Shown here: positions 1 to 64,000 of the stretch, one piece after another
How the letters are laid out: each line of letters opens with the position of its first letter
Position numbering within the stretch: position 1 is the stretch's first letter
DNA from: Escherichia phage UGJNEcP3
Reading direction: 5' to 3' (one strand)
Sequence record: OV876907
DNA: 64,000 nt
Translations under genes and position numbers: made by a program
The notes under the pieces: generated by a model
What the model was told of the DNA's origin: nothing
What the model saw: only the letters and a program-made list of their open reading frames with translations
Database searches by the model: none

Positions 1-2
1 TT

Positions 3-338
3 TCTCGCTCCGGTGGATATTCTGATTATACCTACCGAAACGGATTTGAAGAAGCTGATAGATTAGTTACTATGGCCCAATACGATGGCTATGCCCATTG
101 TAAGGTATATGGTAACTTTGAACTAACTCCAGGTGATAAGATTAATTTCTATGACCCTAAAAACCAATTCCAATACGATTTTTATGTAGACGAAGTTATT
201 CATGAAGTGAGTAACAATACATCAATTACAAACCTTTATATGTTTACTAATGGTAAGCCTATTAAGATTGAAGAACCACCGAAGGTTAAAAATGAACTTA
301 AAACTGATACTCCCGATCAAGAAAATAACGCTGGGTGA
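3..338 (+). CDS. 27: baseplate hub subunit gp27, C-terminal part (5-prime end outside window)
   Basis: Frame is open from the window edge to the stop at 336-338; sits directly upstream of the 28-29-48-54 block as in T4. Confidence 0.5.
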
Positions 339-819
339 CAAAGAGATTTCCATTCCTAAATTGGGTCTTAAACACCAGAAATTGGTTAAAGATGAAAAGG
401 ACCCTTACAAGGCTCTTCATATATTAATGAATTCCATTTATAAAGGTTTATCCGCGGCAGAGACTGATTTTGCCGCTCTCCACCTTTTAGAATTCAATGG
501 AAGATTAAAAAGTAAAGTAACCAAAGACGGGTTTACTTATAACTTAAATGACCTTTATATCTGCCAGCGACTTGAATTCCAATTCCAAGGTAAAACATTT
601 AAATTTAAATCACACGAACCATTTCAAACATTTGGGCCTGTTGATAGTGTATTACAATCCCTTTACCTTGGCGATAATGTACCAGATTTTCTGGATATGC
701 CTGCCTTTGTTGCTACATGGGCCGACGATATAACTTCTACTATAGCTATCCCTGGTCCTAATGGTCCTATCAAAGGATTGCTTAAAATCATGGATATCTT
801 AAATGAAGAACGAATCTAA
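292..819 (+). CDS. 28: baseplate hub distal subunit gp28
   Basis: Track ORF 250-819; the ATG at 292 gives about 175 aa, close to T4 gp28 size, with minimal overlap of the gp27 stop. Assigned by synteny. Confidence 0.55.
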
Positions 820-2539
820 TCAGAATAGTTTTCGTCGCAATAAACTGATTGAAGAAATGGCTCCTCAGCGTCGTGCTGAGGCGCTAGCCCAAACTCAGAA
901 CGACGAATTAGGAAATATATCAGATGTTTTATCCGATTCCCAGGCGGCGTCTGAATTGCTCTCTGAAGTTGTTGAGACAAAGTCTAACCAGATTATTAAT
1001 TCTGTAAACCGAGTAGACAAAAGCGTCCAAGATGTTGTCGCTGGAACAGAATTAACGGCCGAAGCTATATCAGAACAAACCCAACAGTCTAAAGCTCTTT
1101 CGGATGCATTAAACGAAAAGATTAATAAGCTTTCTAATATGTTGGAGGCTAAATTTTCTGGTATTTCTATTCCACCGGAAGGGGGTTCATTAAAGGTTAT
1201 TGAAGACTCTATTCCGGAAGAACCTAAGGCCGAAACCCCTAAAGTTCCTGCTGTTGTTGAAGATATTCTTCCACCTGAAGATAATAAACCTGACGCTGAA
1301 TTTATGCCTGAGTCTCCTAAAAATTCAGATGAAGGTAAAGAAGGTGATAAGACTTCTCTTTCCGAGAAAATCGAAGCCCTTACTAAAATAACTGAAAAGG
1401 GATTTAAAGCTTCTATAGGCGTCGCTGATAGAATTTCAGGCATGCTTTTTAAGTATACCATTACCGCTGCCGCTGAAGCTGCTAAACTCGCAGCAGGTTT
1501 AGTCCTTTTAATATTTGGTATAGATGCCATTCGCGTATACTTCCAATATTTCATGGACCAATTTGAGTCAGGGTGGAAAGAATTTAACGATAAGTTTAAA
1601 GAGTGGGGACCATTACTTGAAGGGCTAATGACATGGGCCAAGAATGCTGAAGCCATGTTTAGTGAAGGAAACTGGTTAGGTCTGGCTGAAGCTATTATTC
1701 GTGGTATGGTTAATCTTACCAAAAATATGGCACAACTTTTAATGCTTGGTATTTCTAAGTTGATTTCTGCTATTTTAAGCAAAATACCTGGTATGGGTGA
1801 GTTGGCCGAAAACGTAGAGGCTTCCGCCTTAATGTCGTATCAACAAAATACCGGAGCCACTTTGGACGATGAAGACCAAACTAAAGTGGCCAAGTACCAT
1901 GATAGACGTTCAGCCGAGGCTTTAGAAACAGCCGAGAAAATGAATAAGAAGTATAAGGATAAACCTGAGCTTATAAACCAGGCAGAGAAATACGGTAATC
2001 TTACTAAAGAACAAGCCGACCAATTACGCGCCGGTGGAATTGACACAAGCTTCCGTGACCTCCCTGAAGAAGAACGTTTAGAGTATTTCAAGAAACGTGA
2101 TAAAGCTCAGGCTGATATTATTCGTTTGACACAAACCGCTGATAATATAATGAAGCCTGATTCTAAAGATATCGAAAATGCTAAAGCATTTAAAGCTGAT
2201 ATCGAGAAACAATTGGCTGACCCTATTATGGCTAAAGGTGGAGCACCGAAGGACCTTAATATCCAGCAATTACTCGATAAGATGAATAAATCTTTAGAGA
2301 AATTTAATGAAGCTGAAAAGCCTAAACCTGCTTCTGTAGCGGAATCTCCTGAAAATACCCAGGTTAAAAAGGTTGATGAGCAAATGAGAGCAAAGGAAAA
2401 TGCTAAATATAGTCAGCAAGCTCCAACTCAAATAAATCAGCAAACGAATATCAAGAAAACGAGTAAGACAAGCTATAATATGCCTCCACAGTCCTCTACT
2501 CCTGCTCCTGGTATGCGTCAAGCTACTAAAGTTAATTAG
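803..2539 (+). CDS. 29: baseplate hub / tail length determining protein gp29
   Basis: 578 aa ORF with extended Ala/Glu/Lys-rich regions and a central hydrophobic segment; position between 28 and 48; T4 gp29 is of similar size. Confidence 0.7.
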   Translation: MKNESNQNSFRRNKLIEEMAPQRRAEALAQTQNDELGNISDVLSDSQAASELLSEVVETKSNQIINSVNRVDKSVQDVVAGTELTAEAISEQTQQSKALSDALNEKINKLSNMLEAKFSGISIPPEGGSLKVIEDSIPEEPKAETPKVPAVVEDILPPEDNKPDAEFMPESPKNSDEGKEGDKTSLSEKIEALTKITEKGFKASIGVADRISGMLFKYTITAAAEAAKLAAGLVLLIFGIDAIRVYFQYFMDQFESGWKEFNDKFKEWGPLLEGLMTWAKNAEAMFSEGNWLGLAEAIIRGMVNLTKNMAQLLMLGISKLISAILSKIPGMGELAENVEASALMSYQQNTGATLDDEDQTKVAKYHDRRSAEALETAEKMNKKYKDKPELINQAEKYGNLTKEQADQLRAGGIDTSFRDLPEEERLEYFKKRDKAQADIIRLTQTADNIMKPDSKDIENAKAFKADIEKQLADPIMAKGGAPKDLNIQQLLDKMNKSLEKFNEAEKPKPASVAESPENTQVKKVDEQMRAKENAKYSQQAPTQINQQTNIKKTSKTSYNMPPQSSTPAPGMRQATKVN

Positions 2540-2547
2540 GATTAATA

Positions 2548-3636
2548 ATGAAAGTAAAAGAACTTGACTTTGATGTAGCCTCCTTGTTTAAAGGAGGTTC
2601 AAAGACCTCCGCAGGTCAATCTAAAACACCACCAATAAAAACCACGGTAACCGCTCAGTACCCAGCTGAGCGTGCTTCAGGTAATGATACCTCAACCGAT
2701 ATGGTATTAAACGACCTCTATAAAAATGGATTGCTTTTTACTGCATATAATTTTAGTTCTCGTGTATCTCCGGATTTGCGTAACGACCGTTCGAGTCAAA
2801 TGACTAAAAAGTTCTCAAAAGCTGCTAGTAAACTTACCGGCAATACCGGAGGATTCAGCGCGGTTAAAAACTTGTTTAGTAATAACTCTAAGGGAGTTAA
2901 ATTTGACAACCAAGCTTTGGCAAATATTTTACTCCCACGTTCTAAATCTGACGTAGATTCAGTGTCGCATAAATTTAATGATGTCGGTGAATCATTAATT
3001 ACTAAAGGTGGCGGTACTGCTACAGGTATTTTAAGTAACGTTGCAAGTACTGCGGTATTTGGTGCATTGGAATCTGTAACTAATGGCGTAATGGCTGATT
3101 CAGGTGAACAGATATACACCACCGCCCGTAGTATGTACGCCGGCCCGGATAACCGTACTAAGGTATTCACTTGGGAAATGACCCCACGAAACGCCCAAGA
3201 CCTTATCCAGATTATTAAAATATACGAAATCTTTAATTACTATTCTTATGGTGAAACCGGCAACTCAGCTTTCGCTGGTGAATTAAAAGAGAAGATTGAT
3301 ACCTGGTATCGTTCTACGTTTAAAAAAGAAGCTATTGACAAGTTTGACGGTAAGCTATTAGGGGAAAGTATTACAAGCTTCCTTTCTAATGTTATTGTGG
3401 TAAGTAACCCGACCATTTGGTATATCCGAAACTTTGGCGATAGTAGTTCATATGATGGTCGTGAAGATATTTTTGGTCCATGCCAAATCCAGAGTATCCG
3501 TTTTGATAAAACCCCTGATGGCCAATTTAATGGATTGGCTATTGCTCCTAACTTACCATCTACGTTTAGTTTAGAAGTTACTTTCCGTGAAATTATTACT
3601 CTGAACCGTGGCTCACTTTATACGGAAGGATTCTAA
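2548..3636 (+). CDS. 48: baseplate tail tube cap gp48
   Basis: 362 aa, synteny 29-48-54, size matches T4 gp48. Confidence 0.7.
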   Translation: MKVKELDFDVASLFKGGSKTSAGQSKTPPIKTTVTAQYPAERASGNDTSTDMVLNDLYKNGLLFTAYNFSSRVSPDLRNDRSSQMTKKFSKAASKLTGNTGGFSAVKNLFSNNSKGVKFDNQALANILLPRSKSDVDSVSHKFNDVGESLITKGGGTATGILSNVASTAVFGALESVTNGVMADSGEQIYTTARSMYAGPDNRTKVFTWEMTPRNAQDLIQIIKIYEIFNYYSYGETGNSAFAGELKEKIDTWYRSTFKKEAIDKFDGKLLGESITSFLSNVIVVSNPTIWYIRNFGDSSSYDGREDIFGPCQIQSIRFDKTPDGQFNGLAIAPNLPSTFSLEVTFREIITLNRGSLYTEGF

Positions 3637-4589
3637 TGTATACTTTACAAGAATTTCAGAACCAGGCAATTAATATTGACCTACAGAGGAATAACCTGTT
3701 TAGTGTAGTATTTGCTACAGTTCCTTCTTCTAAATCCCAGGCGCTCCTCGACCAGTTCGGTGGAGCTTTATTTAACAATATCCCATTGAATACCGATTTG
3801 TTTGGTATTACACAAGGAGAGTTGACCCAAGGTGTTACGACATTAGTGACAGCGGGCACTCAGAAGTTGATTCGTAAGTCAGGCATAAGTAAATATCTGA
3901 TTGGAGCTATGTCATCCAGGGTTGTGCAGAGCTTACTAGGAGAGTTTGAAGTAGGTACATATCTGATGGATTTTTTCAATATGGCCTATCCTACGGCAGG
4001 TCTTTTAGTCCACGCCGTTAAAATCCCGGATAATACTTTGAACTACGAAATGGATTTGAACCATAACTCACCTAACATCAAAATTACTGGAAGGGAATAT
4101 TCCCCATTGGTATTAAGCTTCCGTATGGATTCTGAAGCTGCTAACTACCGTGCTTTTAATGATTGGGTCAATAGTGTCCAAGACCCTATTACACAATTAA
4201 GAGCATTGCCTGAAGATGTTGAAGCTGACATCCAAGTCAACCTTCATTCTCGTAATGGATTGCCACATACAGTAGTAATGCTTAATGGATGTGTTCCTGT
4301 AGGTGTTTCATCGCCGGAATTATCTTATGATGGCGATAACCAGATTGCTTCGTTTGATGTTACATTTGCTTATAGAAGTGTACAGACGGGTGCAGTTGGT
4401 AAACAAGCTGCTTATGAATGGCTGGAAGATAAAGTCCTTAAAGGCGTAGCAGGCATAAGTGAGAGTAACTCATTAAGTTCTTCTGTAGCTAAATTAAGTA
4501 GACTTTCAGGAGCTTCTAGTGGATTGACCGGATTGGTTAATACGTTTGGTGGGCGTGCTATTAATAATGGAATATCGAGGTTGCTATAA
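3636..4589 (+). CDS. 54: baseplate tail tube initiator gp54
   Basis: 317 aa, start overlaps the gp48 stop, last gene of the late baseplate operon as in T4. Confidence 0.7.
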   Translation: MYTLQEFQNQAINIDLQRNNLFSVVFATVPSSKSQALLDQFGGALFNNIPLNTDLFGITQGELTQGVTTLVTAGTQKLIRKSGISKYLIGAMSSRVVQSLLGEFEVGTYLMDFFNMAYPTAGLLVHAVKIPDNTLNYEMDLNHNSPNIKITGREYSPLVLSFRMDSEAANYRAFNDWVNSVQDPITQLRALPEDVEADIQVNLHSRNGLPHTVVMLNGCVPVGVSSPELSYDGDNQIASFDVTFAYRSVQTGAVGKQAAYEWLEDKVLKGVAGISESNSLSSSVAKLSRLSGASSGLTGLVNTFGGRAINNGISRLL

Positions 4590-4597
4590 CAAAAAAA

Positions 4598-4615
4598 GGA
4601 GAGCGTACGCTCTCC
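4598..4615. terminator. bidirectional intrinsic terminator hairpin between convergent genes
   Basis: Perfect palindrome GGAGAGCGTACGCTCTCC flanked by an A7 run upstream and TTT downstream, between the gp54 stop and the stop of minus-strand ORF 4625-4915. Confidence 0.6.
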
Positions 4616-4624
4616 TTTAGGGGT

Positions 4625-4915
4625 TTATTTACGGAACGAAATGAAACCTGCTGTGGTCATTAGTGGTTGCTTTTTAACAAACACCGTGACCGAAATAGGA
4701 GCTTCAGATTCGAGTTGTCCTGTCACTACACCGTTAAAAATGTTTTCGGTTTGTTCTGGATAAGAAAAATTCTCAACAGGTCGGATATCAAACTGTTTGT
4801 CTTCACCAAAAACTCGACGTAATTCATTACCTACGGCACTGTCAAACTCTTCGGAAGCAGGGATAACGTTTTCAACTACCAGTTCTTGACCATTAAAACG
4901 GAATGCAGATTTCAT
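4625..4915 (-). CDS. hypothetical early protein downstream of the alt cluster
   Basis: 96 aa ORF with its own GTTTAC-N18-TACTAT promoter module and GAGGAGA RBS. Confidence 0.5.
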   Translation of the reverse strand: MKSAFRFNGQELVVENVIPASEEFDSAVGNELRRVFGEDKQFDIRPVENFSYPEQTENIFNGVVTGQLESEAPISVTVFVKKQPLMTTAGFISFRK

Positions 4916-4933
4916 AATGTTCTCCTCATGTTT

Positions 4934-4963
4934 GTGTAAGGTAATAGTACCACATCCTTGTGG
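4934..4963 (-). promoter_or_regulatory. T4-type early promoter (GTTTAC -35, TACTAT -10)
   Basis: Minus strand reads GTTTAC, 18 nt spacer, TACTAT, then a leader with GAGGAGA RBS before the ATG at 4915. Confidence 0.45.
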
Positions 4964-4972
4964 TGTTGTAAA

Positions 4973-7096
4973 CTACATTTTGAATTTATTTGATAAAGAA
5001 GAGATATCCAAAGACGCGGCAAGGATTTCCATAGCTTCATTGCTTTCAGAAATGGATTCACTAATCAAGAACTGACTGAATCCATCCATCAGGCGAACTT
5101 CGCCAGTTTCCATCAAATGGTCACCATCGTAAACAGATTCGCTGAGCTCTGAAGGAGGTGTTACGGTAGCTTCCATAAGGTATTTGTGAGATACTCTATC
5201 ATTCATGGCAAAAGACGCTACTTTATCAACCTTCAACAATAATCCACGCGGAAGGATAATTTCTGCTTCTTCAGCATATTCTGTAAGGTCGCCAGGAGCG
5301 ATAACTTTAACTGCTTCAGCACCTCGAATAACCATACCAATTTCAGCAATTCTATCCGCAGGGCCTTCAGGTGCAATTGGATTACCAAACTCGTCTTCTT
5401 CCCATTCCACCTCTTCGTCATCGACTTCACCCACATCAGATGAACTACCACTAGCCAATTTAAACAACTCATCGGCTGAGGATAAAGAACCTTCATCACC
5501 AACAAAAACTGCTTGGTTGTCGAGGGCCATATAATTTTTACCAAATTCGCCAAAGATGTTAGGCTTTAATGAGGCCGACACAAAGTTCTTAAAGTAAAAT
5601 GTTTTGTTATCGATATTATGACGCAGAATTTTGTATGGTAAATCCTGACCACGATACAAAATAGTACCCTTAGGAAGTTTAATACCCTTAGTAAATGCTG
5701 AGTCTAAATCCTTAATCAATTTAATAGCCGTTGTATTGTTTTCGGATTCAGGTTTACCTAAAAGGAATAAGTTCATAGGAGCATATTCAGCTGCGCAATA
5801 TTCAATAATAGCATTGCTTTCGTCTTTGGTTAAGTCCTTAGGTTTAATGAGCTCACCTGAATAAGCATATGCATCACTAATAGAATCGTTAATTAGTTTA
5901 TAAACGGCTTCCATAGCGAAAGCAATTCGAGAGGCCTTTTCTGAAGGGGAGCCTTTAAAACGAGCGCTCAAGTTATTAACAATTTTCTTAATAATATCCA
6001 GACTATTGGTGGTATTGATTTGCGAAAGGCCACTTAAAAGTCTATCGACTTCTGTATTAAAAAATGCCATATTATTAGAGTAAATTTCAAACCCTTGTTT
6101 ATCTCTATTAGCATAATTTAGTTTAAATTTACTATCAGTCATTAAAGCGTGTGTGAGAGCAATAGTGTATCTAAAGTTGGCAAGGTCCTCGCTCTTAGAT
6201 TTAAACTGAGAAGCCTGGCGCATTTTGGTAATAGCACCTTTTTTAAAGTTCTGACTAATCTGTTCAATACCTTCATTCTCAGGGCCTTCAGCCGTGTGAA
6301 CCGGTACAGAAGCTTCAAACTCGTTATAAACCTGCAATTCTTTAGGGGACAAAGTTTCAGGCTCAGCAGTAGAATACTGCGCGGCCGCTGCCATACGACG
6401 CGAAATCTTAGTACGAGTAATGACAGCCTTATCAGTACGTTTCTCTTCAACTTGTGCAATAGATGCCGCTACGGCTTCTACTTTACTTACGGCCTGGCCG
6501 GTTTTCTTAGAAACATACACTTCGCCAACTTTAGACTCGACTTTAGTATAAAGATTGGCATCAATTTCAGGCATACCCTTGATATCTTCAATATTAGCAC
6601 CACGACGTACTAAAAGAACGTAGGTATGTTTTCCGCTGAATTGGAACATGTGGTCAACAACTTTAAACTTACCACCGGTACGGGCCATAGCCAAACGAGC
6701 TAATACGCGCTGAACGGTAGGGCCTTTACCTTTCATTTTCTTAGTAGGGAAACGGAATAAAACCGCGTCCATTTTAAGTTTGTTTATTTGTTCATATATG
6801 GTATCGAAAATGGTGTTCAGTGTACCGAGTGGATCGGTACCCAAACCACCCTTGAGTTCTGCCGGAGCGCCTTTAGCAGATAAACTCATTAAGATAACAT
6901 GGACGTACTTATCGCCATTTTTAACCATCTTAATAGCGTCGCCTTCAGACGCATAAGATACCATACGCGCTACTAAATTGTCATTACCAGGAGCATGTAC
7001 CGCAAAAATCTGCGGTACGCCTGAGCCAGGTTTAAGATTTGTTACCGGATAGTTTTTAGCGGAATCGCTATCAAAAACTTCGTTTAAATTTTCCAT
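4973..7096 (-). CDS. alt: Alt-like ADP-ribosyltransferase paralog 1 (variant catalytic motif, divergent C-terminus)
   Basis: 707 aa. N-terminal ~230 aa nearly identical to the two neighbours. ART region reads FYFKNFVSAS ... EAEIILPRG: Lys where the R-S-EXE class has Arg, and SAS instead of STS. Confidence 0.75.
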   Translation of the reverse strand: MENLNEVFDSDSAKNYPVTNLKPGSGVPQIFAVHAPGNDNLVARMVSYASEGDAIKMVKNGDKYVHVILMSLSAKGAPAELKGGLGTDPLGTLNTIFDTIYEQINKLKMDAVLFRFPTKKMKGKGPTVQRVLARLAMARTGGKFKVVDHMFQFSGKHTYVLLVRRGANIEDIKGMPEIDANLYTKVESKVGEVYVSKKTGQAVSKVEAVAASIAQVEEKRTDKAVITRTKISRRMAAAAQYSTAEPETLSPKELQVYNEFEASVPVHTAEGPENEGIEQISQNFKKGAITKMRQASQFKSKSEDLANFRYTIALTHALMTDSKFKLNYANRDKQGFEIYSNNMAFFNTEVDRLLSGLSQINTTNSLDIIKKIVNNLSARFKGSPSEKASRIAFAMEAVYKLINDSISDAYAYSGELIKPKDLTKDESNAIIEYCAAEYAPMNLFLLGKPESENNTTAIKLIKDLDSAFTKGIKLPKGTILYRGQDLPYKILRHNIDNKTFYFKNFVSASLKPNIFGEFGKNYMALDNQAVFVGDEGSLSSADELFKLASGSSSDVGEVDDEEVEWEEDEFGNPIAPEGPADRIAEIGMVIRGAEAVKVIAPGDLTEYAEEAEIILPRGLLLKVDKVASFAMNDRVSHKYLMEATVTPPSELSESVYDGDHLMETGEVRLMDGFSQFLISESISESNEAMEILAASLDISSLSNKFKM

Positions 7097-7099
7097 TAT

Positions 7100-9148
7100 T
7101 TACCCTTGGGTGAATTTTTCTGGGGTTTCGTCAAAATTAATACATGAAGCTAAAATAGGCATTATATCCACCTTGGTCGATTTGACGAATGAATCAAAAG
7201 ACACACGGTTGTCGGTCTCTGTTTCTACGCCTTGGTAAACAACCAATTCGCCGGTTTCCATCAATGCATCACCATCATAGATAACCGCATTTTCTGCTAG
7301 TTGGTCTGTGGTCTGGATATCAGCTTCCAATAATTTGGTGTTGTAGTTTCCTTTATATGAGGCATCTGTAATTTTAGTAATCTTAACAGTAGTTCCACGT
7401 GGAAGAATAACCTCTTGTTCTGTTGGAGAACCTGACAATTCACCGGGCACAATTACGTTAATAGAGTCTGCACCGGAAATTTTCCAACCGATGTTCATCA
7501 TTGTATTTTCGGAACTCGTCAGCATACTTGGAAGAACAATTTCATTATTGCCTTGGAAAGATGTCCCAGCGCGATAGTCCTGATGAACTGCGGCCATTGC
7601 GACGTTTGATACCCAGCCGCCAAAGATAATCGGCTTAAGGGACGTTGATACATAGTTCCTGAAATAAAACAATTTTGAGTGTTTGATTTTATCAAAAGTG
7701 TTAACATTTAAATATTGACCACGCCAAAGTGTAATATCAGGTGGCAATTTATGGCCAATTTCAAATGCCGCATCCATATCATTAATTACTTCAATTACAC
7801 GATAACTATCAATAAATTCTGCATCCTCTTCATAATAATTACCCAACAAATAATTATTAACATCGGTATAATATTGGCCACAATAAGAAGAAATAGCCTC
7901 ACGCTGCCCATACTCAAATCGATTATCGCTATAACTGGCTGTAAAATGCATAACACTTTCTGACGCTTCATTAGCAAAGTCGGTAACAGCAGCACTTATA
8001 CGTTGAGCATACTCTTGTTCCCAAAGCTCTGCTGCATATTCTGCCGCATCCATATTAGGAGGAGCCTCATTCATTTTTCTTTCGATAAATGCAGCTTTGC
8101 GAAGGTTAAGAACCTCTGCACATGATTCGGCAAAAATCTGCATCTGCTTCATACTGCCGACAGGAGCACGTTTAAGTTCACGATGCATACGGTTAAAAAT
8201 TGGGTCAGAGTCTTCGACTCGAATTTCTTCTTTCCAAACACCGTTTGCTCGCATAGCCATATCTGCCGCGCGCATACGCTCCATAGTATTCGTTTCAGAA
8301 GGCTGAATAAAAATTTCCAGTTCTTCATAATCATCGATAAGTTCTGCTGTTGCTGGGGCACTAAATTTTGATGCCTCTGCATCAATCTCATTCCAACCTT
8401 CCGGAACTTCATCTCGAGGAGAATACTGGGCTGCGGCTACAGCACGCCTAGAAATCTTGGTAGTAGTAATAACGGCCTTATCCGTACGTTTTTCTTCGAC
8501 TGCCGCTATACTAGCAGATAGTGCTTCTATTTTGGTTACCGATTGGCCTGTTTTCTTGGATACATAAACCTCACCAACTTTAGACTCAACCTTAGTGTAA
8601 AGGTCTGCATCAATTTCAGGCATACCTTTTATGTCCTCAATATTAGCTTGTTTACGGACCAGTAAAACGTATGTATGTTTGCCTGTAAATTGATACATAT
8701 CATCGACAACTTTAAACTTGCCGCCAGTACGAGCCATCGCCAAACGTGCCAATACACGTTGAACAGTAGGACCCTTACCTTTCATTTTCTTGGTAGGGAA
8801 CCGGAAAAGAACTGCATCCATTTTAAGTTTGTTTACTTGTTCGTATACAGTATCAAAAATGGTATTCAGCGTACCAAGTGGGTCAGAACCTAACCCACCT
8901 TTCAACTCGGCTGGGCTACCCTTAGCAGACAAACTCATCAAAATAACATGAACATATTTGTCACCCGGCTTAACCATTTTAATAGCGTCTCCTTGAGACG
9001 CATAAGATACCATACGAGCAACCAGATTATCATTACCTGGTGCTTGGATAGAGAAAATCTGTGGAATACCGGGACCCGGTTTAAGATTTGTTACTGGATA
9101 GTTTTTAGCGGAATCACTATCAAAAACCTCATTTAAATTTTCCATCAT
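7100..9148 (-). CDS. alt: Alt-like ADP-ribosyltransferase paralog 2
   Basis: 682 aa. R-S-EXE signature FYFRNYVSTS ... EQEVILPRG; C-terminal tail ends PEKFTQG like T4 Alt; start 3 nt after the paralog 3 stop. Confidence 0.8.
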   Translation of the reverse strand: MMENLNEVFDSDSAKNYPVTNLKPGPGIPQIFSIQAPGNDNLVARMVSYASQGDAIKMVKPGDKYVHVILMSLSAKGSPAELKGGLGSDPLGTLNTIFDTVYEQVNKLKMDAVLFRFPTKKMKGKGPTVQRVLARLAMARTGGKFKVVDDMYQFTGKHTYVLLVRKQANIEDIKGMPEIDADLYTKVESKVGEVYVSKKTGQSVTKIEALSASIAAVEEKRTDKAVITTTKISRRAVAAAQYSPRDEVPEGWNEIDAEASKFSAPATAELIDDYEELEIFIQPSETNTMERMRAADMAMRANGVWKEEIRVEDSDPIFNRMHRELKRAPVGSMKQMQIFAESCAEVLNLRKAAFIERKMNEAPPNMDAAEYAAELWEQEYAQRISAAVTDFANEASESVMHFTASYSDNRFEYGQREAISSYCGQYYTDVNNYLLGNYYEEDAEFIDSYRVIEVINDMDAAFEIGHKLPPDITLWRGQYLNVNTFDKIKHSKLFYFRNYVSTSLKPIIFGGWVSNVAMAAVHQDYRAGTSFQGNNEIVLPSMLTSSENTMMNIGWKISGADSINVIVPGELSGSPTEQEVILPRGTTVKITKITDASYKGNYNTKLLEADIQTTDQLAENAVIYDGDALMETGELVVYQGVETETDNRVSFDSFVKSTKVDIMPILASCINFDETPEKFTQG

Positions 9149-11236
9149 TTACCCTTGGATGAATTTTTCTGGGATGCCATAGAGGTCTATGCATGAAGCC
9201 AAAAGAGACAGTACATCAACCCGTGTAGATTTAACAAATGAATCAAAAGATACAGGGCTTTCGGAAGTATCGAAATCATCTTGATATACGACCAACTCAC
9301 CGGTTTCCATTAGTACGTCACCATCATATACCACAGATTCTTGAAGCTCATCTGATGTCATAACTTCAGCTTGAATAAATTTATTGTTAGACACCGTCCC
9401 GGAACCAGTATTGGCTGATGCATCCACGATTTTATCTATTTTTACAAGTAGCCCGCGTGGTAAAATTATTTCCTTTTCGTTGGCATGCATGCTTAATTGG
9501 CCAGGATAAATCACGTTAACCTTATGAGCGCCACTAATAGCCCAGCCAACATCAACACGGATTTGATCCGGCGCATACATATGTGTACGCACTTGACTAT
9601 CAGAGATGGTAACGCCTTCGTCATTATTATCAATGTTTAATTCTTTTCGAACATCATCGGAAGCAAGACCAATAGCCGCATTCTCTTTAAAGCCACCAAA
9701 AATGATTGGAGCTAATGAGGTTGAAACATAGTTTCTAAAATAGAATACCTTATTTTTAACTAATGCTTCGTAGATAGGCGCGCGCAAAGATTGTGCTCTA
9801 TAAACCATTATTCCTTCAGGTAAACGGTCTCCATTTTTAAAGGCAGAATCCATTCCATCAATAGCACGTTTAACTTCGCTTTCGTCCAAAACTTCATAAA
9901 AGCCTGGTTTATAACGACCAAGAAGGACATTGTTAATATCAATATAAGCTGAAGAGGCGTATTCTCTGATAGCTCGTTTTTCTGCAAGTGTATATTGTTT
10001 AGGGTCTCGAGATGTTGTTATATTAAGAATTTCTCTAGTTGATTCTATAGCGTATGTATACATTATCTTAGACAAGAATGAAGACTTACGTTGTTTCCAT
10101 ACTATTTCACTGTTTTCATTCAATATCTCTTTTTCCAAATGGAAATTGTCTTTTCTATAATCTTCAAACCAATCACTTTTAATAGATTCTGCGATTTCAT
10201 TAGCAACTTCAACAAAGGCAGCTAAAGCTTTAACTGACGTGGTTTTTTCATTTTTAATTTTTTTGACAAATGTTTCTAAAGAAGAGTTAATTTTATCACC
10301 GTAAGAAACTTCATCCGCAAATTTAAATGAATCATCCATAGTATTATAAATTTTAAAATCAATAGCCGTAGCCAACTTATCCTTAGCTGTTTCAGATGAT
10401 AACGATAGTTCAACTTCGGCCGCTTGTGGAATTAATTCTGCCGTAGCAGGCGCACTGAACTCACTAGCAGTTTGCTCGTATTTCTGAAACAATTCACCTT
10501 CATTACGATCTGATTCTAATGACTGGCTTGCTGCAATAGCACGTCGCGAAATCTTAGTCTTGGTTATAACCATTTTATCGGTGCGACGTTCTTCAACCTT
10601 AGCAATACTGCCGGCAATAGCAGTTTCTTTAGTAACCTGCAGGCCTTCTTTTTTAGAAATATAAACTTCACCAACATCAGAATCTACCTTAGTGTATAAT
10701 TCGGAATTAATTCCTGGCATACCCTTAATATCTTCAATGTTAGCTTGTTTACGAACTACTAGGATGTAAGTATGTTTACCGGTAAATTGGTACATAGCCG
10801 GAACTACTTTAAAACGTCCACCTGTTTTCTGTGCTACCAAACGTTGGATAATCCGTTGAACAATAGGCCCTTGACCTTTCATTTTCTTAGTAGGGAAACG
10901 GAACATCACTGCATCCATACGAAGCTTTTTAACTTGGTCATAAACCACATCAAAAATAGTATTAATCGCATCTACGGGAGTAGGGCCAAGGCCACCCTTA
11001 AGTTCGGCTGGAGTACCTTTAGCTGAAAGGCTCATAAGGATAACGTGGGCATATTTATCGCCTAATTTAACTTGTTTAATAGCATCACCTTCAGAAGCGT
11101 AGGATACCATACGCGCTACTAATTGGGATTCTGCATCGCCAATCTTCCAAATCTGAGGTACTTTAAGTTTTGGGTTCAAGTTTACTGTAGGCAGAGTGCC
11201 TTCGGACTCAAACACTTCATTTAATTGTTCGGTCAT
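9149..11236 (-). CDS. alt: Alt ADP-ribosyltransferase (copy most similar to T4 Alt)
   Basis: 695 aa. FYFRNYVSTS ... EKEIILPRG ... PEKFIQG; central region recalls T4 Alt more closely than the other two copies. Confidence 0.8.
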   Translation of the reverse strand: MTEQLNEVFESEGTLPTVNLNPKLKVPQIWKIGDAESQLVARMVSYASEGDAIKQVKLGDKYAHVILMSLSAKGTPAELKGGLGPTPVDAINTIFDVVYDQVKKLRMDAVMFRFPTKKMKGQGPIVQRIIQRLVAQKTGGRFKVVPAMYQFTGKHTYILVVRKQANIEDIKGMPGINSELYTKVDSDVGEVYISKKEGLQVTKETAIAGSIAKVEERRTDKMVITKTKISRRAIAASQSLESDRNEGELFQKYEQTASEFSAPATAELIPQAAEVELSLSSETAKDKLATAIDFKIYNTMDDSFKFADEVSYGDKINSSLETFVKKIKNEKTTSVKALAAFVEVANEIAESIKSDWFEDYRKDNFHLEKEILNENSEIVWKQRKSSFLSKIMYTYAIESTREILNITTSRDPKQYTLAEKRAIREYASSAYIDINNVLLGRYKPGFYEVLDESEVKRAIDGMDSAFKNGDRLPEGIMVYRAQSLRAPIYEALVKNKVFYFRNYVSTSLAPIIFGGFKENAAIGLASDDVRKELNIDNNDEGVTISDSQVRTHMYAPDQIRVDVGWAISGAHKVNVIYPGQLSMHANEKEIILPRGLLVKIDKIVDASANTGSGTVSNNKFIQAEVMTSDELQESVVYDGDVLMETGELVVYQDDFDTSESPVSFDSFVKSTRVDVLSLLASCIDLYGIPEKFIQG

Positions 11237-11258
11237 AATAATTCCTCTTTAATAACCT

Positions 11259-11266
11259 TATTTATG
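11259..11266 (-). promoter_or_regulatory. candidate late promoter (CATAAATA) for the alt cluster
   Basis: Minus strand reads CATAAATA about 20 nt upstream of the alt ATG at 11236; one mismatch to TATAAATA. Alt is a packaged late protein in T4. Confidence 0.35.
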
Positions 11267-11270
11267 CCAG

Positions 11271-11286
11271 AAAAGGCCCGAAGGCC
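11271..11286 (-). terminator. C(UUCG)G-type hairpin with U-run
   Basis: Minus strand AAGGCC-UUCG-GGCCUU followed by UUUCU, between ORF 11291-11473 and alt. Confidence 0.5.
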
Positions 11287-11290
11287 TTTA

Positions 11291-11473
11291 TTAAAGTACT
11301 AACAACGTACGGTACACTTCAAATTTAGGACCCTTTTCATAGCGGTCGAAATTATCTTTGAAATCGGCGAACGCGATTTCATTTTCAAATTCAAGGACAA
11401 TTTGGGACACTGCGGTGGAGACATCGCCACCTTCTTTATATCCAATAACCACGGTTTCTAAATAAACTTTCAT
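11291..11473 (-). CDS. hypothetical protein (start re-set from track ORF 11291-11572)
   Basis: Internal ATG at 11473 lies 1 nt after the ligase stop (11475-11477), suggesting translational coupling; about 60 aa. Confidence 0.4.
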   Translation of the reverse strand: MKVYLETVVIGYKEGGDVSTAVSQIVLEFENEIAFADFKDNFDRYEKGPKFEVYRTLLVL

Positions 11474-11474
11474 A

Positions 11475-12995
11475 TTATAACCCAGTTTGAGACCAATCAC
11501 CGAATACATCTTCAAATGTATCAGCTTCTGTTTTATCGAAACGCCAACCTTTAATGATAAGTAAGAAAACACCTACAGTATCGGTACGCCCTTTAGAATG
11601 AACCCAACCATTACATTCACAATCAGCGATACGTCCAATCAATTTACCTTCACGTGCTTCCTTCATCAGTCGTTCACGGTCCATATCAGGACGGTCTTCT
11701 AAAGGAATCAATATTTTCTTTTTAGTCTTAAAGTCTTTAGTGTGAGTTGTGTCTTTAAAGCCTGAACCACAGTCACTTGTAATTCGACGACACCGCGATA
11801 CTAACTCAACACCACCAATCTTGTTAGGGTCTTTAGAGTGTTCATAATAACCTACTACTTCTAAAGCGATATCGATTACTTCTTTGAACTTGATAAGATT
11901 CTTAGAACGGCGGTTTTCCCAATAGGAGTCCATGTTCTTAAGGATAATGCCTTCCAGACCTTGGTCGACATATTTCTTATAAACTTCACGAGCTTCTTTA
12001 AGATTATAGACCCATTGGTTTTCAATTGCTTCAACACGAGTTTTACCATGCAATACGACATTATGCCCTACCATATGTTCTAAGGCGGCAAAACGTACGT
12101 CGTATTTCTCGCCTTTAATTTTACCTTCAGAGTACACCACTTCAAGAGGAACATAGTCCCATGCCTGAAGAACCATACCAGCGGCTTCAGTAGCTGAAAT
12201 AGTACCATTCAGGGATTTGTTAGCTAATCCGTTTGAAGTGCTACGGTCTACAGCGAATTCTTTAGCCTTGCTTAGTTCAGGCATGTCTTCTTCAAACATA
12301 CTAAACAAGTCATTAGCTTCAGGTTGCTTAACCACCGGTTCATGGTAAACTAATTCACCATCAATTAATACGCCACCGGGATGTTTCTGACGTGCATCTT
12401 CAGTCATAACCATGAGCTCTTCAGCCAATAGATTAAGCCCTTGATATTCGTTACCGCCACGTGTAAGGAATGTTACGCCGTCGTTACGAACTTCAGCAAA
12501 ACATCGAGCCCCATCAGCTTTTAATTGAGCGAACGCTGGCCATTTAATATTTTTCTTAATCAGAGCTTCGTCATAAGAACTAGCCAACATTTGAGGTTGT
12601 TCAGGGATTAAACCTTTCCAAACCTTGTTAGCAATAGAAATTGATGCGCCACATTCAAGGTCACGCATCATTACGCGACGTAATACCTCAGCGTCCGGAC
12701 CTTTAGCATCAGCAATGATTTGGGCTAGTTCTTCAATAGCCGCATTACCTGTAATCTTACGGGTGGCTAGTGTGAACTCAGCGAAATCAAGAAGGTCTTC
12801 AAGTGTAATCATACCAAAGGATTGAGACGTAAATCCAGGTTCTGGCCACTTTTTAATGCCGTAATTCAGACGACGGGTATAGGCCATACGATAAACACGT
12901 TTCAGAAGCTCATTGTCCTTTTCACGAGCAATAATAGCTTCTTTAGCTTTAGTAGAATCAATAGCAGCAATTTCGTTTAAAATATCTAAAATCAT
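11475..12995 (-). CDS. 30: ATP-dependent DNA ligase gp30
   Basis: 506 aa; N-terminus MILDILNEIAAIDSTK... and the C-terminal FEDVFGD...TGL segment match recalled T4 DNA ligase closely. Confidence 0.9.
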   Translation of the reverse strand: MILDILNEIAAIDSTKAKEAIIAREKDNELLKRVYRMAYTRRLNYGIKKWPEPGFTSQSFGMITLEDLLDFAEFTLATRKITGNAAIEELAQIIADAKGPDAEVLRRVMMRDLECGASISIANKVWKGLIPEQPQMLASSYDEALIKKNIKWPAFAQLKADGARCFAEVRNDGVTFLTRGGNEYQGLNLLAEELMVMTEDARQKHPGGVLIDGELVYHEPVVKQPEANDLFSMFEEDMPELSKAKEFAVDRSTSNGLANKSLNGTISATEAAGMVLQAWDYVPLEVVYSEGKIKGEKYDVRFAALEHMVGHNVVLHGKTRVEAIENQWVYNLKEAREVYKKYVDQGLEGIILKNMDSYWENRRSKNLIKFKEVIDIALEVVGYYEHSKDPNKIGGVELVSRCRRITSDCGSGFKDTTHTKDFKTKKKILIPLEDRPDMDRERLMKEAREGKLIGRIADCECNGWVHSKGRTDTVGVFLLIIKGWRFDKTEADTFEDVFGDWSQTGL

Positions 12996-13279
12996 TTTAC
13001 CGTCCTTACAGTTTGTGTACTTCTATTATAAGCTACTTCATCTAAAAGCTCATTTAAAGTTTTGTGATACGATATAATACGCTTATCTTTAATATCGTAT
13101 TCAGTAACATACATAAATCCACGCCGAACACATTGGATAAAGATATCTTCATCTTTGGCTTGGAAATATACAGGGTTCAATCGAAGGAATTGTCTAACGT
13201 TTCCATAATCATGGGATTTAGGGGTCCCATCAGTAATTGTATGAACAACAAACATATTAACCTCGTGCAACCCATTCAA
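12992..13279 (-). CDS. hypothetical protein
   Basis: 95 aa ORF whose stop overlaps the ligase start; no recognised motif. Confidence 0.4.
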   Translation of the reverse strand: MNGLHEVNMFVVHTITDGTPKSHDYGNVRQFLRLNPVYFQAKDEDIFIQCVRRGFMYVTEYDIKDKRIISYHKTLNELLDEVAYNRSTQTVRTVK

Positions 13280-13895
13280 CAGCCGTATTATTACGAAGGG
13301 ATTCTATAGCTGCAATATCGTCCCATGAATTAACCTTTACTGCCAAATTGGGTTTAAAGTCGCGTTCACCACGGGCTAACCAATAAACTTGGATATCCAT
13401 GAGAACATTAGATGCAGCATCACAGTGGTGGGCCAAATCATCAACATAAAACTTAATATGTTTGCCATACGTATTTTTAGCTCTTATGAACAGGTCTTCT
13501 TTTGATTCTGAATGACCACACATCAGAATCTCTTTGAATGCGCCAGGGAACAAAGCATTCAAATTGAATTGTCTATTCAGCAGAGCATCAATTGAGTCGC
13601 CTAGCGCAGTCACGGCTACAAAATCGAAGTCTTTTTTGAGCTTGTTGATGTGTTTTAATGCGTCCATGTAAGGAGACAGATAACGAATGAAATCTGACTG
13701 GTTATATTTCTCAATTAAACGAGCGCCTAATTCATTATCACAATTAAACAGCTCGCCAGGAGATAAGAAACGTTCGTCCTGAATCATATTCAAAATATGT
13801 TCTAAAGGCAAATTATATTTCTGTGCGAAATAAGGCAAGCCGGACTGCCAACTTAAACATACTCCATCGATATCTGTTAAGATAACTGGTTTCAT
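13257..13895 (-). CDS. HAD-superfamily phosphatase-like protein (possible 5-prime(3-prime)-deoxyribonucleotidase type)
   Basis: 212 aa; N-terminal motif LTDIDGV (HAD motif I, DxDG) and a downstream YVDD acidic motif. Confidence 0.5.
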   Translation of the reverse strand: MKPVILTDIDGVCLSWQSGLPYFAQKYNLPLEHILNMIQDERFLSPGELFNCDNELGARLIEKYNQSDFIRYLSPYMDALKHINKLKKDFDFVAVTALGDSIDALLNRQFNLNALFPGAFKEILMCGHSESKEDLFIRAKNTYGKHIKFYVDDLAHHCDAASNVLMDIQVYWLARGERDFKPNLAVKVNSWDDIAAIESLRNNTAVEWVARG

Positions 13896-14359
13896 AATAA
13901 ATCTCTCAATTTGTTTAGGATGTCGATAAACTCTTTTTCAGTTAGTATTGTATCACATTCTGTAAGGTGGCTCGCCGTTGAATGCTTTAAAACCTTACCT
14001 TTAGTGGCTTGTAAAGCTTCTCGGAATCCTTTGTTCTGGAGCGCTGCTTCAAAATATGCACTTGTATACAACTCTTTCCATGATTCAGAGTATCTTGAAA
14101 AGGGAACTCCCATCCAAAAGAGGGTCCCACGGTCTTGAGCTCTTGCATAAGTTCGTCCAGCTTGCATTGCGGCCAATCCGGAGAGGCTAAATATACGTTT
14201 TTGTTGTTCATGATTTCTCACCTTACATCCTTGGAGGAATCCTTCGAGTCCACCAAATTGGATACTATCCATAACGAAAGGCCATTTAGCAAAGTTACTT
14301 AATGCACATGATGGCCATGGGAAATTACTTCTTATCTCTAACTCAGACATCTTTAACAC
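13892..14359 (-). CDS. NADAR-like domain protein (YbiA family)
   Basis: 155 aa; LSNFAKWPF ... LEGFLQGCK ... FREALQATKGKVL pattern recalls the YbiA/NADAR signature (SNFa.WP ... sEhyfQaqK); start overlaps the HAD-like gene stop. Confidence 0.5.
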   Translation of the reverse strand: MLKMSELEIRSNFPWPSCALSNFAKWPFVMDSIQFGGLEGFLQGCKVRNHEQQKRIFSLSGLAAMQAGRTYARAQDRGTLFWMGVPFSRYSESWKELYTSAYFEAALQNKGFREALQATKGKVLKHSTASHLTECDTILTEKEFIDILNKLRDLL

Positions 14360-14555
14360 TTATAATGTCAACATCAGCCCAATGGCCATAAGCAGGTAGA
14401 CGGTCTGCAATGGATAAACCGCCATCATATTTCAACATTTTAATTGTTTTAGTATACGGTTCAACATTTCGGGCCCATGGACTTACATCAGTCACACGAT
14501 ACGTAACTTCAACCATTTCTGTACCCAACAATTTCTGAATTAATTTCTTAAACAT
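14343..14555 (-). CDS. hypothetical protein
   Basis: 70 aa ORF in the early gene string. Confidence 0.35.
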   Translation of the reverse strand: MFKKLIQKLLGTEMVEVTYRVTDVSPWARNVEPYTKTIKMLKYDGGLSIADRLPAYGHWADVDIISVKDV

Positions 14556-14556
14556 G

Positions 14557-14751
14557 TTATCCTCGACGGAGCATTTTAATTAATGAAAGCTCTTCAGCCA
14601 TACGTACATCTTCAGTACCATCTACCCATAAAACTGCATAGGCTTCTTTAATTACTTTACCGTTAATTTTAAAAGCAGGTAACACCTTAGAAATCATTCC
14701 TGGGATACCTATACCTTTTAGCTGAACGGTTTGAGATAAGAATAAATGCAT
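14557..14751 (-). CDS. hypothetical protein
   Basis: 64 aa ORF in the early gene string. Confidence 0.35.
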   Translation of the reverse strand: MHLFLSQTVQLKGIGIPGMISKVLPAFKINGKVIKEAYAVLWVDGTEDVRMAEELSLIKMLRRG

Positions 14752-15038
14752 TAGAACCTCATCTGAAATCCATGTGATTTAACATTACCACCGTAGATGT
14801 CAGAAGTATTGACTTCGCGGGCAGCGCTAGGGTCGATATTAATATCATGGTTGAGCTTAGTGATTGCTAGGGTGTCACGACCATTAACTGTACGGAATTC
14901 TACCGGACAAACCACATCAGCATAAGCCTTAATGGATTCGCGAGTAGGCTGTTTGTCAGCAGGAACATCTTTACCTGCCTTAGAGAAAACAACTTCACAG
15001 AAATTTTTACGAGTATCGAAATAAGTGGTCATAAACAT
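14751..15038 (-). CDS. hypothetical protein (start re-set to the ATG with GAGGAAAATATT context)
   Basis: Track ORF extends to 15071 through the hairpin; the ATG at 15038 has a canonical RBS. Confidence 0.45.
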   Translation of the reverse strand: MFMTTYFDTRKNFCEVVFSKAGKDVPADKQPTRESIKAYADVVCPVEFRTVNGRDTLAITKLNHDINIDPSAAREVNTSDIYGGNVKSHGFQMRF

Positions 15039-15053
15039 AATATTTTCCTCAAT

Positions 15054-15069
15054 GGAGGCCGAAGCCTCC
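15054..15069 (-). promoter_or_regulatory. GGAGGCUUCGGCCUCC hairpin immediately upstream of an RBS
   Basis: 16 nt perfect palindrome with UUCG loop, then AUU, GAGGAAAAUAUU, AUG. An identical copy is at 52433-52448. Confidence 0.5.
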
Positions 15070-15079
15070 ATTTTTAAGA

Positions 15080-15445
15080 TTAGATATCAAATTCGTTAAG
15101 AACTACATCAAAGATTGCTTCCAGGTGTTCAGGTTTAGCACGGTTGCTCAGGATGTGACGAATCCAAGTTTTAACCAGAAGCTTACGATTATCGCCGTTC
15201 CAGCAAGGATGGGTACCTAAATCACGTTGACGGAAATCGTCATCTAAAGCGATTTTAAAAGTAGAACCTTCCATAGTGATTGAAACCGTAATACCATTTT
15301 CAAAGCGCATGTAAACGTAGTTAGGAGTCATGCACTGTTCGATTTCACACACTGTACCGTTTTCGTGTTTCCACAGGCAAATAACTTCGGAAGAACCAGC
15401 GATACCGTTAGAAACATATTTACGTTCGAAGTTGATGTAGTTCAT
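15080..15445 (-). CDS. hypothetical early protein
   Basis: 121 aa ORF preceded by a promoter-like module at 15446-15518. Confidence 0.45.
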   Translation of the reverse strand: MNYINFERKYVSNGIAGSSEVICLWKHENGTVCEIEQCMTPNYVYMRFENGITVSITMEGSTFKIALDDDFRQRDLGTHPCWNGDNRKLLVKTWIRHILSNRAKPEHLEAIFDVVLNEFDI

Positions 15446-15518
15446 TTTATTCTCCAGTTTGTTTTCGTATTATTTGGTACAGGTCTATAATAACACAACC
15501 TGTACCAAAGTAAAACAT

Positions 15519-15851
15519 TTATTTCACAACATTCCAATTTTTCATATCAAGTTTACCAACTTTTTTCATCTGAGCAATCAGACGTTCAGCACGTTTGCGG
15601 GCATTAACATAATAGAATTCACCAATTTCGTTTTCTTCAATACGGCCGGTAATTACAGTTTTCAGTTCATAAATCCAACCTGTAAAGAAGTTATGAAGCT
15701 CGATGGTAAAGGTGAAATCGGTACCCATACCTTCTGTTGTTTCAACTTCGATGATATCACCTTCAACTGCAGTCAGGACCCACATGGTTTCTTGATATTC
15801 ACCGTTGAAACATTTAGCTTTAACAGATGCATTCAGGTTTACAGTTTTCAT
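15519..15851 (-). CDS. hypothetical early protein
   Basis: 110 aa ORF preceded by a promoter-like module at 15852-15920. Confidence 0.45.
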   Translation of the reverse strand: MKTVNLNASVKAKCFNGEYQETMWVLTAVEGDIIEVETTEGMGTDFTFTIELHNFFTGWIYELKTVITGRIEENEIGEFYYVNARKRAERLIAQMKKVGKLDMKNWNVVK

Positions 15852-15949
15852 TTTATTCTCCGGTTTGTTTTCGTATTATTTGGTACATGTCTATAGTATC
15901 ATGCCTACCGGAGATGTACACCCTTTTTTTAAGATTTAGAAACAAAAAT

Positions 15950-15967
15950 GGGACTCCGAAGAGTCCC
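15950..15967 (-). terminator. C(UUCG)G hairpin with U-run
   Basis: Minus strand GGGACUC-UUCG-GAGUCCC followed by AUUUUUGUUUCU, just after the stop of small ORF 15973-16134. Confidence 0.5.
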
Positions 15968-15972
15968 ATAAC

Positions 15973-16134
15973 TTATACAATCACTTTACCGAAGCAAGCA
16001 GCATCTGCACGCAATACTGCACGAGCACGAGCTTGAAGCTTATCAACTACCTGATTGATACGCTTGTTAGACGCACGCTTGTAACCAGCGCGTTTAGAGG
16101 TACCGTCAACTACTTTAACTTCTTTCTTAGCCAT
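15973..16134 (-). CDS. small basic protein, 53 aa (absent from ORF track)
   Basis: ATG at 16134 to TAA at 15973-15975; Lys/Arg-rich (MAKKEVKVVDGTSKRAGYKRASNKR...); followed by a terminator hairpin. Confidence 0.4.
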   Translation of the reverse strand: MAKKEVKVVDGTSKRAGYKRASNKRINQVVDKLQARARAVLRADAACFGKVIV

Positions 16135-16392
16135 TTTTAAATCTCTTAAATTAGGATGCAGGACTTATTGGCGTTGCCTGCGCAAGCCCTCAAGGGAACA
16201 TAGGTTTTGGATATTTAACGACAGGATAACCATAAACCTCGTCATCATACCAACCACGACTTAGACAGATAACCTTTTTCTGACGCGTGATAGTACAAAA
16301 TACATTCAAGAGGTACACCGTAAAACTGCCGGGGTCTTAAAACTATAATGATTCGCAAATCATTAATCAGACAGTTCGACGGCTCCTCGATT

Positions 16393-16641
16393 TTACTTCA
16401 GGGTAATAATAAAATGACGTACTGCTTTACGAGCTGCTGAAGCCAAAGGCTTAGCATATTTCAGTTCATCTTTTGCTTCCAGTTCAGCCGCCAGTGTGGC
16501 CTGTGCTGGGTTCAGATGTTTGAAATAACGCAGGATTTCCAGTGCTTCGGCTTCAACATCAATAGATGCGCCGTAGTTTTCATGACCGTTGTTCCAAGCG
16601 TTGCGTTGCAGTTCAAGAGCGTGATTCAGTTGTTTGTTCAT
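16393..16641 (-). CDS. rIII: rIII lysis inhibition accessory protein
   Basis: 82 aa; MNKQLNHALELQRNAWNNGHENYGASIDVEAEALEILRYF... is near-identical to recalled T4 RIII. Confidence 0.9.
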   Translation of the reverse strand: MNKQLNHALELQRNAWNNGHENYGASIDVEAEALEILRYFKHLNPAQATLAAELEAKDELKYAKPLASAARKAVRHFIITLK

Positions 16642-16779
16642 TTTAGTTTCTCAATTCGAGATAAAGATTGGTGGACACGTTCTTCTGAATTTCACTTCCT
16701 TTCGGCAAGTCTCTCAGTTGTAGTCCACCGCTTAGGATTCTCCGGTTAACTAACTAGTCCGGCAGCCAATCCATATTAT

Positions 16780-16787
16780 TATTTATA
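16780..16787 (-). promoter_or_regulatory. late promoter TATAAATA upstream of rIII
   Basis: Exact TATAAATA on the minus strand directly after the gene 31 stop, with a ~140 nt leader to rIII. Confidence 0.45.
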
Positions 16788-17111
16788 TCACTTATAAAGA
16801 CACGGAATTGCCTTGTAGTGACAAGTAACGAATTTTTGTTTAATTTCTTTAGGTTGTTTAATACCCAATGCAACCAACGGATGAGGCACGTTAGCAATCT
16901 TACCAACAGGAAGTGGAGTCAAATCGCCTACTTCACAAAAATCTTCAGGGACATCAGGTCCTACAGAATAAATTTCACAAAGTTCAGGGATTTCACCTTG
17001 ATGAAGTTTGCCAATAACGATACCAGATGCAGTAGTTTCTTCATCACCAGCTTGTTTTGGTTCGGAAACGAGAATAACATATTCTCCGACCGCTTTAATA
17101 GGAAGTTCCAT
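16788..17111 (-). CDS. 31: co-chaperonin gp31 (GroES analogue)
   Basis: 107 aa; [12 protein letters not shown]...VGPDVPE...[15 protein letters not shown] matches recalled T4 gp31. Confidence 0.9.
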
Positions 17112-17141
17112 ATTTAATCCATATTGTTTTGTTGATAGATT

Positions 17142-17168
17142 AATAATAACACGCTATTCTTAAAGCAT
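17142..17168 (-). promoter_or_regulatory. candidate MotA-dependent middle promoter for gene 31
   Basis: Minus strand ATGCTTTAA (MotA-box-like), 12 nt, TATTAT, about 30 nt upstream of the gp31 ATG. Confidence 0.35.
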
Positions 17169-17169
17169 A

Positions 17170-17469
17170 TTACAGGACAAGCAGAGTTTCAGTCTGGAGC
17201 CCGTTAATAGAAATCAGTTTATCGAAACGGAACGAGCGCCAGTCATTAACCTTGGTATCAAATACACGAATATAATTAACCGGTTCTTTATTAGCTTCTG
17301 GGCCAGGTGCTTGAATTTCTTTATACGGGAGGAGGTCCAGGTCGCGAGTACAAGTCATACGACGAACGCTACCATCCGTCTTTTCAAACAGAACTTCGTG
17401 AAAGCCTACAGACAAGATAGTCTTGACTTTTTCACGGAGCCGAATAGTTTCTTGTTCAGTTAAAATCAT
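17170..17469 (-). CDS. hypothetical protein
   Basis: 99 aa ORF between 31 and cd. Confidence 0.4.
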   Translation of the reverse strand: MILTEQETIRLREKVKTILSVGFHEVLFEKTDGSVRRMTCTRDLDLLPYKEIQAPGPEANKEPVNYIRVFDTKVNDWRSFRFDKLISINGLQTETLLVL

Positions 17470-17471
17470 AA

Positions 17472-17705
17472 TTATTCCAGGATAGTTTTAATAGTGGTTG
17501 CATTACGCTCTTTTAGAGCTCTTAATAGGCTATGGCAATTATCAAGAATAGGTACTGTTTTGTAATTCATGTTGGCATAAACCCACTCGGATTTATAGTA
17601 CGATTTCCATCGAGAGAAAAAGTACTTTTTGTATTCTACTGAATAGGCTACTAAGCTTTCACCTTTTGAGTTCAGACCTGAAAACTTAACTAGTCGAAAT
17701 TTCAT
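17472..17705 (-). CDS. hypothetical protein
   Basis: 77 aa ORF between 31 and cd. Confidence 0.4.
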   Translation of the reverse strand: MKFRLVKFSGLNSKGESLVAYSVEYKKYFFSRWKSYYKSEWVYANMNYKTVPILDNCHSLLRALKERNATTIKTILE

Positions 17706-18250
17706 TATTCACCACAATAGTTTTGAATTGATTCCCAGTTCAGAGAACGGAGGCCAGTACGGTTATACTGGATAACTTCAATGCCTGATTCGCGGAGGAT
17801 ATCATCCCATCCTTCAGGATTTCGGTCATAGAGTTCAGCATAAACCAGCGTTTTAATTCCGGACTGCGCAATAGACTTAGCACAATCTGCACACGGGGAC
17901 AGTGTCACATACATCGTAGCGCCGTCAATAGAACTTCCTGTACGAGCTGCGAACAGGATAGCATTCAGTTCGGCATGGATTTCATTTTTGGATGACCATG
18001 CGGCATGAGCCATACGATGTTCTTTAAGAAGAATCGATTTATGGGTCATTCGTGCTGGGTCATACACAACACGAGTCCAGTCCTGTTCCACAGCGTGGTC
18101 ACAACAGTTAACACCGCCGGATGGTGAACCGTTATACCCTGTAGAAATAATGCGGCCATTCTTTTCAATAACCGCGCCTACTTTCCATGAACAACATTTT
18201 GATTCCTGAGAAATCAGATAGGCAATCTGAAGATATGTGCTTGCTTTCAT
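17705..18250 (-). CDS. cd: dCMP deaminase
   Basis: 181 aa; HAELNAI and PCADCA zinc-binding deaminase motifs; T4 position between pseT and 31. Confidence 0.85.
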   Translation of the reverse strand: MKASTYLQIAYLISQESKCCSWKVGAVIEKNGRIISTGYNGSPSGGVNCCDHAVEQDWTRVVYDPARMTHKSILLKEHRMAHAAWSSKNEIHAELNAILFAARTGSSIDGATMYVTLSPCADCAKSIAQSGIKTLVYAELYDRNPEGWDDILRESGIEVIQYNRTGLRSLNWESIQNYCGE

Positions 18251-18480
18251 TCTACGTACACTCGCTGCGCTTCGACCAGACCATCAGAACCAAGTTTTAA
18301 CTGGGTAATCTGGTCCCCATCTTTAGGGTTGACAATCACCAGCACTGCCCGTGGTGTTTCCTGGATTACTCGCAGAGTTGCATCAGGAAAACGTACAGAA
18401 ACCTTATTAATCAGGGCCTGAGCAAATTCTTTAACTTTAACTTGGAACTGCTCTACAGTAATAGGTTGTTCGCTCAGCAT
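18247..18480 (-). CDS. hypothetical protein
   Basis: 77 aa ORF whose stop overlaps the cd start. Confidence 0.4.
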   Translation of the reverse strand: MLSEQPITVEQFQVKVKEFAQALINKVSVRFPDATLRVIQETPRAVLVIVNPKDGDQITQLKLGSDGLVEAQRVYVE

Positions 18481-19034
18481 TAGATGGTCTCCAACTTAAG
18501 TTGTTTGGTAGTGGTAGCTTGGGTAACGTCGCCTTTAACAATATAACACACTTGTTGGAACGAACTGGTCAAAAGCTCTTCGGCTTGTCGATCGGCTTGT
18601 TCCTTTGTGTTATGGCGAGAATGAACTTCAATCTTACCATTTTTAACAATAAGCACTTTCCAATCGGCTGTAGCTTTTACTGGCTTAGGTTCGTCATTTT
18701 CAGGAATACTTACCGATACCAGTGGACGTACTACTTCAATAAAGTATTCGAATTCATGGCCAAAAAAGCCTGATGAATTAAAAAGAACACTATTTGCATC
18801 ATCAGGATTGCCTGTGAGTTTGCTCGGGTCCACAAACATCATCTCGTCATATACACGAATTCGGCTTACGCGTTCGCGCCCATTATGGTAATCAATTTCA
18901 ACTTCAAATGGGTTCATACCTACATACTTGGCAAAAGCTGTATTGAGGCCATAAGAGCCGTTATTAGTGAATTTGTTTTTAGTGTATTCACTAATGAACT
19001 TGTAAAACTTACGCTCTTCAAAGAACTTACTCAT
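18480..19034 (-). CDS. hypothetical protein
   Basis: 184 aa ORF with an early promoter (GTTTAC ... TATGAT) at about 19065-19094. Confidence 0.45.
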   Translation of the reverse strand: MSKFFEERKFYKFISEYTKNKFTNNGSYGLNTAFAKYVGMNPFEVEIDYHNGRERVSRIRVYDEMMFVDPSKLTGNPDDANSVLFNSSGFFGHEFEYFIEVVRPLVSVSIPENDEPKPVKATADWKVLIVKNGKIEVHSRHNTKEQADRQAEELLTSSFQQVCYIVKGDVTQATTTKQLKLETI

Positions 19035-19102
19035 TTCGATTTCCTCATTTGTTTCGGTAAGGTCATCATATCACCGTCCTTGGTGAAAGTAAACACCTTT
19101 TT

Positions 19103-19381
19103 TTAAATTGCTTCGACAACCACCGTTTGTTTCTGGAAGTCCATTTTGCATGAAATAGCCAAAATGTGGTTATCAATTTTAAATGGAACGATTGCAAATG
19201 CTGCACCTGGCGTGAGTTGAACAGTGATTGCATCAACTGCATCAGGGAACATGATTTCCAGAATAGCAGACAAACGACCATGCACCTTTAGTTCAGTCGA
19301 CACGTCGACGGGTTCGTATAGGTAATCAGATACAATCTGACTAAAAATGGTTTTAACAATTTCAGAATAAGTAGGGAACAT
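19103..19381 (-). CDS. hypothetical protein
   Basis: 92 aa ORF. Confidence 0.35.
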   Translation of the reverse strand: MFPTYSEIVKTIFSQIVSDYLYEPVDVSTELKVHGRLSAILEIMFPDAVDAITVQLTPGAAFAIVPFKIDNHILAISCKMDFQKQTVVVEAI

Positions 19382-19388
19382 AATTACC

Positions 19389-19604
19389 TCAGTGTACTGT
19401 ATGGACCTTCACGTTAACAATAAACCGGTCAACGACTTCAGTCAGAGGAACGAACTCAACATAGTACTCGCCTTTGTAACGTTCATTGAGGTCATTACGA
19501 AGGGCCGCTAGTGAGTTAATGAGGGTAGGAGACATATTCTGACCTACCAGTTTCTGAAGCTCTTTATAAGCTTCTTCTTCAACTTCATGGTGTTTGTTAT
19601 ACAT
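19389..19604 (-). CDS. hypothetical protein (start re-set)
   Basis: Track ORF 19389-19709 overlaps the upstream ORF by over 100 nt; the ATG at 19604 is more plausible. Confidence 0.3.
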   Translation of the reverse strand: MYNKHHEVEEEAYKELQKLVGQNMSPTLINSLAALRNDLNERYKGEYYVEFVPLTEVVDRFIVNVKVHTVH

Positions 19605-19793
19605 AGTGTTCTTCCAAGAAGGCAAGGAGTTCAGGAGCGGATTTAAAAATACCACCATCGACCTTGTCTTCATCTTTATAGTCCATAACATCCAGGCCAA
19701 TACGTCCATCAGTTAAAGGCCATACGCCGAAGAAAAAGCATTTACGTTTTTCAATTTCTTCGATTGTACGAAAAATCTTTTCGATATTATTCA

Positions 19794-19794
<1 letters not shown>
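19597..19794 (-). CDS. hypothetical protein
   Basis: 65 aa ORF immediately downstream of pseT. Confidence 0.35.
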
Positions 19795-21012
<1,218 letters not shown>

Positions 21013-21016
<4 letters not shown>

Positions 21017-21495
21017 ACACCAAGCTCCTTATAAAGTTCTTCGCGACAGGTTTTCAGAAGTTTACCACTTTCATATGCTGATTTTTCATCAACATCACCT
21101 AAAGCCACAGCTTGCTGCATCTGGCCGTGGCGTTTAGCTGCGTATTCAAAACTTTTTACTAGCTCACGAATACGTTCTTTTTCATTGTACTCTTCAATGA
21201 ATTCAGGGTATTCCCAAACAGGTCGCATCATACGATACCACTGTTGGATGGTAATATAATTACTTCCGTTCAAATTAATAATCTGTGAAGGCTCAATAGA
21301 CCCTGGAGCATAAAAAGTTACCTGTCTTACTACATCAATACCGTCCACAATAGCCCAAGCAAAATCGAAAGTTGCCTTCTTTTCAATAGGAGTGCTTGCA
21401 CAGGACCCTAGTTTAAGGAGCTTTTGTAATACAGGAGATTTAATACTTGAAATGTATTCTGGCTTAGCCACAAAACTGTTATCACGTAATGTCAT
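21013..21495 (-). CDS. hypothetical protein (start re-set to the ATG with GAGGAAATTATT context)
   Basis: Track ORF reaches 21531; the internal ATG at 21495 has the recurrent RBS context. Confidence 0.4.
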
Positions 21496-21659
21496 AATAA
21501 TTTCCTCAATTTTTATAATCCGTAGGAGCATTATACTCTGCTCCCAAGAGTTTGTAAACTACTTTCCGAAAAGACCTTGGACACATAAAGTGGCCGCAAT
21601 TCCAAAACAAAAACAGAATGCACCAAATCTAACAATACCCCAACCAAGACTACACTCAA

Positions 21660-21950
21660 TCATTTGCACTTCTCCTCTTTCAGCCCGGAACGATAATAAC
21701 ATACCATAGATTTCTGGTCTTGTACATATCTTTTTACGTCATTCAACCAAATACGATGTTCTTGGGAATCTTCAAATGGCATTCCAACCCAGGCCTTACC
21801 ATCGATAACCTTAACCTGCCATTTAACCGAATGTTCGGCAATAGGTTGCGGCCATGAAGGGTGGAGTTGTTGTTTAGGCACTACAGGAACATCCTGGGCA
21901 CACCCAACTAACAAGCCAATAGATAACATTACTGCAGACAATTTAATCAT
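21660..21950 (-). CDS. outer-membrane lipoprotein spanin (o-spanin, Rz1 equivalent; T4 pseT.2 position)
   Basis: 96 aa; signal peptide with lipobox LLVGC, Pro-rich mature part, C-terminal Cys residues; start overlaps the upstream i-spanin stop by 4 nt. Confidence 0.6.
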   Translation of the reverse strand: MIKLSAVMLSIGLLVGCAQDVPVVPKQQLHPSWPQPIAEHSVKWQVKVIDGKAWVGMPFEDSQEHRIWLNDVKRYVQDQKSMVCYYRSGLKEEKCK

Positions 21951-22300
21951 TCTGTGATGCTCCTGAAGTCTTTGGCAAAGGAATCGAAGGACTTGTTGAT
22001 TTGTTTTTCGACCAATCCTGGCTTACTTGCCACCACGTGCGCCTTCTTCGAATCTTTACGGAGCTTTTCATTTTCTACCTTAATTTTATCCATTCGGGCA
22101 TTCATTTCAGTAGTACGGAATTCAATATCTGAGTATTGGCCACGAAGGTCATCAACAGCTTCAGCGTTCTGTTTAGCCGTTTGCTGGGTTGTTTTAAGTT
22201 CTTCAGTTAATGTATCAATACGGCTTGATTGATATGAAATCAGACCATAAGCACCTACTGCAAGAGCTCCGGCTAAAAGGTAAATACTTAATTTAGACAT
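21947..22300 (-). CDS. inner-membrane spanin (i-spanin, Rz equivalent; T4 pseT.3 position)
   Basis: 117 aa; N-terminal transmembrane segment LSIYLLAGALAVGAYGLI followed by a charged coiled-coil-like region. Confidence 0.6.
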   Translation of the reverse strand: MSKLSIYLLAGALAVGAYGLISYQSSRIDTLTEELKTTQQTAKQNAEAVDDLRGQYSDIEFRTTEMNARMDKIKVENEKLRKDSKKAHVVASKPGLVEKQINKSFDSFAKDFRSITE

Positions 22301-22788
22301 TTGGTAATAATCTCGATGATATCATCACGTGACAGGGAATTAATAAGAACCGTTTTAGGGTTTTCACACTGAATTTTATACGTTTCAAACATAAAACATA
22401 ATTCTTCAGCGGTATGGTAAGGACTTGAAATGCCGAGGCGATTAAACTTGTCGCTTAATGGGTCGCAAATCAAATAGAAAGTGATTCCTGAGATTTTAAC
22501 ATTAGGCTGACTGATATTAATGAACACCTCGGCATCATACTTAGAAAGGTTGTTTTGGAGAAACTCTACCATAGAGTTAACAGCTTCAGGCATGGCTTCA
22601 CGCTTTTCTTCTGCATAACGGGTAGAGTATTCTTTTTGCTTGATTTTCTTTTTAGCATTTTTAGCTAAAGTAACACGAAGATCGGTCAGGTAACCTACTG
22701 CACGGGAACCTTTAAAAACTTGGATACCGTCAGTAGAATCACCAAAAGCTTTAACAACCATTTCGTTAGTAATCATTTGCATATTCAT
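22288..22788 (-). CDS. hypothetical protein; possible Alc by size and position next to gene 63
   Basis: 166 aa ORF between rnlA and the spanins, with its own early promoter module. T4 Alc is about 167 aa at this position; sequence identity not confirmed from memory. Confidence 0.35.
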   Translation of the reverse strand: MNMQMITNEMVVKAFGDSTDGIQVFKGSRAVGYLTDLRVTLAKNAKKKIKQKEYSTRYAEEKREAMPEAVNSMVEFLQNNLSKYDAEVFINISQPNVKISGITFYLICDPLSDKFNRLGISSPYHTAEELCFMFETYKIQCENPKTVLINSLSRDDIIEIITKCLN

Positions 22789-22818
22789 TTTGTTTTCTCC
22801 TCATTAGTTGGTAGGTCT

Positions 22819-22847
22819 ATACTAACACATCATGAGGAGATGTAAAC
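22819..22847 (-). promoter_or_regulatory. T4-type early promoter
   Basis: Minus strand GTTTAC, 17 nt, TAGTAT, then leader AGACCTACCAACTAATGAGGAGA before the ATG at 22788. Confidence 0.5.
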
Positions 22848-23995
22848 TACTCTATCACAATTTCTTTCAAATATTTTTCAGGGATTTGGGCCTTATGATT
22901 TTTCAAGAACACAGAGTTAATCTGGTCTACGACCGTATCATAATTAATGCCGCCCACGTACGCCTGCATAAGAATAGAGAACAACCCTGGGAAGTCCTTA
23001 AGGATTAATTGACCTGTAACGGCGTAGTCCTTACGGTCCCGGCCCTTGAGCTGAGAATATGCTGCTTCTAACAAAGCCAGTGATTGTTCTAAGTAATCTA
23101 AATGGATACGTTCAAAGGCATCGATTTTCTCGATAGCAAACGAATCCGTACTGAACAGACCACGAAGGTCATCAGTTCCGCCAGCCACTACAACTTCAAA
23201 CAAACGTTCGTTATTGTTAATGGAATCTTTGGTATGATGTAGTGCACTGTACCATGCAGTTTTGAGTTTAAAGAACGTACCATCTTTCAGTACAAAGATA
23301 AAACCTTCAATAGCCTCTTGTTTACGAATGTTTTCTACGAAATCACCCTCGGTGAGGTCATAGCTTTCAACCAAATGCTTACGCAGGGCGCCGTCCTTAA
23401 ACAATTCCGCATACGGAATATATTCACCCGTTTCATTATTACGAACGTTCAACAGGATAAGGTTTGTTTCTTGGTAAGCCAGCACTATACGGTTGGTAGG
23501 TGCAACATATTCAAGGTTACAGGTGTACCCGGCTTTGGTGATTTCTTCCAGTCGAGCAGCAAAAGCCTCGTTCTCAGGGAGACGAAGGAAACGTAAAGAA
23601 TCATGCACCATTGACGAATGGATAGAGCCTTTAGATTTAACAGAAAGATACTGTCGGTCCATGAATGTAGAAATCAGAGAACCGTCTTCCTTAGCCATAA
23701 CCAAGTCAATATTTTCTGGTGACAAATCTAGACCGATGGTCAACGGGTTTTCATCGAGATTAAAGAACTTTTGCATAGGACGAGCCGCGATACGTACAGG
23801 ACCGTTCTCGTCCATTTCAAACATAATGCCTCGGCACTCTAGGGCGCCGTCTTCCAACCAATCACTGTACGATGCATAGTTATAACTAAAGATGCGATAG
23901 TTGACTCCTAGCGCACTCTGGAAGTCTTTAAAGAAGAACTTAGATTTAGTTGAGTTTTTAACCAAAGTCATCAAGTTATCATATAATTCAATCAT
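22847..23995 (-). CDS. rnlA: RNA ligase 1 (gp63)
   Basis: 382 aa; RIFSYNYASYSDWL...ALECRGIMFEMD... and nucleotidyltransferase lysine motif KEDGSL; near-identical in blocks to recalled T4 Rnl1. Confidence 0.85.
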   Translation of the reverse strand: MIELYDNLMTLVKNSTKSKFFFKDFQSALGVNYRIFSYNYASYSDWLEDGALECRGIMFEMDENGPVRIAARPMQKFFNLDENPLTIGLDLSPENIDLVMAKEDGSLISTFMDRQYLSVKSKGSIHSSMVHDSLRFLRLPENEAFAARLEEITKAGYTCNLEYVAPTNRIVLAYQETNLILLNVRNNETGEYIPYAELFKDGALRKHLVESYDLTEGDFVENIRKQEAIEGFIFVLKDGTFFKLKTAWYSALHHTKDSINNNERLFEVVVAGGTDDLRGLFSTDSFAIEKIDAFERIHLDYLEQSLALLEAAYSQLKGRDRKDYAVTGQLILKDFPGLFSILMQAYVGGINYDTVVDQINSVFLKNHKAQIPEKYLKEIVIE

Positions 23996-23999
23996 TGCT

Positions 24000-24413
24000 T
24001 TATCCTTTTAATCGGTGTTGGGTATTCCAAGGTGGATTAAATTTCTTTATGAACATTGGCTCTTCAAGAGACATGGTCTCAACTGACATAGTTCCAAGTT
24101 CGTTAGTCATCGACAGATTAAAGCACTGCCGTGCATAGAACTCCACCTTTTTACCTGCCATTAATGCTTCATGAATCAGAATGGACTTAGTCGAATCTGA
24201 CGTTTGGTCCTTACGATTAATAGCGGTTCGGTAGTAGTTGATGCGCTTACGAAGATTTTTAGTCTTCCCGATGTAGACTAGTATATCATCGACCGCTATA
24301 GCATATATGACATTTTGTTTATTTGGTACTGTGAGCGGAGCTATGGTGGCGTCATCTTGGAGTTCTAGGGTGACGTACTTGATAAAGCTAAATTCGTCTG
24401 CGATTTCTTTCAT
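24000..24413 (-). CDS. denA: endonuclease II (GIY-YIG family)
   Basis: Start re-set to MKEIADEFSFIKY...; VIYAIAVDDILVYIGKTKNLRKRINYYRTAINRKD matches recalled T4 EndoII. The track M1 at 24437 reads through an upstream hairpin. Confidence 0.8.
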   Translation of the reverse strand: MKEIADEFSFIKYVTLELQDDATIAPLTVPNKQNVIYAIAVDDILVYIGKTKNLRKRINYYRTAINRKDQTSDSTKSILIHEALMAGKKVEFYARQCFNLSMTNELGTMSVETMSLEEPMFIKKFNPPWNTQHRLKG

Positions 24414-24440
24414 AGCAATAAGGGCCCGAAGCCCCATTCC

Positions 24441-25649
24441 TTAAAAATATTTCTTGTACGATGCCATTACTTTTTCATCAACATCGTTATCAATTTGTGC
24501 TACAAGGTAAGAACTGATTTCCACTTCCTGAGGAGCAGCCTGTACAGAATCAGAGTTCAGGTATTCGCGAATCCAAGGATATGGGTGGCGAGTAGGGGCA
24601 TCAGTAATAGGACACGGTAAGCCACATTGCTTCATACGAGAAACTGTCAGGTAATCGACAAAAGCACCCATGTTCTGAGTATTTAATCCAGGGCAAGTAC
24701 CATCTTTGAACAGGTGAGCAGCCCATTCTTTTTCTTGACGGTTAACTTCCATGAAAATATCAACTGCTTCTTGTTCACACTCTTGAGCAATTTTAACCCA
24801 TTCGTCACCGTCAGTACCAAGTTGGAGTTGACGAATAATGTACTGAGTACCTTTAAGGTGAAGCTGTTCATCACGTGCAATGAACTTCATAATCTTAGCA
24901 TTACCTTCCATGATTTCCATGTTTTTATGGAAGTTAAAGGTGCATGCGAAAGATACATAAAAACGAATAGCTTCCAATGCGTTGATTACATGAAGGCAAA
25001 GGTAAAGGGATTTCATTAGCTCACGCTTCCAATACATCTCATGCTCAATAGCATCTTCAATATCGTCTTCGTCTGCATTAATTTCTTTTTGGTATTCGAT
25101 ATCAGCTTTAGCATTCTGCCAATAGCGAGTTTTCTCAATAACGTCGTCGTAATAACGACCAATAGATTCAGCACGTTTCATAATAGCGTCATCTAACAGA
25201 ATTTCATCAAATACCTTTGATGGGTCTGTATAGAGGTTACGCATGATATGGGTATATGAACGAGAGTGAATAGTCTCACTAAAGGTCCATGTAGCCACCC
25301 ATGTATCAAGGCTAGGGTCTGAAATCAAGGCTTGAAGTGCAGCAGAAGGAGCACGTCCTTGGATACTATCCAGAAGTGATTGATACTTCAGGTTATTGGT
25401 AAAAATATTTTGTTGGAATTGTGGAAGCTTATTAAATTGAGCAGCATCCATCATCAAGTTGACTTCTTCTGGACGCCAGAAAAAACTCAACTGCTTTTCA
25501 CAAAGCTCTTCGAATACTTTATGACGTTGGATATCATAACGAGCAATACCCAATCCTGAACCAAAGAACATCGGTTCGGCTAAAACATCAACTGGGGTGG
25601 TATTAAAAACTGTAGACATGTTATTCTCATTTGTTAGTGACTCATCCAT
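24441..25649 (-). CDS. nrdB: ribonucleotide reductase small subunit
   Basis: 402 aa continuous ORF (no intron); T4 order denA-nrdB-nrdA. Confidence 0.75.
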   Translation of the reverse strand: MDESLTNENNMSTVFNTTPVDVLAEPMFFGSGLGIARYDIQRHKVFEELCEKQLSFFWRPEEVNLMMDAAQFNKLPQFQQNIFTNNLKYQSLLDSIQGRAPSAALQALISDPSLDTWVATWTFSETIHSRSYTHIMRNLYTDPSKVFDEILLDDAIMKRAESIGRYYDDVIEKTRYWQNAKADIEYQKEINADEDDIEDAIEHEMYWKRELMKSLYLCLHVINALEAIRFYVSFACTFNFHKNMEIMEGNAKIMKFIARDEQLHLKGTQYIIRQLQLGTDGDEWVKIAQECEQEAVDIFMEVNRQEKEWAAHLFKDGTCPGLNTQNMGAFVDYLTVSRMKQCGLPCPITDAPTRHPYPWIREYLNSDSVQAAPQEVEISSYLVAQIDNDVDEKVMASYKKYF

Positions 25650-25672
25650 GAGTCAATTATAATCAGATTTTA

Positions 25673-27928
25673 TTAAAGCTTACAAGCTGCACAATCGTCG
25701 GCTTTAGGAGTTTCGATTTCATAGTCATCAGTACCAGAGCCATCACGGGTATTATGATAGTAAAGGTTCTTACCACCGTAGTACCAGAAATACAGCAGGT
25801 CATCAAGCATTACCGACATCGGAACTTTTCCTTTTGGAAAAATCTGTGGGTCATAATATGTATTAGCTGATGCCGATTGACACACCCATTTCAACGCTAT
25901 TGCCACTTGGGTAAGATAAGGTTTATTACCTTTCTTAGCGAGGCTCCAAGCGTAATCGTAGAGTCCTTGGTTATGTTCTACATTAGGAACTACCTGACGG
26001 AAGTTACCTTCTTTAGATTCTTTAATACTTACCGGACCGCGCGGAGGTTCGATACCGTTTGTAGAGTTGGAAACCTGGCTGCTTGACTCGCATGGCATAA
26101 GTGCTGATAATGTGCTATTACGGATGCCATGTTTAGCCAGGTCTTCCCGCAACGACGACCAGTCACAAACGTAGTTCGGAGCTGCGATTTGGTCAATTTT
26201 TTTATTGTACCAGTCGATAGGAAGCTCGCCTCGAGACCAACGAGTGTCTGAATAATACTCGCAAGGTCCTTTTTCTTCGGCCAACTTGATTGATGCTCGG
26301 ATAAGTCCATACTGTAATCTCTCAAACAGTTCGTGAGTTAAATCGTTTGCGTCTTCATAAGAAGCAAAGTTGCTTGCCAACCAAGCGGCGTAGTTCGTAA
26401 CACCAACACCCAGGTTACGACGTTTCTTAGCCTTCAGAGCTTCAGGAACAGGATAATCTTGGTAGTCTAACAAGTTATCAAGTGCACGGACTTGTACTTC
26501 AGCGAGCTCGTTAATTTTGTCTTGGTCTTGCCAATCAAAGTTATCTAACACAAATGCAGACAGCGTACACAATCCAATTTCAGCGTCCGGACTATTCACA
26601 TCAGTAGTCGGGATAGCAATTTCACAACACAAGTTGCTCTGGCGAATAGGAGCTTTCTCACGAATAAATGGTGTGAAGTTATTAGTGTTATCAACGAATT
26701 GAGGATAAATTCGTGCAGTGCCTGAACGTTCGGTCATGAACAATTCAAAGAGGTCACGTGCTTTAATACGTTTCTTACGAATACTAGGGTCTTTTTCTGC
26801 GGCTTCATACAATTCACGGAAACGGTCTTGGTCTTCGAAATAAGAATAGTAAAGCTCACCACCCATTTCATGAGGACTAAACAACGTGATGTAATCATTT
26901 TTACCGAAACGTTCCATCATAAGGTCGTTCATCTGGATTCCGTAGTCCATATGGCGAATACGGTTCTCATCGACACCTTTGTTGTTTTTCAGAACGAGCA
27001 GATTTTCAACTTCCAAATGCCAAATAGGATAATAAGCAGTAGCAGCGCCGCCACGGATTCCACCTTGTGAACATGATTTAACAGCAGTCTGGAAATGTTT
27101 CCAGAATGGAATAACGCCGGTATGTTTGACTTCACCCATGCCAATACGAGAACCTTCAGCACGAATCATACCAACGTTGATACCAATACCTGCTCGTTTA
27201 GAAATGTATTCAATTATTGAGTTAGCAGTTTTGTTAATAGATTTCAGCGAGTCGCCTGCTTCAATAACCACACAAGAACTAAATTGACGGGTTGGGGTAC
27301 GTGCTCCAGCCATAATAGGAGTAGGCAACGAAACCTGACGAGTACTTACGGCATCATAAAAACGAATAATATGTGCTAAACGATTACCTGGCTCGTCTTG
27401 GTGTAAGGCCATACCAATACACATGATAGCGAACTGAGGAGTTTCGTAGATTTTACCGGTTGTTTTATCTTTAACCAGATATTTCTCTTTCAGCTGCATT
27501 GCACCGGCATAAGTCAATTCGAAATCGCGTTCATGCTTGATATGAGATTCTAAGAAAGTAATTTCTTCTGCAGAATATCGAGATAACAATTCAGGGTCAT
27601 ATTTACCTTCGTTAACACAATAGGAAATATGGTCGATAAAACTGCGTGGTTCAAACTGCCCATAAACTTCTTTACGCAGTGCAAACATCAATTCTTTTGC
27701 CGCTACGTACTGGTAATCAGGTTCTTCAACTGAAATAAGGTTAGCCGCAACTTTAACAGTTAGATTCTGGATATCTTTGGTAGTCATACCATCACGAAGG
27801 TGGGGTTTAATTTCTTCGTATAATTCATAGGGGTCGATTTGGGTTCCTTCACATCCCCAAGTCAGAACTTTAATAATTTTTTGTGCGTCAAAATCTTGGG
27901 ATACACCACTACTCTTTTGTACTTGCAT
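25673..27928 (-). CDS. nrdA: ribonucleotide reductase large subunit
   Basis: 751 aa; C-terminal paired-Cys tail (DCAACKL); size and synteny match T4 NrdA. Confidence 0.8.
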   Translation of the reverse strand: MQVQKSSGVSQDFDAQKIIKVLTWGCEGTQIDPYELYEEIKPHLRDGMTTKDIQNLTVKVAANLISVEEPDYQYVAAKELMFALRKEVYGQFEPRSFIDHISYCVNEGKYDPELLSRYSAEEITFLESHIKHERDFELTYAGAMQLKEKYLVKDKTTGKIYETPQFAIMCIGMALHQDEPGNRLAHIIRFYDAVSTRQVSLPTPIMAGARTPTRQFSSCVVIEAGDSLKSINKTANSIIEYISKRAGIGINVGMIRAEGSRIGMGEVKHTGVIPFWKHFQTAVKSCSQGGIRGGAATAYYPIWHLEVENLLVLKNNKGVDENRIRHMDYGIQMNDLMMERFGKNDYITLFSPHEMGGELYYSYFEDQDRFRELYEAAEKDPSIRKKRIKARDLFELFMTERSGTARIYPQFVDNTNNFTPFIREKAPIRQSNLCCEIAIPTTDVNSPDAEIGLCTLSAFVLDNFDWQDQDKINELAEVQVRALDNLLDYQDYPVPEALKAKKRRNLGVGVTNYAAWLASNFASYEDANDLTHELFERLQYGLIRASIKLAEEKGPCEYYSDTRWSRGELPIDWYNKKIDQIAAPNYVCDWSSLREDLAKHGIRNSTLSALMPCESSSQVSNSTNGIEPPRGPVSIKESKEGNFRQVVPNVEHNQGLYDYAWSLAKKGNKPYLTQVAIALKWVCQSASANTYYDPQIFPKGKVPMSVMLDDLLYFWYYGGKNLYYHNTRDGSGTDDYEIETPKADDCAACKL

Positions 27929-28056
27929 AATTTCCTCAATATGTTAGGTTCTACAATTATTCTATCATAGAACCTGTTAAGCATGGACTGATATTTATAG
28001 AATGAAATTCAGTCCGACCATAATAACCAAAAACAGAGTACAGATTATTTGAATTT

Positions 28057-29507
<1,451 letters not shown>

Positions 29508-29837
29508 TTAACTGCATTTTTTAATTGCGGTAAAATCTTTGCGAATATCAAGAACCAATTTGTAAAGATGTTTAATGGTATCAGTATCAAAATAAGCGAC
29601 GGCACAACGTGATTGGCGAATATCTTCTAATGAATATTTGCTTTCGCTAGACCCATATCCAATGATACCACTAATGCACTTGTCATTAAGCGTATATTTC
29701 TGTGGGCCATCAATATTATTTTTAGGATAGATGTAAAGGCTCCAATCAAATTTTTGTTCAAGCGTATTAACCTTAACTTCAAGAATCAGTTCAGGATGTG
29801 GATCATCTTTGGCAAAGCAAGTGTATTCAGTAAGCAT
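29508..29837 (-). CDS. hypothetical protein (start re-set)
   Basis: ATG at 29837 is preceded by GAGGAAAATATA; the track M1 at 29978 overlaps the upstream gene. Confidence 0.35.
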   Translation of the reverse strand: MLTEYTCFAKDDPHPELILEVKVNTLEQKFDWSLYIYPKNNIDGPQKYTLNDKCISGIIGYGSSESKYSLEDIRQSRCAVAYFDTDTIKHLYKLVLDIRKDFTAIKKCS

Positions 29838-29847
29838 TATATTTTCC

Positions 29848-30087
29848 TCACGCTTTCTTAGCGACTTTCCAGTCAGCTTTAAATTGGCCGACATCAGAGT
29901 GGTGAATCCAGAAACCAGATGAGCTACCATCTTCATAAAGAGGACACCCGTCGCACTCATCTTTCCAACCCATTTCACACAAAGCTTGTTCGGCTTTTTC
30001 TAAAGCTTCCGGATTGTTACCCTGGATTGTGAAGTACCATTTGCCTTTAACTTCAGAATCGTTGATTGATTCTCGTTGTAATTTCAT
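29848..30087 (-). CDS. hypothetical protein (start re-set)
   Basis: ATG at 30087 is preceded by AAGGAGAATAAA and lies downstream of promoter module 30113-30142. Confidence 0.4.
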   Translation of the reverse strand: MKLQRESINDSEVKGKWYFTIQGNNPEALEKAEQALCEMGWKDECDGCPLYEDGSSSGFWIHHSDVGQFKADWKVAKKA

Positions 30088-30112
30088 TTTATTCTCCTTA
30101 GTTGGTAAGGCT

Positions 30113-30142
30113 ATAGTATCACTACCATAGCCTGGTGTAAAC
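30113..30142 (-). promoter_or_regulatory. T4-type early promoter
   Basis: Minus strand GTTTAC, 18 nt, TACTAT, then conserved leader. Confidence 0.5.
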
Positions 30143-30144
30143 AC

Positions 30145-30372
30145 TTATTTTTGAATTAAGCCCATATAAAATTTAGTGTCTTCCGGGTGCATACCGTCAC
30201 AATACTCGACAGCCATAAAGCGGGTAAGGTCTTCAAGAGGACCCTGGACTTCAATTTGCATACTACAGAATTGAGTATCTTTAATATGGGTCATAACTAA
30301 AGAAGGATAACGATTACGGATAACTTCGTAAGTGTATTCAAAATCAACGATATCAATATTAACCTTAGCCAT
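30145..30372 (-). CDS. hypothetical protein (start re-set; track M1 is the leader ATG)
   Basis: MAKVNIDIV... start with GAGGAAAATAAA RBS; the upstream ATG sits inside the conserved leader CAACTAATGAG. Confidence 0.4.
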
Positions 30373-30404
30373 TTTATTTTCCTCACTCATTAGTTGATAG
30401 GTCT

Positions 30405-30433
30405 ATAGTATCATGTCTACAGACCTTGTAAAC
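30405..30433 (-). promoter_or_regulatory. T4-type early promoter
   Basis: Minus strand GTTTAC, 17 nt, TACTAT, then AGACCTATCAACTAATGAGTGAGGAAAATAAA and ATG. Confidence 0.5.
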
Positions 30434-30434
30434 A

Positions 30435-30695
30435 CTATTTTTGAATTTTATCGAGCCATTTACCAAGTTTAATCATTTCTTTGGTAGCTTTTTCCATACT
30501 TCTGAATTTAACCAGTAAAGGTTGTGCATCAACACCCATAACCAAAGTGGTTACAAGACTATGCTCGCCTACAAGCCATAACGAATACGTTTGAATATCG
30601 AGCCCGTAATTTCTGTCTTTATGGACTCGTACACCCATCACTTCAAATTTCTCACTGGCTTTTTCTACTGCATCCAGGAAATCGTCTTTAGTCAT
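30435..30695 (-). CDS. hypothetical protein (start re-set)
   Basis: Track ORF overlaps the upstream gene; the internal ATG at 30695 is adjacent to the upstream stop. Confidence 0.35.
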   Translation of the reverse strand: MTKDDFLDAVEKASEKFEVMGVRVHKDRNYGLDIQTYSLWLVGEHSLVTTLVMGVDAQPLLVKFRSMEKATKEMIKLGKWLDKIQK

Positions 30696-30696
30696 A

Positions 30697-31086
30697 TTAG
30701 GCCTTAAAAGTTTTTTGCAAAAGTTCAATGATTTGGTCAACGTTCTGTTCGGTGACAATGCAATGGATTTGGGTCACGCCGGCCTTAGCAATAGGCTCAT
30801 CGATTTCTTTATCTTCCACAACATATTCACGGAAGCAATAGAACTCGTCTTCATGCAACTCAAAATAATTTGGCACCAACCCAACTGCATTATAAATCTC
30901 GCCGTTAGCGCATTCGATTTCAGTCACAAATTTGTCGCCATCCATAGTCAACATATCCTTTACTTCAAACCAACCACCGTTGTCTTGGATAAGGTCGACC
31001 ATGCTTTTATTATTTTCATATTCGTCCATTTCAATAAAGTCTTTAATGCATTCAGGACGAAGTTCATAAGTTTTACCGATTTCCAT
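30697..31086 (-). CDS. hypothetical acidic protein
   Basis: 129 aa ORF with promoter module 31116-31144; N-terminal MEIGKTYEL motif. Confidence 0.45.
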   Translation of the reverse strand: MEIGKTYELRPECIKDFIEMDEYENNKSMVDLIQDNGGWFEVKDMLTMDGDKFVTEIECANGEIYNAVGLVPNYFELHEDEFYCFREYVVEDKEIDEPIAKAGVTQIHCIVTEQNVDQIIELLQKTFKA

Positions 31087-31115
31087 TTTTATTTCCTCAT
31101 GTAGTGGATAGGCCT

Positions 31116-31144
31116 ATAGTATCACGTTTAAAGGCTTTGTAAAC
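31116..31144 (-). promoter_or_regulatory. T4-type early promoter
   Basis: Minus strand GTTTAC, 17 nt, TACTAT, then leader with GAGGAAATAAAA RBS. Confidence 0.5.
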
Positions 31145-31196
31145 CATTAAATACCAAAAAGGGAAGACCGAAGTCTTCCCATTATAAATCAATAAC

Positions 31197-32102
31197 TTAT
31201 AGACCAGCTAACAGGTCGTCCAGACCATCGTCATCAGAAGGACTTACTGATGGTTCAGGAGTGGTGGAACGAGCTGGCGTAGATGGTTTAGAGTCGTATG
31301 CATCGAGGTCTGCACTGAATGCGTCCAGGTCATCACCAATCTTATCAGCAGCTGCAGAAGCTTTAGCGGCAGCACCACCAAGAGCAGCAGTACCAACAAC
31401 TTTCTTAAACTTGGCTTCGTTAGTTTCAAACGATTTGAATTCGAGCAGTTTAGAAAGGTCGTGCATTTCTTCCATCAATTTAGCTTGGTAAGCTTCATCA
31501 TTGATGTTAGGAATTTCAGACTGACCCATGAATTTGGAATCGTCGTAGTTTTTGAAGTCGCCAACTTTCTTAGATTTCAGTACGAAGTTAGCACCATCAA
31601 ACGGACATGTTACATCAACCGGCACTTCACCAATATCGGTATCAACTTCAACCATTTGGTTGATTTTATCCATAATTTTCTGACCGAAACGGAATTTAAA
31701 CACTTTACCTTCGTTAGCAGGCACTGCACTATCCTTAATAACAAGGATGTTAGCCCAGAAGGAAGTTTTACGTTTCATCAGTTTGTATTCAGCGTTGTTT
31801 GTATTAAACGTATCGTTCTGGTTCATGTATTTACATACAGGACATGAATCGAAATCGCCGTGAGTAGACGTACAGTTTTCAATGTACCATTGACCATTTT
31901 TCTTAAAGCCGTGGTTAACGAGCTTAATGAATGGAGATGGATTTTCTTCGTTTTTCGAAGGTAGGAAACGAATTACCGCAGTACCAACACCATTGTCGTC
32001 TTTCAATTTCCATTCAGCTTTATCATCGGAAGAGAAAGAAGAACCACCTTTCATTGCAGACAGTTGAGCAGCCAGTTGGGAAGGGTCTTTACGTTTGAAC
32101 AT
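31197..32102 (-). CDS. 32: single-stranded DNA-binding protein gp32
   Basis: 301 aa; [14 protein letters not shown]...[11 protein letters not shown]...[15 protein letters not shown]... and acidic C-terminal tail match recalled T4 gp32. Confidence 0.9.
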
Positions 32103-32192
32103 ATTATTTACCTTAGCAGATTTTAGCAGTTGTATTTTATTAACAGTTTTTAACAGATTGAGTTAGTATATTAACACATTTGATATGAAGCA

Positions 32193-32846
32193 TTAAAACT
32201 TACAAGATTTGATAATTTCAATGAACAATTTACGAGCTTCTAAATTATCGATTATAAGAATTTTCTTATAAGCATTTAATTTAGTCGAATACTTAGACCA
32301 AACAAGGTCGTTGGTCTGTTCATCATGTTTATTTATTATATCCATAAATGAATCAAGCAAAATAAACGTTTCGAACGAAATAACATTCGATTGAAGGAGC
32401 TTAAAAATATAGCTCGAGTTAACTTTTTTATTATAATCAAAAATTTCAGAAAGCGCTTGAACTTCCACTTTCTTACTGAAATAATAGATGTTTTTGATAT
32501 CATCCTCAAAAACTTGTTTTATTCTTTTAAGTCTACCAATGTATTCTCGGTAAAAGACTAAGGCGTCAGCATCACTGATGTCGCCAATCCATGCGTCTTG
32601 GTTAGCTACCAAGTTACTCATGAAGATAAGAGCAAGCTCTTTCAAAGTGTATTTATCACTCAATTTCTCAAAGAAATATTTGTCGCGACGTTTTTGATAA
32701 GCCGTATCAGAGATTCGCATGACCCAGTTATATTTTATAACGTCGTATTTGGCGTTGAAGTGATGCTTTAACATCAAATATAGGGAATATACACTTTTGC
32801 CATTCACCATACGGTTATTGTTTGGTGGCATGCGAATCTTAATCAT
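32193..32846 (-). CDS. 59: helicase loader gp59
   Basis: 217 aa; KYDVIKYNWVMRISD...LVANQDAWIGDISDADALVFYREYIGRLK is near-identical to recalled T4 gp59. Confidence 0.9.
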   Translation of the reverse strand: MIKIRMPPNNNRMVNGKSVYSLYLMLKHHFNAKYDVIKYNWVMRISDTAYQKRRDKYFFEKLSDKYTLKELALIFMSNLVANQDAWIGDISDADALVFYREYIGRLKRIKQVFEDDIKNIYYFSKKVEVQALSEIFDYNKKVNSSYIFKLLQSNVISFETFILLDSFMDIINKHDEQTNDLVWSKYSTKLNAYKKILIIDNLEARKLFIEIIKSCKF

Positions 32847-33145
32847 AACAAGAAATCCAGAGTATTAGTTTTTTGCGTTCGAGCCATTGAAGGTCGAAGC
32901 AAGTTATCATCAATGGCTTCGTTCATAATTTTATCAATAATTCCTGCAGGCAAATAACGAGCAAAGTTACCTTCAGGGATGCTGTTCTCTTCCAACCATG
33001 CTGTAGCCGCTTCGAGGTAACTACAACCTTCAGCTTCAACAAAGGCCTCAATATCAAGGCCATTCTGTTGTTTGTTTACCAATACATGGACAGGTTCAGA
33101 AGCGGTATTAACCGCTCCATCAAAATCATTCAAAGATTGTGTCAT
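32843..33145 (-). CDS. 33: late transcription co-activator gp33
   Basis: 100 aa acidic protein in the T4 position between 59 and dsbA. Confidence 0.6.
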   Translation of the reverse strand: MTQSLNDFDGAVNTASEPVHVLVNKQQNGLDIEAFVEAEGCSYLEAATAWLEENSIPEGNFARYLPAGIIDKIMNEAIDDNLLRPSMARTQKTNTLDFLL

Positions 33146-33398
33146 ACAGTTCTACCACTTCAGTTTTTTCGTCTTCGAAACGTTCACGAGTGCCTTTATG
33201 GTACAGGGAGAACAGCTGGTTAAACATTTTACCGTCTACACCAAGTTCAGTCTTAGCACGGTCTTTGATATCTTTAATTTCGTCACCGTAGGCTTCCATT
33301 TTTAATTTAGTATCAGAAGCAGACTTAATCAACTGAGCAAGGGTATTACCATGTTCTTCTTGATTGAATTCAATTTTCTCTTTAGCCATTATATTCAC
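33126..33398 (-). CDS. dsbA: double-stranded DNA-binding protein DsbA
   Basis: 90 aa in the T4 position between 33 and rnh. Confidence 0.6.
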   Translation of the reverse strand: MNIMAKEKIEFNQEEHGNTLAQLIKSASDTKLKMEAYGDEIKDIKDRAKTELGVDGKMFNQLFSLYHKGTRERFEDEKTEVVELYDTIFE

Positions 33399-33399
33399 C

Positions 33400-34347
33400 T
33401 TAATAAAAATCAGCTACTGTAGCAGTTAGTTTAGACAAACCAGATTTAACGAAATAAGGATAGACTTTGGATTTCGAAGGTTTGTTATACGTATTATATC
33501 TTTCAGTAATTAAAGCAACAATATCATCTGGAATAAAGTCCATATCAATTAAGATTTGGTTTTCACAGAAACGTTCATATTGTTCTTCAGTAAGAAGTGT
33601 TTTAATTATATCATGGTCGTAATAATTCAGAGCAATCGCTTCAAGTTCCTTGGCACGAGTGCTAGGAGTACGTTCGCCTTCAACCATTGTCAACCAGTAA
33701 TCACCACGAACTTTAATACTCGCAACGTTATCCTTGCGGTCGCCTTTAATAACCTTAGTTACACAATCAAGCAACGCATCACCAGATTTTGTTTTGACGA
33801 ATTTTTTCTGCATTGGAGACCATTGTTTCACCCCAGGGAATTTATGAAGTTGGGTAAAGTCACCATCAGAAGAACCAATCATAACGGGGTGACCTAAAGC
33901 CGTAAGGATACGAGTCAATACAGCAATATGGTCATCGGCCTCGATTGTGTCGATATTCATAACAATATAAGGCATGTTTTGTTCAAGCTCATCCACAATA
34001 ATATGCATTGCAGTGAATAAGCCTTCCCAATCAAATGGTGATTCGTCACGTGCCTTAGCACGGTTTTTCTTATAATAAGAAGAATAACGACGACGCCAAT
34101 AACCTGATTTAGAGTTATCAACACAAATGATTAGTTGGTTGTAACCTTGTTTTTTAAAGTCTTTAATGTTTTTCTTGATTGAATTCAAGACGAGATGTCG
34201 AAGCATTGCTGTTGTTACTTTAGGAAATCCGGCGTTCTCGCCAAACTCTTGGAAAGCCGCAGCCATAATGATTTGGCTGAAATCTAGGAGTAAAAACCCA
34301 TCTTTTTGTTGGTCTTCTTCAGGAAGTAAAAAATCTAAATCGTTCAT
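33400..34347 (-). CDS. rnh: RNase H (5-prime to 3-prime exonuclease / flap endonuclease)
   Basis: Start re-set to MNDLDFLL...; blocks CVDNSKSGYWRR, SSDGDFTQLHK, NVKQWSPM, ASIKVRGD match recalled T4 RNase H. Confidence 0.85.
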   Translation of the reverse strand: MNDLDFLLPEEDQQKDGFLLLDFSQIIMAAAFQEFGENAGFPKVTTAMLRHLVLNSIKKNIKDFKKQGYNQLIICVDNSKSGYWRRRYSSYYKKNRAKARDESPFDWEGLFTAMHIIVDELEQNMPYIVMNIDTIEADDHIAVLTRILTALGHPVMIGSSDGDFTQLHKFPGVKQWSPMQKKFVKTKSGDALLDCVTKVIKGDRKDNVASIKVRGDYWLTMVEGERTPSTRAKELEAIALNYYDHDIIKTLLTEEQYERFCENQILIDMDFIPDDIVALITERYNTYNKPSKSKVYPYFVKSGLSKLTATVADFY

Positions 34348-34374
34348 ATGAACCTCTGTCCAATTAGTGTAGAG

Positions 34375-34403
34375 GTTCATTATATCATGACCCTAGAAGA
34401 AGT
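34375..34403 (-). promoter_or_regulatory. T4-type early promoter for rnh
   Basis: Minus strand GTTTAC, 17 nt, TATAAT, then leader to the rnh ATG. Confidence 0.5.
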
Positions 34404-34414
34404 AAACACTTTGC

Positions 34415-34422
34415 TATAAATA
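34415..34422 (+). promoter_or_regulatory. late promoter TATAAATA for gene 34
   Basis: Exact TATAAATA about 33 nt upstream of the gp34 ATG, overlapping the divergent rnh early promoter region. Confidence 0.6.
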
Positions 34423-34454
34423 GTTCTATACCCTGAAAACGAAAAGGAAATAAA

Positions 34455-37400
34455 ATGGCCGATATTTTAAAACCTGCCTTCCGTGCTACATCCGGACTCG
34501 ATGCTGCAGGCGAGAAAGTTATCAATGTTGCCAAAGCCGATTACAATGTATTAGACGACGGCGTCAACGTTGAATTCTTTATAGATGAGAACACCATCCA
34601 GGCGTACGACAAGACGCGCGGATATAAGAAAGGGTTTGCCGTAATCCATGACCAACGTATCTGGGTTGCTCAACGTGATATCGATGCTCCATCAGGAGCC
34701 TTTGTACCAGGTTATTGGACTGCTACCCGTACTGACCCTAAATGGATTACTGTAGCGTCTCCTACACGCCAACTGGCTTCCGGTGAATATATTGCAGTGG
34801 ATTCTGCTGCTAGCTTTACTACATTTACCCTGCCTCCTAACCCTACAGATGGCGATACCGTTGTAATTAAAGATATCGGTGGTCGTGTTGGTTATAACGA
34901 AATAAAGGTTCAGTCCAGTTCTGCTCCTGGCGGCGGTAACCAGAAAATTGTTCGTTTTGGTAATCAGTTTACTGAGACCTTAATTACGAAGCCTTTTTCT
35001 TATAACATGCTTATCTTTGCTAACCGTCTTTGGCATTTCTGGGAATCAGGTAACGAAGAACGTGGTATCCGTGTAGAACCTAACACCGCTCAGTTCCAAG
35101 CCCAAGCTGGTGATAACATCCTCCGTCGTTATACTTCAGGTGCAGTAATTAAGTTTACTCTTCCTAAGTATGCGAACCAAGGCGATATTATTAAAACCGC
35201 TGATATCGATGGTTTAGGAAGTAAATTCCATTTAATCGTTGAAACGTTTGATGCTTCGTCTGCATTAGGTAAACCCGGACAGCATAGCATGGAATTCCGT
35301 ACCTCCGGTGATGGATTCTTTGTTTATAACTCTACCGAAAAATTATGGTATGTTTGGGACGGTGACCTTAAAACCCGTTTACGTGTAATTCGCGATGATG
35401 TTGAACTCTTGGCTAACGAAAGTGTTATTGTTTTTGGCCCTAATAATACAACACCGCAGACGATTAATATCACATTACCTACAGGCGTAGCCCAGGGTGA
35501 TGTCGTTAAGATTGCTCTGAACTATCTCCGTAAAGCTCAGACGGTAAATATTAAGGCCGCTGTAGGAGATAAAATAGCTTCTTCGGTTCAATTGCTCCAG
35601 TTCCCTAAACGTTCTGAATATCCACCGGAAACCGAATGGGTATTGAATGACGTATTGACCTTTAATGGCAATATAAGTTATACTCCGGTTATTGAACTGA
35701 GTTATATCGAAGACACCACTACAGGTGGTAAATATTGGGTTGTTGCCCAGAACGTTCCTACTATAGAACGTGTAGATTCTAAAGATGATTTAACTCGTGC
35801 TCGTTTAGGTGTTATTGCGTTGGCTACGCAGACCCAAGCAAACGTCGACCATGAAAATAATCCTGAAAAAGAACTTGCAATTACTCCTCAGACTTTAGCT
35901 AATCGTGTAGCGACTGAATCTCGTCGTGGTATTGCTCGTATTGCTACTACTGCTCAGGTGAACCAGGATACAACCTTCGCATTCCAGGACGATTTGATTA
36001 TTTCTCCTAAGAAATTAAACGAACGTACTGCAACCGAAACTCGTCGTGGTGTCGCTGAAATTGCTACGCAAGTTGAAACTGATGCTGGTATAGATGATAC
36101 TACAATCATCACTCCTAAGAAGCTACAAGCGCGGCAGGGTTCGGAAAGTCTTTCAGGTATTGTAACATATACCTCTACCGTAGGAACCACTCCTGCGACT
36201 GCTAGGGACACCGTAGGTACTAACGTTTATAATAAGAACGTAGGCAATTTGGTTATTTCTCCTAAAGCACTTGACCAGTATAAAGCTACTCAAGTTCAAC
36301 AGGGTACAGTATATCTTTCCAACCAGTCTGAAGTTAACGCAGGTCAAACTGCAAGTGGATTCGCCAATAGTGCTGTTTCTCCTGAAACATTACATGCTCG
36401 TGTGGCTCTTGATACTCGTACAGGGTTAATTGAAATTGCTACGCAAACAGAGACTGATACTGGAACAGATTATACTCGTGCGGTAACGCCTAAGACGTTA
36501 AATGATAGGAAAGCTACGGAAGGATTGACTGGTATTGCTAGAATTGCAACACAGGTAGAATTTGATGCAGGTGTATTAGATAATGTTATTTCAACTCCGT
36601 TGAAAATTAAAACAAGATTTAATGATACTGCTAGAACTTCTGTCTCAGCAGCCAGTGGTTTGGTTGAATCAGGAACCTTATGGAACCATTATACACTAGA
36701 TATTAGAGAAGCAAATGAGACACAACGTGGCACTGCTCGCCTGGCAACCCAGACCGAAGTCAACGTTGGTACCGATGATAAAACTATCGTCACTCCTTTG
36801 AAATTGCATTCTAAAAAATCTACTGAAAGTTCTGAAGGTATTATTCGTGTTGCAACCAATACCGAAACAACCGCAGGAACTTCTAAAGTTTTGGCTGTAA
36901 GCCCTTCTGGTTTAAAATATGTAGTACAGACCGAAACTACTTGGGAAGCTACTGCACTTCGTCGTGGATTTGTTAAATTAACCGAAGGTGCTTTAACCTA
37001 TTCAGGAAATAAAGTTACTGGTTCTGGTGTTAAATTCAACTCAGGTACAGGCCTTTATGAGAACGATGATACTGTTCTGAACGCAGCGAACTATCCTAAA
37101 ACGGGTTATGCGGTTTCATCTTACGAGATGAATAAAACTTTACAGAACTTTTTACCCATAAATGCTACGGCTGTGAACTCCGAGAAATTGGATGGCCTGG
37201 ATTCACTTCAGTTCATTCGTAGAGACGTCGACCAAACGGTTAATGGTTCTTTAACCCTGACCAAACAATTGAACCTGGCGGCTCCTCTGGTGTCTTCTAG
37301 TACTGCTAATATTACTGGCAATACTATTTTAGGTTCTCTGGAAGTAACTGGAAATTCTACTTTTAAAAATGATGTATCTGTTAGCTCAGGTAAATCTATT

Positions 37401-38504
37401 AAATTTGTAGGACCGCAGTCAGGTGCCGGTACTTGGAACTCTCAAGGAGATACTTTAGCTCCGATTTTTGCCGAGATAAATTCGACCCCAGATGCCAAGT
37501 TCCATCCTATTGTTAAACAACGTTTAGGGCAAGGTACATTCTCTTTAGGCACTGTAAACGACGGAACTCGTGATTTTAAAATACATTATCTTCCATCGCC
37601 GGGTTCTTTAGAATCTTCCTACTGGACCTTTAATACGACTGGTGACTTTGCTGTTAATAGTGGTTCCATTAGTATTTCTAAGAATGCTAATATCACAGGT
37701 ATAACCACTTCTAACGGTGTTTCTACAACCACACTAAATGCTTCTGCTCTGTCTTCATTGCAAAACGTAACTACTTCAGGTACTATCGTTTCCACCGGAC
37801 AGGTATCGGCAAATAATGGTTTGGTTGCTCAAAAATACGTTCGTTCTGTTGGTGTTAAACCTACATTAGCATCCCAGGCCCCTACTGCAGAAACAGTTGG
37901 CTTCTGGTCTGTTGATATCAATGATTCGGCTACATTTAACCTGTTCCCGGGTTATTGGACGATGAAAACTAAACGTCAGGTTAATATCGATACGGTCCAA
38001 ACTAAACCTGCCGGTGTTTCTGATGAGATATGGAATGCTTCTGGTTGGTTGACAGAAACGGGTGCATTTAGTTCTCCGGCTATTCGTTATCGTAACGAAG
38101 ACGGTAGTTTTGGTGACGAAGTTCTCAGTACGTCAGGTCAGAAATTACGTGGTACTTGGTTTGATTATTCTGTTCGTGATAAGGAAGTTAAATATCCTGG
38201 TACGTTAACCCAGTTTGGTAATACGTTAGATTCATGCTATCAAGATTGGGTGTGTTATCCTACAGGGCTGAATGGCGGTACTATCCGTTATACCCGTACC
38301 TGGCAGAAAAATAAAAACGCATGGACTACATTCTCAATGGTCTATACGGCAGATAACCCTCCTTCTGCAGAAGATGTGGGTGCATTGCCTGCTGATAACG
38401 CTACAATGGGTAACATTACAATCCTCGATTGGTTGCGTATTGGTAACGTTCGCATTATTCCTGACCCAGTCACTAAATCTGTCAAGTTTGAGTGGATTGA
38501 ATAA
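34455..38504 (+). CDS. 34: long tail fibre proximal subunit gp34
   Basis: 1349 aa; conserved N-terminus and C-terminus (PGTLTQFGNTLDS...GNVRIIPDPVTKSVKFEWIE) match recalled T4 gp34. Confidence 0.9.
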   Translation: MADILKPAFRATSGLDAAGEKVINVAKADYNVLDDGVNVEFFIDENTIQAYDKTRGYKKGFAVIHDQRIWVAQRDIDAPSGAFVPGYWTATRTDPKWITVASPTRQLASGEYIAVDSAASFTTFTLPPNPTDGDTVVIKDIGGRVGYNEIKVQSSSAPGGGNQKIVRFGNQFTETLITKPFSYNMLIFANRLWHFWESGNEERGIRVEPNTAQFQAQAGDNILRRYTSGAVIKFTLPKYANQGDIIKTADIDGLGSKFHLIVETFDASSALGKPGQHSMEFRTSGDGFFVYNSTEKLWYVWDGDLKTRLRVIRDDVELLANESVIVFGPNNTTPQTINITLPTGVAQGDVVKIALNYLRKAQTVNIKAAVGDKIASSVQLLQFPKRSEYPPETEWVLNDVLTFNGNISYTPVIELSYIEDTTTGGKYWVVAQNVPTIERVDSKDDLTRARLGVIALATQTQANVDHENNPEKELAITPQTLANRVATESRRGIARIATTAQVNQDTTFAFQDDLIISPKKLNERTATETRRGVAEIATQVETDAGIDDTTIITPKKLQARQGSESLSGIVTYTSTVGTTPATARDTVGTNVYNKNVGNLVISPKALDQYKATQVQQGTVYLSNQSEVNAGQTASGFANSAVSPETLHARVALDTRTGLIEIATQTETDTGTDYTRAVTPKTLNDRKATEGLTGIARIATQVEFDAGVLDNVISTPLKIKTRFNDTARTSVSAASGLVESGTLWNHYTLDIREANETQRGTARLATQTEVNVGTDDKTIVTPLKLHSKKSTESSEGIIRVATNTETTAGTSKVLAVSPSGLKYVVQTETTWEATALRRGFVKLTEGALTYSGNKVTGSGVKFNSGTGLYENDDTVLNAANYPKTGYAVSSYEMNKTLQNFLPINATAVNSEKLDGLDSLQFIRRDVDQTVNGSLTLTKQLNLAAPLVSSSTANITGNTILGSLEVTGNSTFKNDVSVSSGKSIKFVGPQSGAGTWNSQGDTLAPIFAEINSTPDAKFHPIVKQRLGQGTFSLGTVNDGTRDFKIHYLPSPGSLESSYWTFNTTGDFAVNSGSISISKNANITGITTSNGVSTTTLNASALSSLQNVTTSGTIVSTGQVSANNGLVAQKYVRSVGVKPTLASQAPTAETVGFWSVDINDSATFNLFPGYWTMKTKRQVNIDTVQTKPAGVSDEIWNASGWLTETGAFSSPAIRYRNEDGSFGDEVLSTSGQKLRGTWFDYSVRDKEVKYPGTLTQFGNTLDSCYQDWVCYPTGLNGGTIRYTRTWQKNKNAWTTFSMVYTADNPPSAEDVGALPADNATMGNITILDWLRIGNVRIIPDPVTKSVKFEWIE

Positions 38505-38512
38505 GAGGTATT

Positions 38513-39637
38513 ATGGAAAGATTTATGGCAGAATTTGGACAAGGATATGTCCAGGTTCCTACATTATCTGAAAACAATGCTGTAAGGTACAAACTTAGTA
38601 TAGCTGGTAGTTGTACTAAGTCTACCACAAAAGCATATGTTAAATTTCAAGATGGGGACTTCGGTCCCCAGAATTTTCAAAATGGATTAAATCTTATAGA
38701 AATAGACGTTAGTGCCGAACCTAAAGTGGTGGCTAACAAAACTTATAGTTTTACAAAAGATTTTGATGTTATCTCTGAAGCTTTTATTACTTACATAAAT
38801 TCAATACCTGCAAACAGAATAGTTTGTTTAGTATCTTCTGGTAGATTAAACGCTTCACAGAAACTTATTGATTGGTTCCGTGCAGCAGGAAGTACAGCAT
38901 TCCCGTCTAAATGGATGATAGAGCGATTTGAGCCGTCTTATTCGGCCTTTTACGTTTCTGGTAGAAATACCATAGTGATGGAACACGTCCTTTATAATGA
39001 TGGGGTGTTTGTTGAAGATGTTTCTACACCATTAGAAGTCGTTTTTGACGATATCAGTGATGTCGGCGGTACCGGATATCCTATAAGAATAGTAGAAGAT
39101 GAAAATACTTATCTAAGTAATGGTGGGGAGGAAATAAAACGTTTCCCTACGGATTCTCCTACCACTCCTTGTGCTGATTATAATATGAAGCCTGGGGAGT
39201 TCTTTTATCTTAAATTCCAAATGATGTGCGACCAGGAATTAAAAGATTCAGAAGGGACTTCTCAAATGTCTGTTAGATTTTTTGATTCTAATAGTGCTTT
39301 GACCGGTACTGTAAATATGGAAATCCCGACTAATTTCCCTGCCGGGTCTTGGATGACTTTTGAGCGAGTAATTGAAGTTCCTGCTAATACAGAAACATTT
39401 ACATTGTATGCAAGAAAAACAGTGGCCAGTGGAGGTGGTGGTGTACGCAATGTGATGTTTGGGGAAGTATCAGAGCCGGAATCACAACCTAAATCAGCTG
39501 AATTTGGTGTAAATGGTATTCGTATGAATTTCGGTACCGAAACTAAGAATATGGGTATTACTATAGCCCAGTTATACGATAAAACAGGTACTAAACCGGG
39601 GCAGGTTTGGGTATCTGAATTTAGAGAAAAATATTAA
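38513..39637 (+). CDS. 35: long tail fibre hinge gp35
   Basis: 374 aa, synteny 34-35-36-37. Confidence 0.75.
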   Translation: MERFMAEFGQGYVQVPTLSENNAVRYKLSIAGSCTKSTTKAYVKFQDGDFGPQNFQNGLNLIEIDVSAEPKVVANKTYSFTKDFDVISEAFITYINSIPANRIVCLVSSGRLNASQKLIDWFRAAGSTAFPSKWMIERFEPSYSAFYVSGRNTIVMEHVLYNDGVFVEDVSTPLEVVFDDISDVGGTGYPIRIVEDENTYLSNGGEEIKRFPTDSPTTPCADYNMKPGEFFYLKFQMMCDQELKDSEGTSQMSVRFFDSNSALTGTVNMEIPTNFPAGSWMTFERVIEVPANTETFTLYARKTVASGGGGVRNVMFGEVSEPESQPKSAEFGVNGIRMNFGTETKNMGITIAQLYDKTGTKPGQVWVSEFREKY

Positions 39638-39660
39638 GGAACCTTCGGGTTCCTTTTTCG
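39638..39660 (+). terminator. C(UUCG)G hairpin terminator after gene 35
   Basis: GGAACC-UUCG-GGUUCC followed by UUUUUCG. Confidence 0.6.
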
Positions 39661-39671
39661 TTTTCTACGGC

Positions 39672-39679
39672 CATAAATA
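39672..39679 (+). promoter_or_regulatory. candidate late promoter (CATAAATA) for gene 36
   Basis: CATAAATA about 33 nt upstream of the gp36 ATG; one mismatch to consensus. Confidence 0.35.
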
Positions 39680-39712
39680 TATAAAAGGCTATAACTCCCA
39701 AAGGAAACTCAA

Positions 39713-40360
39713 ATGGCAGATTTAAAATTAGGTTCTACAGCAGGAGGTTCGGTATTATGGCACCAAGGTAATTTCCCCTTAACGCCTGTATCAAATGACC
39801 TTCTTTATAAAACATATAAAGTTTACACCGAGTATAATAAACCACAAGCAGTTGATAATGATTTCGTTTCAAAAGCCAACGGCGGTAATTATAAGAACAA
39901 CGTGTATTTTGAAAAAGGTTTGACCTTTAATGATACTAATGGATATGGTATTAAATTAGGAGCAAGAACAGCCGGAGCCCCGTTTACAGCTTCTTTCCGT
40001 ATTAAAGGTGCTTTTGGATACGAAACGGAAGACGGTACCCCGTTTATGATATTTGACCCAAATACAACAGTTGGTGCTAAACGTCTTACCGTAATGGGTG
40101 ATTCATTATTCCGACAAGTATATGATGAATCAGGTCGTGTATTCAGCCCAGGCAACACCCCTACTAAAGCACAAATTGGATTGCCGTTAGTAGATAACGC
40201 AAAACAGGTCCAAATAAATAATACTAATATGCAAACAATGACTGGAGTACTTGCGGCTCCTAACTTCATTTCATTAAATCCGGCCTCTGACGCAGGACAT
40301 GTTCCCCGTTTCGACCAGATTGTTATTAAAGATTCTATCCAAGATTTTGGTTATTATTAA
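39713..40360 (+). CDS. 36: long tail fibre distal connector gp36
   Basis: 215 aa; MADLKLGSTAGGSVLWHQGNFPL... and C-terminal HVPRFDQIVIKDSIQDFGYY match recalled T4 gp36. Confidence 0.85.
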   Translation: MADLKLGSTAGGSVLWHQGNFPLTPVSNDLLYKTYKVYTEYNKPQAVDNDFVSKANGGNYKNNVYFEKGLTFNDTNGYGIKLGARTAGAPFTASFRIKGAFGYETEDGTPFMIFDPNTTVGAKRLTVMGDSLFRQVYDESGRVFSPGNTPTKAQIGLPLVDNAKQVQINNTNMQTMTGVLAAPNFISLNPASDAGHVPRFDQIVIKDSIQDFGYY

Positions 40361-40368
40361 GAGGCATT

Positions 40369-43300
40369 ATGGCTACTTTAAAACAGATACAATTTAAAAG
40401 AAGTAAAGTAGCTGGTGTACGTCCTACGCCAGCGCAGTTGGCTGAAGGCGAGCTGGCTATTAACTTAAAAGACCGTTTGTTATTTACTAAAGATGATACC
40501 GGCGCCATCATCGACCTTGGCTTTGCTAAAGGCGGTAATATTGACGGTAACGTAGTTCATAAAGGAAATTATAATCAAACCGGTGATTATACCTTGAATG
40601 GTACTTTTACCCAAACAGGTGATTTTAATTTAACTGGTATTGCCAGAGTAACCCGTGACATAATTGCGGCAGGTCAAATTATGTCTGAAGGTGGCGAGCT
40701 TATTTCTAAGAGTTCTTCAACTTCTCATTTGAGATTCTTTGATGGTGCATCACGTGAACGTGGTATTATCTTTTCTCCTAATAATGCAGGTTTGACAACT
40801 CAGGTAGTTAATATCCGCGTTCAAGATTATGCTGCAGGAAGTGAAAGCACTTACGCGTTTTCAGGCAACGGCCTATTTACTTCACCTGAAGTATCAGCAT
40901 GGAAATCTATTTCGTCTCCACAAATTCTGACCGATAAAGTTATTACAAATGGTAAGAAAGAAGGTGATTATGATATCTATTCAATGGCCGATAATACTCC
41001 TTTGGCCGAAAGTGAAACAGCAATTAACCACCTACGTGTTATGCGAAATGCGGTAGGAGCTGGTGTATTCCATGAAGTAAAAGATAATGACGGTATCTCA
41101 TGGTATGCAGGCGATGGACTCGATGCATATCTTTGGTCGTTCACCTGGTCCGGTGGATTGAAAGCGGGTCATTCTATTGCTGTCGGTCTTCCGCACGGTT
41201 CTAAAAATTATTCAGAAATGGGGCCTGGCTCGATAGCTTTAGGTGATAACGACACCGGATTAAAATGGCACCAAGATGGTTATTTCCATACAGTAAACAA
41301 TGGGACAAGAACTTTCATCTACGGACCAGAAGAAACGCAAAGCCTTAGAAAAATGGTTATGGGTTATTCTCCGGATGGGATTAATATGACAGTCCCTCCA
41401 ACAGAAAACTATGCCCTGGCAACTGTAGTTACTTACCATGATAATAACGCCTTTGGTGATGGCCAAACTCTTTTAGGATATTATCAAGGTGGTAAGTACC
41501 ATCACTATTTCCGTGGTAAAGGCGCGACGAACATTAACACCGCTGGCGGTTTGTTAGTTACTCCAGGCAATATCGACGTGATTGGCGGTTTAATTAATAT
41601 CGACGGTCGCAGTAATGCTTCAACCTTACTGTTTAGTAGCTATACGTCTGGACAAAGCTCTGTCGATAATATGAATATACGCGTTTGGGGCGATACTTTT
41701 ACTACTGTAGGTGGTACTCGCAAAAACGTAATGGAAATATCTGATGCCACTAGCTGGATGCAATATATTCAACGAACAACTGCAGGTAAAGTCGAATCGG
41801 TTCTAAACGGCACCCAGATTGTTAATGAAAACTTGACCGTAGTAAAAAATGCTACATTTGATGGTACAATCAGCGCAGCAGGTGAAATCGCAACAAATGC
41901 AGTAAATGGCCTTCGTATTTGGAACGATGATTACGGTGCTATTTTCCGTCGTTCAGAAGGAAGTCTTCACATTATTCCTACTGCTTTTGGTGAAGGTAAA
42001 ACCGGAGATATTGGTCCACTTCGTCCATTTAGTATTGCTTTAGATACCGGTAAAGTTGTTATTCCTGACTTGGATTTATCCCATACCACTTTTGCAGAAA
42101 ACGGTTATATTAAATTTGGCGGACACGGCGCTGGTGCAGGCGGATATGATATTCAATACGTCCAAGCAGCTCCTATTTTCCAGGAAATCGATGATGATGC
42201 CGTAAGTAAATATTACCCAATTGTTAAGCAGAAATTCTTACAAGGAAAGGCTGTTTGGTCTTTAGGTACCGAAATTAATTCAGGGACATTTGTTATCCAT
42301 CATTTAAAAGAAGATGGGACCCAGGGCCATACCTCAAGATTTAATGCCGATGGTACAGTTAATTTCCCTGATAACGTGCAGGTTGGCGCTGGTGAAGCTA
42401 CTATTGCTCGTAATGGTAACATCTTCTCTGATATTTGGAAAGTATTTACCTCTGCCGGTGATATAACTAACATTCACGATGCTATTGCCTCTCGTGTTGC
42501 TAAAGAAGGCGACACGATGACTGGAAAATTGACTATTGCCGCTGCGGATGATGCTTTATTGATTAAAGCCCCAAATGCCAATAATAGTTCTCATATCCGT
42601 TCAGAAGTCGCTGGTGCTAATAGCTGGTTTGTTGGTAAAGGCGGTGAAAGTGATACGGTATCTTTTTATAACTACAAAACATCAACCGGTCTAGATTTGA
42701 GTGATAATGGAGTAATTTCATTTAATCCTAAATCATTTAATTTAGCTCAAATGAGTGAAAACCGTCTGTGGATTAATGGAACAAGATGGGTTGCTACAAA
42801 TCCAGGCGCTATTAGCGGACAATTCGCACTTGAGGCTCCTTTATTTGTAGAACACGGTGACCTGAATGGTAACGTTTATTATCCGATTGTTAAAGGCCGA
42901 AGTTCTTCTGCTGGGTTTGGGTACACGTCCTCCGTAGAGCTAGGTACTTTACGTTCAGGTACCGCAGCCTGGGCCACCGGTTGTATAATTGTTCGTTCAG
43001 CTGAAAATACACCAGAACAAGGACATCCTGCCGCGGTTTATCAATTTTTGTCCAACGGGCAGTTTAGTGCTCCCGGAAGAATTGTTTCTGGTTGGGCTGG
43101 TATTGGTGTTGGTGTTGAACCAGCTTGGACCACGCCATGTATTTCTATTGGTGACGCTGATACTGGTATCGTATGGGAATCCGATGGTATCTACAACCTT
43201 TATGCGAATGGACAAGGTGTATTCAGTATTCGTGCTGGACTTGCTCAAACATTCGGTAACGTAGCATTACACGTTAACGCAGGTATGTATGTTCGTGATA

Positions 43301-43647
43301 ACATTGATGTTAACGATGTTTATATCCGTTCTGATATTCGTTGTAAGTCAGAAATTAAGCTTATTAAGAACGCTCAAGAGAAATCTAAACTCTTAGGCGG
43401 CTATACTTATCTGCTTAAAAACTCTGTTACAGACGAAGTTAAACCATCTGCAGGTTTAATTGCTCAGGAAGTTCAAGAAGTATTACCTGAACTTGTTTCT
43501 GAAGATAAAGAGACCGGACTGCTTCGTTTGAACTATAACGGTATTATTGGTTTAAATACAGCTACTATCAACGAGCATACTGACGAAATCAAGGAATTGA
43601 AATCCGAAATTGCTGAGTTGAAAGCATTAATTAAATCATTATTATAA
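40369..43647 (+). CDS. 37: long tail fibre distal subunit gp37 with C-terminal intramolecular chaperone domain
   Basis: 1092 aa; N-terminus [36 protein letters not shown]...; C-terminus [10 protein letters not shown]...GGYTYLLK...[16 protein letters not shown] has the intramolecular chaperone (peptidase S74-like) signature. Confidence 0.85.
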
Positions 43648-43651
43648 GAAA

Positions 43652-43665
43652 GGGCCTTCGGGCCC
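43652..43665 (+). promoter_or_regulatory. C(UUCG)G hairpin between genes 37 and 38, directly upstream of the gene 38 RBS
   Basis: GGGCC-UUCG-GGCCC followed by UGGAGGUUUUU and the gene 38 ATG. Confidence 0.45.
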
Positions 43666-43676
43666 TGGAGGTTTTT

Positions 43677-44456
43677 ATGGCAGTAGTAGGAATTCCTGGT
43701 TGGATTGGGACTTCGGCCGTCGCTGAAACCGGGCAAAGATGGATGTCGGCCGCTTCGAGGGAACTTCGTTTAGGAAACCCTTCATGGATGTCCCAATTCG
43801 CCGGCCGCTCAAGAGAAATTATTCACACACTTGGAGCAGACCATAACTTTAACGGTCAATGGTTTCGTGACCGTTGTTTTGAAGCCGGTGGTGCTCCTAT
43901 AGTGTTTAATATCACAGGCAACTTAGTATCATATACTAAAGATGTTCCGTTGTTCTTTATGTACGGTGATACCCCTAACGAATATGTTACTTTGAATATT
44001 CATGGTGGCGTTCATATGTGGGGCCGAGGTGGTAATGGTAGCGTAAATGGAAGCCCAGGCACTAATGGTGGCGACGTAATCCAAAATGATATTGGCGGAA
44101 GACTTCGCATTTGGAATTATGGTGTAATAGCCTCCGGTGGTGGTGGAGGTGGTGCAGTATCATTACAGAATAGTTGGCCTGCAAATTCTACCGCAGGTGG
44201 TGGAGGCGGTCGACCATTTGGTCTCGGCGGTGGTGGCGTTAATTGGCCTGGCGGCAATGCTAGTTATGACGGCCCAGGTGGTGGTGGTAATACAAGTCAA
44301 TTTGGCGGTGGTAATGGAGGTGATGCAGGTGGCGCTGGTGGCGACGGATGGGGCAATCACTTATCTAGATCTGGGGGTGGTGCTCCTGGTAGAGCAGTAT
44401 TCGGTTCCTCCCCATCATGGGGTTCTACAGGCACTATCTACGGCTCTTGGTTATAA
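43677..44456 (+). CDS. 38: T2-type tail fibre adhesin gp38 (glycine-rich motifs)
   Basis: 259 aa; N-terminus [24 protein letters not shown]...[26 protein letters not shown]; C-terminal half has multiple poly-Gly blocks separated by short variable segments. Confidence 0.8.
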
Positions 44457-44472
44457 TACGAAAGTATTAAAT

Positions 44473-44480
44473 TATAAATA
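44473..44480 (+). promoter_or_regulatory. late promoter TATAAATA for holin gene t
   Basis: Exact TATAAATA about 19 nt upstream of the t ATG, with AGGAG RBS between. Confidence 0.6.
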
Positions 44481-44498
44481 TCTTTAAAGGAGAAAAGT

Positions 44499-45152
44499 AT
44501 GGAACCAAAAGTAGGATTTTCATTATCAGACCTACTTTTTGGACTTCTTGATAGAATTTTTAAAGATACTTCTTCCGGGAAAGTAGTTTTTTCCCGGGTC
44601 CTAGTCGTAATATTATTGTTCTTTATGGCATTAATTTGGTATAAAGGCGAGCATATTCTAAACTTTTACAAAGAGACAACTTATGCCTCTTATACTGAAA
44701 TGATTAGACAAGACCAGGACAATAGATTTAAAATTGCGGCTATCGAGCAGCTCCGAATAGTGCATTCTTCTTCAGGCGCAGACTTCACAGCAATATATTC
44801 TTTTAGACCAACCAACATGAATTATTTTGTGGACATGGTGGCTTATGAGGGTAAATTACCGGAAACGGTAGACGCAAAAAATACGGGAGGATTTCCGATT
44901 GACAAAACGTCAGTAGAGTATATGGCGGGAGTTAACGGGAACTATTTTGAATCAAGTACAGAAACTGTGTTCCTTCCTACAAAGAAGAAAACCCAATTCA
45001 CGTATATGTTCTCATGCCCGTTTTTTAATTTGGATAACATCTATGCCGGCTCGATATCATTATATTGGTATGATATCAAACCGGATTTAGGATTTCCTAG
45101 ACTTTCGTCTATGTGTGGTCAGGCCGGGAGGACATTAGGTCGAACTCGTTAA
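44499..45152 (+). CDS. t: holin T
   Basis: 217 aa; single N-terminal transmembrane segment and large periplasmic domain; blocks SDLLFGLLDRIFKD, VVILLFFMA, YEGKLPETV match recalled T4 T. Confidence 0.9.
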   Translation: MEPKVGFSLSDLLFGLLDRIFKDTSSGKVVFSRVLVVILLFFMALIWYKGEHILNFYKETTYASYTEMIRQDQDNRFKIAAIEQLRIVHSSSGADFTAIYSFRPTNMNYFVDMVAYEGKLPETVDAKNTGGFPIDKTSVEYMAGVNGNYFESSTETVFLPTKKKTQFTYMFSCPFFNLDNIYAGSISLYWYDIKPDLGFPRLSSMCGQAGRTLGRTR

Positions 45153-45424
45153 AAATTGGAGGTATACATCATTAGATAACGGTGTATATCTTCATACCCT
45201 TCATTAAATTGCTCAATAAGAGTATCACGTTCGTCTTCAGTTAAAGACTTAAAGAGTTTATTAAAAGATAAGCCGTTAAGTTCCTTTCCATGTTCATTAC
45301 GAATACCTAACTCATTCAAAAAGGCAATAAACTCATCACGACGTTGCATGATGTCTTCACAATCTGTTTTAATCAAAATAGAAACAATAGTAGCAATTTC
45401 GGAAACGATTTCAATTTTAGTCAT
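45149..45424 (-). CDS. asiA: anti-sigma70 factor AsiA
   Basis: 91 aa; ASILIK...FIAFLNE...LIEQFNEGYEDIHRYLMMYT matches recalled T4 AsiA. Confidence 0.9.
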   Translation of the reverse strand: MTKIEIVSEIATIVSILIKTDCEDIMQRRDEFIAFLNELGIRNEHGKELNGLSFNKLFKSLTEDERDTLIEQFNEGYEDIHRYLMMYTSNF

Positions 45425-45464
45425 AATATTCTCTTCAATTCAGTACGTCATTATCTGATAGGGC

Positions 45465-45494
45465 TATATTAACATATCCTTAGGGATTGTAAAC
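45465..45494 (-). promoter_or_regulatory. T4-type early promoter for asiA
   Basis: Minus strand GTTTAC, 18 nt, TAATAT, then leader with GAAGAGAATATT RBS. Confidence 0.5.
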
Positions 45495-45638
45495 ATGTTC
45501 TTCATTCATTTTAACATATTCCTGATACATTTCTTCGATAGGTTCCTGGAACTTAAAATCAGCTCCTAGGAATTCCTCAAAGCACTCCTGCTCACGTGTA
45601 CGCATACCTGTTACGGTGTTCTCTAAGTTATGACTCAT
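45480..45638 (-). CDS. small hypothetical protein, 52 aa (absent from ORF track)
   Basis: ATG at 45638 with AAGGGAAAAGG upstream; its stop overlaps the asiA promoter -35 region. Confidence 0.3.
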   Translation of the reverse strand: MSHNLENTVTGMRTREQECFEEFLGADFKFQEPIEEMYQEYVKMNEEHVYNP

Positions 45639-45727
45639 AGCCTTTTCCCTTATGTTTCTGCTTACGCTTGGACTCTTTAAAATTTTTCTTCTTGTCCTTA
45701 TGAACAGAAGCCTTATTGAAATCGTGC

Positions 45728-46009
45728 TTAGCTACCAGATTGTTCACGTAATTTCCTTAATTGATATTCAAGAGAGCTTATAATTTCTTTATTAGTCGCA
45801 ATATACATATCACGTAGGAATGGCTTCAACCCTTCCATATTTCCATGGATTGTCTTAGAACTAATATTCTTTATATATTCATGGTCTAATGCATCCCAAG
45901 CCGGCTGGTTGACATATGTTCCCCAGTTATCTTCTACCATAGCATTCAGACGTTTAATATGGTTGATATGGGCTTCGATTGCATCAATCTGGAGTTGTTT
46001 AAGATTCAT
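45728..46009 (-). CDS. hypothetical protein (Arn-like position and size, unconfirmed)
   Basis: 93 aa ORF between motA and asiA, where T4 carries arn. Confidence 0.35.
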   Translation of the reverse strand: MNLKQLQIDAIEAHINHIKRLNAMVEDNWGTYVNQPAWDALDHEYIKNISSKTIHGNMEGLKPFLRDMYIATNKEIISSLEYQLRKLREQSGS

Positions 46010-46506
46010 TAGTAAAGGTCCTCAGAGTAAAGTTCTTTTTCACTACCACCGCGTTCAATACGAACTTGATTAGCATACGTTGCAATAATCATTGCTTCTT
46101 CACGAGTCCAATAATTTGAATATTGGTCAATAAAACCTTGGTCGTCACCACAAACATGGTCGGACACAAGTTTATCACTTACTTGGTCAAGCACTTCTGC
46201 CATATCTTTGGAATAATGACGTGCACCCGGAATAATAAGTGTTCCACCGTCTTTTAACTTAAAGCGATTGGCTGCACATACAATTCGACGTTGGTATTTT
46301 TCATTGTTATTCCAATGTGCAATCTGCCAACAGATTTCAGGAACCTCTTCTAAAACATCCTCTTCCGAATATTCAGTGTAATCACCGTAGGCTCGTAATT
46401 TAGCTGCAAGACTTTCAGGTGTCTCACGAGAAAGGGCTTTATCCAACAAGGCCATACGGTCTTTAAAGGATAATTCTTTACCTTTTAATGGATTCATTTG
46501 AACCAT
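46009..46506 (-). CDS. hypothetical protein
   Basis: 165 aa ORF. Confidence 0.4.
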
Positions 46507-46823
46507 CCTTTAACACGTTGCCATAAAGTTTTCTGTTGGGCTTTGTTAACACCTATTGAACGAATAACTGGTTGTGATTCCTGGTATTCTTTGTAGTCTG
46601 CTTTATAGACTTCATAAGCGGCAGGAACAAAAGTGCTGATTGCGGCCATGAAATTCTTGCGAATTCCCATAGAAGCTTCAGAACCACCACGGATGATTAG
46701 GTATTTACCCGCTTTAATCTTAACAATAGTGCCGAGATAAGCGCCGTGGTACCAAATATCCCAACCTTCTTGAGTAGGTTCTACACAACGACGAAGTTCA
46801 TTAACAATATTCAGCTTGTTCAT
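46494..46823 (-). CDS. hypothetical protein
   Basis: 109 aa ORF directly downstream of motA. Confidence 0.4.
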
Positions 46824-46837
46824 AATAATTTCCTCAG

Positions 46838-47473
46838 TCAGATAATTGCGTTGGTTACGGTTTTGATAACTTCAGATGATACGTTTTGGAAGTCGATATA
46901 AGTATTCTTACCACCAGTCTTAATCTTAACATCAAGATTCAAGGAAGTAAACACTTGTTTTTCTTTATCAGTCATATTATAACCGAAAATACGCATCATT
47001 CCATCACGACGGACTTCGATTTGACGAATACCATTGGTACGTTTAGCGAATCGAACTTCAAGGTTGCTACGGTTTTCAGCAATTTCACGAATCTCGATAC
47101 GGTCTTCTAATAAAGCTTTAACTTCATCAGCCAGTGTTACCATTTCAGGAGTAACACCACGTGAACTGCGCGTTTTACGTTTTTCCAACATCTCTGGAGC
47201 ATTTTCAGAAGCGAACAGGTCTGCAGCTTTTTGAACGAGGTCCATTGCTTCACCTGTAGCCACTAAACCATCACCGGATTTTTCGATGAATCCTTTCTTA
47301 ATCAATACACCGATGTTAGAGTTAACTACCGCAGCACTAAATTGCTCATTCAGGGCTTCACGGACTTCGCCTGAAGTGATGAAGTTATGCTTGATGATAT
47401 GTACTAAGATTGAAGCAGTTTTTTCATTCAGGGCGTCTTCAGAAGCTTTGATGATATAAGTAATTTTAGACAT
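46838..47473 (-). CDS. motA: middle transcription activator MotA
   Basis: 211 aa; MSKITYIIKAS...NSNIGVLIKKGFIEKSGDGL...TNGIR...MRIFGY matches recalled T4 MotA. Confidence 0.85.
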   Translation of the reverse strand: MSKITYIIKASEDALNEKTASILVHIIKHNFITSGEVREALNEQFSAAVVNSNIGVLIKKGFIEKSGDGLVATGEAMDLVQKAADLFASENAPEMLEKRKTRSSRGVTPEMVTLADEVKALLEDRIEIREIAENRSNLEVRFAKRTNGIRQIEVRRDGMMRIFGYNMTDKEKQVFTSLNLDVKIKTGGKNTYIDFQNVSSEVIKTVTNAII

Positions 47474-47508
47474 TTTGTATCTCCGATAACCATTTATTTG
47501 ATAGGTCT

Positions 47509-47537
47509 ATAGTATCATGTTTAAAGCAGATGTAAAC
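47509..47537 (-). promoter_or_regulatory. T4-type early promoter for motA
   Basis: Minus strand GTTTAC, 17 nt, TACTAT, then AGACCTATCAAATAAATGG leader. Confidence 0.5.
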
Positions 47538-47560
47538 ACTTTTTCACTAAACCCAAAAAA

Positions 47561-47576
47561 GGAACCCGAAGGTTCC
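47561..47576 (-). terminator. C(UUCG)G hairpin terminator
   Basis: Minus strand GGAACC-UUCG-GGUUCC followed by UUUUUUGGGUUU. Confidence 0.6.
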
Positions 47577-47681
47577 TTACTTTTTAAAGTGAGCTGCTAT
47601 TAAACCTATAGCTAGGCCTGTGGCCAGGCCTAGGATAATAGCAAAGATACAGAGTAACAAGAACTCGACTCCAAGGCTCAT
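47577..47681 (-). CDS. small hydrophobic peptide, 34 aa (absent from ORF track)
   Basis: ATG overlaps the gene 52 stop (ATGA); sequence MSLGVEFLLLCIFAIILGLATGLAIGLIAAHFKK is a single predicted transmembrane helix. Confidence 0.4.
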   Translation of the reverse strand: MSLGVEFLLLCIFAIILGLATGLAIGLIAAHFKK

Positions 47682-49057
47682 AGAGACTCCAAATCTTTAA
47701 CATACTCAGTTACAACATCAGTGGTTTTCCAATATTGATGCTCTTCTTTCTTAGCCTTGGCTTCGAGGGCCAGTTTCTTGGCTTCGTCAGAAGTGATATG
47801 GAAAATGTTCATGGCCACTAGTTTATCGGCATATTCGCCATAGACTTTATTACCGGTCAATTCTTCGGTTAAAACCTTACGGGTCTTACCTTGGATAACC
47901 ACTACACCATCAATAACATCTTTGATAAATGTGGCTTTAGCCAATGCTAGTTTGAAAGCTTCTTCGGTTTCGATGATTTTACCATCAATACGTTTTTGTA
48001 CAAAGGTCTTACGGACCTCAACGAAATCACGAATCAGTTCAACTACATCTTCGTAAACCTTAAGTTTACCTTTTTCATTAATGACGGTCAGGTTTTGTGA
48101 ACGACGTTCGATTAACCCGAAGTCCTTCATGAGTTTTTCGTGTTTCTTATCTTCATCGGTAGGCAATTCATATTCTTTACGAATCTTAACCTTGAAGCCA
48201 AAACCGTTCTCGTCACAGTCATCATCATATGTGATGTACCCTTTGTCTTCCAGAGGGTCTAATACCTTAGCCACATATGTTTCACGGTCATATTTGTATG
48301 GGATTTCCGTGATATGCATTTGGGTTCGAGATGTGAACTTATACGTTCCACGAATCTCATAACTACCTGGTTCAATTTCAACAACTTCACCTCGGAATTC
48401 AGGATAAGCCACTTTAGGCTTGGTTACTCGTTTTTCCTGAAGAACTTGCAATACAGCTTTCTTAACAGAATCAAAACTATGAGGAAGAATATTAGTTGCA
48501 TAACCAGTTGCAATACCGGAAATACCATTAAGAAGAACAGTAGGAATAATAGGCAGATAAAAAGCCGGTGGCTTATGTTCGACATCCGCATGAACCGGAG
48601 CATATTCTGTGTCCTTATAAACTTTTGCAAAGTTACTTCCGATACGAGCAAAAATATAACGAGAGGCTGCAGCCTTTTGAACCAATCGAGAACCGAAGTT
48701 ACCTTGACCGTCTAACAATGGATAGTTGTTGTTCCATGTGTTAGCCATCAAAGCCCCTGCTTCCTGAGCAGAACCTTCACCATGGTGATATCCAAGGTCG
48801 GCTACGCCACCAGCAATAGAAGCTAGTTTGTGGAATTTTTCTTTATTACCACGAGCCATATCAAGACAACGAGCAACTACAAAACGTTGTACAGGTTTAA
48901 AGCCGTCAATCATATTTGGAATGGCTCGGTTTTCGACAGTATACATTGCATAAGCCAATGCTTCGTTGTCGATAATACTTTTTAAGTCACGACGAGTGAA
49001 AGAATCATCGTAAACATCTAAAGCCTGTTTAAAAAGGGTATCAATTACATCAGCCAT
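47678..49057 (-). CDS. 52: DNA topoisomerase II medium subunit gp52
   Basis: 459 aa; T4 position between ndd and motA; GyrA/ParC-like N-terminal region. Confidence 0.75.
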   Translation of the reverse strand: MADVIDTLFKQALDVYDDSFTRRDLKSIIDNEALAYAMYTVENRAIPNMIDGFKPVQRFVVARCLDMARGNKEKFHKLASIAGGVADLGYHHGEGSAQEAGALMANTWNNNYPLLDGQGNFGSRLVQKAAASRYIFARIGSNFAKVYKDTEYAPVHADVEHKPPAFYLPIIPTVLLNGISGIATGYATNILPHSFDSVKKAVLQVLQEKRVTKPKVAYPEFRGEVVEIEPGSYEIRGTYKFTSRTQMHITEIPYKYDRETYVAKVLDPLEDKGYITYDDDCDENGFGFKVKIRKEYELPTDEDKKHEKLMKDFGLIERRSQNLTVINEKGKLKVYEDVVELIRDFVEVRKTFVQKRIDGKIIETEEAFKLALAKATFIKDVIDGVVVIQGKTRKVLTEELTGNKVYGEYADKLVAMNIFHITSDEAKKLALEAKAKKEEHQYWKTTDVVTEYVKDLESL

Positions 49058-49061
49058 AATT

Positions 49062-49202
49062 TTACCATACTAGTGAATGAATAGCCATAATAACATCGGA
49101 AATAAAAAGCACAACTTGGATAAGTCCGAACATTACTCCATAATACAGTGCTACTAATAAAGCAGCAAGGGCTACTGAGTAGCCCAAGATTTTCTTAATC
49201 AT
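49062..49202 (-). CDS. small hydrophobic peptide, 46 aa (absent from ORF track)
   Basis: ATG overlaps the stop of the upstream 53 aa ORF; TAA lies 4 nt before the gene 52 ATG; predicted membrane helix. Confidence 0.4.
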   Translation of the reverse strand: MIKKILGYSVALAALLVALYYGVMFGLIQVVLFISDVIMAIHSLVW

Positions 49203-49356
49203 TTTTAATCATCTTAAGTAAACCGACAGAAGTAGAAAGAACCCAGCCAATAAACAGAAAACTTAAGAATACCGGACCAGGGGCCCACACACCTAAAAAG
49301 AAGCAAACTGAACAGACTATAGCCATAATAAGTTCAATAAAAACTAGGATAACCAT
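49195..49356 (-). CDS. small hydrophobic membrane protein, 53 aa (absent from ORF track; Ac-like size and position)
   Basis: GAGGAAAATATG start context; MVILVFIELIMAIVCSVCFFLGVWAPGPVFLSFLFIGWVL...; T4 has the 51 aa membrane protein Ac just upstream of 52. Confidence 0.4.
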   Translation of the reverse strand: MVILVFIELIMAIVCSVCFFLGVWAPGPVFLSFLFIGWVLSTSVGLLKMIKND

Positions 49357-49443
49357 ATTTTCCTCATTAGCGTCCGAAGACGCCTTTAGTTTTAAGATTG
49401 TTACGATAGAACTGCATCACATGCTCGTTATGGAAATTACTCA

Positions 49444-49893
49444 TTAGTATGCCTGCAGAATGAATTTAAAGTTATCAGCCAACATGCGGTTCATTTCTTC
49501 CAGTGTCTGGAGGTCGGAACTATGATTGCGGGTGAAAGCCATTGCAATTTGACCCTTACCAAAACCGGTGGTCAGAGGTTTCATCTTAGAAGCTGGTACA
49601 TAAAGAACTTCATACACAACACCGTTCACTGCCATGGTGCGAGCTGATTGAGAACGTTTCTTACGAATGTTAGCCACGATGCCATCAAGACCTTGGGCCG
49701 AACGTTGATTACCGACATAAAAACGAGCAGCTACGACACGAGAATCAGCTCCACCTTTAACAAAGAAGTAGAAGCCTGGCTGAGCAGAGATTTCTTTAGA
49801 AGGTTTACCATTTTGGTATTCACCGTTCTTAACATAAGCAACAGTAGTAGCACCAGCAGACAGAACGTTACGGCGAGTCATATAAGTATTCAT
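49444..49893 (-). CDS. ndd: nucleoid disruption protein Ndd
   Basis: 149 aa; [10 protein letters not shown]...[15 protein letters not shown]...AFTRNH...[20 protein letters not shown] is near-identical to recalled T4 Ndd. Confidence 0.9.
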
Positions 49894-49970
49894 ATCAATT
49901 TCCTCAGTAGATTAATGTTTTGTTATCCGGTCAACGAGAACCATTATAACATGATTCTCGAGGTTGTAAA

Positions 49971-50339
49971 CTATTTTTGTAGCTGTTCTAAAATAAATCC
50001 GCTCGTATAAAAAGAAGCATTATAAACCTTGTTCAGCGGGTTCAAAGCCTGTCCGTAAGTATCACGTAGTTCTTTGATAACATTTTCATAGCTTACATAA
50101 TAACCACTATGATAATACGGGTCCATACTCATACGAAATTTAATAAACCGATAAAATCCTGTTTCTGGGTCTTGAACGAAAACGAAATCGGCACCCATCA
50201 TAATTTTTGAATCTACGCCAGGAATCATACTTTGATTGAATGCCACCGATGCATCCTGAAGGCTGAGTTGTTTAAAGAACATTACCTTAGCATTACCAAA
50301 AAAGATTTTAGACATGATAATTTCCTTATTCAGCGTCAA
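49971..50339 (-). CDS. hypothetical protein
   Basis: 122 aa ORF upstream of ndd. Confidence 0.4.
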   Translation of the reverse strand: MTLNKEIIMSKIFFGNAKVMFFKQLSLQDASVAFNQSMIPGVDSKIMMGADFVFVQDPETGFYRFIKFRMSMDPYYHSGYYVSYENVIKELRDTYGQALNPLNKVYNASFYTSGFILEQLQK

Positions 50340-50538
50340 CAGAAATAGCCATCAGTTCATCAACAGTAAGACACTGTACACTAGGTCCTACACAAAAGCG
50401 CTTAGTTGAATCATAAAGGTCCGTGGCATTAACAGGTTGTAATTCGGTCCCAACTTGCAAAGGAGAAATGCGAATCAGTTGTTGACCGTTATGTAATACA
50501 AAGCTCTCGCCGACTACCACATCTTTAAAAAGTTTCAT
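50326..50538 (-). CDS. hypothetical protein (start re-set to the ATG with GAGGAAAATATT context)
   Basis: The track M1 at 50580 overlaps the upstream small ORF. Confidence 0.4.
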   Translation of the reverse strand: MKLFKDVVVGESFVLHNGQQLIRISPLQVGTELQPVNATDLYDSTKRFCVGPSVQCLTVDELMAISVDAE

Positions 50539-50548
50539 AATATTTTCC

Positions 50549-50659
50549 TCAGAAGTTAAAGAATACACGTACATGGTCAATCATAAAAACGATTGGGAAA
50601 ATGCTCAATACCATTAACAACACAAACATGTTCCAAATTGCTTTAAGTAAGTTTTTCAT
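50549..50659 (-). CDS. small hydrophobic peptide, 36 aa (absent from ORF track)
   Basis: MKNLLKAIWNMFVLLMVLSIFPIVFMIDHVRVFFNF; first gene after promoter module at about 50671-50700. Confidence 0.35.
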   Translation of the reverse strand: MKNLLKAIWNMFVLLMVLSIFPIVFMIDHVRVFFNF

Positions 50660-50804
50660 AATCATCTCCATTAGTTGATAGGTCTATAGTATCATGATTA
50701 ATGGAGATGTATACCGATTTATGCCAATTTCCACAACAATAAACTAAAACATACGCAAATCACTGGGATACAGGCCATCCAAATAAGGCACCACGTTTTG
50801 CTAC

Positions 50805-51071
50805 TCAAAACACCACCTCTTTTATCTCAATCAATCCCCTGTACAATGCAGTGCGGAGGTCATAAAGAATATCTATGCCGTCAACATTATCCAGTTTTCC
50901 ATCAATAAGCTTTTCTAAATCTTCCTTTGATGCGATTAAAGGACGGAGAAATTTACATTCAGAAAGAGATAACTCTGTAGTAACATCATCACCTTCACCT
51001 GACGCGTCATACATAGCGGCAACAACCATGCCTGTAACTTTGTGTTTAGCGTAATATAATTTGATATCCAT
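50805..51071 (-). CDS. hypothetical acidic protein (start re-set; track M1 lies in the promoter leader)
   Basis: ATG at 51071 preceded by GAGGAGAACAAA; upstream promoter module. Confidence 0.4.
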   Translation of the reverse strand: MDIKLYYAKHKVTGMVVAAMYDASGEGDDVTTELSLSECKFLRPLIASKEDLEKLIDGKLDNVDGIDILYDLRTALYRGLIEIKEVVF

Positions 51072-51127
51072 TTTGTTCTCCTCATTAGTTGATAGGAAGA
51101 TAGTAACACCATCCATGGCATTATAAC

Positions 51128-51355
51128 TTAAGCAATGGAATGTTTTGGATGCTGTTTAGCCCAACCTACTAAAAATTCCCAATACTTTTCGATAGAACCG
51201 TAAAGATTAATTACCGTAGGAGTGGTAACTTCAGTCCAATCTTTTTGAACATTACCTGTTTTAATATTGGTAAGCTTGTGAAACACTTTACCGTTCTCAA
51301 ATTTATATTCTTCGATTTTACGATTGATTGCTTTAACAGAAGTAATAGAAGTCAT
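51128..51355 (-). CDS. hypothetical protein (start re-set)
   Basis: ATG at 51355 preceded by GAGAGGAAAATATT; upstream promoter module at about 51375-51415. Confidence 0.4.
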   Translation of the reverse strand: MTSITSVKAINRKIEEYKFENGKVFHKLTNIKTGNVQKDWTEVTTPTVINLYGSIEKYWEFLVGWAKQHPKHSIA

Positions 51356-51431
51356 AATATTTTCCTCTCGTGTAGTTGATAGGAAGATAGTAACACCATC
51401 CATGGCGTATGTAAACACTTATTTTAAAAAA

Positions 51432-51950
51432 TTATAAGGCGAGATACCAGCCGTTGTAATTGCTCTTACGGACTAGCTTTGTGATGGCTTCTCTGTCGCC
51501 AGAGAACTTAGGAGTGAACAGGACGTCGCCTGCCTCATTTACTGAAGTGTCGAATATAATTATACAGTCTGCAACTTTATGATTCAAGAGCGGTCCCAGG
51601 TTAATCCCTGTTCCATAAGGGAAGTCACCGGAGTATCCTGTAGTACAGGAAATCCACTTAGAATCTGATTGATGGGTCTTGACCTCTACACGTAGTCCAC
51701 AATACATAGGATGAGCTAAAACATCCCATGCATAGGTATAAGGGTCGTCATGGTCTTCCAGACCACTGTTAACATATCCTTTCAACCAATCAGCCACCAT
51801 ATACTCGGCATACGTTGCAATGACACACCGAGTCAATACTTCTTTCTTATCTTGGGACGGGTCTTGGCTTAAGGAATACAGTACGGTATCCTTAATCTTA
51901 ACCTTCATTTCGCCTGTTAAATCAGATGTCTTCAGGGTAAATGTCGGCAT
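51432..51950 (-). CDS. hypothetical protein (possible DenB-region gene by synteny; start uncertain)
   Basis: Track ORF of 193 aa overlaps the upstream gene; internal ATG at 51950. Lies between rIIB and ndd where T4 has denB; identity not confirmed. Confidence 0.3.
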   Translation of the reverse strand: MPTFTLKTSDLTGEMKVKIKDTVLYSLSQDPSQDKKEVLTRCVIATYAEYMVADWLKGYVNSGLEDHDDPYTYAWDVLAHPMYCGLRVEVKTHQSDSKWISCTTGYSGDFPYGTGINLGPLLNHKVADCIIIFDTSVNEAGDVLFTPKFSGDREAITKLVRKSNYNGWYLAL

Positions 51951-52230
51951 CGCTGCCAATCGGAGTAGTCCCGGGTTCGTCTTCACCATAAATGCCTCGA
52001 ATATGAAGTTCACCGTAATAAATTCGGTCGTCGGGTTCTAAAGTATCAGAATCCGCTAAAGGAAACTCGCCTTCGACCACCTCATCGCATTCTAAAAAAG
52101 CGTAATGAACATCGCCAGGGTGTTTAACGAGCTTAGCACAATAAACAGTACCTGCTTTATGGAACCCGCGCAAATTAGAAATCTTGATATCACGTTCACC
52201 GACATTCAGGTAATTAATCATTTTACTCAC
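51922..52230 (-). CDS. hypothetical acidic protein
   Basis: 102 aa ORF. Confidence 0.4.
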   Translation of the reverse strand: MSKMINYLNVGERDIKISNLRGFHKAGTVYCAKLVKHPGDVHYAFLECDEVVEGEFPLADSDTLEPDDRIYYGELHIRGIYGEDEPGTTPIGSDADIYPEDI

Positions 52231-52420
52231 CGAAATAAGAAATACGAACCTCTAAACAATGAGCATAAGCACCCATCGCGTCCAGTTGTGCAATCAGTAA
52301 CCCTTGTTGACGGATATCAAGAGTTTCAAAAACACTACCTTCAATAAAGGTTTCTAGTGCATTAATTTTAAGAACTAACTGGTCGTATTCTTCAACTACA
52401 CGCGCTTGAAAACCTAACAT
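52223..52420 (-). CDS. hypothetical protein
   Basis: 65 aa ORF directly preceded by hairpin plus GAGGAAAUU RBS. Confidence 0.4.
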   Translation of the reverse strand: MLGFQARVVEEYDQLVLKINALETFIEGSVFETLDIRQQGLLIAQLDAMGAYAHCLEVRISYFGE

Positions 52421-52432
52421 AATTTCCTCTTA

Positions 52433-52448
52433 GGAGGCCGAAGCCTCC
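52433..52448 (-). promoter_or_regulatory. GGAGGCUUCGGCCUCC hairpin immediately upstream of an RBS
   Basis: Identical 16 nt palindrome to 15054-15069; 10 nt after the rIIB stop and 3 nt before GAGGAAAUU-AUG. Confidence 0.5.
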
Positions 52449-52458
52449 GTTTATTGAT

Positions 52459-53490
52459 TTAGTATTTGTATTCGTTTGCGAACTGTTCAGTGACGTCTTC
52501 CAGAACTTCATAATAACATACACGCATTTTAGCATCACCGTAATCGACCGGGATACTAACAACATCACGTGGGTTAACTTTACATGAAACTACTTTACAG
52601 CTTGAGTTACCAAAATGACCGATATAGCTACGAGAGCAAACGTGCAGACCACTTGAACAAGTTACTTCATCATCGTCATTTACACGAGAACGTGGCATTT
52701 TAACCGGTTTGCCTGGTGAGTTATCAAACGTACCGGTACGACAGTCGGTGTAATCAGAGTTAACTACCTTCCACGTAATAAAGTGGCCATCTTCAGTAAT
52801 TTTGATGTCGTTTGCCACCAGGAAGTCGAACAGACGCTGTACAGCTTTTTCGCTTGGGTTTTCTAACAGGTTTTCAAGGAACGGCAGGTAGAATTCGAAG
52901 TCTTCACCATTTTCCATTGAAGTGATAATACGGTCAATCAGCCCTGAACGCAATTCAATGCCTTGGTAAACCAGCCGTCCACCTTCAATACGAACGTTAC
53001 CTTTAACAAATGCTTTAACAGCTTCTTTAATAGAAATCAGTTTAATTGCATCATCGAAACGGGATTCTTTAAGAGCCTGTACGATGGCATCGAAATGTTT
53101 ATTCTTATTAGTAGTGTTCCATACTGTACGACCTTCAGTGATGGATACGAATTTAGAACTGGCATTCCAAATAATTTCAGGACGAGAACCACCAATAGTG
53201 GCTTCAACAGGAACAACCAGCAGGTTAGGAACTGTTACCGTAACATTTCCGGTAATAACCACTTCTGTTGGGGCGTTAAGAGGTACAGTAGGTGCTTTTT
53301 TAAGAGATTCGGCCATAGAATTAGCCACTTGAGAACGTTTAGCTTCTTCAGCATTTTTCAGGACTTTACGAATGGTATCAACCGAAACACTGTACCAATC
53401 GGCTAGTTCTTGCTGGGTATAATTACCAGATTTATAGAGGGAAACTACTTGCTCTTGTTCAGATTTAGCCAGACACTTAATATTGTACAT
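52459..53490 (-). CDS. rIIB: rIIB protein
   Basis: 343 aa; N-terminus MYNIKCLAKSEQEQVVSLYKSGNYTQQELADW..VSVDTIRKVLKNAEEAKR matches recalled T4 rIIB. Confidence 0.9.
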   Translation of the reverse strand: MYNIKCLAKSEQEQVVSLYKSGNYTQQELADWYSVSVDTIRKVLKNAEEAKRSQVANSMAESLKKAPTVPLNAPTEVVITGNVTVTVPNLLVVPVEATIGGSRPEIIWNASSKFVSITEGRTVWNTTNKNKHFDAIVQALKESRFDDAIKLISIKEAVKAFVKGNVRIEGGRLVYQGIELRSGLIDRIITSMENGEDFEFYLPFLENLLENPSEKAVQRLFDFLVANDIKITEDGHFITWKVVNSDYTDCRTGTFDNSPGKPVKMPRSRVNDDDEVTCSSGLHVCSRSYIGHFGNSSCKVVSCKVNPRDVVSIPVDYGDAKMRVCYYEVLEDVTEQFANEYKY

Positions 53491-53504
53491 AATATTTCCT
53501 TAGA

Positions 53505-55715
53505 TTAAGCCGCTTCCACGGCTTTCATGAATTTAACGATTTGAGCTACAGAAGCCTCGGTAATGGATGTTCCACGACGATACATGTAGTCCGAAACTAA
53601 ATGGTAATCAGATTCAAACTGTACAGTCATTTTATCATTGTTGCTTGAAGCATTATTGGTTAACGTATTAAACGTATTGTTACAAATTCTCTTGGTGATA
53701 TTCAATTTATCATCAGTGATATAACCATGGAAATTCGTATAACGGAATATATCATAGAAATTACTCAGACGAGTATATGCTTCAGACACAGGCTTATCAC
53801 TGAAATACTTGGTCATGAAACCGAGCTCAGGGAACTTAGCAATGATTTCAAGATAATACCTTGCACGGGTATTACTGCCAATATAATCATCAATATCTAC
53901 AGCATCTAATGCTTCAGCATAAGCTTCTAACGTGGTTTCCATCAAGCATTCGCACTGGCCTAACTTTTTAATCTTTTTAGCAATCTGAGGGCGAATGATA
54001 TGGAATTCGGTAACACCAATCAAATTAGCCATACGACACATGGTAGTGGTATTGATGTCAAAGATACCATAAGCTTCGTCCATTCCCATAATATCAGAAC
54101 GACTGCCAAACAGGACATAACCGGTAATTTCTTCTGCTTCAGCGGTGGTCAAATACATGGTCTCTGTTTGCCAGCGCCCGTCTTTAATGAACCAACGATA
54201 AGCACTTGGTGTTTTAGGACGAGGTTCTGATGAACGAACAGTAACCGGAATCCATGGCTTAACAATTTTATTCAGTTCAGAGACTTTATAAAAATGAATT
54301 GTGTCACCTTTAAAAAGTTCTTTAACCTTTTCAAGTTGTTGCATTTGCAACATTGAATTCGGGTCGACAAAAATAAGGTCAGTTCCGTATTTAGGAATAT
54401 TATGCTCTTTAACAACTTTCTTGGCTGAAGCACTGTTGTCCATTGCCAGAGCCCAAAGTCCTCGAACTAATGGCACACGACCCTTTTCGTCGTCATAAAC
54501 AACATGGATTTCTTTCTTATTAATGCCTAATAAACTACTAAGTCCTGCTACCGAAGAAGTATTACCACTTGACTTAATTCGTTTCAAACGTGGGTCTGAA
54601 ACGACTTCGTAAACAACGCCTAAATTAAGAAGGTCGTTTTGAAGTGTATATTTTTGATACAGTTTTTCAAAGGTCAATTTTTCTGTAGTAAACAGGCTAG
54701 TTCCACCTTTTTTGGTAAGATAGTCACGAGCACTGTAACCAAGGTTAGAAAGGTCACGATAAACATGACGTGGGTTATCAGATTCAACCCATTCACGGGT
54801 ATCATTTTTAAAGACTACCGCATCCAGTGCTTCGATACGAGTTGCAATATTTTCCATCGTACGTTTATCAAGAGACAACACTTCACGAGACGGAGCAATA
54901 TCCAGTGAACCCATAGGGAACTTAATATAAACTACATCATGGCGAGTACGCATCCATGTGCCTTTAATATAAGCTGAATCCAATGGATAAACAATACCAC
55001 CATAAACGGCATAAAGTCCTGAACGTTCGAAATCTCTGTAACCGCTATCTGTTACAGCATAGTAGTCATCAAACTCAGGGAAATAATCAATTTCAGCCCC
55101 ATCGACATCACCAAGACCAATGAATGGACGCATGATATAACGAACTTCAGTTTCAAACTTACGGAAATCTTCTTCATCCACAGGAACTGTGATTTCGATA
55201 CCTGTTTTATCACCTGGCTGCATAGGTTCTACGAAAGTAGGTTTAATCTGTGGTCCGTCACCATCCATATAAGCTACATAACCACGAACTTCGCCATTAT
55301 GCCATGAGGTAATATTAAACGTTTCGGTATAACTGAACGGAGATTTTGAACCAAGGCCAAAGCCGCCGATGAAATCATTAGAAGCCGTTTTGGACGACGC
55401 GAAATAAGAGTTATACAAACCTGTTTCGTTTTCATCACCACGAATTTGGAAATCGCTCATACCCGGCCCGAAGTCACGGCATACGAAACGAGGGTCCAGT
55501 TTACCAGGGACCTGTACTTTCCAACGTTCTTTATTACCATTCAGAATATGGGCGTCAATCATGTTGGTAATTAGTTCACGGACTACAGCGCGCACCTTAT
55601 TACTATAAAGGTCTGATGACAGAATTTTAAAGACCTTAGGCGATGCCTGGATAGTAAAGCCTGTGGACTTAGCACCATTACCAATGATTTGTTCTTTTTC
55701 GGTTTCGATAATCAT
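53505..55715 (-). CDS. rIIA: rIIA protein (GHKL-type ATPase fold)
   Basis: 736 aa; MIIETEKEQIIGNG..., N-box VVRELITNMIDAH, G-boxes DFGPGM and GGFGLGSKS; near-identical in blocks to recalled T4 rIIA. Confidence 0.9.
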   Translation of the reverse strand: MIIETEKEQIIGNGAKSTGFTIQASPKVFKILSSDLYSNKVRAVVRELITNMIDAHILNGNKERWKVQVPGKLDPRFVCRDFGPGMSDFQIRGDENETGLYNSYFASSKTASNDFIGGFGLGSKSPFSYTETFNITSWHNGEVRGYVAYMDGDGPQIKPTFVEPMQPGDKTGIEITVPVDEEDFRKFETEVRYIMRPFIGLGDVDGAEIDYFPEFDDYYAVTDSGYRDFERSGLYAVYGGIVYPLDSAYIKGTWMRTRHDVVYIKFPMGSLDIAPSREVLSLDKRTMENIATRIEALDAVVFKNDTREWVESDNPRHVYRDLSNLGYSARDYLTKKGGTSLFTTEKLTFEKLYQKYTLQNDLLNLGVVYEVVSDPRLKRIKSSGNTSSVAGLSSLLGINKKEIHVVYDDEKGRVPLVRGLWALAMDNSASAKKVVKEHNIPKYGTDLIFVDPNSMLQMQQLEKVKELFKGDTIHFYKVSELNKIVKPWIPVTVRSSEPRPKTPSAYRWFIKDGRWQTETMYLTTAEAEEITGYVLFGSRSDIMGMDEAYGIFDINTTTMCRMANLIGVTEFHIIRPQIAKKIKKLGQCECLMETTLEAYAEALDAVDIDDYIGSNTRARYYLEIIAKFPELGFMTKYFSDKPVSEAYTRLSNFYDIFRYTNFHGYITDDKLNITKRICNNTFNTLTNNASSNNDKMTVQFESDYHLVSDYMYRRGTSITEASVAQIVKFMKAVEAA

Positions 55716-55722
55716 ATTTTTC

Positions 55723-55926
55723 TCAATTCAGGTTACGTTTAAAAAGATCTGCCACTTCAAGGAGCTCGTCCTTAGTAGCGATGTCGTTGAGTATTTTATA
55801 TCTGATTTCTTTAAAGCGTTCTTTAAAATCCTCAGCCGCATTGATATCAAAAAATCTCTGGATTAACCTGAATTCTTTATGGACGGCTTTATCAAACAAA
55901 TCAATATTCACTTTAAAGTTTGTCAT
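55723..55926 (-). CDS. hypothetical protein
   Basis: 67 aa ORF directly upstream of rIIA. Confidence 0.4.
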   Translation of the reverse strand: MTNFKVNIDLFDKAVHKEFRLIQRFFDINAAEDFKERFKEIRYKILNDIATKDELLEVADLFKRNLN

Positions 55927-56236
55927 TTTTAACTACCTCATGTTGAACATATTCTCTGGTAGAACCTAGTTCAGCCAGAATTCTTCTCATAGAACCCATT
56001 GTACTTTTGTGCTCTCTGTGGCGATACATTATCTCTAAAACCTTTTCCTGGACAACAGGAGAGAGCGCCTGGTTATCTTTAATCTTTAAGGCAATAGATT
56101 TTACAGCCTTAAGGTATTCAAGTCCCTTACCGCTTGTAGTCACTATTCCTTCATCTTTACAGTTACGAATAGCCGTTTCCATAAAGGATAAAGCCAGGTT
56201 GCCCGTATTCACTATACTGTTATCTTGCATAATCAT
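55913..56236 (-). CDS. hypothetical protein
   Basis: 107 aa ORF. Confidence 0.4.
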   Translation of the reverse strand: MIMQDNSIVNTGNLALSFMETAIRNCKDEGIVTTSGKGLEYLKAVKSIALKIKDNQALSPVVQEKVLEIMYRHREHKSTMGSMRRILAELGSTREYVQHEVVKNDKL

Positions 56237-56292
56237 ATTCTCACCTCTTAGAGAATCGTATCATACTTTTAATCAGTTGTAAACCCCGAAAA

Positions 56293-56306
56293 GGGCCTTG
56301 CGGCCC
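56293..56306 (-). terminator. GNRA-loop hairpin terminator
   Basis: Minus strand GGGCC-GCAA-GGCCC followed by UUUUCGGGGUUU. Confidence 0.5.
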
Positions 56307-56309
56307 TTA

Positions 56310-56471
56310 TTAGTTACTTGAATCGACCTTATAGACTTGCCCGCGGGTTTGGTAAACTTCGCCGTCCCATGTTTCAACTGTGATAGTAACGTACTCTGCA
56401 AAAAGAGGACGTGTATCTGTCCAGAGATAACCATATTCACCTGTGACGAGCGTAACCCAGTACTTTCTCAT
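56310..56471 (-). CDS. hypothetical protein (start re-set; track M1 overlaps gene 39 end region)
   Basis: ATG at 56471; about 53 aa; followed by a terminator. Confidence 0.3.
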   Translation of the reverse strand: MRKYWVTLVTGEYGYLWTDTRPLFAEYVTITVETWDGEVYQTRGQVYKVDSSN

Positions 56472-56515
56472 AAAGTCTCCTTTTGTATGGCACCAATTAG
56501 TACCATACATATTTA

Positions 56516-58333
56516 TTACGACATCCAGGCCTTACGGAGTTGGGGGTCATTACCAAGGAGCATTTCGAACTGTTCTTTCCAATCTTCAGGTAATTGAACA
56601 ACATCAAATTTAGGGTCTTGAATCATTCGGCGGTATTCAGCTTTCTCAAGAGAACCTAGTCCTTTGATATACCGAATAGAATGTTTTGGTAGAGAGTCCT
56701 TAGCTTTGGTATAACTAGGAACATCATAGAACCATTCCTGTTCTTTACCGACCTGGGCAATAATTACCGGAGTTTTACAGAAACGTACTCGGCCTTGTTC
56801 GAACAATTCAGGCCATTGGCTAAAGAAGGCTAGCAATGATGGATAAATCGAACCAGTACCATCCACATCGGCATCAGTCATAATAGCAATATTACGATAG
56901 TTAGTTTTCTCTGCAGGTTCACCAATAATCAATCCAGTGATTGCACAGATATCAAATAGTTCCTTGTTCTTCATGATATCTGTTGCTGTCATTCCCCAGG
57001 TATTCATAACCTTACCACGTAATGGATAGCCACCTTGAAGGTCTTTATTACGGACTTCAATGAAAGGACCCATAGCGGAATCACCTTCGGTTAGGAACAG
57101 GGTTGTATCAGCATCTTTGCCGTATAGGTTAGCTTTAATATGCTTATGGACCTTGGCTTTAGAAGCTTTCTTAGCGGCTTTAGTTTCGGCAGCCTTTTCG
57201 GCTGCTAATTTACGTGCTAAAGCAGCTTCAACGATAGGCATAATCAACCCATCAACTTTAAGAATGGCTTGGGCAATTTTCTTGGCATCAATTTGGATAT
57301 GATTACGAATCTCACCAAACGGAGATGTTAAGCGCTCTTTAGTCTGGGAATCAAAACGCATGTTGCTCATATCACGAATGAACATCACCATCGTAAGGCA
57401 TTCTTTAACACGAGCTTTAGTTACTTCAATTCCACGGTATTTCTTTTTAATACCAGGCAGAAGATGTTCACAGATATCATCGAACACACATTCAACGTGG
57501 TGACCACCATTCTTGGTATGGATATTGTTTACATACGTCAGTTGACGGAACCCGTCCGGAGAAGGAGTAAATGCCATCGAAACATTATCAGTTTCCTGGA
57601 TTACAAAGTCTTCACCAAATTGCTTAGCATACTTTTTAAAGTTGCCATCTACTTTTTTACCATTAAAAGTAAATTGGATATCTGGATAAATTACAGCTAG
57701 TGTTTGAAGTCGGTCTAATGTAATATCCAGATAAATTTGGGACAGGCTATTTTCTTCGAAATGGTTAAAGTCCGGAGTGAATATAACCGAAGTACCCTTA
57801 CCTTTAGATTTCTTAGTAGACCAACCTTTGTTTTCCATTCCGTTTGAACAGTTAACAGTAATCTCATTCTCACCATCAGAGGTGATGCCTGTGAACAAAA
57901 CAGAGAAGATATTAGTTAAACTACTACCGACACCATTCATGCCGCCTGTCTTACGCTCAGCGTCATCTCCAAAGTTACCACCTGCCTTTGGAATAGTCCA
58001 TGCAGCTACAGGACCTGGAATTTGTTCACCATTTTGGTCGGTGACCATTGCTTGTGGAATACCACGACCATTATCAGAAACTGAAACCTGGTTATTCTTA
58101 ATTTGAACATCAATTTTATTTGCGAATTTAAAATTGGTACGAATAGCTTCATCGACAGAGTTATCAATGATTTCGTCAATTAATTTAACCAGTCCAGGAA
58201 CATAGTTTACCTGTGTAAAATTACCAAACAGGAATCGACCGTGAGCTTCATTAGCACTGGAGCCAATATACATCCCACTACGTTTTTTGATATGTTCAAT
58301 GTCGGACAGTACTTTAATTTCATTCTTAATCAT
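56516..58333 (-). CDS. 39: DNA topoisomerase II large subunit gp39, full length (includes the region encoded by gene 60 in T4)
   Basis: 605 aa; GHKL ATPase region (IDNSVDEA, DNGRGIP) plus Toprim region (TEGDSA, IMTDADVDG) in one uninterrupted ORF. Confidence 0.85.
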   Translation of the reverse strand: MIKNEIKVLSDIEHIKKRSGMYIGSSANEAHGRFLFGNFTQVNYVPGLVKLIDEIIDNSVDEAIRTNFKFANKIDVQIKNNQVSVSDNGRGIPQAMVTDQNGEQIPGPVAAWTIPKAGGNFGDDAERKTGGMNGVGSSLTNIFSVLFTGITSDGENEITVNCSNGMENKGWSTKKSKGKGTSVIFTPDFNHFEENSLSQIYLDITLDRLQTLAVIYPDIQFTFNGKKVDGNFKKYAKQFGEDFVIQETDNVSMAFTPSPDGFRQLTYVNNIHTKNGGHHVECVFDDICEHLLPGIKKKYRGIEVTKARVKECLTMVMFIRDMSNMRFDSQTKERLTSPFGEIRNHIQIDAKKIAQAILKVDGLIMPIVEAALARKLAAEKAAETKAAKKASKAKVHKHIKANLYGKDADTTLFLTEGDSAMGPFIEVRNKDLQGGYPLRGKVMNTWGMTATDIMKNKELFDICAITGLIIGEPAEKTNYRNIAIMTDADVDGTGSIYPSLLAFFSQWPELFEQGRVRFCKTPVIIAQVGKEQEWFYDVPSYTKAKDSLPKHSIRYIKGLGSLEKAEYRRMIQDPKFDVVQLPEDWKEQFEMLLGNDPQLRKAWMS

Positions 58334-58387
58334 GTTATTTCCTCATGTAGTAGGAGAATATTATCCCATTTCACTTAAAGCATAAAA

Positions 58388-58399
58388 GGGCCGAAGCCC
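58388..58399 (-). terminator. C(UUCG)G hairpin terminator
   Basis: Minus strand GGGC-UUCG-GCCC followed by UUUUAUGCUUU, directly after the stop of ORF 58400-58660. Confidence 0.45.
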
Positions 58400-58660
58400 T
58401 TAATCAAATCGAATGGTCGACTTTTTAAAGAATAGCCCAGAACAAACTGTTCCTTCAACCCTTTTACCTGTCGGACCTACAGCAATAAAGCCTGTACGTT
58501 GGAAATCATCTTCAGAGCAGCCAAATAGGTTGTATCCCGTGATTTGGATTTGTTCATAGCCATTTGCATCCAATACACGGGTAGCATTATCAGCATCAGT
58601 ACATCCAACCAGTGAAACTGCTAATACGAGAGCTGCAATAGAACGATTAATATATTTCAT
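58400..58660 (-). CDS. predicted lipoprotein of unknown function
   Basis: 86 aa; signal peptide with lipobox LVGCT (MKYINRSIAALVLAVSLVGCTDADN...); three further Cys in the mature part. Confidence 0.5.
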   Translation of the reverse strand: MKYINRSIAALVLAVSLVGCTDADNATRVLDANGYEQIQITGYNLFGCSEDDFQRTGFIAVGPTGKRVEGTVCSGLFFKKSTIRFD

Positions 58661-58850
58661 AATTTCTCACTTAGTCAGTAGGTCGTAAAACCCGCCATTA
58701 ACATGTTTAGGAGCCGAGACTAACCGAACAGCCAGCCGTTGGCAATCAGGACAAACATCATTATCTCTTTCAGATATTTTCTTGATTTTTTTCGTATTCT
58801 TTTGCACAGTCTTCTGATTGGCATTTATAATCATAAAGTGGCATCTTCTA

Positions 58851-59222
58851 TTATTCCTTAAAGTGGGCTTTCAACATCTGGTAAACTGTCCAGGCTTCAG
58901 AATTATTAGAGATAGTGATTTTAGTCAAAGGGAATTCGCTTGGCTCAGATGGAGCCGCGTCTTCGCATTCATCTTCGGTATCGTCATCTTTTTCTTCTTC
59001 AAAGAAACGACGCTCATCTTTCTTTATGAATAGGCTCGTAAATTCACCAGTTGATAATTCCATTTTATACACATCACCATCTTCAATTCTGACTGGTCTA
59101 AATCCCTCGCCATTGATTATAGTATCGGCTATATTATCATTATCTGTACATAACAAACGGAATTTGCTTTCGGCATCATTATCTTTAAAATAATACCACT
59201 TATCGGTTTCAAATTTGGTCAT
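58851..59222 (-). CDS. hypothetical acidic protein (start uncertain)
   Basis: Track ORF 58851-59315 overlaps the upstream gene; internal ATG at 59222; acidic C-terminal tract. Confidence 0.35.
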   Translation of the reverse strand: MTKFETDKWYYFKDNDAESKFRLLCTDNDNIADTIINGEGFRPVRIEDGDVYKMELSTGEFTSLFIKKDERRFFEEEKDDDTEDECEDAAPSEPSEFPLTKITISNNSEAWTVYQMLKAHFKE

Positions 59223-59433
59223 TATAATTCTCCTTCCAGAATTCAGTGCCTTCAGCAGTGATTTCACGGAACACTGCATAGATAGGGGTTTTATCACCCT
59301 GATTTTCGTATACATAAACCGACGATAAATGAGAAAACGTATCAGAATATTCCTTTTGAACCACGATTAAATCAGGGTTGAACAGAACATCTTCAAATTC
59401 TTCACGAGTCGAGTTCACAGTAACTTTAGCCAT
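59209..59433 (-). CDS. hypothetical protein
   Basis: 74 aa ORF with promoter module at about 59464-59493. Confidence 0.4.
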   Translation of the reverse strand: MAKVTVNSTREEFEDVLFNPDLIVVQKEYSDTFSHLSSVYVYENQGDKTPIYAVFREITAEGTEFWKENYNDQI

Positions 59434-59506
59434 TTTATTTTCCTCTCATTTGTTGATAGGGTAATAGTATCACACTACTACCCTGTTGTATACCACTTTT
59501 TAAACT

Positions 59507-60058
59507 TTATGCAAAATGAATATCAGCATACTCAACAATAAAACTTTCAGGAACTACTTTAAAGGTGCCAAGGAACACGATGTTATACAGCTTAACACCT
59601 TCTTCAACCCATTGGTCTGTGATATAACCGGACATGCTGGTAGTTTCGTAAGTGGGGCCATACTTGCAATTGTATTCAAACGGTTTAGGTGAAACGAAAA
59701 AGACACCTTTACCTAATTTCCATTTAAAATCAACACCAACATGAGATCGGTCAATAGTTTCAACGTCTTGAGCTACTACGCCACGGATATCATTGCTTTC
59801 ACATACATACCCATCATGGGATTCAACTTCTTCAACTACAGGAGCGATGTATCCGGTAAATTCAGTAGATTCCAAGAATTTAGCACGCACATATCCGAAT
59901 TGAGTTTCGGTCTGGCCATTTTTAGGAATAATACGCACTTTAACTTCTTTAATTCCACCTACTAAATTGGTACGAATACCTGCAACTTCAACTAAACTGC
60001 CCGCAGCTTTTGAACGAGACTTTTTGGATACACGAACAATTTCACCGATAGTAATCAT
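59507..60058 (-). CDS. hypothetical protein, paralog A of a tandem pair
   Basis: 183 aa; C-terminal block GYITDQWVEEGVKLYNIVFLGTFKVVPESF shared with ORF 60132-60680. Confidence 0.45.
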   Translation of the reverse strand: MITIGEIVRVSKKSRSKAAGSLVEVAGIRTNLVGGIKEVKVRIIPKNGQTETQFGYVRAKFLESTEFTGYIAPVVEEVESHDGYVCESNDIRGVVAQDVETIDRSHVGVDFKWKLGKGVFFVSPKPFEYNCKYGPTYETTSMSGYITDQWVEEGVKLYNIVFLGTFKVVPESFIVEYADIHFA

Positions 60059-60131
60059 AATTTTTCTCTCTTGGTTAAAGGATTATAATCCATAAGAGCC
60101 ATTATAACATGGCTCTCGATAAAGTAAACTA

Positions 60132-60680
60132 TTAATTCAATACATTAACCACTGCACTACGAGGTACTACGCTAAAATCACCAGCATGTACAACGTTCAG
60201 GAGTTCAACACCATCTTCAATCCACTGGTCTGTTACCCAACCACAGATAGGATTATCAAAAGGACGACGGATAGCCACAGCAGCACACAACAGGTCGGTA
60301 GGGCCTTGTTCTTCAACTTCTTGGAACAGGATGAACTCATCTTCATAAACCAGGTTTTTCTCTATTTTGTTATTATCTAACCGGCGGCCGTGGATGACGT
60401 AAGATTTGTCAAACCACTCACTTTTGGCGAATTCTTCAACAATAAATTCGCCTTCGCCAAAAACATCAGTCAGAGTTTTATAACCAGAAATCAAGGCCTT
60501 AATTTTAATTTCAGGTTCAACCAGTTTGTAGGTTTTGCCGATTTCGATAGTCTGAGTAGTCATAGTGGTTTCCTTAATTTCCAGTGGTTTAACAGGGCAT
60601 ACATAAGTGCTTAAAACATCAAAATCAATCAGTTTAGCTGCCGGATTCGGGGTGTATTTAGGGTTGTAATTAAATTTCAT
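60132..60680 (-). CDS. hypothetical protein, paralog B of a tandem pair
   Basis: 182 aa; C-terminal block GWVTDQWIEDGVELLNVVHAGDFSVVPRSA; start overlaps the upstream stop (ATGA). Confidence 0.45.
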   Translation of the reverse strand: MKFNYNPKYTPNPAAKLIDFDVLSTYVCPVKPLEIKETTMTTQTIEIGKTYKLVEPEIKIKALISGYKTLTDVFGEGEFIVEEFAKSEWFDKSYVIHGRRLDNNKIEKNLVYEDEFILFQEVEEQGPTDLLCAAVAIRRPFDNPICGWVTDQWIEDGVELLNVVHAGDFSVVPRSAVVNVLN

Positions 60681-61186
60681 ATTGTTCTCAATTCAATAAA
60701 ATCTACGAGTTCGGCATAAGATTTGCGGAACATTACTTGGCGGCCACCGATGACAACCTCATCTTCTGGTATTTCGTAAACAGCAAGATAGAATCCTTTA
60801 GAAGATAATTCTTTACGCTCTTCACGAGTGAACCAGCGCATCATATCATACTCACTGGCAAAAGCAAAATGGTAGAGGTTAACAAACCAGCCTGGAATAT
60901 AATCGTCGCAGCCTTCATAATCAGGTCGTTTCCACTTAGTTCTAATGGTTTTATTAGAATTTTCTACCAGCAACTTATCTTGACTTGGTAGTGGGATATT
61001 TTTATTAATGCTATGATGATGTCTAAAAATAGGTCTGTCTAAACCTACTTCTAATAACCAGCCTTCACTCCATGAGTCTGTTGTACTTCTATACGGGGTC
61101 ATTTGAGTACAGAGGTCTCGTCGTATTGTGATAGTGTTTCCATCATCTAAGATACTGAACGATGACTCAACTCGATAAATTTTCAT
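60677..61186 (-). CDS. hypothetical protein
   Basis: 169 aa ORF with promoter module 61214-61242. Confidence 0.45.
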   Translation of the reverse strand: MKIYRVESSFSILDDGNTITIRRDLCTQMTPYRSTTDSWSEGWLLEVGLDRPIFRHHHSINKNIPLPSQDKLLVENSNKTIRTKWKRPDYEGCDDYIPGWFVNLYHFAFASEYDMMRWFTREERKELSSKGFYLAVYEIPEDEVVIGGRQVMFRKSYAELVDFIELRTI

Positions 61187-61213
61187 TTTGTTCTCCTCAT
61201 GTTGATAGGGTAG

Positions 61214-61242
61214 ATAATATCATGTCATGAGGAGAAGTAAAC
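61214..61242 (-). promoter_or_regulatory. T4-type early promoter
   Basis: Minus strand GTTTAC, 17 nt, TATTAT, then leader CTACCCTATCAACATGAGGAGAACAAA and ATG. Confidence 0.5.
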
Positions 61243-61246
61243 ACTT

Positions 61247-61921
61247 TTATCGATTTTTTACACTTAATGGGTCTGGATTCTCAGGAACATCTTCTAGGCT
61301 CAAGGCATACCGTTGAGCGTATTTCAGCATCAAGATATCCTTGGCGCAGTCATGGATGGAGTCATGGGCTACAAAGCCATTCAATGTTCCGTTAGGCAGA
61401 GGGCACATGCTTAATCCACGCGTCAGTGAATAGGCTTCAATGGCCGTACGGATATCGCGTTGGTTCCAGAATTTAACCGGTTCCAACTTAGTGGTATCGA
61501 CTTCGTTCTCAGGAACACCTTCAGAACGATAAGCATCACGAATAAGGTCCACTAAGATCGGAAAGTCAAAGGACATTCCGCGGCACCACATCTGGGATTT
61601 CCATTGGTCCACTTCGTTTTTACGACAGTATTCCAGGAAATTACCAATGCCGATAGAAGTACTCACATCAATTTCGGACGGAGCCAGGTTTTTACGTGCT
61701 TCAGGTCCTTGTTCTTTCCACCACTGCAATGTGCTTTTAGAGAACAGACGTTTATCGCGTTGAGAAGCCAAATCGAATTTAATACGAAGGCCGCGTTGAG
61801 TAAGCTCTTCAAACGATTCTACTACCTCTGGATTGGGGTCATAAGCAATTACGGCGAGGTCTATAACTGCTGCATTTTGGGTAGTGGCAAAGGTTTCGAA
61901 GTCAATAATTATATCTTTCAT
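61247..61921 (-). CDS. dexA: exonuclease A
   Basis: 224 aa; IIDFETF...AAVIDLAVIAYDPNPEVVE...GFVAHDSIHDCAKDI.MLKYA matches recalled T4 DexA. Confidence 0.85.
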   Translation of the reverse strand: MKDIIIDFETFATTQNAAVIDLAVIAYDPNPEVVESFEELTQRGLRIKFDLASQRDKRLFSKSTLQWWKEQGPEARKNLAPSEIDVSTSIGIGNFLEYCRKNEVDQWKSQMWCRGMSFDFPILVDLIRDAYRSEGVPENEVDTTKLEPVKFWNQRDIRTAIEAYSLTRGLSMCPLPNGTLNGFVAHDSIHDCAKDILMLKYAQRYALSLEDVPENPDPLSVKNR

Positions 61922-62208
61922 TTAACGTACCTCATAAGGTCTCGGATTTGGCCAACGGTATAGTCTTCAATATAAACCGAAGAGATATTGTCGTCCATCA
62001 GTTTTTGCACTGCAATAAAATCACTTTCAATCTCTTTAAGTGAATGCAAGACCTTATGAGCCTTGCCACGGATATTTGTATCGTCTGGGTTGACCTTAAT
62101 AATATATTCCGTCTCGAATTTCAACTTATAAAATTGGTCTTTAGTTACTTTAATCATATTTTCCTCAAACATAATAGGCATCAGTACGAGCACGGGTAAT
62201 ACTAACAT
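61918..62208 (-). CDS. hypothetical protein
   Basis: 96 aa ORF between dda and dexA. Confidence 0.4.
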   Translation of the reverse strand: MLVLPVLVLMPIMFEENMIKVTKDQFYKLKFETEYIIKVNPDDTNIRGKAHKVLHSLKEIESDFIAVQKLMDDNISSVYIEDYTVGQIRDLMRYVK

Positions 62209-63496
62209 AAGCCAGCTGTGAAGCTAAATTGGCATCTGCCATGTGCATGCACGGAGTATAGATGAAACTGTTTTGGACAGTAAGACCCTGTGATTTATGA
62301 ACAGTGCTCACCGGAAGAGCTCGAACCTTAGTGAACATTCGCTTAGCTTTCCAGAAATCAGCCCACTTAGGTTTCTTACCAGTTCCACGCATAGCCTTGT
62401 ACTCAGTAGCCACCTTAGCCAAGAAATAATGGAACTTCTCAACTGAAGCCTCATCAATAACTTTCAAGTGTTCTACATAGTACTCGTCATCCTCATCAAC
62501 AGATTCAACCTGGAGGTCCCAGTAATTAATCATCTGGCGAGTGCCTACATCCTTGGCAGACAAAAACAATGAGGTGTGGTTCACATCTAAAATACGAACC
62601 ATCTGGCCGTTATTAAAAATGGTTTCAGAGAATTTCTTACCGTCGTATTCAAGTTCCTTAATAAAAGGCTCTTGCATCACGAGGATTTCACCCTTAATAT
62701 AAGGCGCATCGGTTTCATAAAGCTTTTTACGAATAATACTATTCAGCTTTTCAACTGATTTATTTGTATAAGCAAACATCCTATTCTCAAACAAGGCATC
62801 TGCGTCTTTTACGATGGAAAAATAATTCATCATAAAATCTTTTAAAGCAGTCTGAGATTTAAAACCATGGACACCGTGTCCTTCGAATACACAATCTCTA
62901 AACCATCCACCATTACGGATTTCAGTAGCCACCTCAATGATAGGAGCATTACTACGCATCACTTCAGTCAAATGCAATTGCTTTATTTTTGGATGCGTAA
63001 AGAATGGAGACAACTGAGGACTACCATCACTTCCAGGTTCCACAGGCTGTAGCTGAGCTCGGTCACCAATCCCTAATACAGTACACCATGGTGGCACGGA
63101 AGACTCAATAATCTTAAACAACTTACCGTCAATCATTGAGCCTTCATCAACAACTAACACATTACACTTGCTCAAGTCAGGAGCTTCTCGTTGTTCAAAG
63201 ATATCCTGGTCTTCGTATGTAGTAGGGTTAATCTTTAAGATTCGATGAATTGTCGATGCTTCTTGGCCTGCGAGTTTAGACAATACCTTTTTGGCTGCAT
63301 GTGTAGGTGCAGTCAAAATAACTCCGAGTTCACCATTCTTGACCAAGTGGTCAAGGATAAATTTAGTAAGGGTTGTTTTACCTGTACCGGCAGGACCGTT
63401 CAATGTAATCCATTCGCCCTTACGTCGTTTAATAGCTTCAATGATTTCTTTAAAGGCCGTCCTCTGGCCGATGTTCAAGTCTTCAAATGTAATCAT
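62165..63496 (-). CDS. dda: DNA helicase Dda (SF1B)
   Basis: 443 aa; Walker A GPAGTGKTT, blocks APTHAAKK, FTNKSVEKLNSIIRKK; near-identical in blocks to recalled T4 Dda. Confidence 0.9.
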   Translation of the reverse strand: MITFEDLNIGQRTAFKEIIEAIKRRKGEWITLNGPAGTGKTTLTKFILDHLVKNGELGVILTAPTHAAKKVLSKLAGQEASTIHRILKINPTTYEDQDIFEQREAPDLSKCNVLVVDEGSMIDGKLFKIIESSVPPWCTVLGIGDRAQLQPVEPGSDGSPQLSPFFTHPKIKQLHLTEVMRSNAPIIEVATEIRNGGWFRDCVFEGHGVHGFKSQTALKDFMMNYFSIVKDADALFENRMFAYTNKSVEKLNSIIRKKLYETDAPYIKGEILVMQEPFIKELEYDGKKFSETIFNNGQMVRILDVNHTSLFLSAKDVGTRQMINYWDLQVESVDEDDEYYVEHLKVIDEASVEKFHYFLAKVATEYKAMRGTGKKPKWADFWKAKRMFTKVRALPVSTVHKSQGLTVQNSFIYTPCMHMADANLASQLAYVSITRARTDAYYV

Positions 63497-63792
63497 GCCA
63501 ATTTTACTCGCTTAACATATAAAGTGTCTAAAACTAATTTAAGTTCTCGGGCTCGTTCTTCGGTAGGATATACTGTTTTAGTTTCCCACTTATCAAACCA
63601 CCATTTTCTTGGCGTGCACACTGTTTCAAGGCGTCCAAGCTGAAGATATCTTTTTGTTGAGATTTCATAAGCCTCTAAAGCAGTGTCGGCTCCAATCTTT
63701 GTCGAATACAAAGTCACTTCACCGGCATCTTCTAATGGAATTTCGTACCCGTCTTTGTCCTTGTGAACTAATACGTATGCATAGTACATCAC
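63493..63792 (-). CDS. hypothetical protein
   Basis: 99 aa ORF whose stop overlaps the dda start. Confidence 0.4.
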   Translation of the reverse strand: MMYYAYVLVHKDKDGYEIPLEDAGEVTLYSTKIGADTALEAYEISTKRYLQLGRLETVCTPRKWWFDKWETKTVYPTEERARELKLVLDTLYVKRVKLA

Positions 63793-63793
63793 G

Positions 63794-63997
63794 TTAACCT
63801 CTAATCAGTGAAAAAATTGAAGCATTCAGCGGAAGACCTTTTTTCAACTTCAATTTGTCAATAAAAGAAAGGTGTTCTAAACGCTCCAGACCTTGAATAA
63901 TTTTATCATACATATCGTAACGCGTTTCTGCTTCAGACAATTTAAACTTGACACGCCAGTCAGGTCCACCAATTAAAGATTTAAGACCTTTTTCCAT
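63794..63997 (-). CDS. hypothetical protein
   Basis: 67 aa ORF near the window edge. Confidence 0.3.
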   Translation of the reverse strand: MEKGLKSLIGGPDWRVKFKLSEAETRYDMYDKIIQGLERLEHLSFIDKLKLKKGLPLNASIFSLIRG

Positions 63998-64000
63998 AGT

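What the first reader, a model, noticed from the sequence alone, without database searches (positions are those of the whole stretch)
4973..11236. Three tandem, translationally coupled Alt-type ADP-ribosyltransferase paralogs
Three consecutive minus-strand genes of 707, 682 and 695 aa are separated by 3 nt and 0 nt. They share a nearly identical N-terminal ~230 aa module beginning MENLNEVFDSD / MTEQLNEVFESE, where a Leu-x-Glu near the N-terminus fits the prohead protease cleavage motif of packaged proteins. Their central regions diverge, then all carry an ART-type region. T4 is recalled as having a single alt at this position. A tandem array with shared packaging module and diversified effector parts looks like an expandable set of injected effectors. 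The DNA-level repeats (for example around 6420-6700, 8460-8700 and 10560-10800) could also drive copy-number change by recombination.
Basis: partly seen in the sequence, partly recalled or inferred. Interest (0 to 1): 0.7.

Follow-up and report, generated by a model that had tools for sequence, protein, structure and literature searches.

The report
Three tandem Alt ADP-ribosyltransferase genes
This T4-like coliphage carries three intact, already annotated copies of the injected enzyme Alt, each a conserved phage-specific end-piece "frame" around a different swappable enzyme "cassette", so the phage probably injects three different host-modifying enzymes.

Summary
Three minus-strand ORFs (4973-7096, 7100-9145/9148, 9149-11236) are full-length Alt-family ADP-ribosyltransferases. 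The window is 100% identical to Escherichia phage UGJNEcP4 (Dhakavirus), where all three are already annotated. Alt duplication in JS98, Bp7, Ac42, ZZ1 and 44RR is in the literature, and T4's alt.-1/alt.-2 are remnants of a second copy. The gene array is therefore not new.

The added value is the anatomy. Each gene is a "frame" plus a "cassette".
- The frame is the N-propeptide, a ~235-aa N-module and the C-terminal ~75 aa including the C-propeptide. It is specific to genus and array slot.
- The cassette is a helical central domain plus a C3/VIP2-like ART domain. It has closer relatives in other genera than in its own genome.

The middle copy joins a Dhakavirus frame to a Gaprivervirus-type cassette. 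Breakpoints lie at KISRRA...SQSLES and about 13 residues before the C-terminal gp21 cleavage site known from T4. Both T4 cleavage motifs and the R/S/ExE residues are kept in all copies.

The most likely function is a late operon of three packaged, processed, injected ARTs with different targets. Packaging, activity and targets are inferred, not shown. The DNA repeats are too diverged (66-78%) to drive frequent copy-number change.

The parts
11272..11289 (-). Terminator-like hairpin AAAGGCCTTCGGGCCTTT downstream of the alt.1 homolog, just upstream of the alt operon
   Evidence: Read. The identical hairpin sits at the homologous place upstream of T4 alt.
11259..11266 (-). Late-promoter-like box CATAAATA, one mismatch from the T4 late consensus TATAAATA
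   Evidence: T4 has a perfect TATAAATA at the homologous position after the same hairpin. No perfect TATAAATA occurs inside 4500-11700. Function is inferred.
11242..11250 (-). Shine-Dalgarno AAAGAGGAA of copy 3
   Evidence: it ends 5 nt before the ATG at 11236.
9149..11236 (-). Copy 3 (695 aa), promoter-proximal. It is the same type as JS98 AltA and is the closest of the three to T4 Alt. Its cassette is related to, but distinct from, the T4 and RB3 types.
   Evidence: It is 97-99% identical to JS98 alta in every segment. Against T4 Alt the ART is 54-55% and the tail 57-58% identical. Pfam PF03496 E 1.7e-28. Catalytic residues R480, S505-T-S, E587-K-E589.
10526..11215 (-). Copy 3 N-module (residues 8-237). 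It is preceded by the predicted N-propeptide at 11216-11236, with cleavage predicted after LNE-7.
   Evidence: The AF2 model has pLDDT about 80-90 here with an alpha/beta fold. The precomputed Pfam domain is PF26846 Tevenvirinae_ADPRT.
9338..10525 (-). Copy 3 segment between the KISRR motif and the predicted C-terminal cleavage site: helical central domain plus ART domain. The mapped cassette is residues about 243-620; the frame resumes about 13 residues before the cut.
   Evidence: Against QL01 slot 1, nucleotide identity drops from 89-99% to 39-74% exactly over residues about 241-620, then returns to 94-97%.
9152..9337 (-). Copy 3 predicted C-propeptide (62 aa after LQE-633)
   Evidence: It aligns with T4 Alt LTE-619, where 63 residues are removed (PMC5694885).
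9152..9156 (-). SD-like AAGGG inside the last codons of copy 3, 6 nt before the ATG at 9145
7100..9145 (-). Copy 2 (681 aa from the second ATG; 682 aa from 9148). It is the extra copy, present in only a subset of Dhakaviruses, and is a chimera of a Dhakavirus frame and a Gaprivervirus-type cassette.
   Evidence: Its N-module is 89% identical to copy 1 but 41% to UPEC01. Its central domain is 83%, ART 76% and tail 70% identical to the single Alt of Gaprivervirus UPEC01. Catalytic residues R475, S500-T-S, E576-Q-E578. JS98, Bp7, dhaeg and IME281 lack this cassette type.
7292..8428 (-). Copy 2 segment between the KISRR motif and the predicted C-terminal cut (central domain plus ART). It is flanked by the N-module (8429-9127), the N-propeptide (9128-9145) and the C-propeptide (7103-7291, after LAE-618).
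   Evidence: UPEC01-like nucleotide identity runs from about residue 239 to about residue 640, so it extends some 20 residues past the predicted cleavage site. The last ~35 aa are Dhakavirus-type.
7103..7107 (-). SD-like AAGGG inside the last codons of copy 2, 6 nt before the ATG at 7096
4973..7096 (-). Copy 1 (707 aa), promoter-distal. It is the same type as JS98 AltB. Its cassette is related to the second Alt of Tequatroviruses such as RB3, of which T4 alt.-1/alt.-2 are remnants.
   Evidence: It is 89-100% identical to JS98 altb across segments. Against RB3 alt2 the central domain is 45% and the ART 61% identical, and hhalign of the central domains gives probability 99.9%. Catalytic residues R482, S507-A-S, E610-A-E612. 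Foldseek gives probability 1.00 to C3, VIP2, iota, CDTa, Vis and Certhrax ARTs.
5138..6379 (-). Copy 1 segment between the KISRR motif and the predicted C-terminal cut. Its central domain has no detectable relationship to those of copies 2 and 3. It is flanked by the N-module (6380-7078), the N-propeptide (7079-7096) and the C-propeptide (4976-5137, after LSE-653).
   Evidence: hhalign of central domains: c1 type vs c2 or c3 types gives probability 0.5% or less.
4625..4915 (-). alt.-3 homolog (96 aa), probably the last gene of the same transcription unit
   Evidence: It has the same position and length as T4 alt.-3.
4595..4618 (-). Strong intrinsic-terminator-like hairpin followed by a T-run, after alt.-3
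   Evidence: 10-bp stem, 5 GC pairs, TTTTTG tail.

Best explanation
The locus is most likely a late operon. Its order is hairpin, CATAAATA, SD, copy 3, copy 2, copy 1, alt.-3, terminator. It encodes three functional paralogs of the T4 Alt protein, a mono-ADP-ribosyltransferase that in T4 is built into the prohead core (about 40 copies), trimmed at both ends by the prohead protease gp21, and injected with the DNA.

Each gene has a two-part design. The 'frame' is the N-propeptide, the ~235-aa N-module and the last ~75 aa, including the C-propeptide. It is specific to the phage genus and to the slot in the array. It probably provides what the virion needs: incorporation into the prohead, processing and exit. 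The 'cassette' is a ~175-aa helical central domain plus a ~200-aa arginine-type (R / S-T-S / E-x-E) ART domain. It is exchanged horizontally between genera by recombination at two conserved motifs, and it probably sets which host proteins are modified.

The phage therefore most likely injects three ARTs with different target sets at the moment of infection. These could act in host takeover, in neutralising defence systems, or both.

Shown here: the gene structure, homology, intact catalytic and cleavage motifs, purifying selection, the mosaic pattern and its breakpoints. Inferred: late expression, packaging, cleavage, injection, enzymatic activity, distinct targets, and the role of the frame.
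For: Family and fold: PF03496 and a full-length phrog_802 match for all three; C3/VIP2-like ART fold; R, S-x-S and E-x-E conserved.

Position and signals: the genes lie between the alt.1/gene 30 and alt.-3/gene 54 homologs, as in T4. The same upstream hairpin is present, with a late-promoter box at the place where T4 has TATAAATA.

Processing: both T4 Alt gp21 sites (ITE-6, LTE-619; PMC5694885, PMC9026906) align with L-x-E in all three copies.

Selection: omega is 0.01-0.15 against the closest orthologs.

Frame and cassette: the type table for 11 genomes shows the same cassette in different frames. Cassette 4 occurs in Dhakavirus N1/T1 and in RB3 N4/T6. Cassette 6 occurs in T4 N4/T6 and in Bp7 N2/T5. 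Cassette 2 occurs in UGJNEcP4 N2/T2 and in UPEC01 N6/T8. It also shows different cassettes in one frame: the T4 and RB3 N-modules are 99% identical while their central domains are 32% and their ARTs 63% identical. Nucleotide-level breakpoints fall at about residue 240 and about 13 residues before the C-terminal cleavage site.

Wider sample: in 129 Alt proteins the pairwise identities of central and ART segments correlate (rho 0.85) but N-module and central only weakly (0.43). There are 195 pairs with N-module at least 95% and central below 40% identical; in these the C-terminal end has median 95% identity.

Functional precedent: T4 Alt, but not the divergent Alt of phage Bas37, restores plating against Mokosh type I (bioRxiv 10.1101/2025.11.20.689424).
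Against: There are no expression, proteomic or enzymatic data for any of the three proteins. The promoter box has one mismatch to the consensus. In T4 the proven capsid-targeting elements are short propeptides, not the 235-aa N-module. Genus-specific conservation of the N-module could also arise from linkage or past gene conversion rather than from a virion partner. All cassettes keep the same catalytic class, so different targets are inferred only from sequence divergence. About 40 Alt copies fit into a T4 head, and it is unknown whether three paralogs add to or compete for that space.
Confidence: 0.78

Rival explanations
1. The paralogs are redundant dosage copies. All three do the same job as T4 Alt (ADP-ribosylating RNAP alpha and the same host proteins), and the array only raises the amount of enzyme.
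For: All three have the same catalytic class and motifs and the same frame architecture.
Against: The cassettes are only 17-25% (central) and 38-42% (ART) identical to one another. Each is much closer to a cassette in another genus: 76-83%, 45-61% and 54-61%. The central domain of copy 1 is not detectably homologous to the other two. Divergent Alt variants are not interchangeable against Mokosh I.
Confidence: 0.1
2. The shared N-module is not a virion or packaging adaptor. It is a second functional domain that acts in the host, for example a GNAT-like enzyme or a binding domain, and it is conserved for that reason.
Against: The fold scores are weak: Foldseek E about 0.2, and TM-score normalised to the target at most 0.41. 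hhalign against an E. coli GNAT profile gives probability 0.15%, and Pfam finds no such family at E up to 10. The module groups by phage genus and array slot: it is 42-47% identical between Dhakavirus and Tequatrovirus although both infect E. coli, and 66-91% identical within a genome. That fits a phage partner better than a host partner. It also co-varies with the C-propeptide, which is discarded in the head.
Confidence: 0.15
3. One or two copies are decaying relics, like T4 alt.-1/alt.-2.
For: T4 shows that a second copy can decay.
Against: All three ORFs are intact and keep their catalytic and cleavage motifs. Omega against orthologs is 0.01-0.15. The same intact genes occur in several isolates.
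Confidence: 0.04
4. The array is an assembly artefact, a collapsed or expanded repeat.
For: None beyond the tandem arrangement.
Against: The copies share at most 78% nucleotide identity in the best region and at most 30 nt of exact match. The array is collinear in independently sequenced phages: KIT01 at 96% and QL01 at 95%.
Confidence: 0.01

Closest known systems
Bacteriophage T4 Alt (gpAlt), the packaged and injected NAD:arginine mono-ADP-ribosyltransferase
   Same: The domain order, genomic position, upstream hairpin and late-promoter position are the same. Both gp21 cleavage motifs and the R/S/ExE catalytic residues are present. Copy 3 is the closest: N-module 46%, ART 54-55%, tail 57-58%.
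   Different: There are three intact genes instead of one plus remnants. None of the three cassettes is the T4 type; in Dhakavirus the T4 type appears in Bp7 slot 2. Central domains are 16-25% identical to T4's. No experimental data exist for any of the three.
JS98 altA/altB and other reported Alt duplications (Bp7, Ac42, ZZ1, 44RR; PMC4177764, PMC1524935)
   Same: Copy 3 corresponds to JS98 AltA (97-99%) and copy 1 to JS98 AltB (89-100%). The operon layout and 3-nt junctions are the same.
   Different: A third gene is inserted between them, carrying a Gaprivervirus-type cassette. The papers I could read note duplication but do not describe the frame/cassette mosaic.
Polymorphic toxin and effector systems, especially phage MuF-toxin fusions (PMC5576092, PMC3482391)
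   Same: Conserved, delivery-related end-pieces are combined with a variable effector part that is exchanged by recombination at conserved junctions. Delivery is as a head-packaged protein.
   Different: The variable part always keeps the same ART catalytic class. The frame includes a C-terminal piece as well as the N-terminus. There are no immunity genes, the N-module is unrelated to MuF, and the phages are lytic T-even phages.
T4 internal proteins IPI/IPII/IPIII with a capsid targeting sequence
   Same: They are packaged through the prohead core, cut by gp21 at L/I-x-E, injected, highly polymorphic between T-even phages, and have anti-defence roles (PMC3012670, PMC12373910).
   Different: The IPs are small non-enzymatic proteins with only a ~10-aa targeting peptide. 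Alt proteins are 70-kDa enzymes with a large conserved N-module and a C-propeptide.
C3-like and VIP2/iota-like bacterial ART toxins (Pfam PF03496)
   Same: They share the catalytic fold and the R / S-T-S / E-x-E motifs.
   Different: They share only the ~200-aa catalytic domain. Delivery and the remaining architecture are unrelated.

Membership tests
T4 Alt family (Alt-like RNA polymerase ADP-ribosyltransferase, phrog_802) | C-terminal-half ART domain of the R-S-E (C3/VIP2) class with Arg, Ser-Thr-Ser and Glu-x-Glu | tested here: met
   PF03496 E 1.2e-17, 2.6e-20 and 1.7e-28. Residues R482/SAS507/EAE610 in c1, R475/STS500/EQE576 in c2, R480/STS505/EKE587 in c3. Foldseek probability 1.00 to C3, VIP2 and iota toxins for c1. 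Copy 1 has S-A-S instead of S-T-S.
T4 Alt family (Alt-like RNA polymerase ADP-ribosyltransferase, phrog_802) | N-terminal ~235-aa Alt-specific domain (Pfam PF26846 Tevenvirinae_ADPRT) at the very N-terminus | tested here: met
   Full-length phrog_802 matches. 42-47% identity to the T4 Alt N-module. PF26846 is precomputed on the identical protein P0001 and named. The model is absent from the local Pfam copy.
T4 Alt family (Alt-like RNA polymerase ADP-ribosyltransferase, phrog_802) | Genomic position between gene 30/alt.1 and alt.-3/gene 54, on the same strand as gene 30 | tested here: met
T4 Alt family (Alt-like RNA polymerase ADP-ribosyltransferase, phrog_802) | gp21 cleavage sites at both ends (T4: ITE-6 and LTE-619) | tested here: inconclusive
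   L-x-E motifs align at both sites in all copies: LNE-6/7, and LSE-653, LAE-618, LQE-633. Actual cleavage cannot be tested here.
T4 Alt family (Alt-like RNA polymerase ADP-ribosyltransferase, phrog_802) | Late transcription from a TATAAATA promoter | tested here: inconclusive
   CATAAATA (7 of 8) sits at the position homologous to the T4 box, after the same hairpin. There is no perfect box in the region.
T4 Alt family (Alt-like RNA polymerase ADP-ribosyltransferase, phrog_802) | Packaging into the head (about 40 copies) and injection with the DNA | not testable with these tools
   Known for T4 only (PMC5694885, PMC9026906). I found no Dhakavirus virion proteome.
T4 Alt family (Alt-like RNA polymerase ADP-ribosyltransferase, phrog_802) | ADP-ribosylation of E. 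coli RNAP alpha (Arg265) and other host proteins | not testable with these tools
   This is a biochemical property. The annotation name 'RNA polymerase ADP-ribosyltransferase' is transferred by homology.
Polymorphic toxin/effector systems (including MuF-toxin fusions) | Conserved delivery domain joined to variable effector domains, with evidence of cassette recombination | tested here: met
   Frame/cassette table, nucleotide breakpoints and statistics on 129 proteins.
Polymorphic toxin/effector systems (including MuF-toxin fusions) | Effector domains of many unrelated catalytic folds | tested here: not met
   Every full-length family member examined keeps PF03496. Only the central domain falls into unrelated families. 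A few distant N-module proteins lack a detectable ART (P0179, P0180, P0181, P0184), but they were not characterised.
Polymorphic toxin/effector systems (including MuF-toxin fusions) | Cognate immunity gene next to each toxin cassette | tested here: not met
   The genes abut with 3-nt gaps, and there are no small ORFs between them on the coding strand.
GNAT acetyltransferase superfamily (for the N-module only) | GNAT fold with sequence-profile similarity and the acetyl-CoA motif | tested here: inconclusive

The most novel reading that the evidence does not exclude
Across T-even phages, the alt locus may be a polymorphic injected-effector system. A genus- and slot-specific virion 'frame' (N-propeptide, PF26846 N-module, C-propeptide) would carry horizontally exchanged 'central domain + ART' cassettes. 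There are at least three mutually unrelated central (target-recognition) domain families and 1-3 slots per genome. Each phage would then inject its own combination of ADP-ribosyltransferases, tuned to different host targets or defence systems, as T4 Alt is for Mokosh type I and MazF. The mosaic itself is well supported here. The functional reading, and whether it is unpublished, are not established.
Probability: 0.4. Interest if true: 0.6.

Novelty: new member of a known kind. Interest (0 to 1): 0.4.

Why it matters
Alt is the classic example of a phage enzyme delivered with the DNA to reprogram the host. A recent preprint links T4 Alt to evasion of a defence system and shows that a divergent Alt variant does not substitute for it. 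If the three proteins here are all packaged and have different targets, the Alt locus becomes a natural library of injected ARTs with a defined carrier. That would give a direct way to map which cassette counters which host function. It would also give a design rule (keep the frame, swap the cassette) for loading enzymes into T4-type heads. If instead they are redundant, the locus is just one more duplicated accessory gene.

Tried and rejected
2. Solved structures. phmmer of copy 3 against PDB sequences gave no hit.
3. NCBIfam gave no family for any copy.
4. The afdb50 fold library was unavailable.
5. Recent gene conversion as the cause of the 89% identity between the c1 and c2 N-modules. I rejected this as the sole cause, because synonymous sites are saturated (pS 0.68, omega 0.04) and the longest exact match is 21 nt. 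However, the JS98 AltB N-module looks like a patchwork of c1 and c2 states (by eye), and dS between orthologs is higher in the N-module (0.47-0.78) than in the ART (0.05-0.24). Older exchanges within N-modules are therefore likely.
6. Simple unequal crossing-over between AltA and AltB as the origin of the middle copy. I rejected this because its cassette is of the Gaprivervirus type.
7. There is no perfect late promoter in the region, and the sigma-70 and terminator scans are no better than shuffles, apart from the hairpins noted.
8. The JS98 genome paper (PMC532421) is not held, and I found no Dhakavirus virion proteome.
9. The context of P0180, an N-module protein without an ART, could not be read because the contig is only 4.7 kb.

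Full report
OBSERVATION. One search lists three consecutive minus-strand ORFs: 4973-7096 (707 aa, here copy 1), 7100-9148 (682 aa, copy 2) and 9149-11236 (695 aa, copy 3). As called, the gaps are 3 nt and 0 nt. The two junctions are homologous (CAAGGGTAA ATG ATGGAAAAT and CAAGGGTAA ATA ATGGAAAAT). Copy 2 therefore most likely starts at its second ATG (9145), as in the public annotation, and both gaps are 3 nt. An AAGGG lies 6 nt before each downstream ATG. All three proteins hit Pfam PF03496 (ADP-ribosyltransferase exoenzyme) well above the curated cut-off and match phrog_802 'Alt-like RNA polymerase ADP-ribosyltransferase' end to end.

WHERE IT COMES FROM AND WHAT IS ALREADY KNOWN. The region is 100% identical to Escherichia phage UGJNEcP4 (OV877765.1, Tevenvirinae, Dhakavirus), where all three genes are annotated as Alt-like. 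The same three-gene array is annotated in KIT01 and QL01, and several further records list three Alt genes. JS98, the type phage, has two genes, altA and altB. Published genome papers already note Alt duplication in JS98, Bp7, Ac42 and ZZ1 (PMC4177764) and in 44RR. They also note that T4 alt.-1 and alt.-2 are paralogous fragments of alt (PMC1524935). I confirmed that last point. T4 alt is followed after 3 nt by alt.-1/alt.-2. These correspond to phrog_23015 and phrog_15247, which hit residues about 1-58 and 65-117 of the proteins here. RB3 has two intact Alt genes, and T6 and other Tequatroviruses show a second matching place.

ANATOMY. Alignment divides each protein into four segments.
- The N-module (residues 1 to about 242) is 89% identical between copies 1 and 2 and 66-68% to copy 3.
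- The central region (about 175 aa) is 17-25% identical.
- The ART region (about 200 aa) is 38-42% identical.
- The tail (about 90 aa) is 32-56% identical.
The catalytic Arg, Ser-x-Ser and Glu-x-Glu are present in all copies; copy 1 has S-A-S. An AF2 model of copy 3 residues 1-416 (pLDDT 82) shows an alpha/beta N-module and an all-helical central domain. A full-length model of copy 1 (pLDDT 66, poor in the central region) matches C3, VIP2, iota, CDTa, Vis and Certhrax ARTs with Foldseek probability 1.00. T4 Alt is cut by the prohead protease gp21 after ITE-6 and after LTE-619, which removes 63 C-terminal residues (PMC5694885, PMC9026906). Both sites align with L-x-E in all three copies: LNE-6/7, then LSE-653, LAE-618 and LQE-633. 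This predicts mature proteins of 68-71 kDa.

OPERON. Upstream of copy 3 lies the hairpin AAAGGCCTTCGGGCCTTT, then CATAAATA and a strong SD. T4 has the identical hairpin followed by the late-promoter consensus TATAAATA at the same place. No other late box or convincing terminator lies between the genes. A strong terminator-like hairpin follows the alt.-3 homolog at 4595-4618. A single late transcript covering copy 3, copy 2, copy 1 and alt.-3 is the simplest reading, but it is inferred.

RELATIONSHIPS OF THE THREE COPIES. Copy 3 is JS98 AltA (97-99% in every segment) and is the closest of the three to T4 Alt (ART 54-55%). Copy 1 is JS98 AltB. Its cassette is related to the second Alt of Tequatroviruses: against RB3 alt2 the central domain is 45% and the ART 61% identical. 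Copy 2 is the extra gene. Its central, ART and tail segments are 83%, 76% and 70% identical to the single Alt of Gaprivervirus UPEC01. Its N-module, however, is 41% identical to UPEC01's and 89% to copy 1's. By tblastn, the copy-2 cassette is found at 95% or more in 11 phage records and the copy-1 cassette at 90% or more in 43. These counts include RefSeq/GenBank duplicates. Roughly a quarter of the phages with the copy-1 type therefore also carry the copy-2 type. Against their closest orthologs all segments are under purifying selection, with omega 0.01-0.15.

FRAME AND CASSETTE. The arrays are:
- UGJNEcP4 and KIT01: [N1-C1A1-T1][N2-C2A2-T2][N2-C3A3-T3]
- QL01: [N1-C4A4-T1][N2-C2A2-T2][N2-C3A3-T3]
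- Salmonella phage ABTNLS3: [N3-C5A5-T4][N1-C4A4-T1][N2-C3A3-T3]
- JS98: [N1-C1A1-T1][N2-C3A3-T3]
- Bp7: [N1-C4A4-T1][N2-C6A6-T5]
- dhaeg and IME281: [N1-C4A4-T1][N2-C3A3-T3]
- T4: [N4-C6A6-T6]
- RB3: [N4-C4A4-T6][N5-C7A7-T7]
- UPEC01: [N6-C2A2-T8]
Central and ART types always travel together. N-module and tail types follow the genus and the slot. The T4 and RB3 first genes have 99% identical N-modules and 90% identical tails, but only 32% (central) and 63% (ART) identity in between. The RB3 cassette is 94% identical in its ART to that of Dhakavirus Bp7.

At nucleotide level the switches are sharp. UGJNEcP4 vs QL01 slot 1 is 89-99% identical up to the KISRRAIAASQSLES motif (about residue 240). 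It is 39-74% identical to about residue 620, and 94-97% from IQAEVMT..ELQE onward. T4 vs RB3 behaves the same way, with the 3' switch about 13 residues before LTE-619. The frame is therefore the N-propeptide, the N-module, the last dozen mature residues and the C-propeptide.

The pattern holds in 129 Alt proteins from a large protein database. Pairwise identities of the central and ART segments correlate (Spearman 0.85), but those of the N-module and central segments only weakly (0.43). Among 1,065 pairs with N-modules at least 95% identical, 18% have central regions below 40% identity. In those 195 pairs the C-terminal end is still 95% identical at the median, while the ART is 62%.

CENTRAL DOMAINS. 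Profile comparison groups the central domains of copy 3, copy 2, T4 Alt and RB3 Alt as distant homologs. Probabilities are 80-99.7% for five of the six pairs. The copy-2 type vs the RB3 type gives only 8%, so that link is indirect. The central domain of copy 1 matches only RB3 alt2 (99.9%) and none of the others (0.5% or less). The ABTNLS3 slot-1 domain matches nothing.

THE REPEAT AND RECOMBINATION CLAIM. They are 78% or 66% identical, the longest exact matches are 21, 30 and 15 nt, and synonymous sites between copies 1 and 2 are saturated (pS 0.68). They are poor substrates for frequent unequal crossing-over, and the third copy was not made by duplicating a neighbour. Recombination has clearly shaped the locus, but at the conserved frame/cassette junctions and over evolutionary time. 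Two observations suggest older patchy exchange between N-modules. First, synonymous divergence between orthologs is higher in the N-module (dS 0.47-0.78) than in the ART (0.05-0.24). Second, the JS98 AltB N-module mixes copy-1 and copy-2 states.

MECHANISM. The explanation I commit to (about 0.78) has four steps. The three genes are expressed late. Their products enter the prohead core. gp21 removes 6-7 N-terminal and 54-63 C-terminal residues. The mature enzymes are then injected with the DNA and ADP-ribosylate arginines on different sets of host proteins, with specificity set by the cassette. The frame, which co-varies with the phage rather than with the host, most likely serves virion incorporation, processing and exit.

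Gene structure, motifs, selection and mosaicism are shown here. Everything biochemical is inferred from T4. A preprint reports that T4 Alt, but not the divergent Alt of Bas37, rescues plating against Mokosh type I (10.1101/2025.11.20.689424). This shows that Alt variants can differ functionally. The rivals are pure dosage redundancy, decaying copies, an assembly artefact, and an N-module that acts in the host rather than in the virion. They are listed with their evidence; only the last remains a serious partial alternative.

COMPARISON AND NOVELTY. These are members of the T4 Alt family by every sequence-level criterion I could test. Cleavage, packaging and substrates cannot be tested here. 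The locus works like a polymorphic effector system, with a conserved delivery part and a recombining effector part, as in MuF-toxin fusions (PMC5576092). It fails two defining features of that class: there are no immunity genes, and only one catalytic class is used. I therefore do not file it there. The genes and their duplication are known. I did not find the frame/cassette architecture, its breakpoints at the processing-related motifs, or the unrelated central-domain families described in the papers available to me, but my literature access is incomplete. My overall rating is a new, uncharacterised member of a known kind, of moderate interest.

Noticed in passing
window 4625-4915 (-): This is a 96-aa homolog of T4 alt.-3, immediately downstream of the Alt array. 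In T4, C-terminal extension mutations of alt.-3 let the phage escape the CmdTAC defence system (PMC11618068).
   Followed up: partly
L003 7056-7441 (T4 alt.-1 / alt.-2): T4 keeps the first ~130 codons of a second Alt gene, split by a frameshift into alt.-1 and alt.-2, 3 nt after alt. Its N-terminus (MELITELFDGASAP...) matches the RB3 second Alt rather than T4 Alt.
   Followed up: partly
L010 4891-6786 (Salmonella phage vB_SalD_ABTNLS3): This is a different three-gene array. A 631-aa Alt with its own N-module type and a central domain unrelated to all the others sits upstream of the usual two genes.
   Followed up: partly
L012 552-3980 (metagenome contig; protein P0180), also P0179, P0181, P0184: These proteins of 347-1142 aa carry the Alt N-module (PF26846) at their N-terminus but have no detectable ART domain. 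The module may also carry other cargo. The contig is too short to give context.
   Followed up: partly
window 10526-11215 (-) and the equivalent parts of copies 1 and 2: The predicted N-module fold repeatedly matches GNAT acetyltransferases at low scores. Two Gly-rich loops (LKGGLGP, KKMKGQGP) precede the two long helices. Sequence-profile comparison does not support homology.
   Followed up: yes
window about 5363-5440 (-), copy 1 residues about 553-578: A strongly acidic insertion of about 26 aa (DVGEVDDEEVEWEEDEFGNPIAPEG) lies between the S-x-S and E-x-E motifs of the copy 1 ART domain. It is absent from copies 2 and 3 and from T4 Alt, is conserved in JS98 AltB, and has low confidence in the AF2 model.
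   Followed up: no
window 6380-7078, 8429-9127, 10526-11215 (-) vs L002: Between orthologs in UGJNEcP4 and JS98, synonymous divergence is several-fold higher in the N-module (dS 0.47-0.78) than in the ART region (0.05-0.24). The JS98 AltB N-module mixes residues typical of copy 1 and copy 2. This suggests patchy exchange among N-modules.
   Followed up: partly
window 9143-9148 (-): Copy 2 has two adjacent in-frame ATGs. The ORF caller uses the first (682 aa, 0-nt gap). The public annotation and the homologous copy 1 junction favour the second (681 aa, 3-nt gap). JS98 altb, Bp7 alt' and the T4 alt record used here show the same ambiguity.
   Followed up: yes

Follow-up and report, generated by a model that had tools for sequence, protein, structure and literature searches.

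The NADAR (DUF1768) superfamily was founded on E. coli YbiA, an N-glycosidase of riboflavin intermediates, and includes DarG1, the DarT1-associated antitoxin described in E. coli C7 and Geobacter lovleyi (PDB 8bat; Schuller et al. 2023). The closest described relative of the gene considered here is gene 30.3 of phage T4, renamed adfN for anti-DarT factor NADAR (Johannesman et al. 2025, PMC11825919). Purified T4 AdfN strips ADP-ribose (ADPr) from DarT1-modified DNA, and rescue is impaired by E36A, K43A or a C-terminal truncation; RB69 AdfN, which has a 15-residue C-terminal truncation, displays reduced activity (PMC11825919). The T4 enzyme acts on G-ADPr and not on T-ADPr (PMC11125620), and is without activity on C-ADPr (PMC12945103). 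T4 can do without adfN on E. coli K-12 (insertions are tolerated at 27 of 28 sites) and requires it only in the presence of DarTG1; in a published transposon screen (HIDEN-SEQ) under DarTG1, 30.3 insertions are lost (log2FC = -7.25, adjusted p = 0). According to the literature, T4 AdfN is necessary and sufficient against DarTG1 during T-even infection. It fails to protect uninfected E. coli against DarT1 and is fully functional only in T-even infections (PMC11825919), so its in vivo mechanism has a further component. In published trees, DarG1-type NADARs are the nearest neighbours of the gp30.3 clade (PMC11825919), and the gp30.3 family is recognised as a “phage NADAR” clade, with a His where YbiA-type proteins have a last-strand Glu and DarG1-type proteins an Asp (PMC11125620, PMC11543638).

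The window, a 64,000-nucleotide stretch of DNA, matches Escherichia phage UGJNEcP4 (Dhakavirus, Tevenvirinae) at 100% identity. An earlier note on this DNA, made from the sequence alone, had pointed at a NADAR-like and a HAD-like ORF, and both are present on the minus strand where it placed them, carrying the motifs it quoted (LSNFAKWPF and LEGFLQGCK at residues 17–25 and 35–43 of the former, DIDGV at residues 8–12 of the latter). Gene order alt-30-30.1-30.2-30.3-30.4 is common to the window and T4. The distance of 2 kb to an ADP-ribosyltransferase (ART) cluster likewise holds, with the end of the closest Alt-like ADP-ribosyltransferase gene at 11236, ~2.0 kb from 13257, and a second Alt-like paralog directly beyond that gene. 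The two ORFs do overlap by 4 nt; the direction given by the earlier note, a NADAR start on a HAD stop, has to be reversed, because both genes run right to left and the NADAR stop (TGA, 13894–13892) therefore overlaps the HAD start (ATG, 13895–13893). A promoter and terminator scan of 12900–17300 was uninformative, returning fewer promoter-like sites than shuffled controls. Coordinates of all features are collected in the table.

Features of the adfN region (positions in the window; assignments of function are predictions)
Feature	Position	Strand	Basis or remark
Gene 30.4 ortholog, 70 aa	14343..14555	-	PHROG 2042, E = 1.4e-33; 43% identity to T4 gp30.4
adfN, T4 gene 30.3 ortholog; 152-aa stand-alone predicted NADAR-fold ADP-ribosylglycohydrolase	13892..14350	-	Homology, Pfam, AF2, Foldseek, hhalign
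LSNFAKWPF, N-terminal NADAR motif, residues 17–25	14276..14302	-	L17, S18, N19, F20 and F25 invariant (42–43 family members)
LEGFLQGCK, residues 35–43; putative catalytic E36 (14243–14245) and K43 (14222–14224)	14222..14248	-	Both residues invariant
H123, clade-defining His	13982..13984	-	Invariant in family alignment; opposite YbiA E125 by alignment register
AdfN C-terminal helix, residues 138–151	13895..13939	-	Helix in model; same protein length as T4 AdfN
ATGA junction, adfN stop and 30.2 start	13892..13895	-	Direct sequence reading; same 4-nt overlap in T4
Gene 30.2 ortholog; 212-aa HAD-superfamily (C1-capped, subfamily IA-like) predicted phosphatase	13257..13895	-	
HAD motif I DIDGV, residues 8–12: nucleophile D8, acid/base D10	13860..13874	-	D8, D10 and G11 invariant in 40 homologs
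HAD motif II, T96	13608..13610	-	At least 90% conserved in 40 homologs
HAD motif III, K132	13500..13502	-	Invariant in 40 homologs
HAD motif IV, D152-D153 (Mg2+ ligands)	13437..13442	-	Invariant columns

The longest NADAR-like ORF, 13892–14359, begins at an in-frame GTG that is a mechanical ORF start; homology places the start at the ATG at 14350, yielding a protein whose N-terminus, MSELEIRS, is that of T4 gp30.3. Over its whole length of 152 residues, this protein shares 84% identity with T4 gp30.3, to which it is equal in length, and it matches Pfam PF08010 (Phage_30_3) with E = 1.5e-62 (209.9 bits, cut-off 36). Orthology to T4 gp30.3 thus extends over the full length, C-terminal helix included. 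The two copies share their position between 30.4 and 30.2, the overlaps on either side, E36, K43, H123 and the C-terminal helix, and differ by 24 substitutions and by genus (Dhakavirus versus Tequatrovirus). An off-frame ORF at 13987–14211, the counterpart of T4 30.3', was considered as a real gene and rejected: 13 of 14 close relatives keep this frame open, but an equally long off-frame ORF arises in 2278 of 5000 synonymous-codon shuffles of adfN, the start codon of the ORF at 13987–14211 is not conserved, and its identity to the T4 version is 55%, compared with 84% in the main frame. It is thus no more than expected by chance.

In the public record of UGJNEcP4 (OV877765.1), adfN is annotated merely as a 91-residue C-terminal fragment that leaves off the catalytic half of the protein. 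The GenBank CDS, currently at record positions 132993–133268, should be corrected to 132993–133451 on the complement strand, since protein-level surveys of anti-defence genes would miss or mis-score a gene annotated in this form.

Searched alone, the window protein has no match to Pfam NADAR (PF08719) at E <= 1 and no meaningful match in NCBIfam, in PADLOC (including any DarG-type model) or by phmmer against the PDB, so that its membership of the NADAR superfamily rests on family profiles and a predicted structure. At the family level, 10 of 43 gp30.3 family members match PF08719 (best E = 1.2e-5), and when the family profile is compared with E. coli YbiA by hhalign, the probability is 91.4% (E = 9e-7) and both quoted motifs are aligned, LSNFAKWPF falling opposite YbiA FSNFAAWPI. 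Run against the PDB, the same profile returns YbiA as its sole match (E = 0.014). The AF2 model of the adfN product (pLDDT 93.9) adopts the alpha+beta fold of NADAR proteins. Its top three Foldseek matches in the PDB, at probabilities of 0.98–1.00, are the only NADAR structures deposited there: YbiA (2b3w; best match, E = 6e-5, TM 0.67, ~20–26% identity), PnNADAR (8bau) and GlNADAR (8bat, 0.98). The next match has E = 3.5, and no other exceeds a probability of 0.1. The earlier note had named two observations that would count against its NADAR call; the first, lack of a Pfam NADAR match, applies to the window protein alone, whereas the second, loss of the catalytic residues in a proper alignment, does not, as these are conserved. 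By family profile and predicted fold, the call is correct, and the ORF at 13892–14350 belongs to the phage NADAR clade.

The putative active site points in the same direction. E36, K43 and H123 are invariant among the 43 members of the family alignment and correspond, in the hhalign register, to YbiA E48, K55 and E125. The window protein carries the E-x2-F/L-Q-x2-K motif by which we recognise the catalytic pair (E43/K50 in PnNADAR, E88/K95 in the E. coli C7 protein), with the same Glu-to-Lys spacing of 7 as in PnNADAR. H123, located just after strand 120–122 of the AF2 model, provides the His that marks the phage clade. AdfN therefore resembles DarG1 in its predicted fold, in its Glu and Lys pair with 7-residue spacing and, judging from the T4 ortholog, in having guanine-ADPr in DNA as substrate class. 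It differs from DarG1 in consisting of the core domain without the N-terminal extension, in having His for the catalytic Asp (D171 of the E. coli C7 protein), and in being an orphan gene with no paired toxin; moreover, the T4 ortholog cannot stand in for DarG1 in uninfected cells. No other single protein matches AdfN as well as YbiA does, by structure or by profile, which could suggest a metabolic N-glycosidase whose substrates are intermediates of the riboflavin pathway, perhaps with a HAD phosphatase as partner, as happens in riboflavin biosynthesis, and one gp30.2 homolog bears the JGI name “FMN phosphatase YigB”. That name, however, was given automatically, and only one of 120 gp30.2 homologs carries it. 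The family-defining Glu of YbiA is invariantly His in the AdfN family, published trees put the gp30.3 clade next to DarG1-type NADARs (PMC11825919), and the DarTG1 phenotype of T4 30.3 is direct. We consider such a metabolic role extremely unlikely.

We consider it very likely that 13892–14350 (minus strand) encodes AdfN, a DNA ADP-ribosylglycohydrolase, and that 13257–13895 encodes gp30.2, a HAD phosphatase working independently of it. In the proposed mechanism, the DarT1 toxin of a host DarTG1 system would ADP-ribosylate guanines in phage DNA and block replication; AdfN would cut the N-glycosidic bond between ADP-ribose and guanine, releasing ADP-ribose and restoring the base, so that replication could go on. 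The active site would comprise E36 and K43, contacting ribose and phosphate, together with the clade-specific H123. Orthology, full length, intact catalytic residues and the NADAR fold are established here for this copy from alignments and a predicted structure, and we infer that it has the activity of the 84%-identical T4 protein, with 16% of residues differing. The earlier note had offered two roles for the gene, countering host toxins that ADP-ribosylate DNA or tuning the phage's own modifications, and the former has been demonstrated for T4 AdfN against DarTG1 (PMC11825919).

The other proposal, that the NADAR reverses or tunes ADP-ribosylation by the phage's own Alt, ModA and ModB (arginine-ADPr on host proteins, or RNAylation), finds no support beyond its setting: adfN lies 2 kb from the two Alt-like ART genes in the early-gene region, and T4-like NADARs are expressed early together with ARTs (Iyer et al., PMC9503650). 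Every activity tested so far for the T4 enzyme concerns ADPr linked N-glycosidically to a base, where G-ADPr is cleaved and T-ADPr and C-ADPr are not; the gene is dispensable on K-12 and becomes essential only under DarTG1, a condition in which alt is neutral in the T4 transposon data. A role in self-modification is therefore very unlikely. Johannesman et al. (PMC11825919) raised possible activity against other ADP-ribosylating defences, and AdfN might additionally degrade soluble or RNA-linked ADP-ribose derivatives produced by other host immune systems. The sole demonstrated phenotype is nevertheless against DarTG1, with no effect on DarTG2, and such a broader anti-defence role appears unlikely.

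The downstream neighbor, gp30.2, is 71% identical to T4 gp30.2 over the catalytic domain and lacks the ~70-aa Pro/Tyr/Asn-rich C-terminal tail of the T4 protein. It displays all four HAD motifs (I DxD, II T/S, III K, IV DD), and its confidently predicted fold is a Rossmannoid HAD core with a cap. DIDGV is placed at the end of strand 4–7 and the remaining motif sites at the ends of strands 91–96 and 147–152 and before helix 133, which is canonical HAD topology. With HAD subfamily IA phosphatases, including the 5'(3')-deoxyribonucleotidases (NT5C; 2jao, 3bwv, 4mum), it shares the DxDG, T, K and DD motifs and a helical C1 cap inserted after motif I; unlike them, it stays below the thresholds of the Pfam NT5C and HAD models, its best score among Pfam HAD families being 13.6 bits with NT5C, whose cut-off is 24.8. 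Among 40 gp30.2 homologs, 9 contact NT5C, 6 Hydrolase and 4 HAD_2, with weak E-values. The HAD assignment of the earlier note is accordingly right by motifs and fold, established through family-level profiles and structure, whereas the window protein itself fails the NT5C threshold. The strongest sequence lead from Pfam and the PDB is NT5C, yet it is sub-threshold, and structurally it is on par with dehalogenases, phosphoglycolate phosphatases and others, so no HAD subfamily stands out. A literature search for “gp30.2” found nothing. The protein looks like a catalytically competent HAD phosphatase, judging from motifs and model, and its substrate would most likely be a small phosphorylated metabolite or nucleotide.

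The overlap of the two genes could indicate a two-step module, with gp30.2 processing the ADP-ribose that AdfN releases (or a phosphorylated form of it) or acting as the T-even factor that T4 AdfN reportedly needs (PMC11825919). The ATGA stop/start overlap is also kept in T4, and the two genes are common in a shared set of phage groups (phage records: 1510 for one and 1437 for the other). The adjacency, however, is confined to close T-even relatives. Among 80 viral loci with a gp30.3 homolog, 15 have 30.2 starting at the 30.3 stop or a few bases from it, and 6 have it 0.7–1.2 kb downstream; in the other 59, it is missing from the fetched flank of up to 4 kb, and some of these loci come from full-length contigs of ~165–175 kb. 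Furthermore, T4 30.2 is neutral in HIDEN-SEQ under DarTG1 (71 sites, log2FC = -0.12, p = 0.61), the condition in which 30.3 is lost. Because adjacency is not conserved and 30.2 is neutral, gp30.2 is rejected as a partner of AdfN; a two-step module is highly improbable, and the functional link between the NADAR and HAD proteins suggested earlier finds no support. The ATGA overlap reflects T4-type tight gene packing rather than a two-enzyme pathway, probably with translational coupling, and in itself yields no new biology.

On its upstream side, adfN is overlapped at its start by the stop of gene 30.4 over 8 nt (ATGTCTGA, 14343–14350). Gene 30.4 is found directly upstream of adfN in 14 of 14 close relatives, and gp30.4 homologs were detected only in phages whose AdfN is >80% identical, always in this directly upstream position. 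In the published T4 transposon data under DarTG1, 30.4 is mildly depleted (log2FC = -1.79, adjusted p = 0.014) and is the only other significantly depleted gene in its block. The small, T-even-restricted gp30.4 could thus be the T-even factor that AdfN needs for full in vivo activity, to which we assign a small chance. The depletion is more simply read as a polar effect, or as the result of losing the ribosome-binding site of adfN, which is contained in the 3' end of 30.4.

The biology of this NADAR gene is that already published for T4: T-even phages have a NADAR of their own, resembling an antitoxin but with no toxin partner, that removes DarT1 damage. The earlier note reached from raw sequence alone a result that had needed chimeric-phage genetics. 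Since its adfN is intact, UGJNEcP4 is predicted to resist DarTG1 hosts, whereas RB69, with its truncated allele, does not.

Escherichia phage UGJNEcP4 (OV877765.1; Dhakavirus, Tevenvirinae) matches the window at 100% identity, and the minus strand of the region carries a T4-type early-gene block in the order alt - alt.1 - 30 (DNA ligase) - 30.1 - 30.2 - 30.3 - 30.4 ... 30.9. Both ORFs highlighted in an earlier note, a NADAR-like protein and a HAD-like phosphatase, are present as described there and correspond to genes 30.3 (adfN) and 30.2. Their overlap was also correctly noted, but in the opposite direction: as both genes run right to left, it is the NADAR stop that meets the HAD start. The reported vicinity of ADP-ribosyltransferase genes holds, with the nearest Alt-like gene 2.0 kb from the pair and a second paralog beyond it, whereas the corresponding T4 block harbors just one alt gene. 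A strong terminator-like hairpin (15948-15969, minus strand; 9-bp stem, 5 G-C pairs, T-run) separates 30.8 from the 30.9-like ORF, and 30.7 has a promoter-like site upstream (15514-15487; extended -10 TG); these may be the transcription-unit boundaries of the 30.7-30 block.

Coordinates of adfN, its neighbors and the Alt-like genes in the window
Feature	Position	Strand	Remarks
adfN / 30.3 ortholog	13892-14350	-	ATG start, 152 aa
gp30.2 ortholog, HAD-like	13257-13895	-	212 aa; DIDGV = residues 8-12
gene 30.4 ortholog	14343-14555	-	70 aa
adfN stop / 30.2 start overlap, ATGA	13892-13895	-	window sequence
30.4 stop / adfN start overlap, 8 nt, ATGTCTGA	14343-14350	-	window sequence
Alt-like ADP-ribosyltransferase, nearer copy	9149-11236	-	Pfam ADPrib_exo_Tox E = 1.7e-28
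Alt-like paralog, farther copy	~7100-9145	-	in tandem with 9149-11236

The longest reading of the NADAR ORF (13892-14359) begins at a GTG; homology supports the ATG at 14350, which yields the N-terminus MSELEIRS exactly as in T4 gp30.3 and places LSNFAKWPF at residues 17-25 and LEGFLQGCK at residues 35-43. In OV877765.1, the gene is annotated from the internal Met62 only, as a 91-aa C-terminal fragment (window 13892-14167; CAH1616812.1) devoid of the catalytic N-terminal half with the LSNF motif, E36 and K43, leaving 14168-14342 unannotated. The DNA nevertheless encodes the intact protein (record coordinates 132993-133451). In its +1 frame, adfN contains an ORF of 74 codons (13987-14211, minus strand) that corresponds to the annotated T4 30.3' (55% identity) and stays open in 13 of the 14 close relatives. 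Nothing supports it as a gene, because its start codon is not conserved and 46% of synonymous-codon shuffles of adfN contain an off-frame ORF of equal length.

The window protein shares 84% identity with T4 gp30.3 over all 152 residues and matches Pfam PF08010 (Phage_30_3; E = 1.5e-62) as well as PHROG 652. Taken alone, it has no match in Pfam NADAR, NCBIfam, PADLOC or, by sequence, the PDB, so that the refutation proposed earlier, lack of a significant profile hit, would be ambiguous if taken literally. Family profiles do recover the relationship: Pfam NADAR is matched by 10 of 43 family members (best E = 1.2e-5), YbiA is the sole PDB match of the family profile (E = 0.014), and hhalign aligns this profile to E. 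coli YbiA over 97 columns (91.4% probability, E = 9e-7). The alignment pairs LSNFAKWPF with FSNFAAWPI, LEGFLQGCK with SEHYFQAQK, E36 with E48, K43 with K55 and, by register, H123 with E125. P13, L17, S18, N19, F20, F25, E36, G37, F38, Q40, K43, R86, H123 and several more residues are invariant among the 43 homologs (35-89% identity). At the family level, the link of gp30.3 to NADAR is clear. A confident alignment-based AlphaFold2 model (pLDDT 93.9, pTM 0.88), compared with 350,542 PDB chains, retrieved YbiA (2b3w, E = 6e-5), 8bau and 8bat as top matches (probability 0.98-1.00), the fourth match having E = 3.5. 8bau is a Phytophthora NADAR with bound ADP-ribose and 8bat a Geobacter lovleyi DarG1-type NADAR.

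The gp30.3 proteins are a recognized "phage NADAR" family, marked by a His at the position of Glu in YbiA-type and Asp in DarG1-type enzymes (PMC11125620; PMC11543638; PMC12945103). Purified T4 gp30.3 strips ADP-ribose from guanine in DNA, not from thymidine (PMC11125620) or cytidine (PMC12945103). Johannesman et al. (Nat Commun 2025; PMC11825919) traced T-even DarTG1 resistance to gene 30.3, renamed adfN: the sensitivity of RB69 is due to a frameshift that deletes the 15 C-terminal residues; rescue is impaired by E36A, K43A and this truncation; and purified AdfN, not E36A, de-ADP-ribosylates DarT1-modified DNA. In an independent T4 transposon screen, 30.3 was dispensable on K-12 and lost under DarTG1 (log2FC = -7.25, adjusted p = 0). 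The suggestion that the NADAR counters DNA ADP-ribosylating defense toxins is thereby borne out for the T4 ortholog. There is no support for the alternative raised with it, in which the phage would tune its own ADP-ribosylation by Alt/Mod: the activity tested is confined to guanine N-glycosidic ADP-ribose, and adfN is essential with and dispensable without DarTG1. A YbiA-like role in riboflavin metabolism is unlikely, since an invariant His replaces the Glu of YbiA and the DarTG1 phenotype is direct. Broader action against RNA-linked or soluble ADP-ribose derivatives is conceivable.

We also considered gp30.2 as a partner of AdfN or as the T-even factor that AdfN-T4 reportedly needs. Both genes are widespread among these phages, with 1510 and 1437 phage records. 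A gp30.2 homolog starts at or a few bases from the 30.3 stop in 15 of 80 viral-contig gp30.3 loci, namely close T-even relatives and one Morganella phage. It is found 0.7-1.2 kb downstream in six loci, and the remaining 59, some of them from full-length contigs (~165-175 kb), have none in the flank fetched, which spanned up to 4 kb. Under DarTG1, T4 30.2 was neutral (71 insertion sites, log2FC = -0.12, p = 0.61), as were alt, 30.6 and 30.7. The spacing in these flanks and the T4 insertion data both speak against gp30.2 in either role; the ATGA overlap is usual T4 gene packing, probably gives translational coupling, and is not evidence for a pathway. Distant NADARs of the gp30.3 family (35-45% identity) occur frequently on 100-500 kb phage contigs (e.g., L033, L038, L071, L073, L076 and L079 among viral loci L019-L082), where the flanking sequence covered, up to 4 kb, contains no 30.2. 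Homolog P0106 resides on a 995-kb contig of a Bacteroides sp. metagenome-assembled genome, hence the clade is not strictly limited to T4-like phages.

The HAD-like assignment of gp30.2 itself holds for motifs and fold, despite sub-threshold matches to Pfam NT5C (13.6 bits, cut-off 24.8) and to PDB sequences. The protein belongs to PHROG 420 (E = 1.5e-70) and shares 71% identity with T4 gp30.2 across about 195 residues. Conservation among 40 homologs extends to all four HAD motifs (D8, D10, K132, D152 and D153 invariant, T96 at least 90% conserved). In the model (pLDDT 93.6), every motif sits at its canonical strand end, and motif I is followed by a helical C1 cap. T4 gp30.2 (278 aa; viral locus L002:3475-4311) bears a roughly 70-residue Pro/Tyr/Asn-rich C-terminal tail, whereas the window copy ends after the HAD domain; homolog lengths form two groups (~200-230 and ~250-340 aa). 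As dehalogenases, phosphoglycolate phosphatases, deoxyribonucleotidases and other subfamilies score alike, gp30.2 is best described as a predicted HAD phosphatase whose active site is intact and whose substrate is probably a small molecule or a nucleotide.

On the other side of adfN, gene 30.4 was significantly but mildly depleted in the T4 DarTG1 transposon data (log2FC = -1.79, adjusted p = 0.014). This depletion is most simply explained by polarity or by loss of the ribosome-binding site of adfN. Less probably, gp30.4, whose homologs were found in close T-even loci only and in every case immediately upstream of adfN, could be a genuine helper of AdfN.

The earlier observation is confirmed and its interpretation supported, the feature being AdfN plus an unrelated HAD neighbor, gp30.2. 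With E36, K43, H123, the modeled C-terminal helix (residues 138-151) and the T4 length all retained, the gene is, as judged from its sequence, an intact ortholog of the already known AdfN, and on this basis the phage would be expected to withstand DarTG1.

Follow-up and report, generated by a model that had tools for sequence, protein, structure and literature searches.

The two intercistronic hairpins described here are of a known kind: they belong to the C(UUCG)G hairpin family of phage T4 and represent no new type of element. Both lie on the gene-sense strand of a JS98-like phage, shortly after the stop codon of one gene and just upstream of the ribosome binding site (RBS) of the next, and both are devoid of the U-tract that defines an intrinsic terminator. 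Among the explanations weighed below, we prefer one in which the hairpins do not terminate transcription and would instead block 3' exonucleases, thereby protecting the upstream cistron (selective RNA processing and stabilisation). We hold this to be possible, falling just short of probable, and regard the stability reading as reasonable but unproven. T4-like phages carry approximately 270 genes in long polycistronic transcripts, and the differing outputs of neighboring genes are partly understood; the hairpins offer a concrete and testable case in which, within a model phage family, hairpins may give neighboring mRNAs different stabilities.

Two copies of a UUCG hairpin at intercistronic junctions

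The window is the stretch of 64,000 nt from Escherichia phage UGJNEcP3 (OV876907) that was analyzed. Genome-wide counts were made on the full 170.6-kb genome of Escherichia phage UGJNEcP4 (OV877765.1), which is 100% identical to the window and represents a JS98-like Dhakavirus of the T4 family. Two exact copies of a 16-mer (GGAGGCUUCGGCCUCC / GGAGGCTTCGGCCTCC) are present in the window, at 15054-15069 and 52433-52448, both on the minus strand and both palindromes with a UUCG loop, as the initial annotation had reported. Allowing up to 2 mismatches, no further match to GGAGGCTTCGGCCTCC was seen in the window, and 100 dinucleotide-preserving shuffles yielded 0 matches to the 16-mer. The search for more copies elsewhere in the genome, which the initial annotation had suggested, returned the same two exact copies only, and it revealed a family of 19 UUCG hairpins to which they belong. 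Two other hairpins of the genome are one compensated base pair away from the 16-mer (GGAGAC-UUCG-GUCUCC).

Both copies are on the gene-sense strand. By JS98 and T4 annotation, the first (site 1) occupies the 30.7/30.6 junction and the second (site 2) the rIIB/denB.1 junction (Table 1). A longer ORF of the 30.6 region, listed from position 15071, begins within the hairpin and was discarded as spurious. The order of elements in the sense direction is UAA, 7 nt, the hairpin with a 9-bp stem, GAGGAAA, AUAUU and AUG at site 1, and UAA, 10 nt, GGAGGC-UUCG-GCCUCC, UAA, GAGGAAA, UU and AUG at site 2, within intergenic regions of 41 and 38 nt, respectively. This bears out the layout that had been described from the 16-mer, i.e., a hairpin soon after the stop codon, followed by 3 nt, GAGGAAA and an AUG on the minus strand, without a U-run. 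The predicted stability is -14.4 kcal/mol at site 1 (z = -5.1) and -10.8 kcal/mol at site 2, and the 8 nt past the stem contain 0 and 1 U, respectively.

A promoter scan made no call between the stop codon and the AUG at either site; the closest promoter-like site for site 1 is upstream of 30.7. A terminator scan likewise made no call on the sense strand at either site. An Rfam search of the whole window at the gathering threshold gave 0 matches, and a tRNA scan found none.

Table 1. Coordinates of the two hairpins, their flanking genes and other UUCG hairpins of the window.
Feature	Position	Strand	Remarks
Site 1 hairpin, AAUGGAGGC-UUCG-GCCUCCAUU, 9-bp stem	15051..15072	-	16-mer core 15054-15069; between 30.7-like and 30.6-like genes
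Site 1 upstream cistron, gp30.7 homologue, 121 aa	15080..15445	-	TAA 15082-15080, 7 nt before the extended stem; JS98/T4 annotation
Site 1 Shine-Dalgarno GAGGAAA of the 30.6-like gene	15044..15050	-	Abuts the 9-bp stem; invariant in an alignment of 12 relatives
Site 1 downstream cistron, gp30.6 homologue, 95 aa	14751..15038	-	AUG 15038-15036
Site 2 hairpin, GGAGGC-UUCG-GCCUCC	52433..52448	-	Between rIIB and the denB.1-like gene
Site 2 upstream cistron, rIIB, 343 aa	52459..53490	-	TAA 52461-52459, 10 nt before the hairpin
Site 2 Shine-Dalgarno GAGGAAA of the denB.1-like gene	52423..52429	-	3 nt past the hairpin
Site 2 downstream cistron, denB.1 homologue, 65 aa	52223..52420	-	AUG 52420-52418
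Low-U member, GCGUC-UUCG-GACGC, then UAAU, GAGGAAAAU, AUG	49370..49383	-	3' of the ndd-like gene; -9.3 kcal/mol
Low-U member on the late strand, AGGGCC-UUCG-GGCCCU, then GGAGGUUUUU, AUG	43651..43666	+	Between gp37-like and gp38-like tail-fibre genes
Terminator-class member, AUGGGACUC-UUCG-GAGUCCCAU and UUUUGUUU, then -35-like GTGTAC	15948..15969	-	After the 30.9-like gene
Terminator-class member, AAGGAACC-UUCG-GGUUCCUU and UUUUGGGUUU, then GTTTAC	47559..47578	-	Identical to the hairpin at 39636-39655 (+)
Terminator-class member, GGGAAGAC-UUCG-GUCUUCCC and UUUUUGG, then GTTTAC	31161..31180	-	

In every feature tested, the pair resembles the C(UUCG)G hairpins reportedly described by Tuerk et al. 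in 1988 from between the cistrons of phage T4: the UUCG loop is closed by a C-G pair, the stem is GC-rich and unusually stable, and the location is intercistronic on the sense strand. Hairpins with a UUCG or UUCA loop also occupy the two homologous junctions of T4 itself. Nothing essential separates the two focal hairpins from those of T4; they come from another genus, Dhakavirus, and their stems differ by compensated changes.

Conservation of the junction hairpins in the Straboviridae

A hairpin is retained at the 30.7/30.6 junction in five genera of the Straboviridae and at the rIIB junction in seven lineages. The stem at the 30.7/30.6 junction reads GGAGGC-UUCG in the JS98-like phages and one further contig, GGGGC with a GAAA loop in three contigs, AGGGGC-UUCG and AGGGGC-UUUG in T4-like metagenomic contigs and phage DalCa, AGGGGC-UUCA in T4, and UGGGAGC-UUCG in Mosigvirus; in the Erwinia Winklervirus it has decayed to AGGG-CUUCGU-CCUU. 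All of these hairpins are 0-5 nt before the RBS, and none has a U-run. A profile search for additional gp30.6 loci in IMG/VR added none to the 14 already collected.

Variants of the rIIB hairpin have the stems GGAGGC, GGGGC, GGGGAC, AGGAGCC and AGGGAC. The Dhakavirus form is GGAGGC, with a UCCG loop in one variant, that of Gaprivervirus is GGGGC, and T4 has a short (A)AGGC-UUCG-GCC(C)UU. The homologous hairpin is followed by a clear U-run in Mosigvirus, Jiaodavirus, Bragavirus and Acinetobacter phage Ac42 (UUUUUUCUUU, CUUUUAUUAU, UUUUUGGUUU, GUUUUAAUUU), so that the rIIB junction displays both a terminator and a U-less state.

In a set of 18 variants, pooled from the two junctions and centered on the loop by hand, and thus read as evidence at the level of the family, compensatory changes were found in 6 of 7 stem pairs, and the covariation score was reached by 0 of 500 shuffles. 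These comparisons indicate that it is the structure that is selected, not the sequence, and that selection acts on the sense RNA. The U-less hairpin of the 30.7/30.6 junction, with compensatory stem changes, is present in Dhaka-, Gapriver-, Tequatro- and Mosigvirus, while true terminators in those same genomes keep 5-7 U. As the U-less state has been kept across genera, the site 1 hairpin is therefore not a decaying terminator, and the hairpin alone is under selection.

Two classes of UUCG hairpins in the genome

To place the two sites among their relatives, perfect tetraloop hairpins with GC-rich stems were listed across the whole genome; 19 of them have a UUCG loop. The UUCG was on the local coding strand in all 19 of these GC-rich hairpins (P = 4e-6, after one strand assignment of the crude gene map had been corrected), and nearly all are intergenic. 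Consistent with this, CTTCGG occurs 19 times in the sense and once in the antisense orientation within intergenic DNA, which makes up 6.4% of the genome. The 5' arms of the family consist almost entirely of purines and end in C.

We divided the family according to the number of U residues in the 8 nt past the stem, i.e., at least 5 versus at most 4. In the U-rich class (5-7 U, n = 9), an early -35-like motif (GTTTAC or GTGTAC) follows within 14-26 nt in 5 cases, and an RBS with a start codon is nearby in none. In the U-poor class (0-4 U, n = 10), the promoter motif is found in none, whereas an RBS and start codon are present within 9-23 nt in 7. The contrast between the classes gave P = 0.003 for the RBS and start codon and P = 0.011 for the promoter motif (Fisher). 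The two focal hairpins have the lowest U content of all 19. Thus, a single genome holds U-run UUCG hairpins at the borders of transcription units and U-poor ones directly before promoter-less genes. This split, together with the transition from a terminator to a U-less hairpin at the rIIB junction, is the most useful by-product of the analysis.

By its sequence features, the U-rich class matches the PeSL terminator/promoter cassettes of T4-like phages, in which an early promoter is combined with a stem-loop (Arbiol 2010, PMC2839356; Comeau 2014, PMC4122927). The focal hairpins share with PeSL stem-loops a G-rich/C-rich composition, an intergenic location and the RBS and start of the next gene at the 3' edge, as well as nearby breakpoints of indels or gene replacements (here in AnYang, L004, Mosigvirus and Winklervirus). 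However, the PeSL promoter feature TTTACW-N17-TAYWAT is absent from the focal sites and present at other hairpins of the window (GTTTAC); the focal hairpins correspond to the stem-loop module alone, within an operon and without promoter or U-run.

The identity of the two focal copies is unremarkable and is expected from the small sequence space of the family. It needs no special explanation, because identical stems are common in the family (AAGGAGC, GGGAGAC and AAGGGC, and also AAGGAACC-UUCG-GGUUCCUU at 39636 (+) and 47559 (-)) and because GAGGAAA-N(2-8)-ATG occurs 30 times in the genome. An origin of the two copies by duplication or from a mobile element was rejected, since their identity ends at the 16-mer and the RBS motif that they share is the one found 30 times genome-wide. 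Nor do the identical stems argue for gene conversion: 5-6 identical stem pairs were seen among the 19 members versus 2.9-5.5 expected from position-specific composition, and the excess was not significant (P = 0.17-0.43).

A possible read-through decay barrier

Intercistronic decay barriers are known from the REP elements in malE-malF and from the Rhodobacter puf hairpins. In the E. coli host, a genome-wide map and reporter operons have shown that, after RNase E cuts between genes, PNPase degrades the RNA back to a stable stem-loop, whose free energy determines the upstream gene's abundance (PMC10667835). The two phage hairpins resemble these E. coli elements in being stable stem-loops 3' of a cistron within a polycistronic unit, with an A/U-rich single-stranded stretch downstream; they differ in that there is no sequence homology and the processing steps in the phage are proposed ones.

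We considered each hairpin as a 3' appendage of its upstream gene, and from its structure, strand specificity, conservation, absence of a U-tract and upstream linkage we infer read-through, cleavage and exonuclease block in the following sequence. A sense-strand C(UUCG)G hairpin of the T4 type would lie within a polycistronic early transcript, and E. coli RNA polymerase, meeting no U-tract, would read through it, so that the promoter-less genes from 30.6 onward, and denB.1 and denB, could be transcribed. Later, an endonuclease would cut within the A/U-rich initiation region 3' of the hairpin and free a 3' end, which exonucleases would trim back. These enzymes would then stall at the hairpin, and the 30.7 or rIIB RNA would outlive the RNA downstream.

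As to the first of these steps, the downstream genes need read-through, because only 3 nt and the RBS separate the 16-mer from the start codon, a stretch too short to hold a promoter. E. coli RNA polymerase requires a proximal U-tract for intrinsic termination, and efficient termination is therefore not expected at either site. For the second step, the RNase E cleavage motif RN↓WUU, known from TIER-seq work, has a match between the RBS and AUG at both sites (AU↓AUU at site 1 and AA↓AUU at site 2); such matches are weak evidence, because these motifs are common in AT-rich RNA. A literature search for transcript 5' or 3' ends (Term-seq, cappable-seq and RNase E maps) of this phage or of the T4 equivalents returned nothing usable.

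A somewhat unlikely alternative, although the strongest of those considered, is that the hairpins are weak intrinsic terminators or attenuators, at which some polymerases stop, or pause and release, without a U-tract, so that the genes downstream would be transcribed less than 30.7 and rIIB. Like intrinsic terminators, the hairpins are GC-rich and soon follow a stop codon. In the records of phages ATK48 and DalCa, these hairpins bear the label 'rho-independent terminator', which was assigned from structure alone, and the rIIB homologues in Mosig-, Jiaoda- and Bragavirus and in Ac42 have a real U-run. Furthermore, the stem-loop from a PeSL cassette of the RB49 type by itself cut expression of a downstream lacZ reporter as strongly as rrnB T1 (PMC2839356), so attenuation by such stems has to be taken seriously. 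In T4, rIIB RNA was classed as early and denB.1 and denB as middle (PMC9697503 supplement, which gives temporal classes only); this early/middle split fits the barrier and partial termination equally well. Against attenuation, the defining U-tract is missing (0 of 8 and 1 of 8 positions, the fewest of the 19 hairpins), which conflicts with the established requirement of E. coli RNA polymerase. Moreover, the terminator scan was silent on the sense strand, site 1 has remained U-less in four genera whose true terminators have not, and T4 genes 30.4-30.8 share one temporal class (PMC9697503).

Taken together, the lack of a sense U-run and of a sense-strand terminator call, the need for read-through, the persistence of the U-less hairpin in four genera and the linkage to the upstream gene lend indirect support to the view of the initial annotation that these are stability or processing elements and not simple terminators; the GGAG-directed cleavage that it had offered as one form of processing did not hold (see below). 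In practice, hairpins of this type should not automatically be labeled rho-independent terminators, the label that they carry in two GenBank records.

Association of the hairpin with the upstream or the downstream gene

The comparison of relatives ties the hairpin to the upstream gene, with which it is inherited. In seven lineages, the rIIB hairpin starts 1-13 nt past the stop codon, and the next AUG is found at 12 to ~70 nt. A spacing of 13 nt between stop and stem, common to both sites, had been considered as a special feature and was dropped in view of this 1 to 13 nt span among orthologues. Mosigvirus and Winklervirus retain 30.7, the hairpin and the RBS before an unrelated downstream gene. 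In phage AnYang, 30.8, 30.7 and the hairpin have been lost together, and 30.6 is left with its RBS only, behind a promoter. Across the 14 loci, the hairpin type tracks nucleotide identity in 30.7 (at least 87.7% for all GGAGGC types and at most 86% for the others), not in 30.6. A counter-example is locus L004, in which 30.7 has been lost and a weakened hairpin of 4 bp is kept next to 30.6, behind an early promoter; this locus would fit a function on behalf of the downstream gene just as well. Taken by itself, linkage is a weak argument, since no more than 7-16 nt separate the hairpin from the gene on either side.

These data also bear on a second alternative, in which the hairpin serves the downstream gene: once the A/U-rich spacer on its 5' side had been cut, it would form a 5'-terminal stem-loop that shields the 30.6 or denB.1 mRNA from 5'-end-dependent RNase E, or else it would insulate the RBS from base pairing with the coding RNA upstream. 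5' stem-loops are known to stabilize E. coli mRNAs, the ompA 5' UTR being one example, and in synthetic insulators a hairpin is positioned immediately before the RBS. The spacing of 0-5 nt between hairpin and RBS in all Dhaka-, Gapriver-, Tequatro- and Mosigvirus examples agrees with it, as does L004, in which the hairpin is 5'-proximal behind the early promoter in the absence of 30.7. Nevertheless, we consider this role unlikely. The 30.6 gene of AnYang has no hairpin and the L004 copy is reduced to 4 bp; the rIIB hairpin is always close to the stop codon but at a variable distance from the next start; and the hairpin type follows the upstream gene. Partition-function calculations of the accessibility of the initiation region gave values of 0.44, 0.50 and 0.54 with the hairpin versus 0.51, 0.64 and 0.47 when it was deleted. 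Because the hairpin had no consistent effect on accessibility, the role as an RBS insulator was rejected.

Other explanations of the hairpins

A more elaborate hypothesis holds that U-less UUCG hairpins constitute a distinct programmed class, as opposed to degenerate terminators, by which T4-like phages would set different lifetimes for cistrons that adjoin in a single transcript, with matching stems arising not by chance but by co-evolution with a trans-acting factor that reads their sequence or by intragenomic conversion. Stems do match at both junctions, as GGAGGC in the JS98-like phages and one further contig and as GGGGC in the group of three contigs. Nonetheless, we consider this hypothesis very unlikely, as one coincidence in a small sequence space adequately explains the match of stems within a genome, and the hairpin type follows the 30.7 phylogeny.

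It is more improbable still that the palindromes terminate antisense transcription on the plus strand, which past the palindrome reads AUUUUUAAG at site 1 and GUUUAUUGAUUU at site 2. Terminator-like calls were made on the plus strand at 52433 and 49370, and a late-promoter motif at 44473 (+) could send transcripts to site 2. However, site 1 has no call on that strand and no plus-strand late promoter TATAAATA upstream, and a strong bidirectional terminator (4595-4618) lies in between. The A/T-rich stretch past a stop codon provides T-rich antisense sequence for free, and the stable loop (UUCG/GAAA) is always in the gene-sense orientation (19/19), leaving the plus strand with its complement (CGAA/UUUC).

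Finally, cleavage by RegB at the GGAG was rejected as hardly conceivable, in light of published data from T4 and because the orthologous stems GGGGC and AGGGGC contain no GGAG, although the focal stems begin with GGAGG in an intergenic region of early mRNA, as RegB targets do, and the genome encodes a RegB-like endoribonuclease. RegB requires single-stranded GGAGRAYARAA (PMC1702504), whereas the GGAG of the 5' arm is paired in a stem of -10.8 to -14.4 kcal/mol and is followed by GCUUCGG; in T4, 16 intergenic GGAGs in stable stem-loops, often with UUCG, are among 42 that are poorly cut or RegB-resistant (Durand 2006, PMC1702504; PMC3014915), and the RBS contains GGAA, which is very poorly cut (PMC1702504).

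Three observations had been overlooked in the initial annotation, i.e., that the hairpins are part of a genome-wide family known from T4, that they carry a terminator annotation in two relatives, and that the rIIB hairpin is homologous to terminators composed of a hairpin and a U-run.

Hairpins at gene junctions and sites of recombination

In relatives of the phage, genes have been deleted (30.8-30.7) or the gene downstream exchanged for another, and the breakpoints of these changes fall at or next to the block formed by the hairpin and the ribosome-binding site; the junction thus behaves as a recombination boundary. The mechanical ORF list gives the 30.6-like gene as 14751-15071 (-), opening at an ATG within the hairpin (15071); this ATG is not the real start, which is the AUG at 15038, after the ribosome-binding site.

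In T4, the homologous hairpin of the rIIB/denB.1 junction lies at NC_000866 167,938-167,964 (2439-2465 of the T4 locus), with denB.1 and denB just downstream. Published T4 omics classes place rIIB RNA as 'early' and denB.1 and denB as 'middle', and the T4 junction is a kinetic discontinuity between these classes.

Arm polarity and distribution of the UUCG hairpins

The 5' arms of all UUCG hairpins are purine almost throughout and Shine-Dalgarno-like (GGAGG, AAGGAG, GGGAG), and the 3' arms are anti-Shine-Dalgarno-like, as seen at 15051-15072, 43651-43666 and 47559-47578. A second identical pair is also present (Table), each copy followed by a U-run on its own local sense strand, and several further pairs with identical stems occur elsewhere in the genome. 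The sense-strand UUCG hairpin at 38653-38670 (+) is intragenic, lying within a late tail-fibre coding sequence (record CDS 157626..158738), not intergenic.

Four minus-strand hairpins with a U-run and a nearby GTTTAC or GTGTAC resemble the PeSL (stem-loop plus early promoter) cassettes of T4-like phages, in which a terminator is combined with an early promoter.

Table. Hairpins of the window and breakpoint loci of relatives
Sequence	Position	Strand	Feature
Window	4595-4618		AAAGGAGAGC-GUAC-GCUCUCCUUU, 10-bp palindrome; T-rich on either side
Window	15948-15969	-	U-run, then GTTTAC or GTGTAC in 14-26 nt
Window	31161-31180	-	U-run, then GTTTAC or GTGTAC in 14-26 nt
Window	38653-38670	+	UGGGGAC-UUCG-GUCCCCA
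Window	39636-39655	+	AAGGAACC-UUCG-GGUUCCUU
Window	47559-47578	-	AAGGAACC-UUCG-GGUUCCUU; U-run, then GTTTAC or GTGTAC in 14-26 nt
Window	56291-56308	-	Loop GCAA; U-run, GTTTAC or GTGTAC only a few nt on
L031 (AnYang)	960-1540		Breakpoint
L004	1360-1510		Breakpoint
L032, L033, L040	junctions		Breakpoint

Other features of the window

The palindrome at 4595-4618 stands where late (+) and early (-) genes converge, and is probably a bidirectional terminator. Three Alt-like RNA polymerase ADP-ribosyltransferase genes lie in tandem at ~4973-11236 (-), whereas the T4 stretch compared holds one full alt gene and two short fragments. At ~51360-51500 the window spans the join between the two termini of the linear record as deposited. 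Compared with an end-to-start concatenation of that record it skips 127 nt, suggesting that the assembly has overlapping ends.

Follow-up and report, generated by a model that had tools for sequence, protein, structure and literature searches.

The stretch analysed here (the window), 64,000 nt of Escherichia phage UGJNEcP3 (OV876907), is 100% identical to Escherichia phage UGJNEcP4, a T4-like Dhakavirus, and after curation carries 17 complete promoter-leader modules, all on the minus strand and 5' of early genes, together with one truncated copy. The genes that lie co-oriented with and 3' of the module promoters are alc, motB, ndd, asiA, rnh, frd.x and similar early genes. A pattern search of the window for GTTTAC-N15-19-TANTAT returned nine matches, all on the minus strand, where 0.33 were expected; with one mismatch allowed in the -35, there were 22 matches on the minus strand versus 3 on the plus strand. 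In a search of the whole window, both strands, with the covariance models of Rfam 15 at the gathering threshold, there were no matches.

Modules of the early-gene strand

A preliminary description of this DNA had reported repeated minus-strand modules and listed twelve positions for them. The repeats are real, and eight of the positions are borne out (22819-22847, 30113-30142, 30405-30433, 31116-31144, 45465-45494, 47509-47537, 59464-59493, and 61214-61242), while three were shifted: 4934-4963 should read 4944-4973, 51375-51415 should read 51387-51416, and 50671-50700 should read 50686-50714, where the -35 is GTATAC. The remaining one, 51086-51120, is the truncated copy, which spans approximately 51069-51119 and has no -35. 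Six modules had been missed (60129, 49971, 34407, 21559, 15921, and 15515, each given by the first base of its -35, as are all modules below). The truncated copy equals module 51416 from mid-spacer (GCCATGGATGGTGT) through TACTAT (51100-51105), and the two leaders part after ATCAACTA. A MotA-box middle promoter near 51120 was considered and rejected; although there is a TGCTTAA, it is wrongly spaced from both -10-like hexamers.

In about 11 of the 17 modules, the spacer just past the -35 is complementary to sequence downstream in the same module. The 5' arm of the potential hairpin begins 1-4 nt past the -35, within the untranscribed spacer; the matching 3' arm is found beyond the -10. In type i (60129, 59493, 49971, 30433, 30142, 21559, and 15515), the 3' arm combines the 3' half of the -10 with the discriminator, which places the -10 in the loop; in type ii (61242, 50714, 22847, and 15921), it is the Shine-Dalgarno sequence (SD). 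Module 34407 also pairs its SD, with a 5' arm formed by the end of the -10 and the discriminator, not by the spacer. The other 5 of the 17 (51416, 47537, 45494, 31144, and 4973) are free of such a stem. The features are as follows.

61184-61242, minus strand: module 61242, 5' of a motB.2-like gene; -35 at 61237-61242, -10 at 61214-61219, predicted +1 at ~61207, ATG at 61184-61186; spacer arm TTCTCCTCATG (61225-61237) with SD arm CATGAGGAGAA (61190-61202), fold -19.4 kcal/mol, z = -3.1; ribosome-binding site (RBS) an exact match to the RegB consensus
60056-60129, minus strand: module 60129, 5' of a motB-like gene, TATAAT type; -10 at 60101-60106, enclosed by a helix with arms at ~60110-60124 and 60088-60102, then the conserved GGATTATAA
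59431-59493, minus strand: module 59493; -35 GTATAC, -10 at 59464-59469; stem AGGGTAGTAG/CTATTACCCT round the -10 (59474-59485 with 59457-59467)
51353-51416, minus strand: module 51416; -10 at 51387-51392; a small within-spacer hairpin only, no spacer-to-leader stem
51069-51119, minus strand: truncated module copy; -35 hexamer absent; RBS GGAGAACAAAATG
50657-50714, minus strand: module 50714, 5' of a 36-codon ORF; -35 GTATAC; spacer arm ATCTCCATTA (50698-50710) with SD arm TAATGGAGAT (50662-50674), fold z = -4.4
49891-49971, minus strand: module 49971, 5' of an ndd-like gene, TATAAT type; -10 at 49943-49948, enclosed by helix CGAGAATCA/TGGTTCTCG with one U·G pair
47471-47537, minus strand: module 47537; an intrinsic terminator directly 5'; no significant spacer-to-leader stem
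45422-45494, minus strand: module 45494, 5' of an asiA-like gene; -10 TAATAT; no spacer-to-leader stem
34345-34407, minus strand: module 34407, 5' of rnh, TATAAT type; 5' arm ATGAACCTCT (last two -10 bases, discriminator, and first transcribed bases), 3' arm AGAGGTTCAT (SD and the bases directly 5' of the start codon)
31161-31180, minus strand: intrinsic terminator, GGGAAGAC-TTCG-GTCTTCCC then TTTTT, past gene 32 and directly upstream of the 31144 promoter
31084-31144, minus strand: module 31144; -35 at 31139-31144, -10 at 31116-31121, ATG at 31084-31086; no significant spacer-to-leader stem
30370-30433, minus strand: module 30433; -10 at 30405-30410, predicted +1 at ~30398; stem AGGTCTGTAG/CTATAGACCT round the -10 (30416-30427 with 30398-30408), fold -16.9 kcal/mol, z = -2.1
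30085-30142, minus strand: module 30142; -10 at 30113-30118; stem AGGCTATGG/CTATAGCCT round the -10 (30124-30134 with 30107-30116), fold z = -2.9; RBS GGAGAATAAAATG, an exact RegB-consensus match
22786-22847, minus strand: module 22847, 5' of an alc-like gene; spacer arm TCTCCTCAT (22831-22841) with SD arm ATGAGGAGA (22795-22805), fold z = -3.05
21493-21559, minus strand: module 21559, TATAAT type; -10 at 21530-21535, enclosed by helix TCTTGGGAGCA/TGCTCCTA-GGA, then GGATTATAA
15849-15921, minus strand: module 15921; -35 GTGTAC; spacer arm TCTCCGGT (15906-15915) with SD arm ACCGGAGA (15856-15865); RBS GGAGAATAAAATG
15443-15515, minus strand: module 15515; -35 TTTTAC, -10 at 15487-15492; 12-bp stem TTTGGTACAGGT/ACCTGTACCAAA round the -10 (15496-15510 with 15472-15486), -20.1 kcal/mol, fold z = -3.0; RBS GGAGAATAAAATG, an exact RegB-consensus match
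4913-4973, minus strand: module 4973, downstream of the alt genes; within-spacer hairpin CCACA/TGTGG only, no spacer-to-leader stem

Promoter anatomy and the RegB motif

The modules are immediate-early promoter-plus-leader cassettes of a T-even-type phage. They run in order through an A-rich UP-like tract, GTTTAC(A), 17-18 nt of spacer (16-17 nt in the counting of the sigma-70 scan), TGn-TAnnAT, CCT followed by A(TCAAC) at the predicted start, and an RBS of GGAG, an A-rich stretch, and ATG. A is frequent at positions -8 to -3 ahead of the -35 (11-15 of the 17 sites), and the T and G of the TGn extended -10, at -3 and -2 of the hexamer, are present in 16 of the 17. The host sigma-70 RNA polymerase would be expected to recognise the UP-like tract, a -35 of (G)TTTACA, the TGn extension, and TAnnAT, and all three sites at 30-31 kb were called by the sigma-70 scan. 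The earlier reading of these sites as early promoters thus stands, given the -35, the TG-extended -10, the A-rich upstream tract, and the position of the sites on the strand that carries the early genes of a T4-like phage. We predict that transcription starts at the A seven nt past the -10, partly because seven nt is the usual distance of a start from the -10. The T4 record names one early promoter Pe133295, and if that number is the start coordinate, as it appears to be, transcription begins there at an A that CT precedes, seven nt beyond the -10.

T4 early promoters (Liebig and Rüger 1989; Hinton 2010, PMC2988021) share with these modules the -35 GTTTAC(A), the 17-18 nt spacing, the TG-extended -10, and the A-rich upstream tract, as well as the CT before a start at A, the ATCAACTA leader, and the GGAGAATAAA-ATG RBS. 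This phage favours TACTAT-AGACCT where T4 favours TACTAT-ACAACT, a difference in preference and not in kind. Because T4 has the same modules, the finding as first noted is known, indeed textbook, T4 biology and of little weight, although it has a practical use in correcting over-extended ORF starts and in annotating the early transcription units of Dhakavirus.

Past the -10, two parts of the module are conserved: the discriminator and start region (CCT, then A), and the RBS with its GGAG and A-rich run before the ATG. In the logo of the 17 sites, the CCT 4-6 nt past the -10 hexamer is kept in 15, 14, and 16 sites at ~1.5-1.8 bits, as strong as the hexamers themselves; the following ATCAAC is more weakly conserved (0.4-0.9 bits), and the GGA of the RBS, followed by an A-rich run, is kept in 14-15 sites. 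Conservation past the -10 is thus mostly that of the discriminator/+1 region and the RBS, the very explanation that the preliminary description had set against its own proposal of a wider role. Its near-invariant 23-nt leader was overstated, as just 2 sites lie within 3 mismatches of the 23-mer AGACCTATCAACTAATGAGGAGA. The shorter TATNNNCCTATCAA has 6 exact copies, all within modules; at ≤2 mismatches, however, 26 were found where 27.5 were expected, which is not above chance. An ATG does occur in the leader, as described, but in 22786-22847 it is out of frame with the gene start and has no RBS of its own, which rules it out as a start codon. A shared post-transcriptional function does not follow from leader conservation as had been supposed; a sign of one appears elsewhere, in that the leader middle or discriminator covaries with the promoter spacer. 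A likeness of AUCAACUA to known translational enhancers or NAD-capping start contexts is weak and was set aside. Part of the identity between copies could stem from duplication and gene conversion, not from selection on each base.

The phage encodes a RegB homologue of 152 aa (OV877765.1, 58798-59256; PF10715, E = 1.6e-69), whose gene lies outside the window. For RegB acting with ribosomal protein S1, the strong-site consensus is GG*AGRAYARAA (Durand 2006, via PMC3014915), and secondary structure inhibits the enzyme (PMC3014915). GGAGRAYARAA occurs exactly 5 times in the window where 0.35 are expected, every one at a module RBS, and most other module RBSs have GGAG or GGA and then an A-rich run. 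The suggestion that RegB cleaves in these leaders therefore holds at the level of the motif, and from this motif and the presence of a regB gene it seems probable that RegB would use the module RBSs.

Spacers complementary to their own leaders

The stems of the TACTAT-type modules vary by one nt in their register to the -10; a column-wise covariation count was therefore set aside in favour of a permutation test, in which each spacer was paired computationally with the downstream region of its own module and with those of other modules, and the duplex energies were compared. For 36 promoters genome-wide in this phage, outside its late region, the mean was -11.3 kcal/mol with the module's own region versus -7.4 kcal/mol with those of other modules (z = -9.2, with none of 20000 permutations as low). 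The same test on 21 promoters of T4, covering the genome outside 76-160 kb, gave -9.7 versus -6.3 (z = -6.5, 0/20000). Individual module folds have z as low as -4.4. In the helix round TATAAT, pairing holds in 97.9% of cells, and compensatory changes are seen at 5 of the 8 pairs, a level reached by none of 500 shuffles, and slid controls were paired at 36-45%. The helix of module 60129 has covariation support across related promoters, and in T4 the motB promoter is built alike from other arm sequences.

Orthologues point in the same direction. The spacer of the regB promoter pairs with the SD in 5 of 6 lineages, with differing arm sequences, and orthologues of motB, motB.2, and alc keep a stem with altered arms; each single-protein search yielded 9-18 orthologous loci, and the covariation thus rests on few lineages. 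In phage JS10, the orthologue of module 30433 has a perfect version of the stem (GGTCTATAG) and that of module 30142 a stem longer by one base pair. Transition-type mismatches inside stems are G·T in 18 cases versus A·C in 4 (p = 0.004), a count of 22 events of which some come from paralogous copies. The T4 promoter of the ipI locus has a 9-bp repeat round its -10. This agrees with what Repoila reportedly described in 1994, namely early promoters of T-even internal-protein loci with an overlapping inverted repeat. We conclude that the spacer-embedded arms are statistically solid in this phage and in T4 and are backed by covariation. The alc promoter is type ii in this genus and type i in a T4-like phage, and in one regB lineage the only stem is of type i, so occlusion of the SD is not the sole thing conserved. 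A literature search of limited reach found no earlier general description of repeats that enclose early promoters.

Fold prediction suggests what the stems may do to the RBS. The stems that involve the SD, at 61242, 50714, 22847, 15921, and 34407, are predicted to be 8-11 bp long. Across modules, the SD has a mean predicted probability of being unpaired of 0.65 in own-start RNA versus 0.42 in read-through RNA (Wilcoxon p = 5e-5). In type ii modules, this probability is at most 0.2 in read-through RNA (0.81 own-start versus 0.00 read-through for 61242, 0.73 versus 0.00 for 50714, 0.88 versus 0.18 for 22847, and 0.91 versus 0.04 for 15921), and for 34407 the predicted read-through value is 0.36. 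Promoters behind a terminator tend to have weaker stems than the others (-8.8 versus -11.8 kcal/mol, n = 6 versus 30), a trend that is not significant (p = 0.105); module 15921, where loss of the stem had been expected, lies behind a terminator and yet has a strong one.

A proposed role of transcript origin, and rival accounts

Long transcripts of the T4 genes e, soc, 49, and I-TevI have their RBS masked by a 5' arm that lies upstream of the proximal promoter start, according to a review's account of the original work (McPheeters 1986, in PMC3014915). The 5' arms described here lie in the spacer, or for 34407 in the -10/discriminator, and are thus likewise upstream of the proximal start as we predict it. 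The likeness would extend to function, with the SD or AUG pairing with a segment 5' of the proximal start and only own-promoter transcripts expected to be translatable. The proximal promoters of e, soc, 49, and I-TevI, however, are late promoters (TATAAATA) that delay expression, whereas those here are of the early sigma-70 type and would be expected to confine it to the early period; moreover, the arrangement is found here at many genes and there at few.

We propose, with a probability that we put at about 60%, that the repeats are strong early promoters with RBS leaders, most of which carry a spacer arm that forms a hairpin only in read-through RNA, hiding the RBS or insulating the cistron. 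The arms are facts of the sequence; the function of the hairpin is what we infer from them. Because the predicted start falls between the arms or inside the 3' arm, mRNA from a module's own promoter could not form the hairpin, and its RBS would be free, translatable, and open to RegB. Read-through RNA from an upstream co-oriented promoter would contain both arms and fold. Folding of a type ii stem would bury the RBS, limiting expression of the gene to the time when its own early promoter is active, and would shield the GGAG from RegB in long transcripts; type ii sites would then differ from known RegB/S1 sites in being single-stranded only in own-promoter transcripts. A type i stem-loop would stand directly upstream of a nuclease-sensitive leader and might most plausibly protect the 3' end of the upstream cistron or otherwise insulate neighbours, but this is speculation, as type i stems do not touch the RBS.

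Alternatively, one could regard the modules as promoter and RBS only, conserved by contacts with polymerase and with ribosome or RegB and spread by duplication or recombination (PeSL-style concerted evolution), with the repeats as functionless by-products, an account that we consider unlikely. The most conserved positions are exactly the promoter, the start region, and the RBS. Consensus sequences for both promoter and RBS are said to have been defined by Liebig and Rüger as early as 1989. Reviews of T4 note further consensus regions in early promoters (PMC2988021), the truncated copy begins mid-spacer, which points to recombination inside modules, one module (ATCTCCTGTAG...CTACAGGAGA) precedes regB in this phage and denV in T4, and 5 of the 17 modules lack the stem. 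However, polymerase contacts or duplication leave unexplained a complementarity within modules that is kept despite sequence change: spacers pair specifically with their own leaders in two phages (no permutation in 20000 reaching the observed value), the arms vary in a compensatory manner between paralogues and between orthologues, and G·U is favoured over A·C. This last preference also tells against a role at the level of DNA, with cruciforms or hairpins modulating promoter melting or early shut-off, or serving as recombination hotspots for cassette shuffling, since a cruciform requires pairing on both strands and a sense-strand G·T, tolerated 18 to 4, is A·C on the opposite strand. Such a role would suit repeats surrounding the -10, since this is where the promoter has to melt; a remark in the T4 record says that the sequence lying between the two arms of Pe133295 had at one time been reported inverted, the mechanism of T4 early-promoter shut-off is incompletely understood (PMC3014915), and PeSL elements mediate recombination and mini-circle formation (PMC2839356). 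The indels versus JS10 in 29-33 kb nevertheless miss the module borders. Loops of 6-10 nt, and of up to 50 nt in type ii, disfavour cruciform extrusion, and we hold this role to be very improbable.

PeSL cassettes (Arbiol 2010, PMC2839356; Comeau 2014, PMC4122927) resemble the modules in having an AT-rich tract, an early promoter, an SD, and a start codon, and in lying near small genes as intergenic repeats, but their stem-loop is a terminator upstream of the promoter, whereas the usual repeat here has a 5' arm in the spacer and a 3' arm at the SD or past the -10, and its stem is not followed by a U-run. The PeSL feature of a terminator just upstream is lacking overall, a hairpin plus T-run being found at 6 of 36 promoters genome-wide and 3 of 17 in the window (31144, 47537, and 15921); with the terminator at 31161-31180 directly upstream, the 31144 promoter forms a PeSL-like terminator-plus-promoter composite. 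PeSL-type recombination was set aside as the source of the 29-33 kb indels versus JS10, a 237-nt insert and a frd.2 duplication, neither of which is at a module border. The truncated copy, and the module common to different genes in T4 and this phage, hint at shuffling. One could still envision the hairpins attenuating or terminating read-through, as a local equivalent of the PeSL stem-loop that limits the transcription accumulated from tandem early promoters. Stem-loops beside early promoters do terminate in RB49 and phi1 (PMC2839356), other T4-like contigs (L017, L019, L021, and L054) have a GGGG...CCCC hairpin round the -35 with a T-run in the spacer, and the 6 of 36 promoters mentioned above have a classical terminator just upstream. 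Yet the stems that enclose the -10 or involve the SD are followed by ATCAAC or ACGGAT instead of a U-run, for which reason we set them aside as intrinsic terminators; an antisense terminator was likewise rejected, the T-run on the opposite strand beginning ~10 nt past the stem and thus too distant. A scan of the early-gene strand at 29-32 kb found only the one classical hairpin at 31161-31180, type ii arms are 25-50 nt apart, unlike those of an intrinsic terminator, and PeSL stem-loops sit upstream of the AT-rich tract, not round the -10. We thus rate termination as quite improbable.

If the spacer arms act on read-through RNA as we propose, they would carry a mechanism known from a few T4 late genes over to a large part of the early genes. 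Translation and sensitivity to RegB would then depend on which promoter a transcript came from, and RegB's preference for early transcripts would have a testable account. It is possible, though on balance doubtful, that T-even early promoters form a general switch on transcript origin, with the spacer as anti-leader arm and each cistron translatable and RegB-sensitive only on own-promoter mRNA, and silent, RegB-resistant, or insulated on read-through RNA. If true, such a switch would explain how RegB inactivates early mRNAs and spares most middle and late transcripts with the same GGAG sites, as well as the halt of immediate-early expression, that of regB itself included, once early promoters are shut off. 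The spacer arms themselves also show that promoter spacers can face selection for content encoded in RNA made from upstream.

Promoter-leader modules and their T4-type setting

Each module is named by the first base of its -35. Window 29000-33000 shows 100% identity to Escherichia phage UGJNEcP4 (OV877765.1; Dhakavirus, Tevenvirinae) and 93-94% identity to JS10 and other relatives. Window position 1 is OV877765.1 position 119102, and the window spans the ends of that record, which overlap by 127 nt; because the identical terminal 127 nt are present only once in the window (51363-51489, a promoter-rich region), the linear ends represent an assembly overlap. Relative to JS10, UGJNEcP3 lacks a 237-nt insert and a tandem duplication of frd.2 into frd.2a and frd.2b (842-1078 and 2332-2688 of JS10 locus L063; window 29834-29841 and 31072-31090); the duplicated copies join at a 19-nt repeat, which sits at the gene's 5' end rather than at the promoter. 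Nearly all minus-strand genes are of T4 early or middle type (alt, DNA ligase, pseT, alc, nrdAB, td, frd, 32, 59, rnh, asiA, motA, ndd, rIIAB, motB).

The pattern GTTTAC-N15-19-TANTAT occurs nine times in the window, always on the minus strand (0.33 expected), and tolerating a single mismatch in the -35 gives 22 matches on that strand versus 3 on the plus strand. Curation, in which an RBS and start codon were required within about 85 nt and hits inside genes were dropped, left 17 complete modules, six of which, among them a TATAAT-type subfamily, had been missed by the preliminary description. Of its twelve coordinates, eight are exact, three are displaced by 10-14 nt and one is a truncated copy; its 23-nt "near-invariant" leader was overstated, as three or fewer mismatches are found at only two sites. 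In a position-by-position logo of the 17 modules, an A-rich stretch immediately precedes the -35, each base of GTTTAC is present in 14-17 modules, and TG precedes the TAnTAT -10 in 16. A CCT 4-6 nt past the -10 (15, 14 and 16 of 17 modules) carries as much information as the hexamers; the ATCAAC of the leader is more weakly conserved than this CCT, and the GGA of the RBS (14-15 modules) is followed by an A-rich run reaching the ATG.

One additional copy lacks the -35 hexamer:
About 51069-51119, minus strand: truncated module copy, TGCTTAAGTTATAAT where the -35 would be
It begins mid-spacer (GCCATGGATGGTGT-TACTAT-CTTCCTATCAACTA), retains the -10 with its TG extension and an RBS matching the RegB consensus exactly, and is identical to module 51416 (51353-51416, minus strand) from mid-spacer through the -10, the leaders parting after ATCAACTA. 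The arrangement resembles a junction left inside a promoter by recombination or duplication.

The modules belong to the T4 class of early promoters. The earlier designation as early promoters is borne out by a sigma-70 scan, which finds TTTACA, 16-17 nt and TACTAT with TG at three sites in 30113-31144, and in the parts of the T4 genome that we read, early promoters have the same features, leader included (e.g., GTTTAC...TGGTACTAT-acaacTATCAACTActga...GGAGAATAAA-ATG). The literature places T4 early promoters in the UP/-35/TGn/-10 category and notes further consensus regions in them (PMC2988021). The T4 record lists one named Pe133295; if 133295 is a start coordinate, transcription would begin at an A seven nt past the -10, preceded by CT. 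By analogy, the predicted +1 in UGJNEcP3 is the first A of ATCAAC in CCT-ATCAAC, and AGACCT would therefore be the discriminator and ATCAAC the first transcribed bases.

Strong intergenic RegB/S1 sites have the consensus GG*AGRAYARAA, RegB is inhibited by secondary structure, and most middle and late transcripts with GGAG are spared (PMC3014915, review). Exact consensus matches number five in the window (0.35 expected):
15445, 15851, 30087, 51071 and 61186, minus strand: exact RegB-consensus matches, all at module RBSs
The phage also encodes a 152-aa RegB homologue in a gene adjoining vs (Pfam PF10715, E = 1.6e-69). Given these matches and the homologue, the earlier suggestion of RegB cleavage appears plausible and, at the level of motifs, well founded.

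Complementarity between spacer and leader

A regularity absent from the preliminary description is that, in many modules, the spacer sequence adjoining the -35 is reverse-complementary to sequence following the -10. In type i modules the spacer pairs with the 3' half of the -10 and the discriminator, leaving the -10 in the loop; in type ii its partner is the Shine-Dalgarno (SD).

Examples of pairing arms in window modules
Module 30433, minus strand: type i, AGGTCTGTAG/CTATAGACCT
Module 30142, minus strand: type i, AGGCTATGG/CTATAGCCT
Module 15515, minus strand: type i, TTTGGTACAGGT/ACCTGTACCAAA
Modules 60129, 49971 and 21559, minus strand: type i, TATAAT-type
Module 61242, minus strand: type ii, TTCTCCTCATG/CATGAGGAGAA
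Module 50714, minus strand: type ii, ATCTCCATTA/TAATGGAGAT
Module 22847, minus strand: type ii, TCTCCTCAT/ATGAGGAGA
Module 15921, minus strand: type ii, TCTCCGGT/ACCGGAGA
Module 34407 (rnh), minus strand: 5' arm of -10 end and discriminator, 3' arm of SD and pre-AUG bases

Folding upheld the predicted hairpins in 11-12 of the 17 window modules (z down to -4.4) and gave no spacer-leader stem at 51416, 47537, 45494, 31144 or 4973. Specificity was assessed by comparing the duplex energy of each spacer with its own downstream region and with those of other modules. With the set widened to the genome's other early regions (36 promoters), own pairs averaged -11.3 versus -7.4 kcal/mol for swapped pairs (0 of 20000 permutations reached the observed value; z = -9.2). 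A set of 21 T4 early promoters passes the same test (-9.7 versus -6.3 kcal/mol; 0/20000; z = -6.5), and the pairing is thus T-even-wide rather than peculiar to this phage. Strong T4 stems are seen at the promoters of regB (15 bp, -21 kcal/mol), motB and motB.2, at one in the ndd region, at that of the ipI locus and at one upstream of denV. In the Pe133295 hairpin, a 14-nt segment (T4 133300-133313; L007 14397-14410) that takes in the inner end of the 5' arm and the greater part of the loop is marked in RefSeq as "inverted complement of previously reported sequence", which could be either an old sequencing artefact at a hairpin or a real inversion between repeats.

Covariation was examined in 12 distinct TATAAT-type sequences gathered from viral contigs. 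For the 8-bp helix that surrounds the -10, pairing holds in 97.9% of cells (36-45% in slid controls), five of the eight pairs show compensatory changes, and the score was reached by 0 of 500 shuffles. Directly 3' of the hairpin these modules share a segment, (C/T)GGATTATAA(A/T), whose inner bases lengthen the helix; its counterpart at the T4 motB promoter (L006 about 7150-7215) is GTGGAGTATAAA:
21508-21530, 60078-60100 and 49920-49935, minus strand: post-hairpin segment of TATAAT-type modules
In TACTAT-type spacers, a TAG or ATAG is conserved about 7-10 nt 5' of the -10 (e.g., 30416-30419, 22834-22840 and 15906-15909, minus strand), even where the main stem pairs with the SD; it could form a small inner helix with the CTA(T) of TACTAT, and may be maintained either for pairing or for promoter function.

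At the regB promoter, the first spacer bases pair with the SD in five of six lineages through differing arms (CTCCTGTAG/CTACAGGAG; TTTTCCTCTTGACTG/CAGTTAAGAGGAGAA; TTCTCCTCTT/AAGAGGAGAA; TCTCC/GGAGA and TTTCCTT/AAGGAGA, both nested outside a type i stem), and the sixth has a type i stem only. Between T4 and this phage, the motB and motB.2 promoters differ in the sequences of their arms and agree in type; for alc, the promoter of this genus is type ii, and that of one T4-like contig has a type i stem of 12 bp. The arms of this phage's regB promoter, ATCTCCTGTAG...CTACAGGAGA (OV877765.1 about 59257-59313, outside the window), are quite unlike those of T4's own regB promoter and recur at the T4 promoter upstream of denV (L009 about 15356-15413); this shared pair suggests movement of entire modules from gene to gene. 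Comparison with JS10 over 29-33 kb revealed no recombination at module borders.

Read-through RNA as the proposed site of action

Transition-type mismatches within the stems, scored symmetrically, comprise 18 sense-strand G·T and 4 A·C (binomial p = 0.004). This imbalance speaks against a DNA cruciform, in which both strands must pair, and equally against a structure in antisense RNA; it points to one acting as sense-strand RNA. The predicted start falls 3' of the 5' arm, so that the hairpin could form only in RNA reading through from a promoter further upstream in the same orientation. T4 early transcripts are known to be extended in this way (PMC2988021), and of the 36 promoters, 30 lack an immediately preceding terminator. 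Stems behind a terminator tend to be weaker (-8.8 versus -11.8 kcal/mol, n = 6 versus 30), a difference that is not significant (p = 0.105). By partition-function folding, the mean probability that the SD is unpaired is 0.65 in RNA from the module's own +1 and 0.42 in read-through RNA (Wilcoxon p = 5e-5), falling to 0.2 or less in the latter at 61242, 50714, 22847 and 15921.

With the promoter anatomy, the RegB-type RBSs, the regB gene, and a specific, covarying and G·U-tolerant complementarity established, one could envision two fates for the same leader. In the module's own transcript the RBS would be free, translated and accessible to RegB; read-through RNA would fold into the spacer-leader hairpin. 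A type ii fold would conceal the RBS, limiting expression to the period of early-promoter firing, and would shield its GGAG from RegB in long transcripts, which would fit the sparing of most middle and late GGAG transcripts (PMC3014915). In type i, the weakest step of the proposal, the RBS would stay open, and our best guess is that the stem-loop shields the 3' end of the upstream cistron after leader cleavage or insulates neighbouring cistrons in some other way.

Relation to known elements

Like the modules, PeSL cassettes bring together an AT-rich tract with a promoter, an SD and a start, and a few modules also have an upstream terminator (e.g., 31161-31180). What defines a PeSL, however, is a terminator stem-loop placed 5' of the promoter, and the prevalent repeat here is not of that kind. 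In other T4-like contigs, alc promoter orthologues (L017, L019 and L021 about 330-400) and a further site (L054 9952-10008) have a GGGG(G)...CCCC(C) hairpin that encloses the -35 and is followed by a T-run serving as the promoter spacer, placing terminator and promoter on the same bases, a layout more compact than the published PeSL one. Rfam returned no family match anywhere in the window. The nearest prior description known to us is that of Repoila et al. 1994, who reportedly found internal-protein genes flanked by early promoters "with an overlapping inverted repeat". The T4 ipI-locus promoter has a 9-bp repeat around its -10.

The finding as submitted is correct but describes ordinary T4-type early promoter and leader cassettes, with the invariance of the leader overstated. 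The accessible literature anticipates only in part the anti-leader arms embedded in the spacers. The transcript-origin logic proposed for them has a demonstrated precedent in T4 e, soc, 49 and I-TevI (PMC3014915), where the proximal promoter is late rather than early as here. The arms themselves are real, and their conservation in kind extends across T-even phages; in the function proposed for them, the origin of a transcript would decide the fate of its leader.
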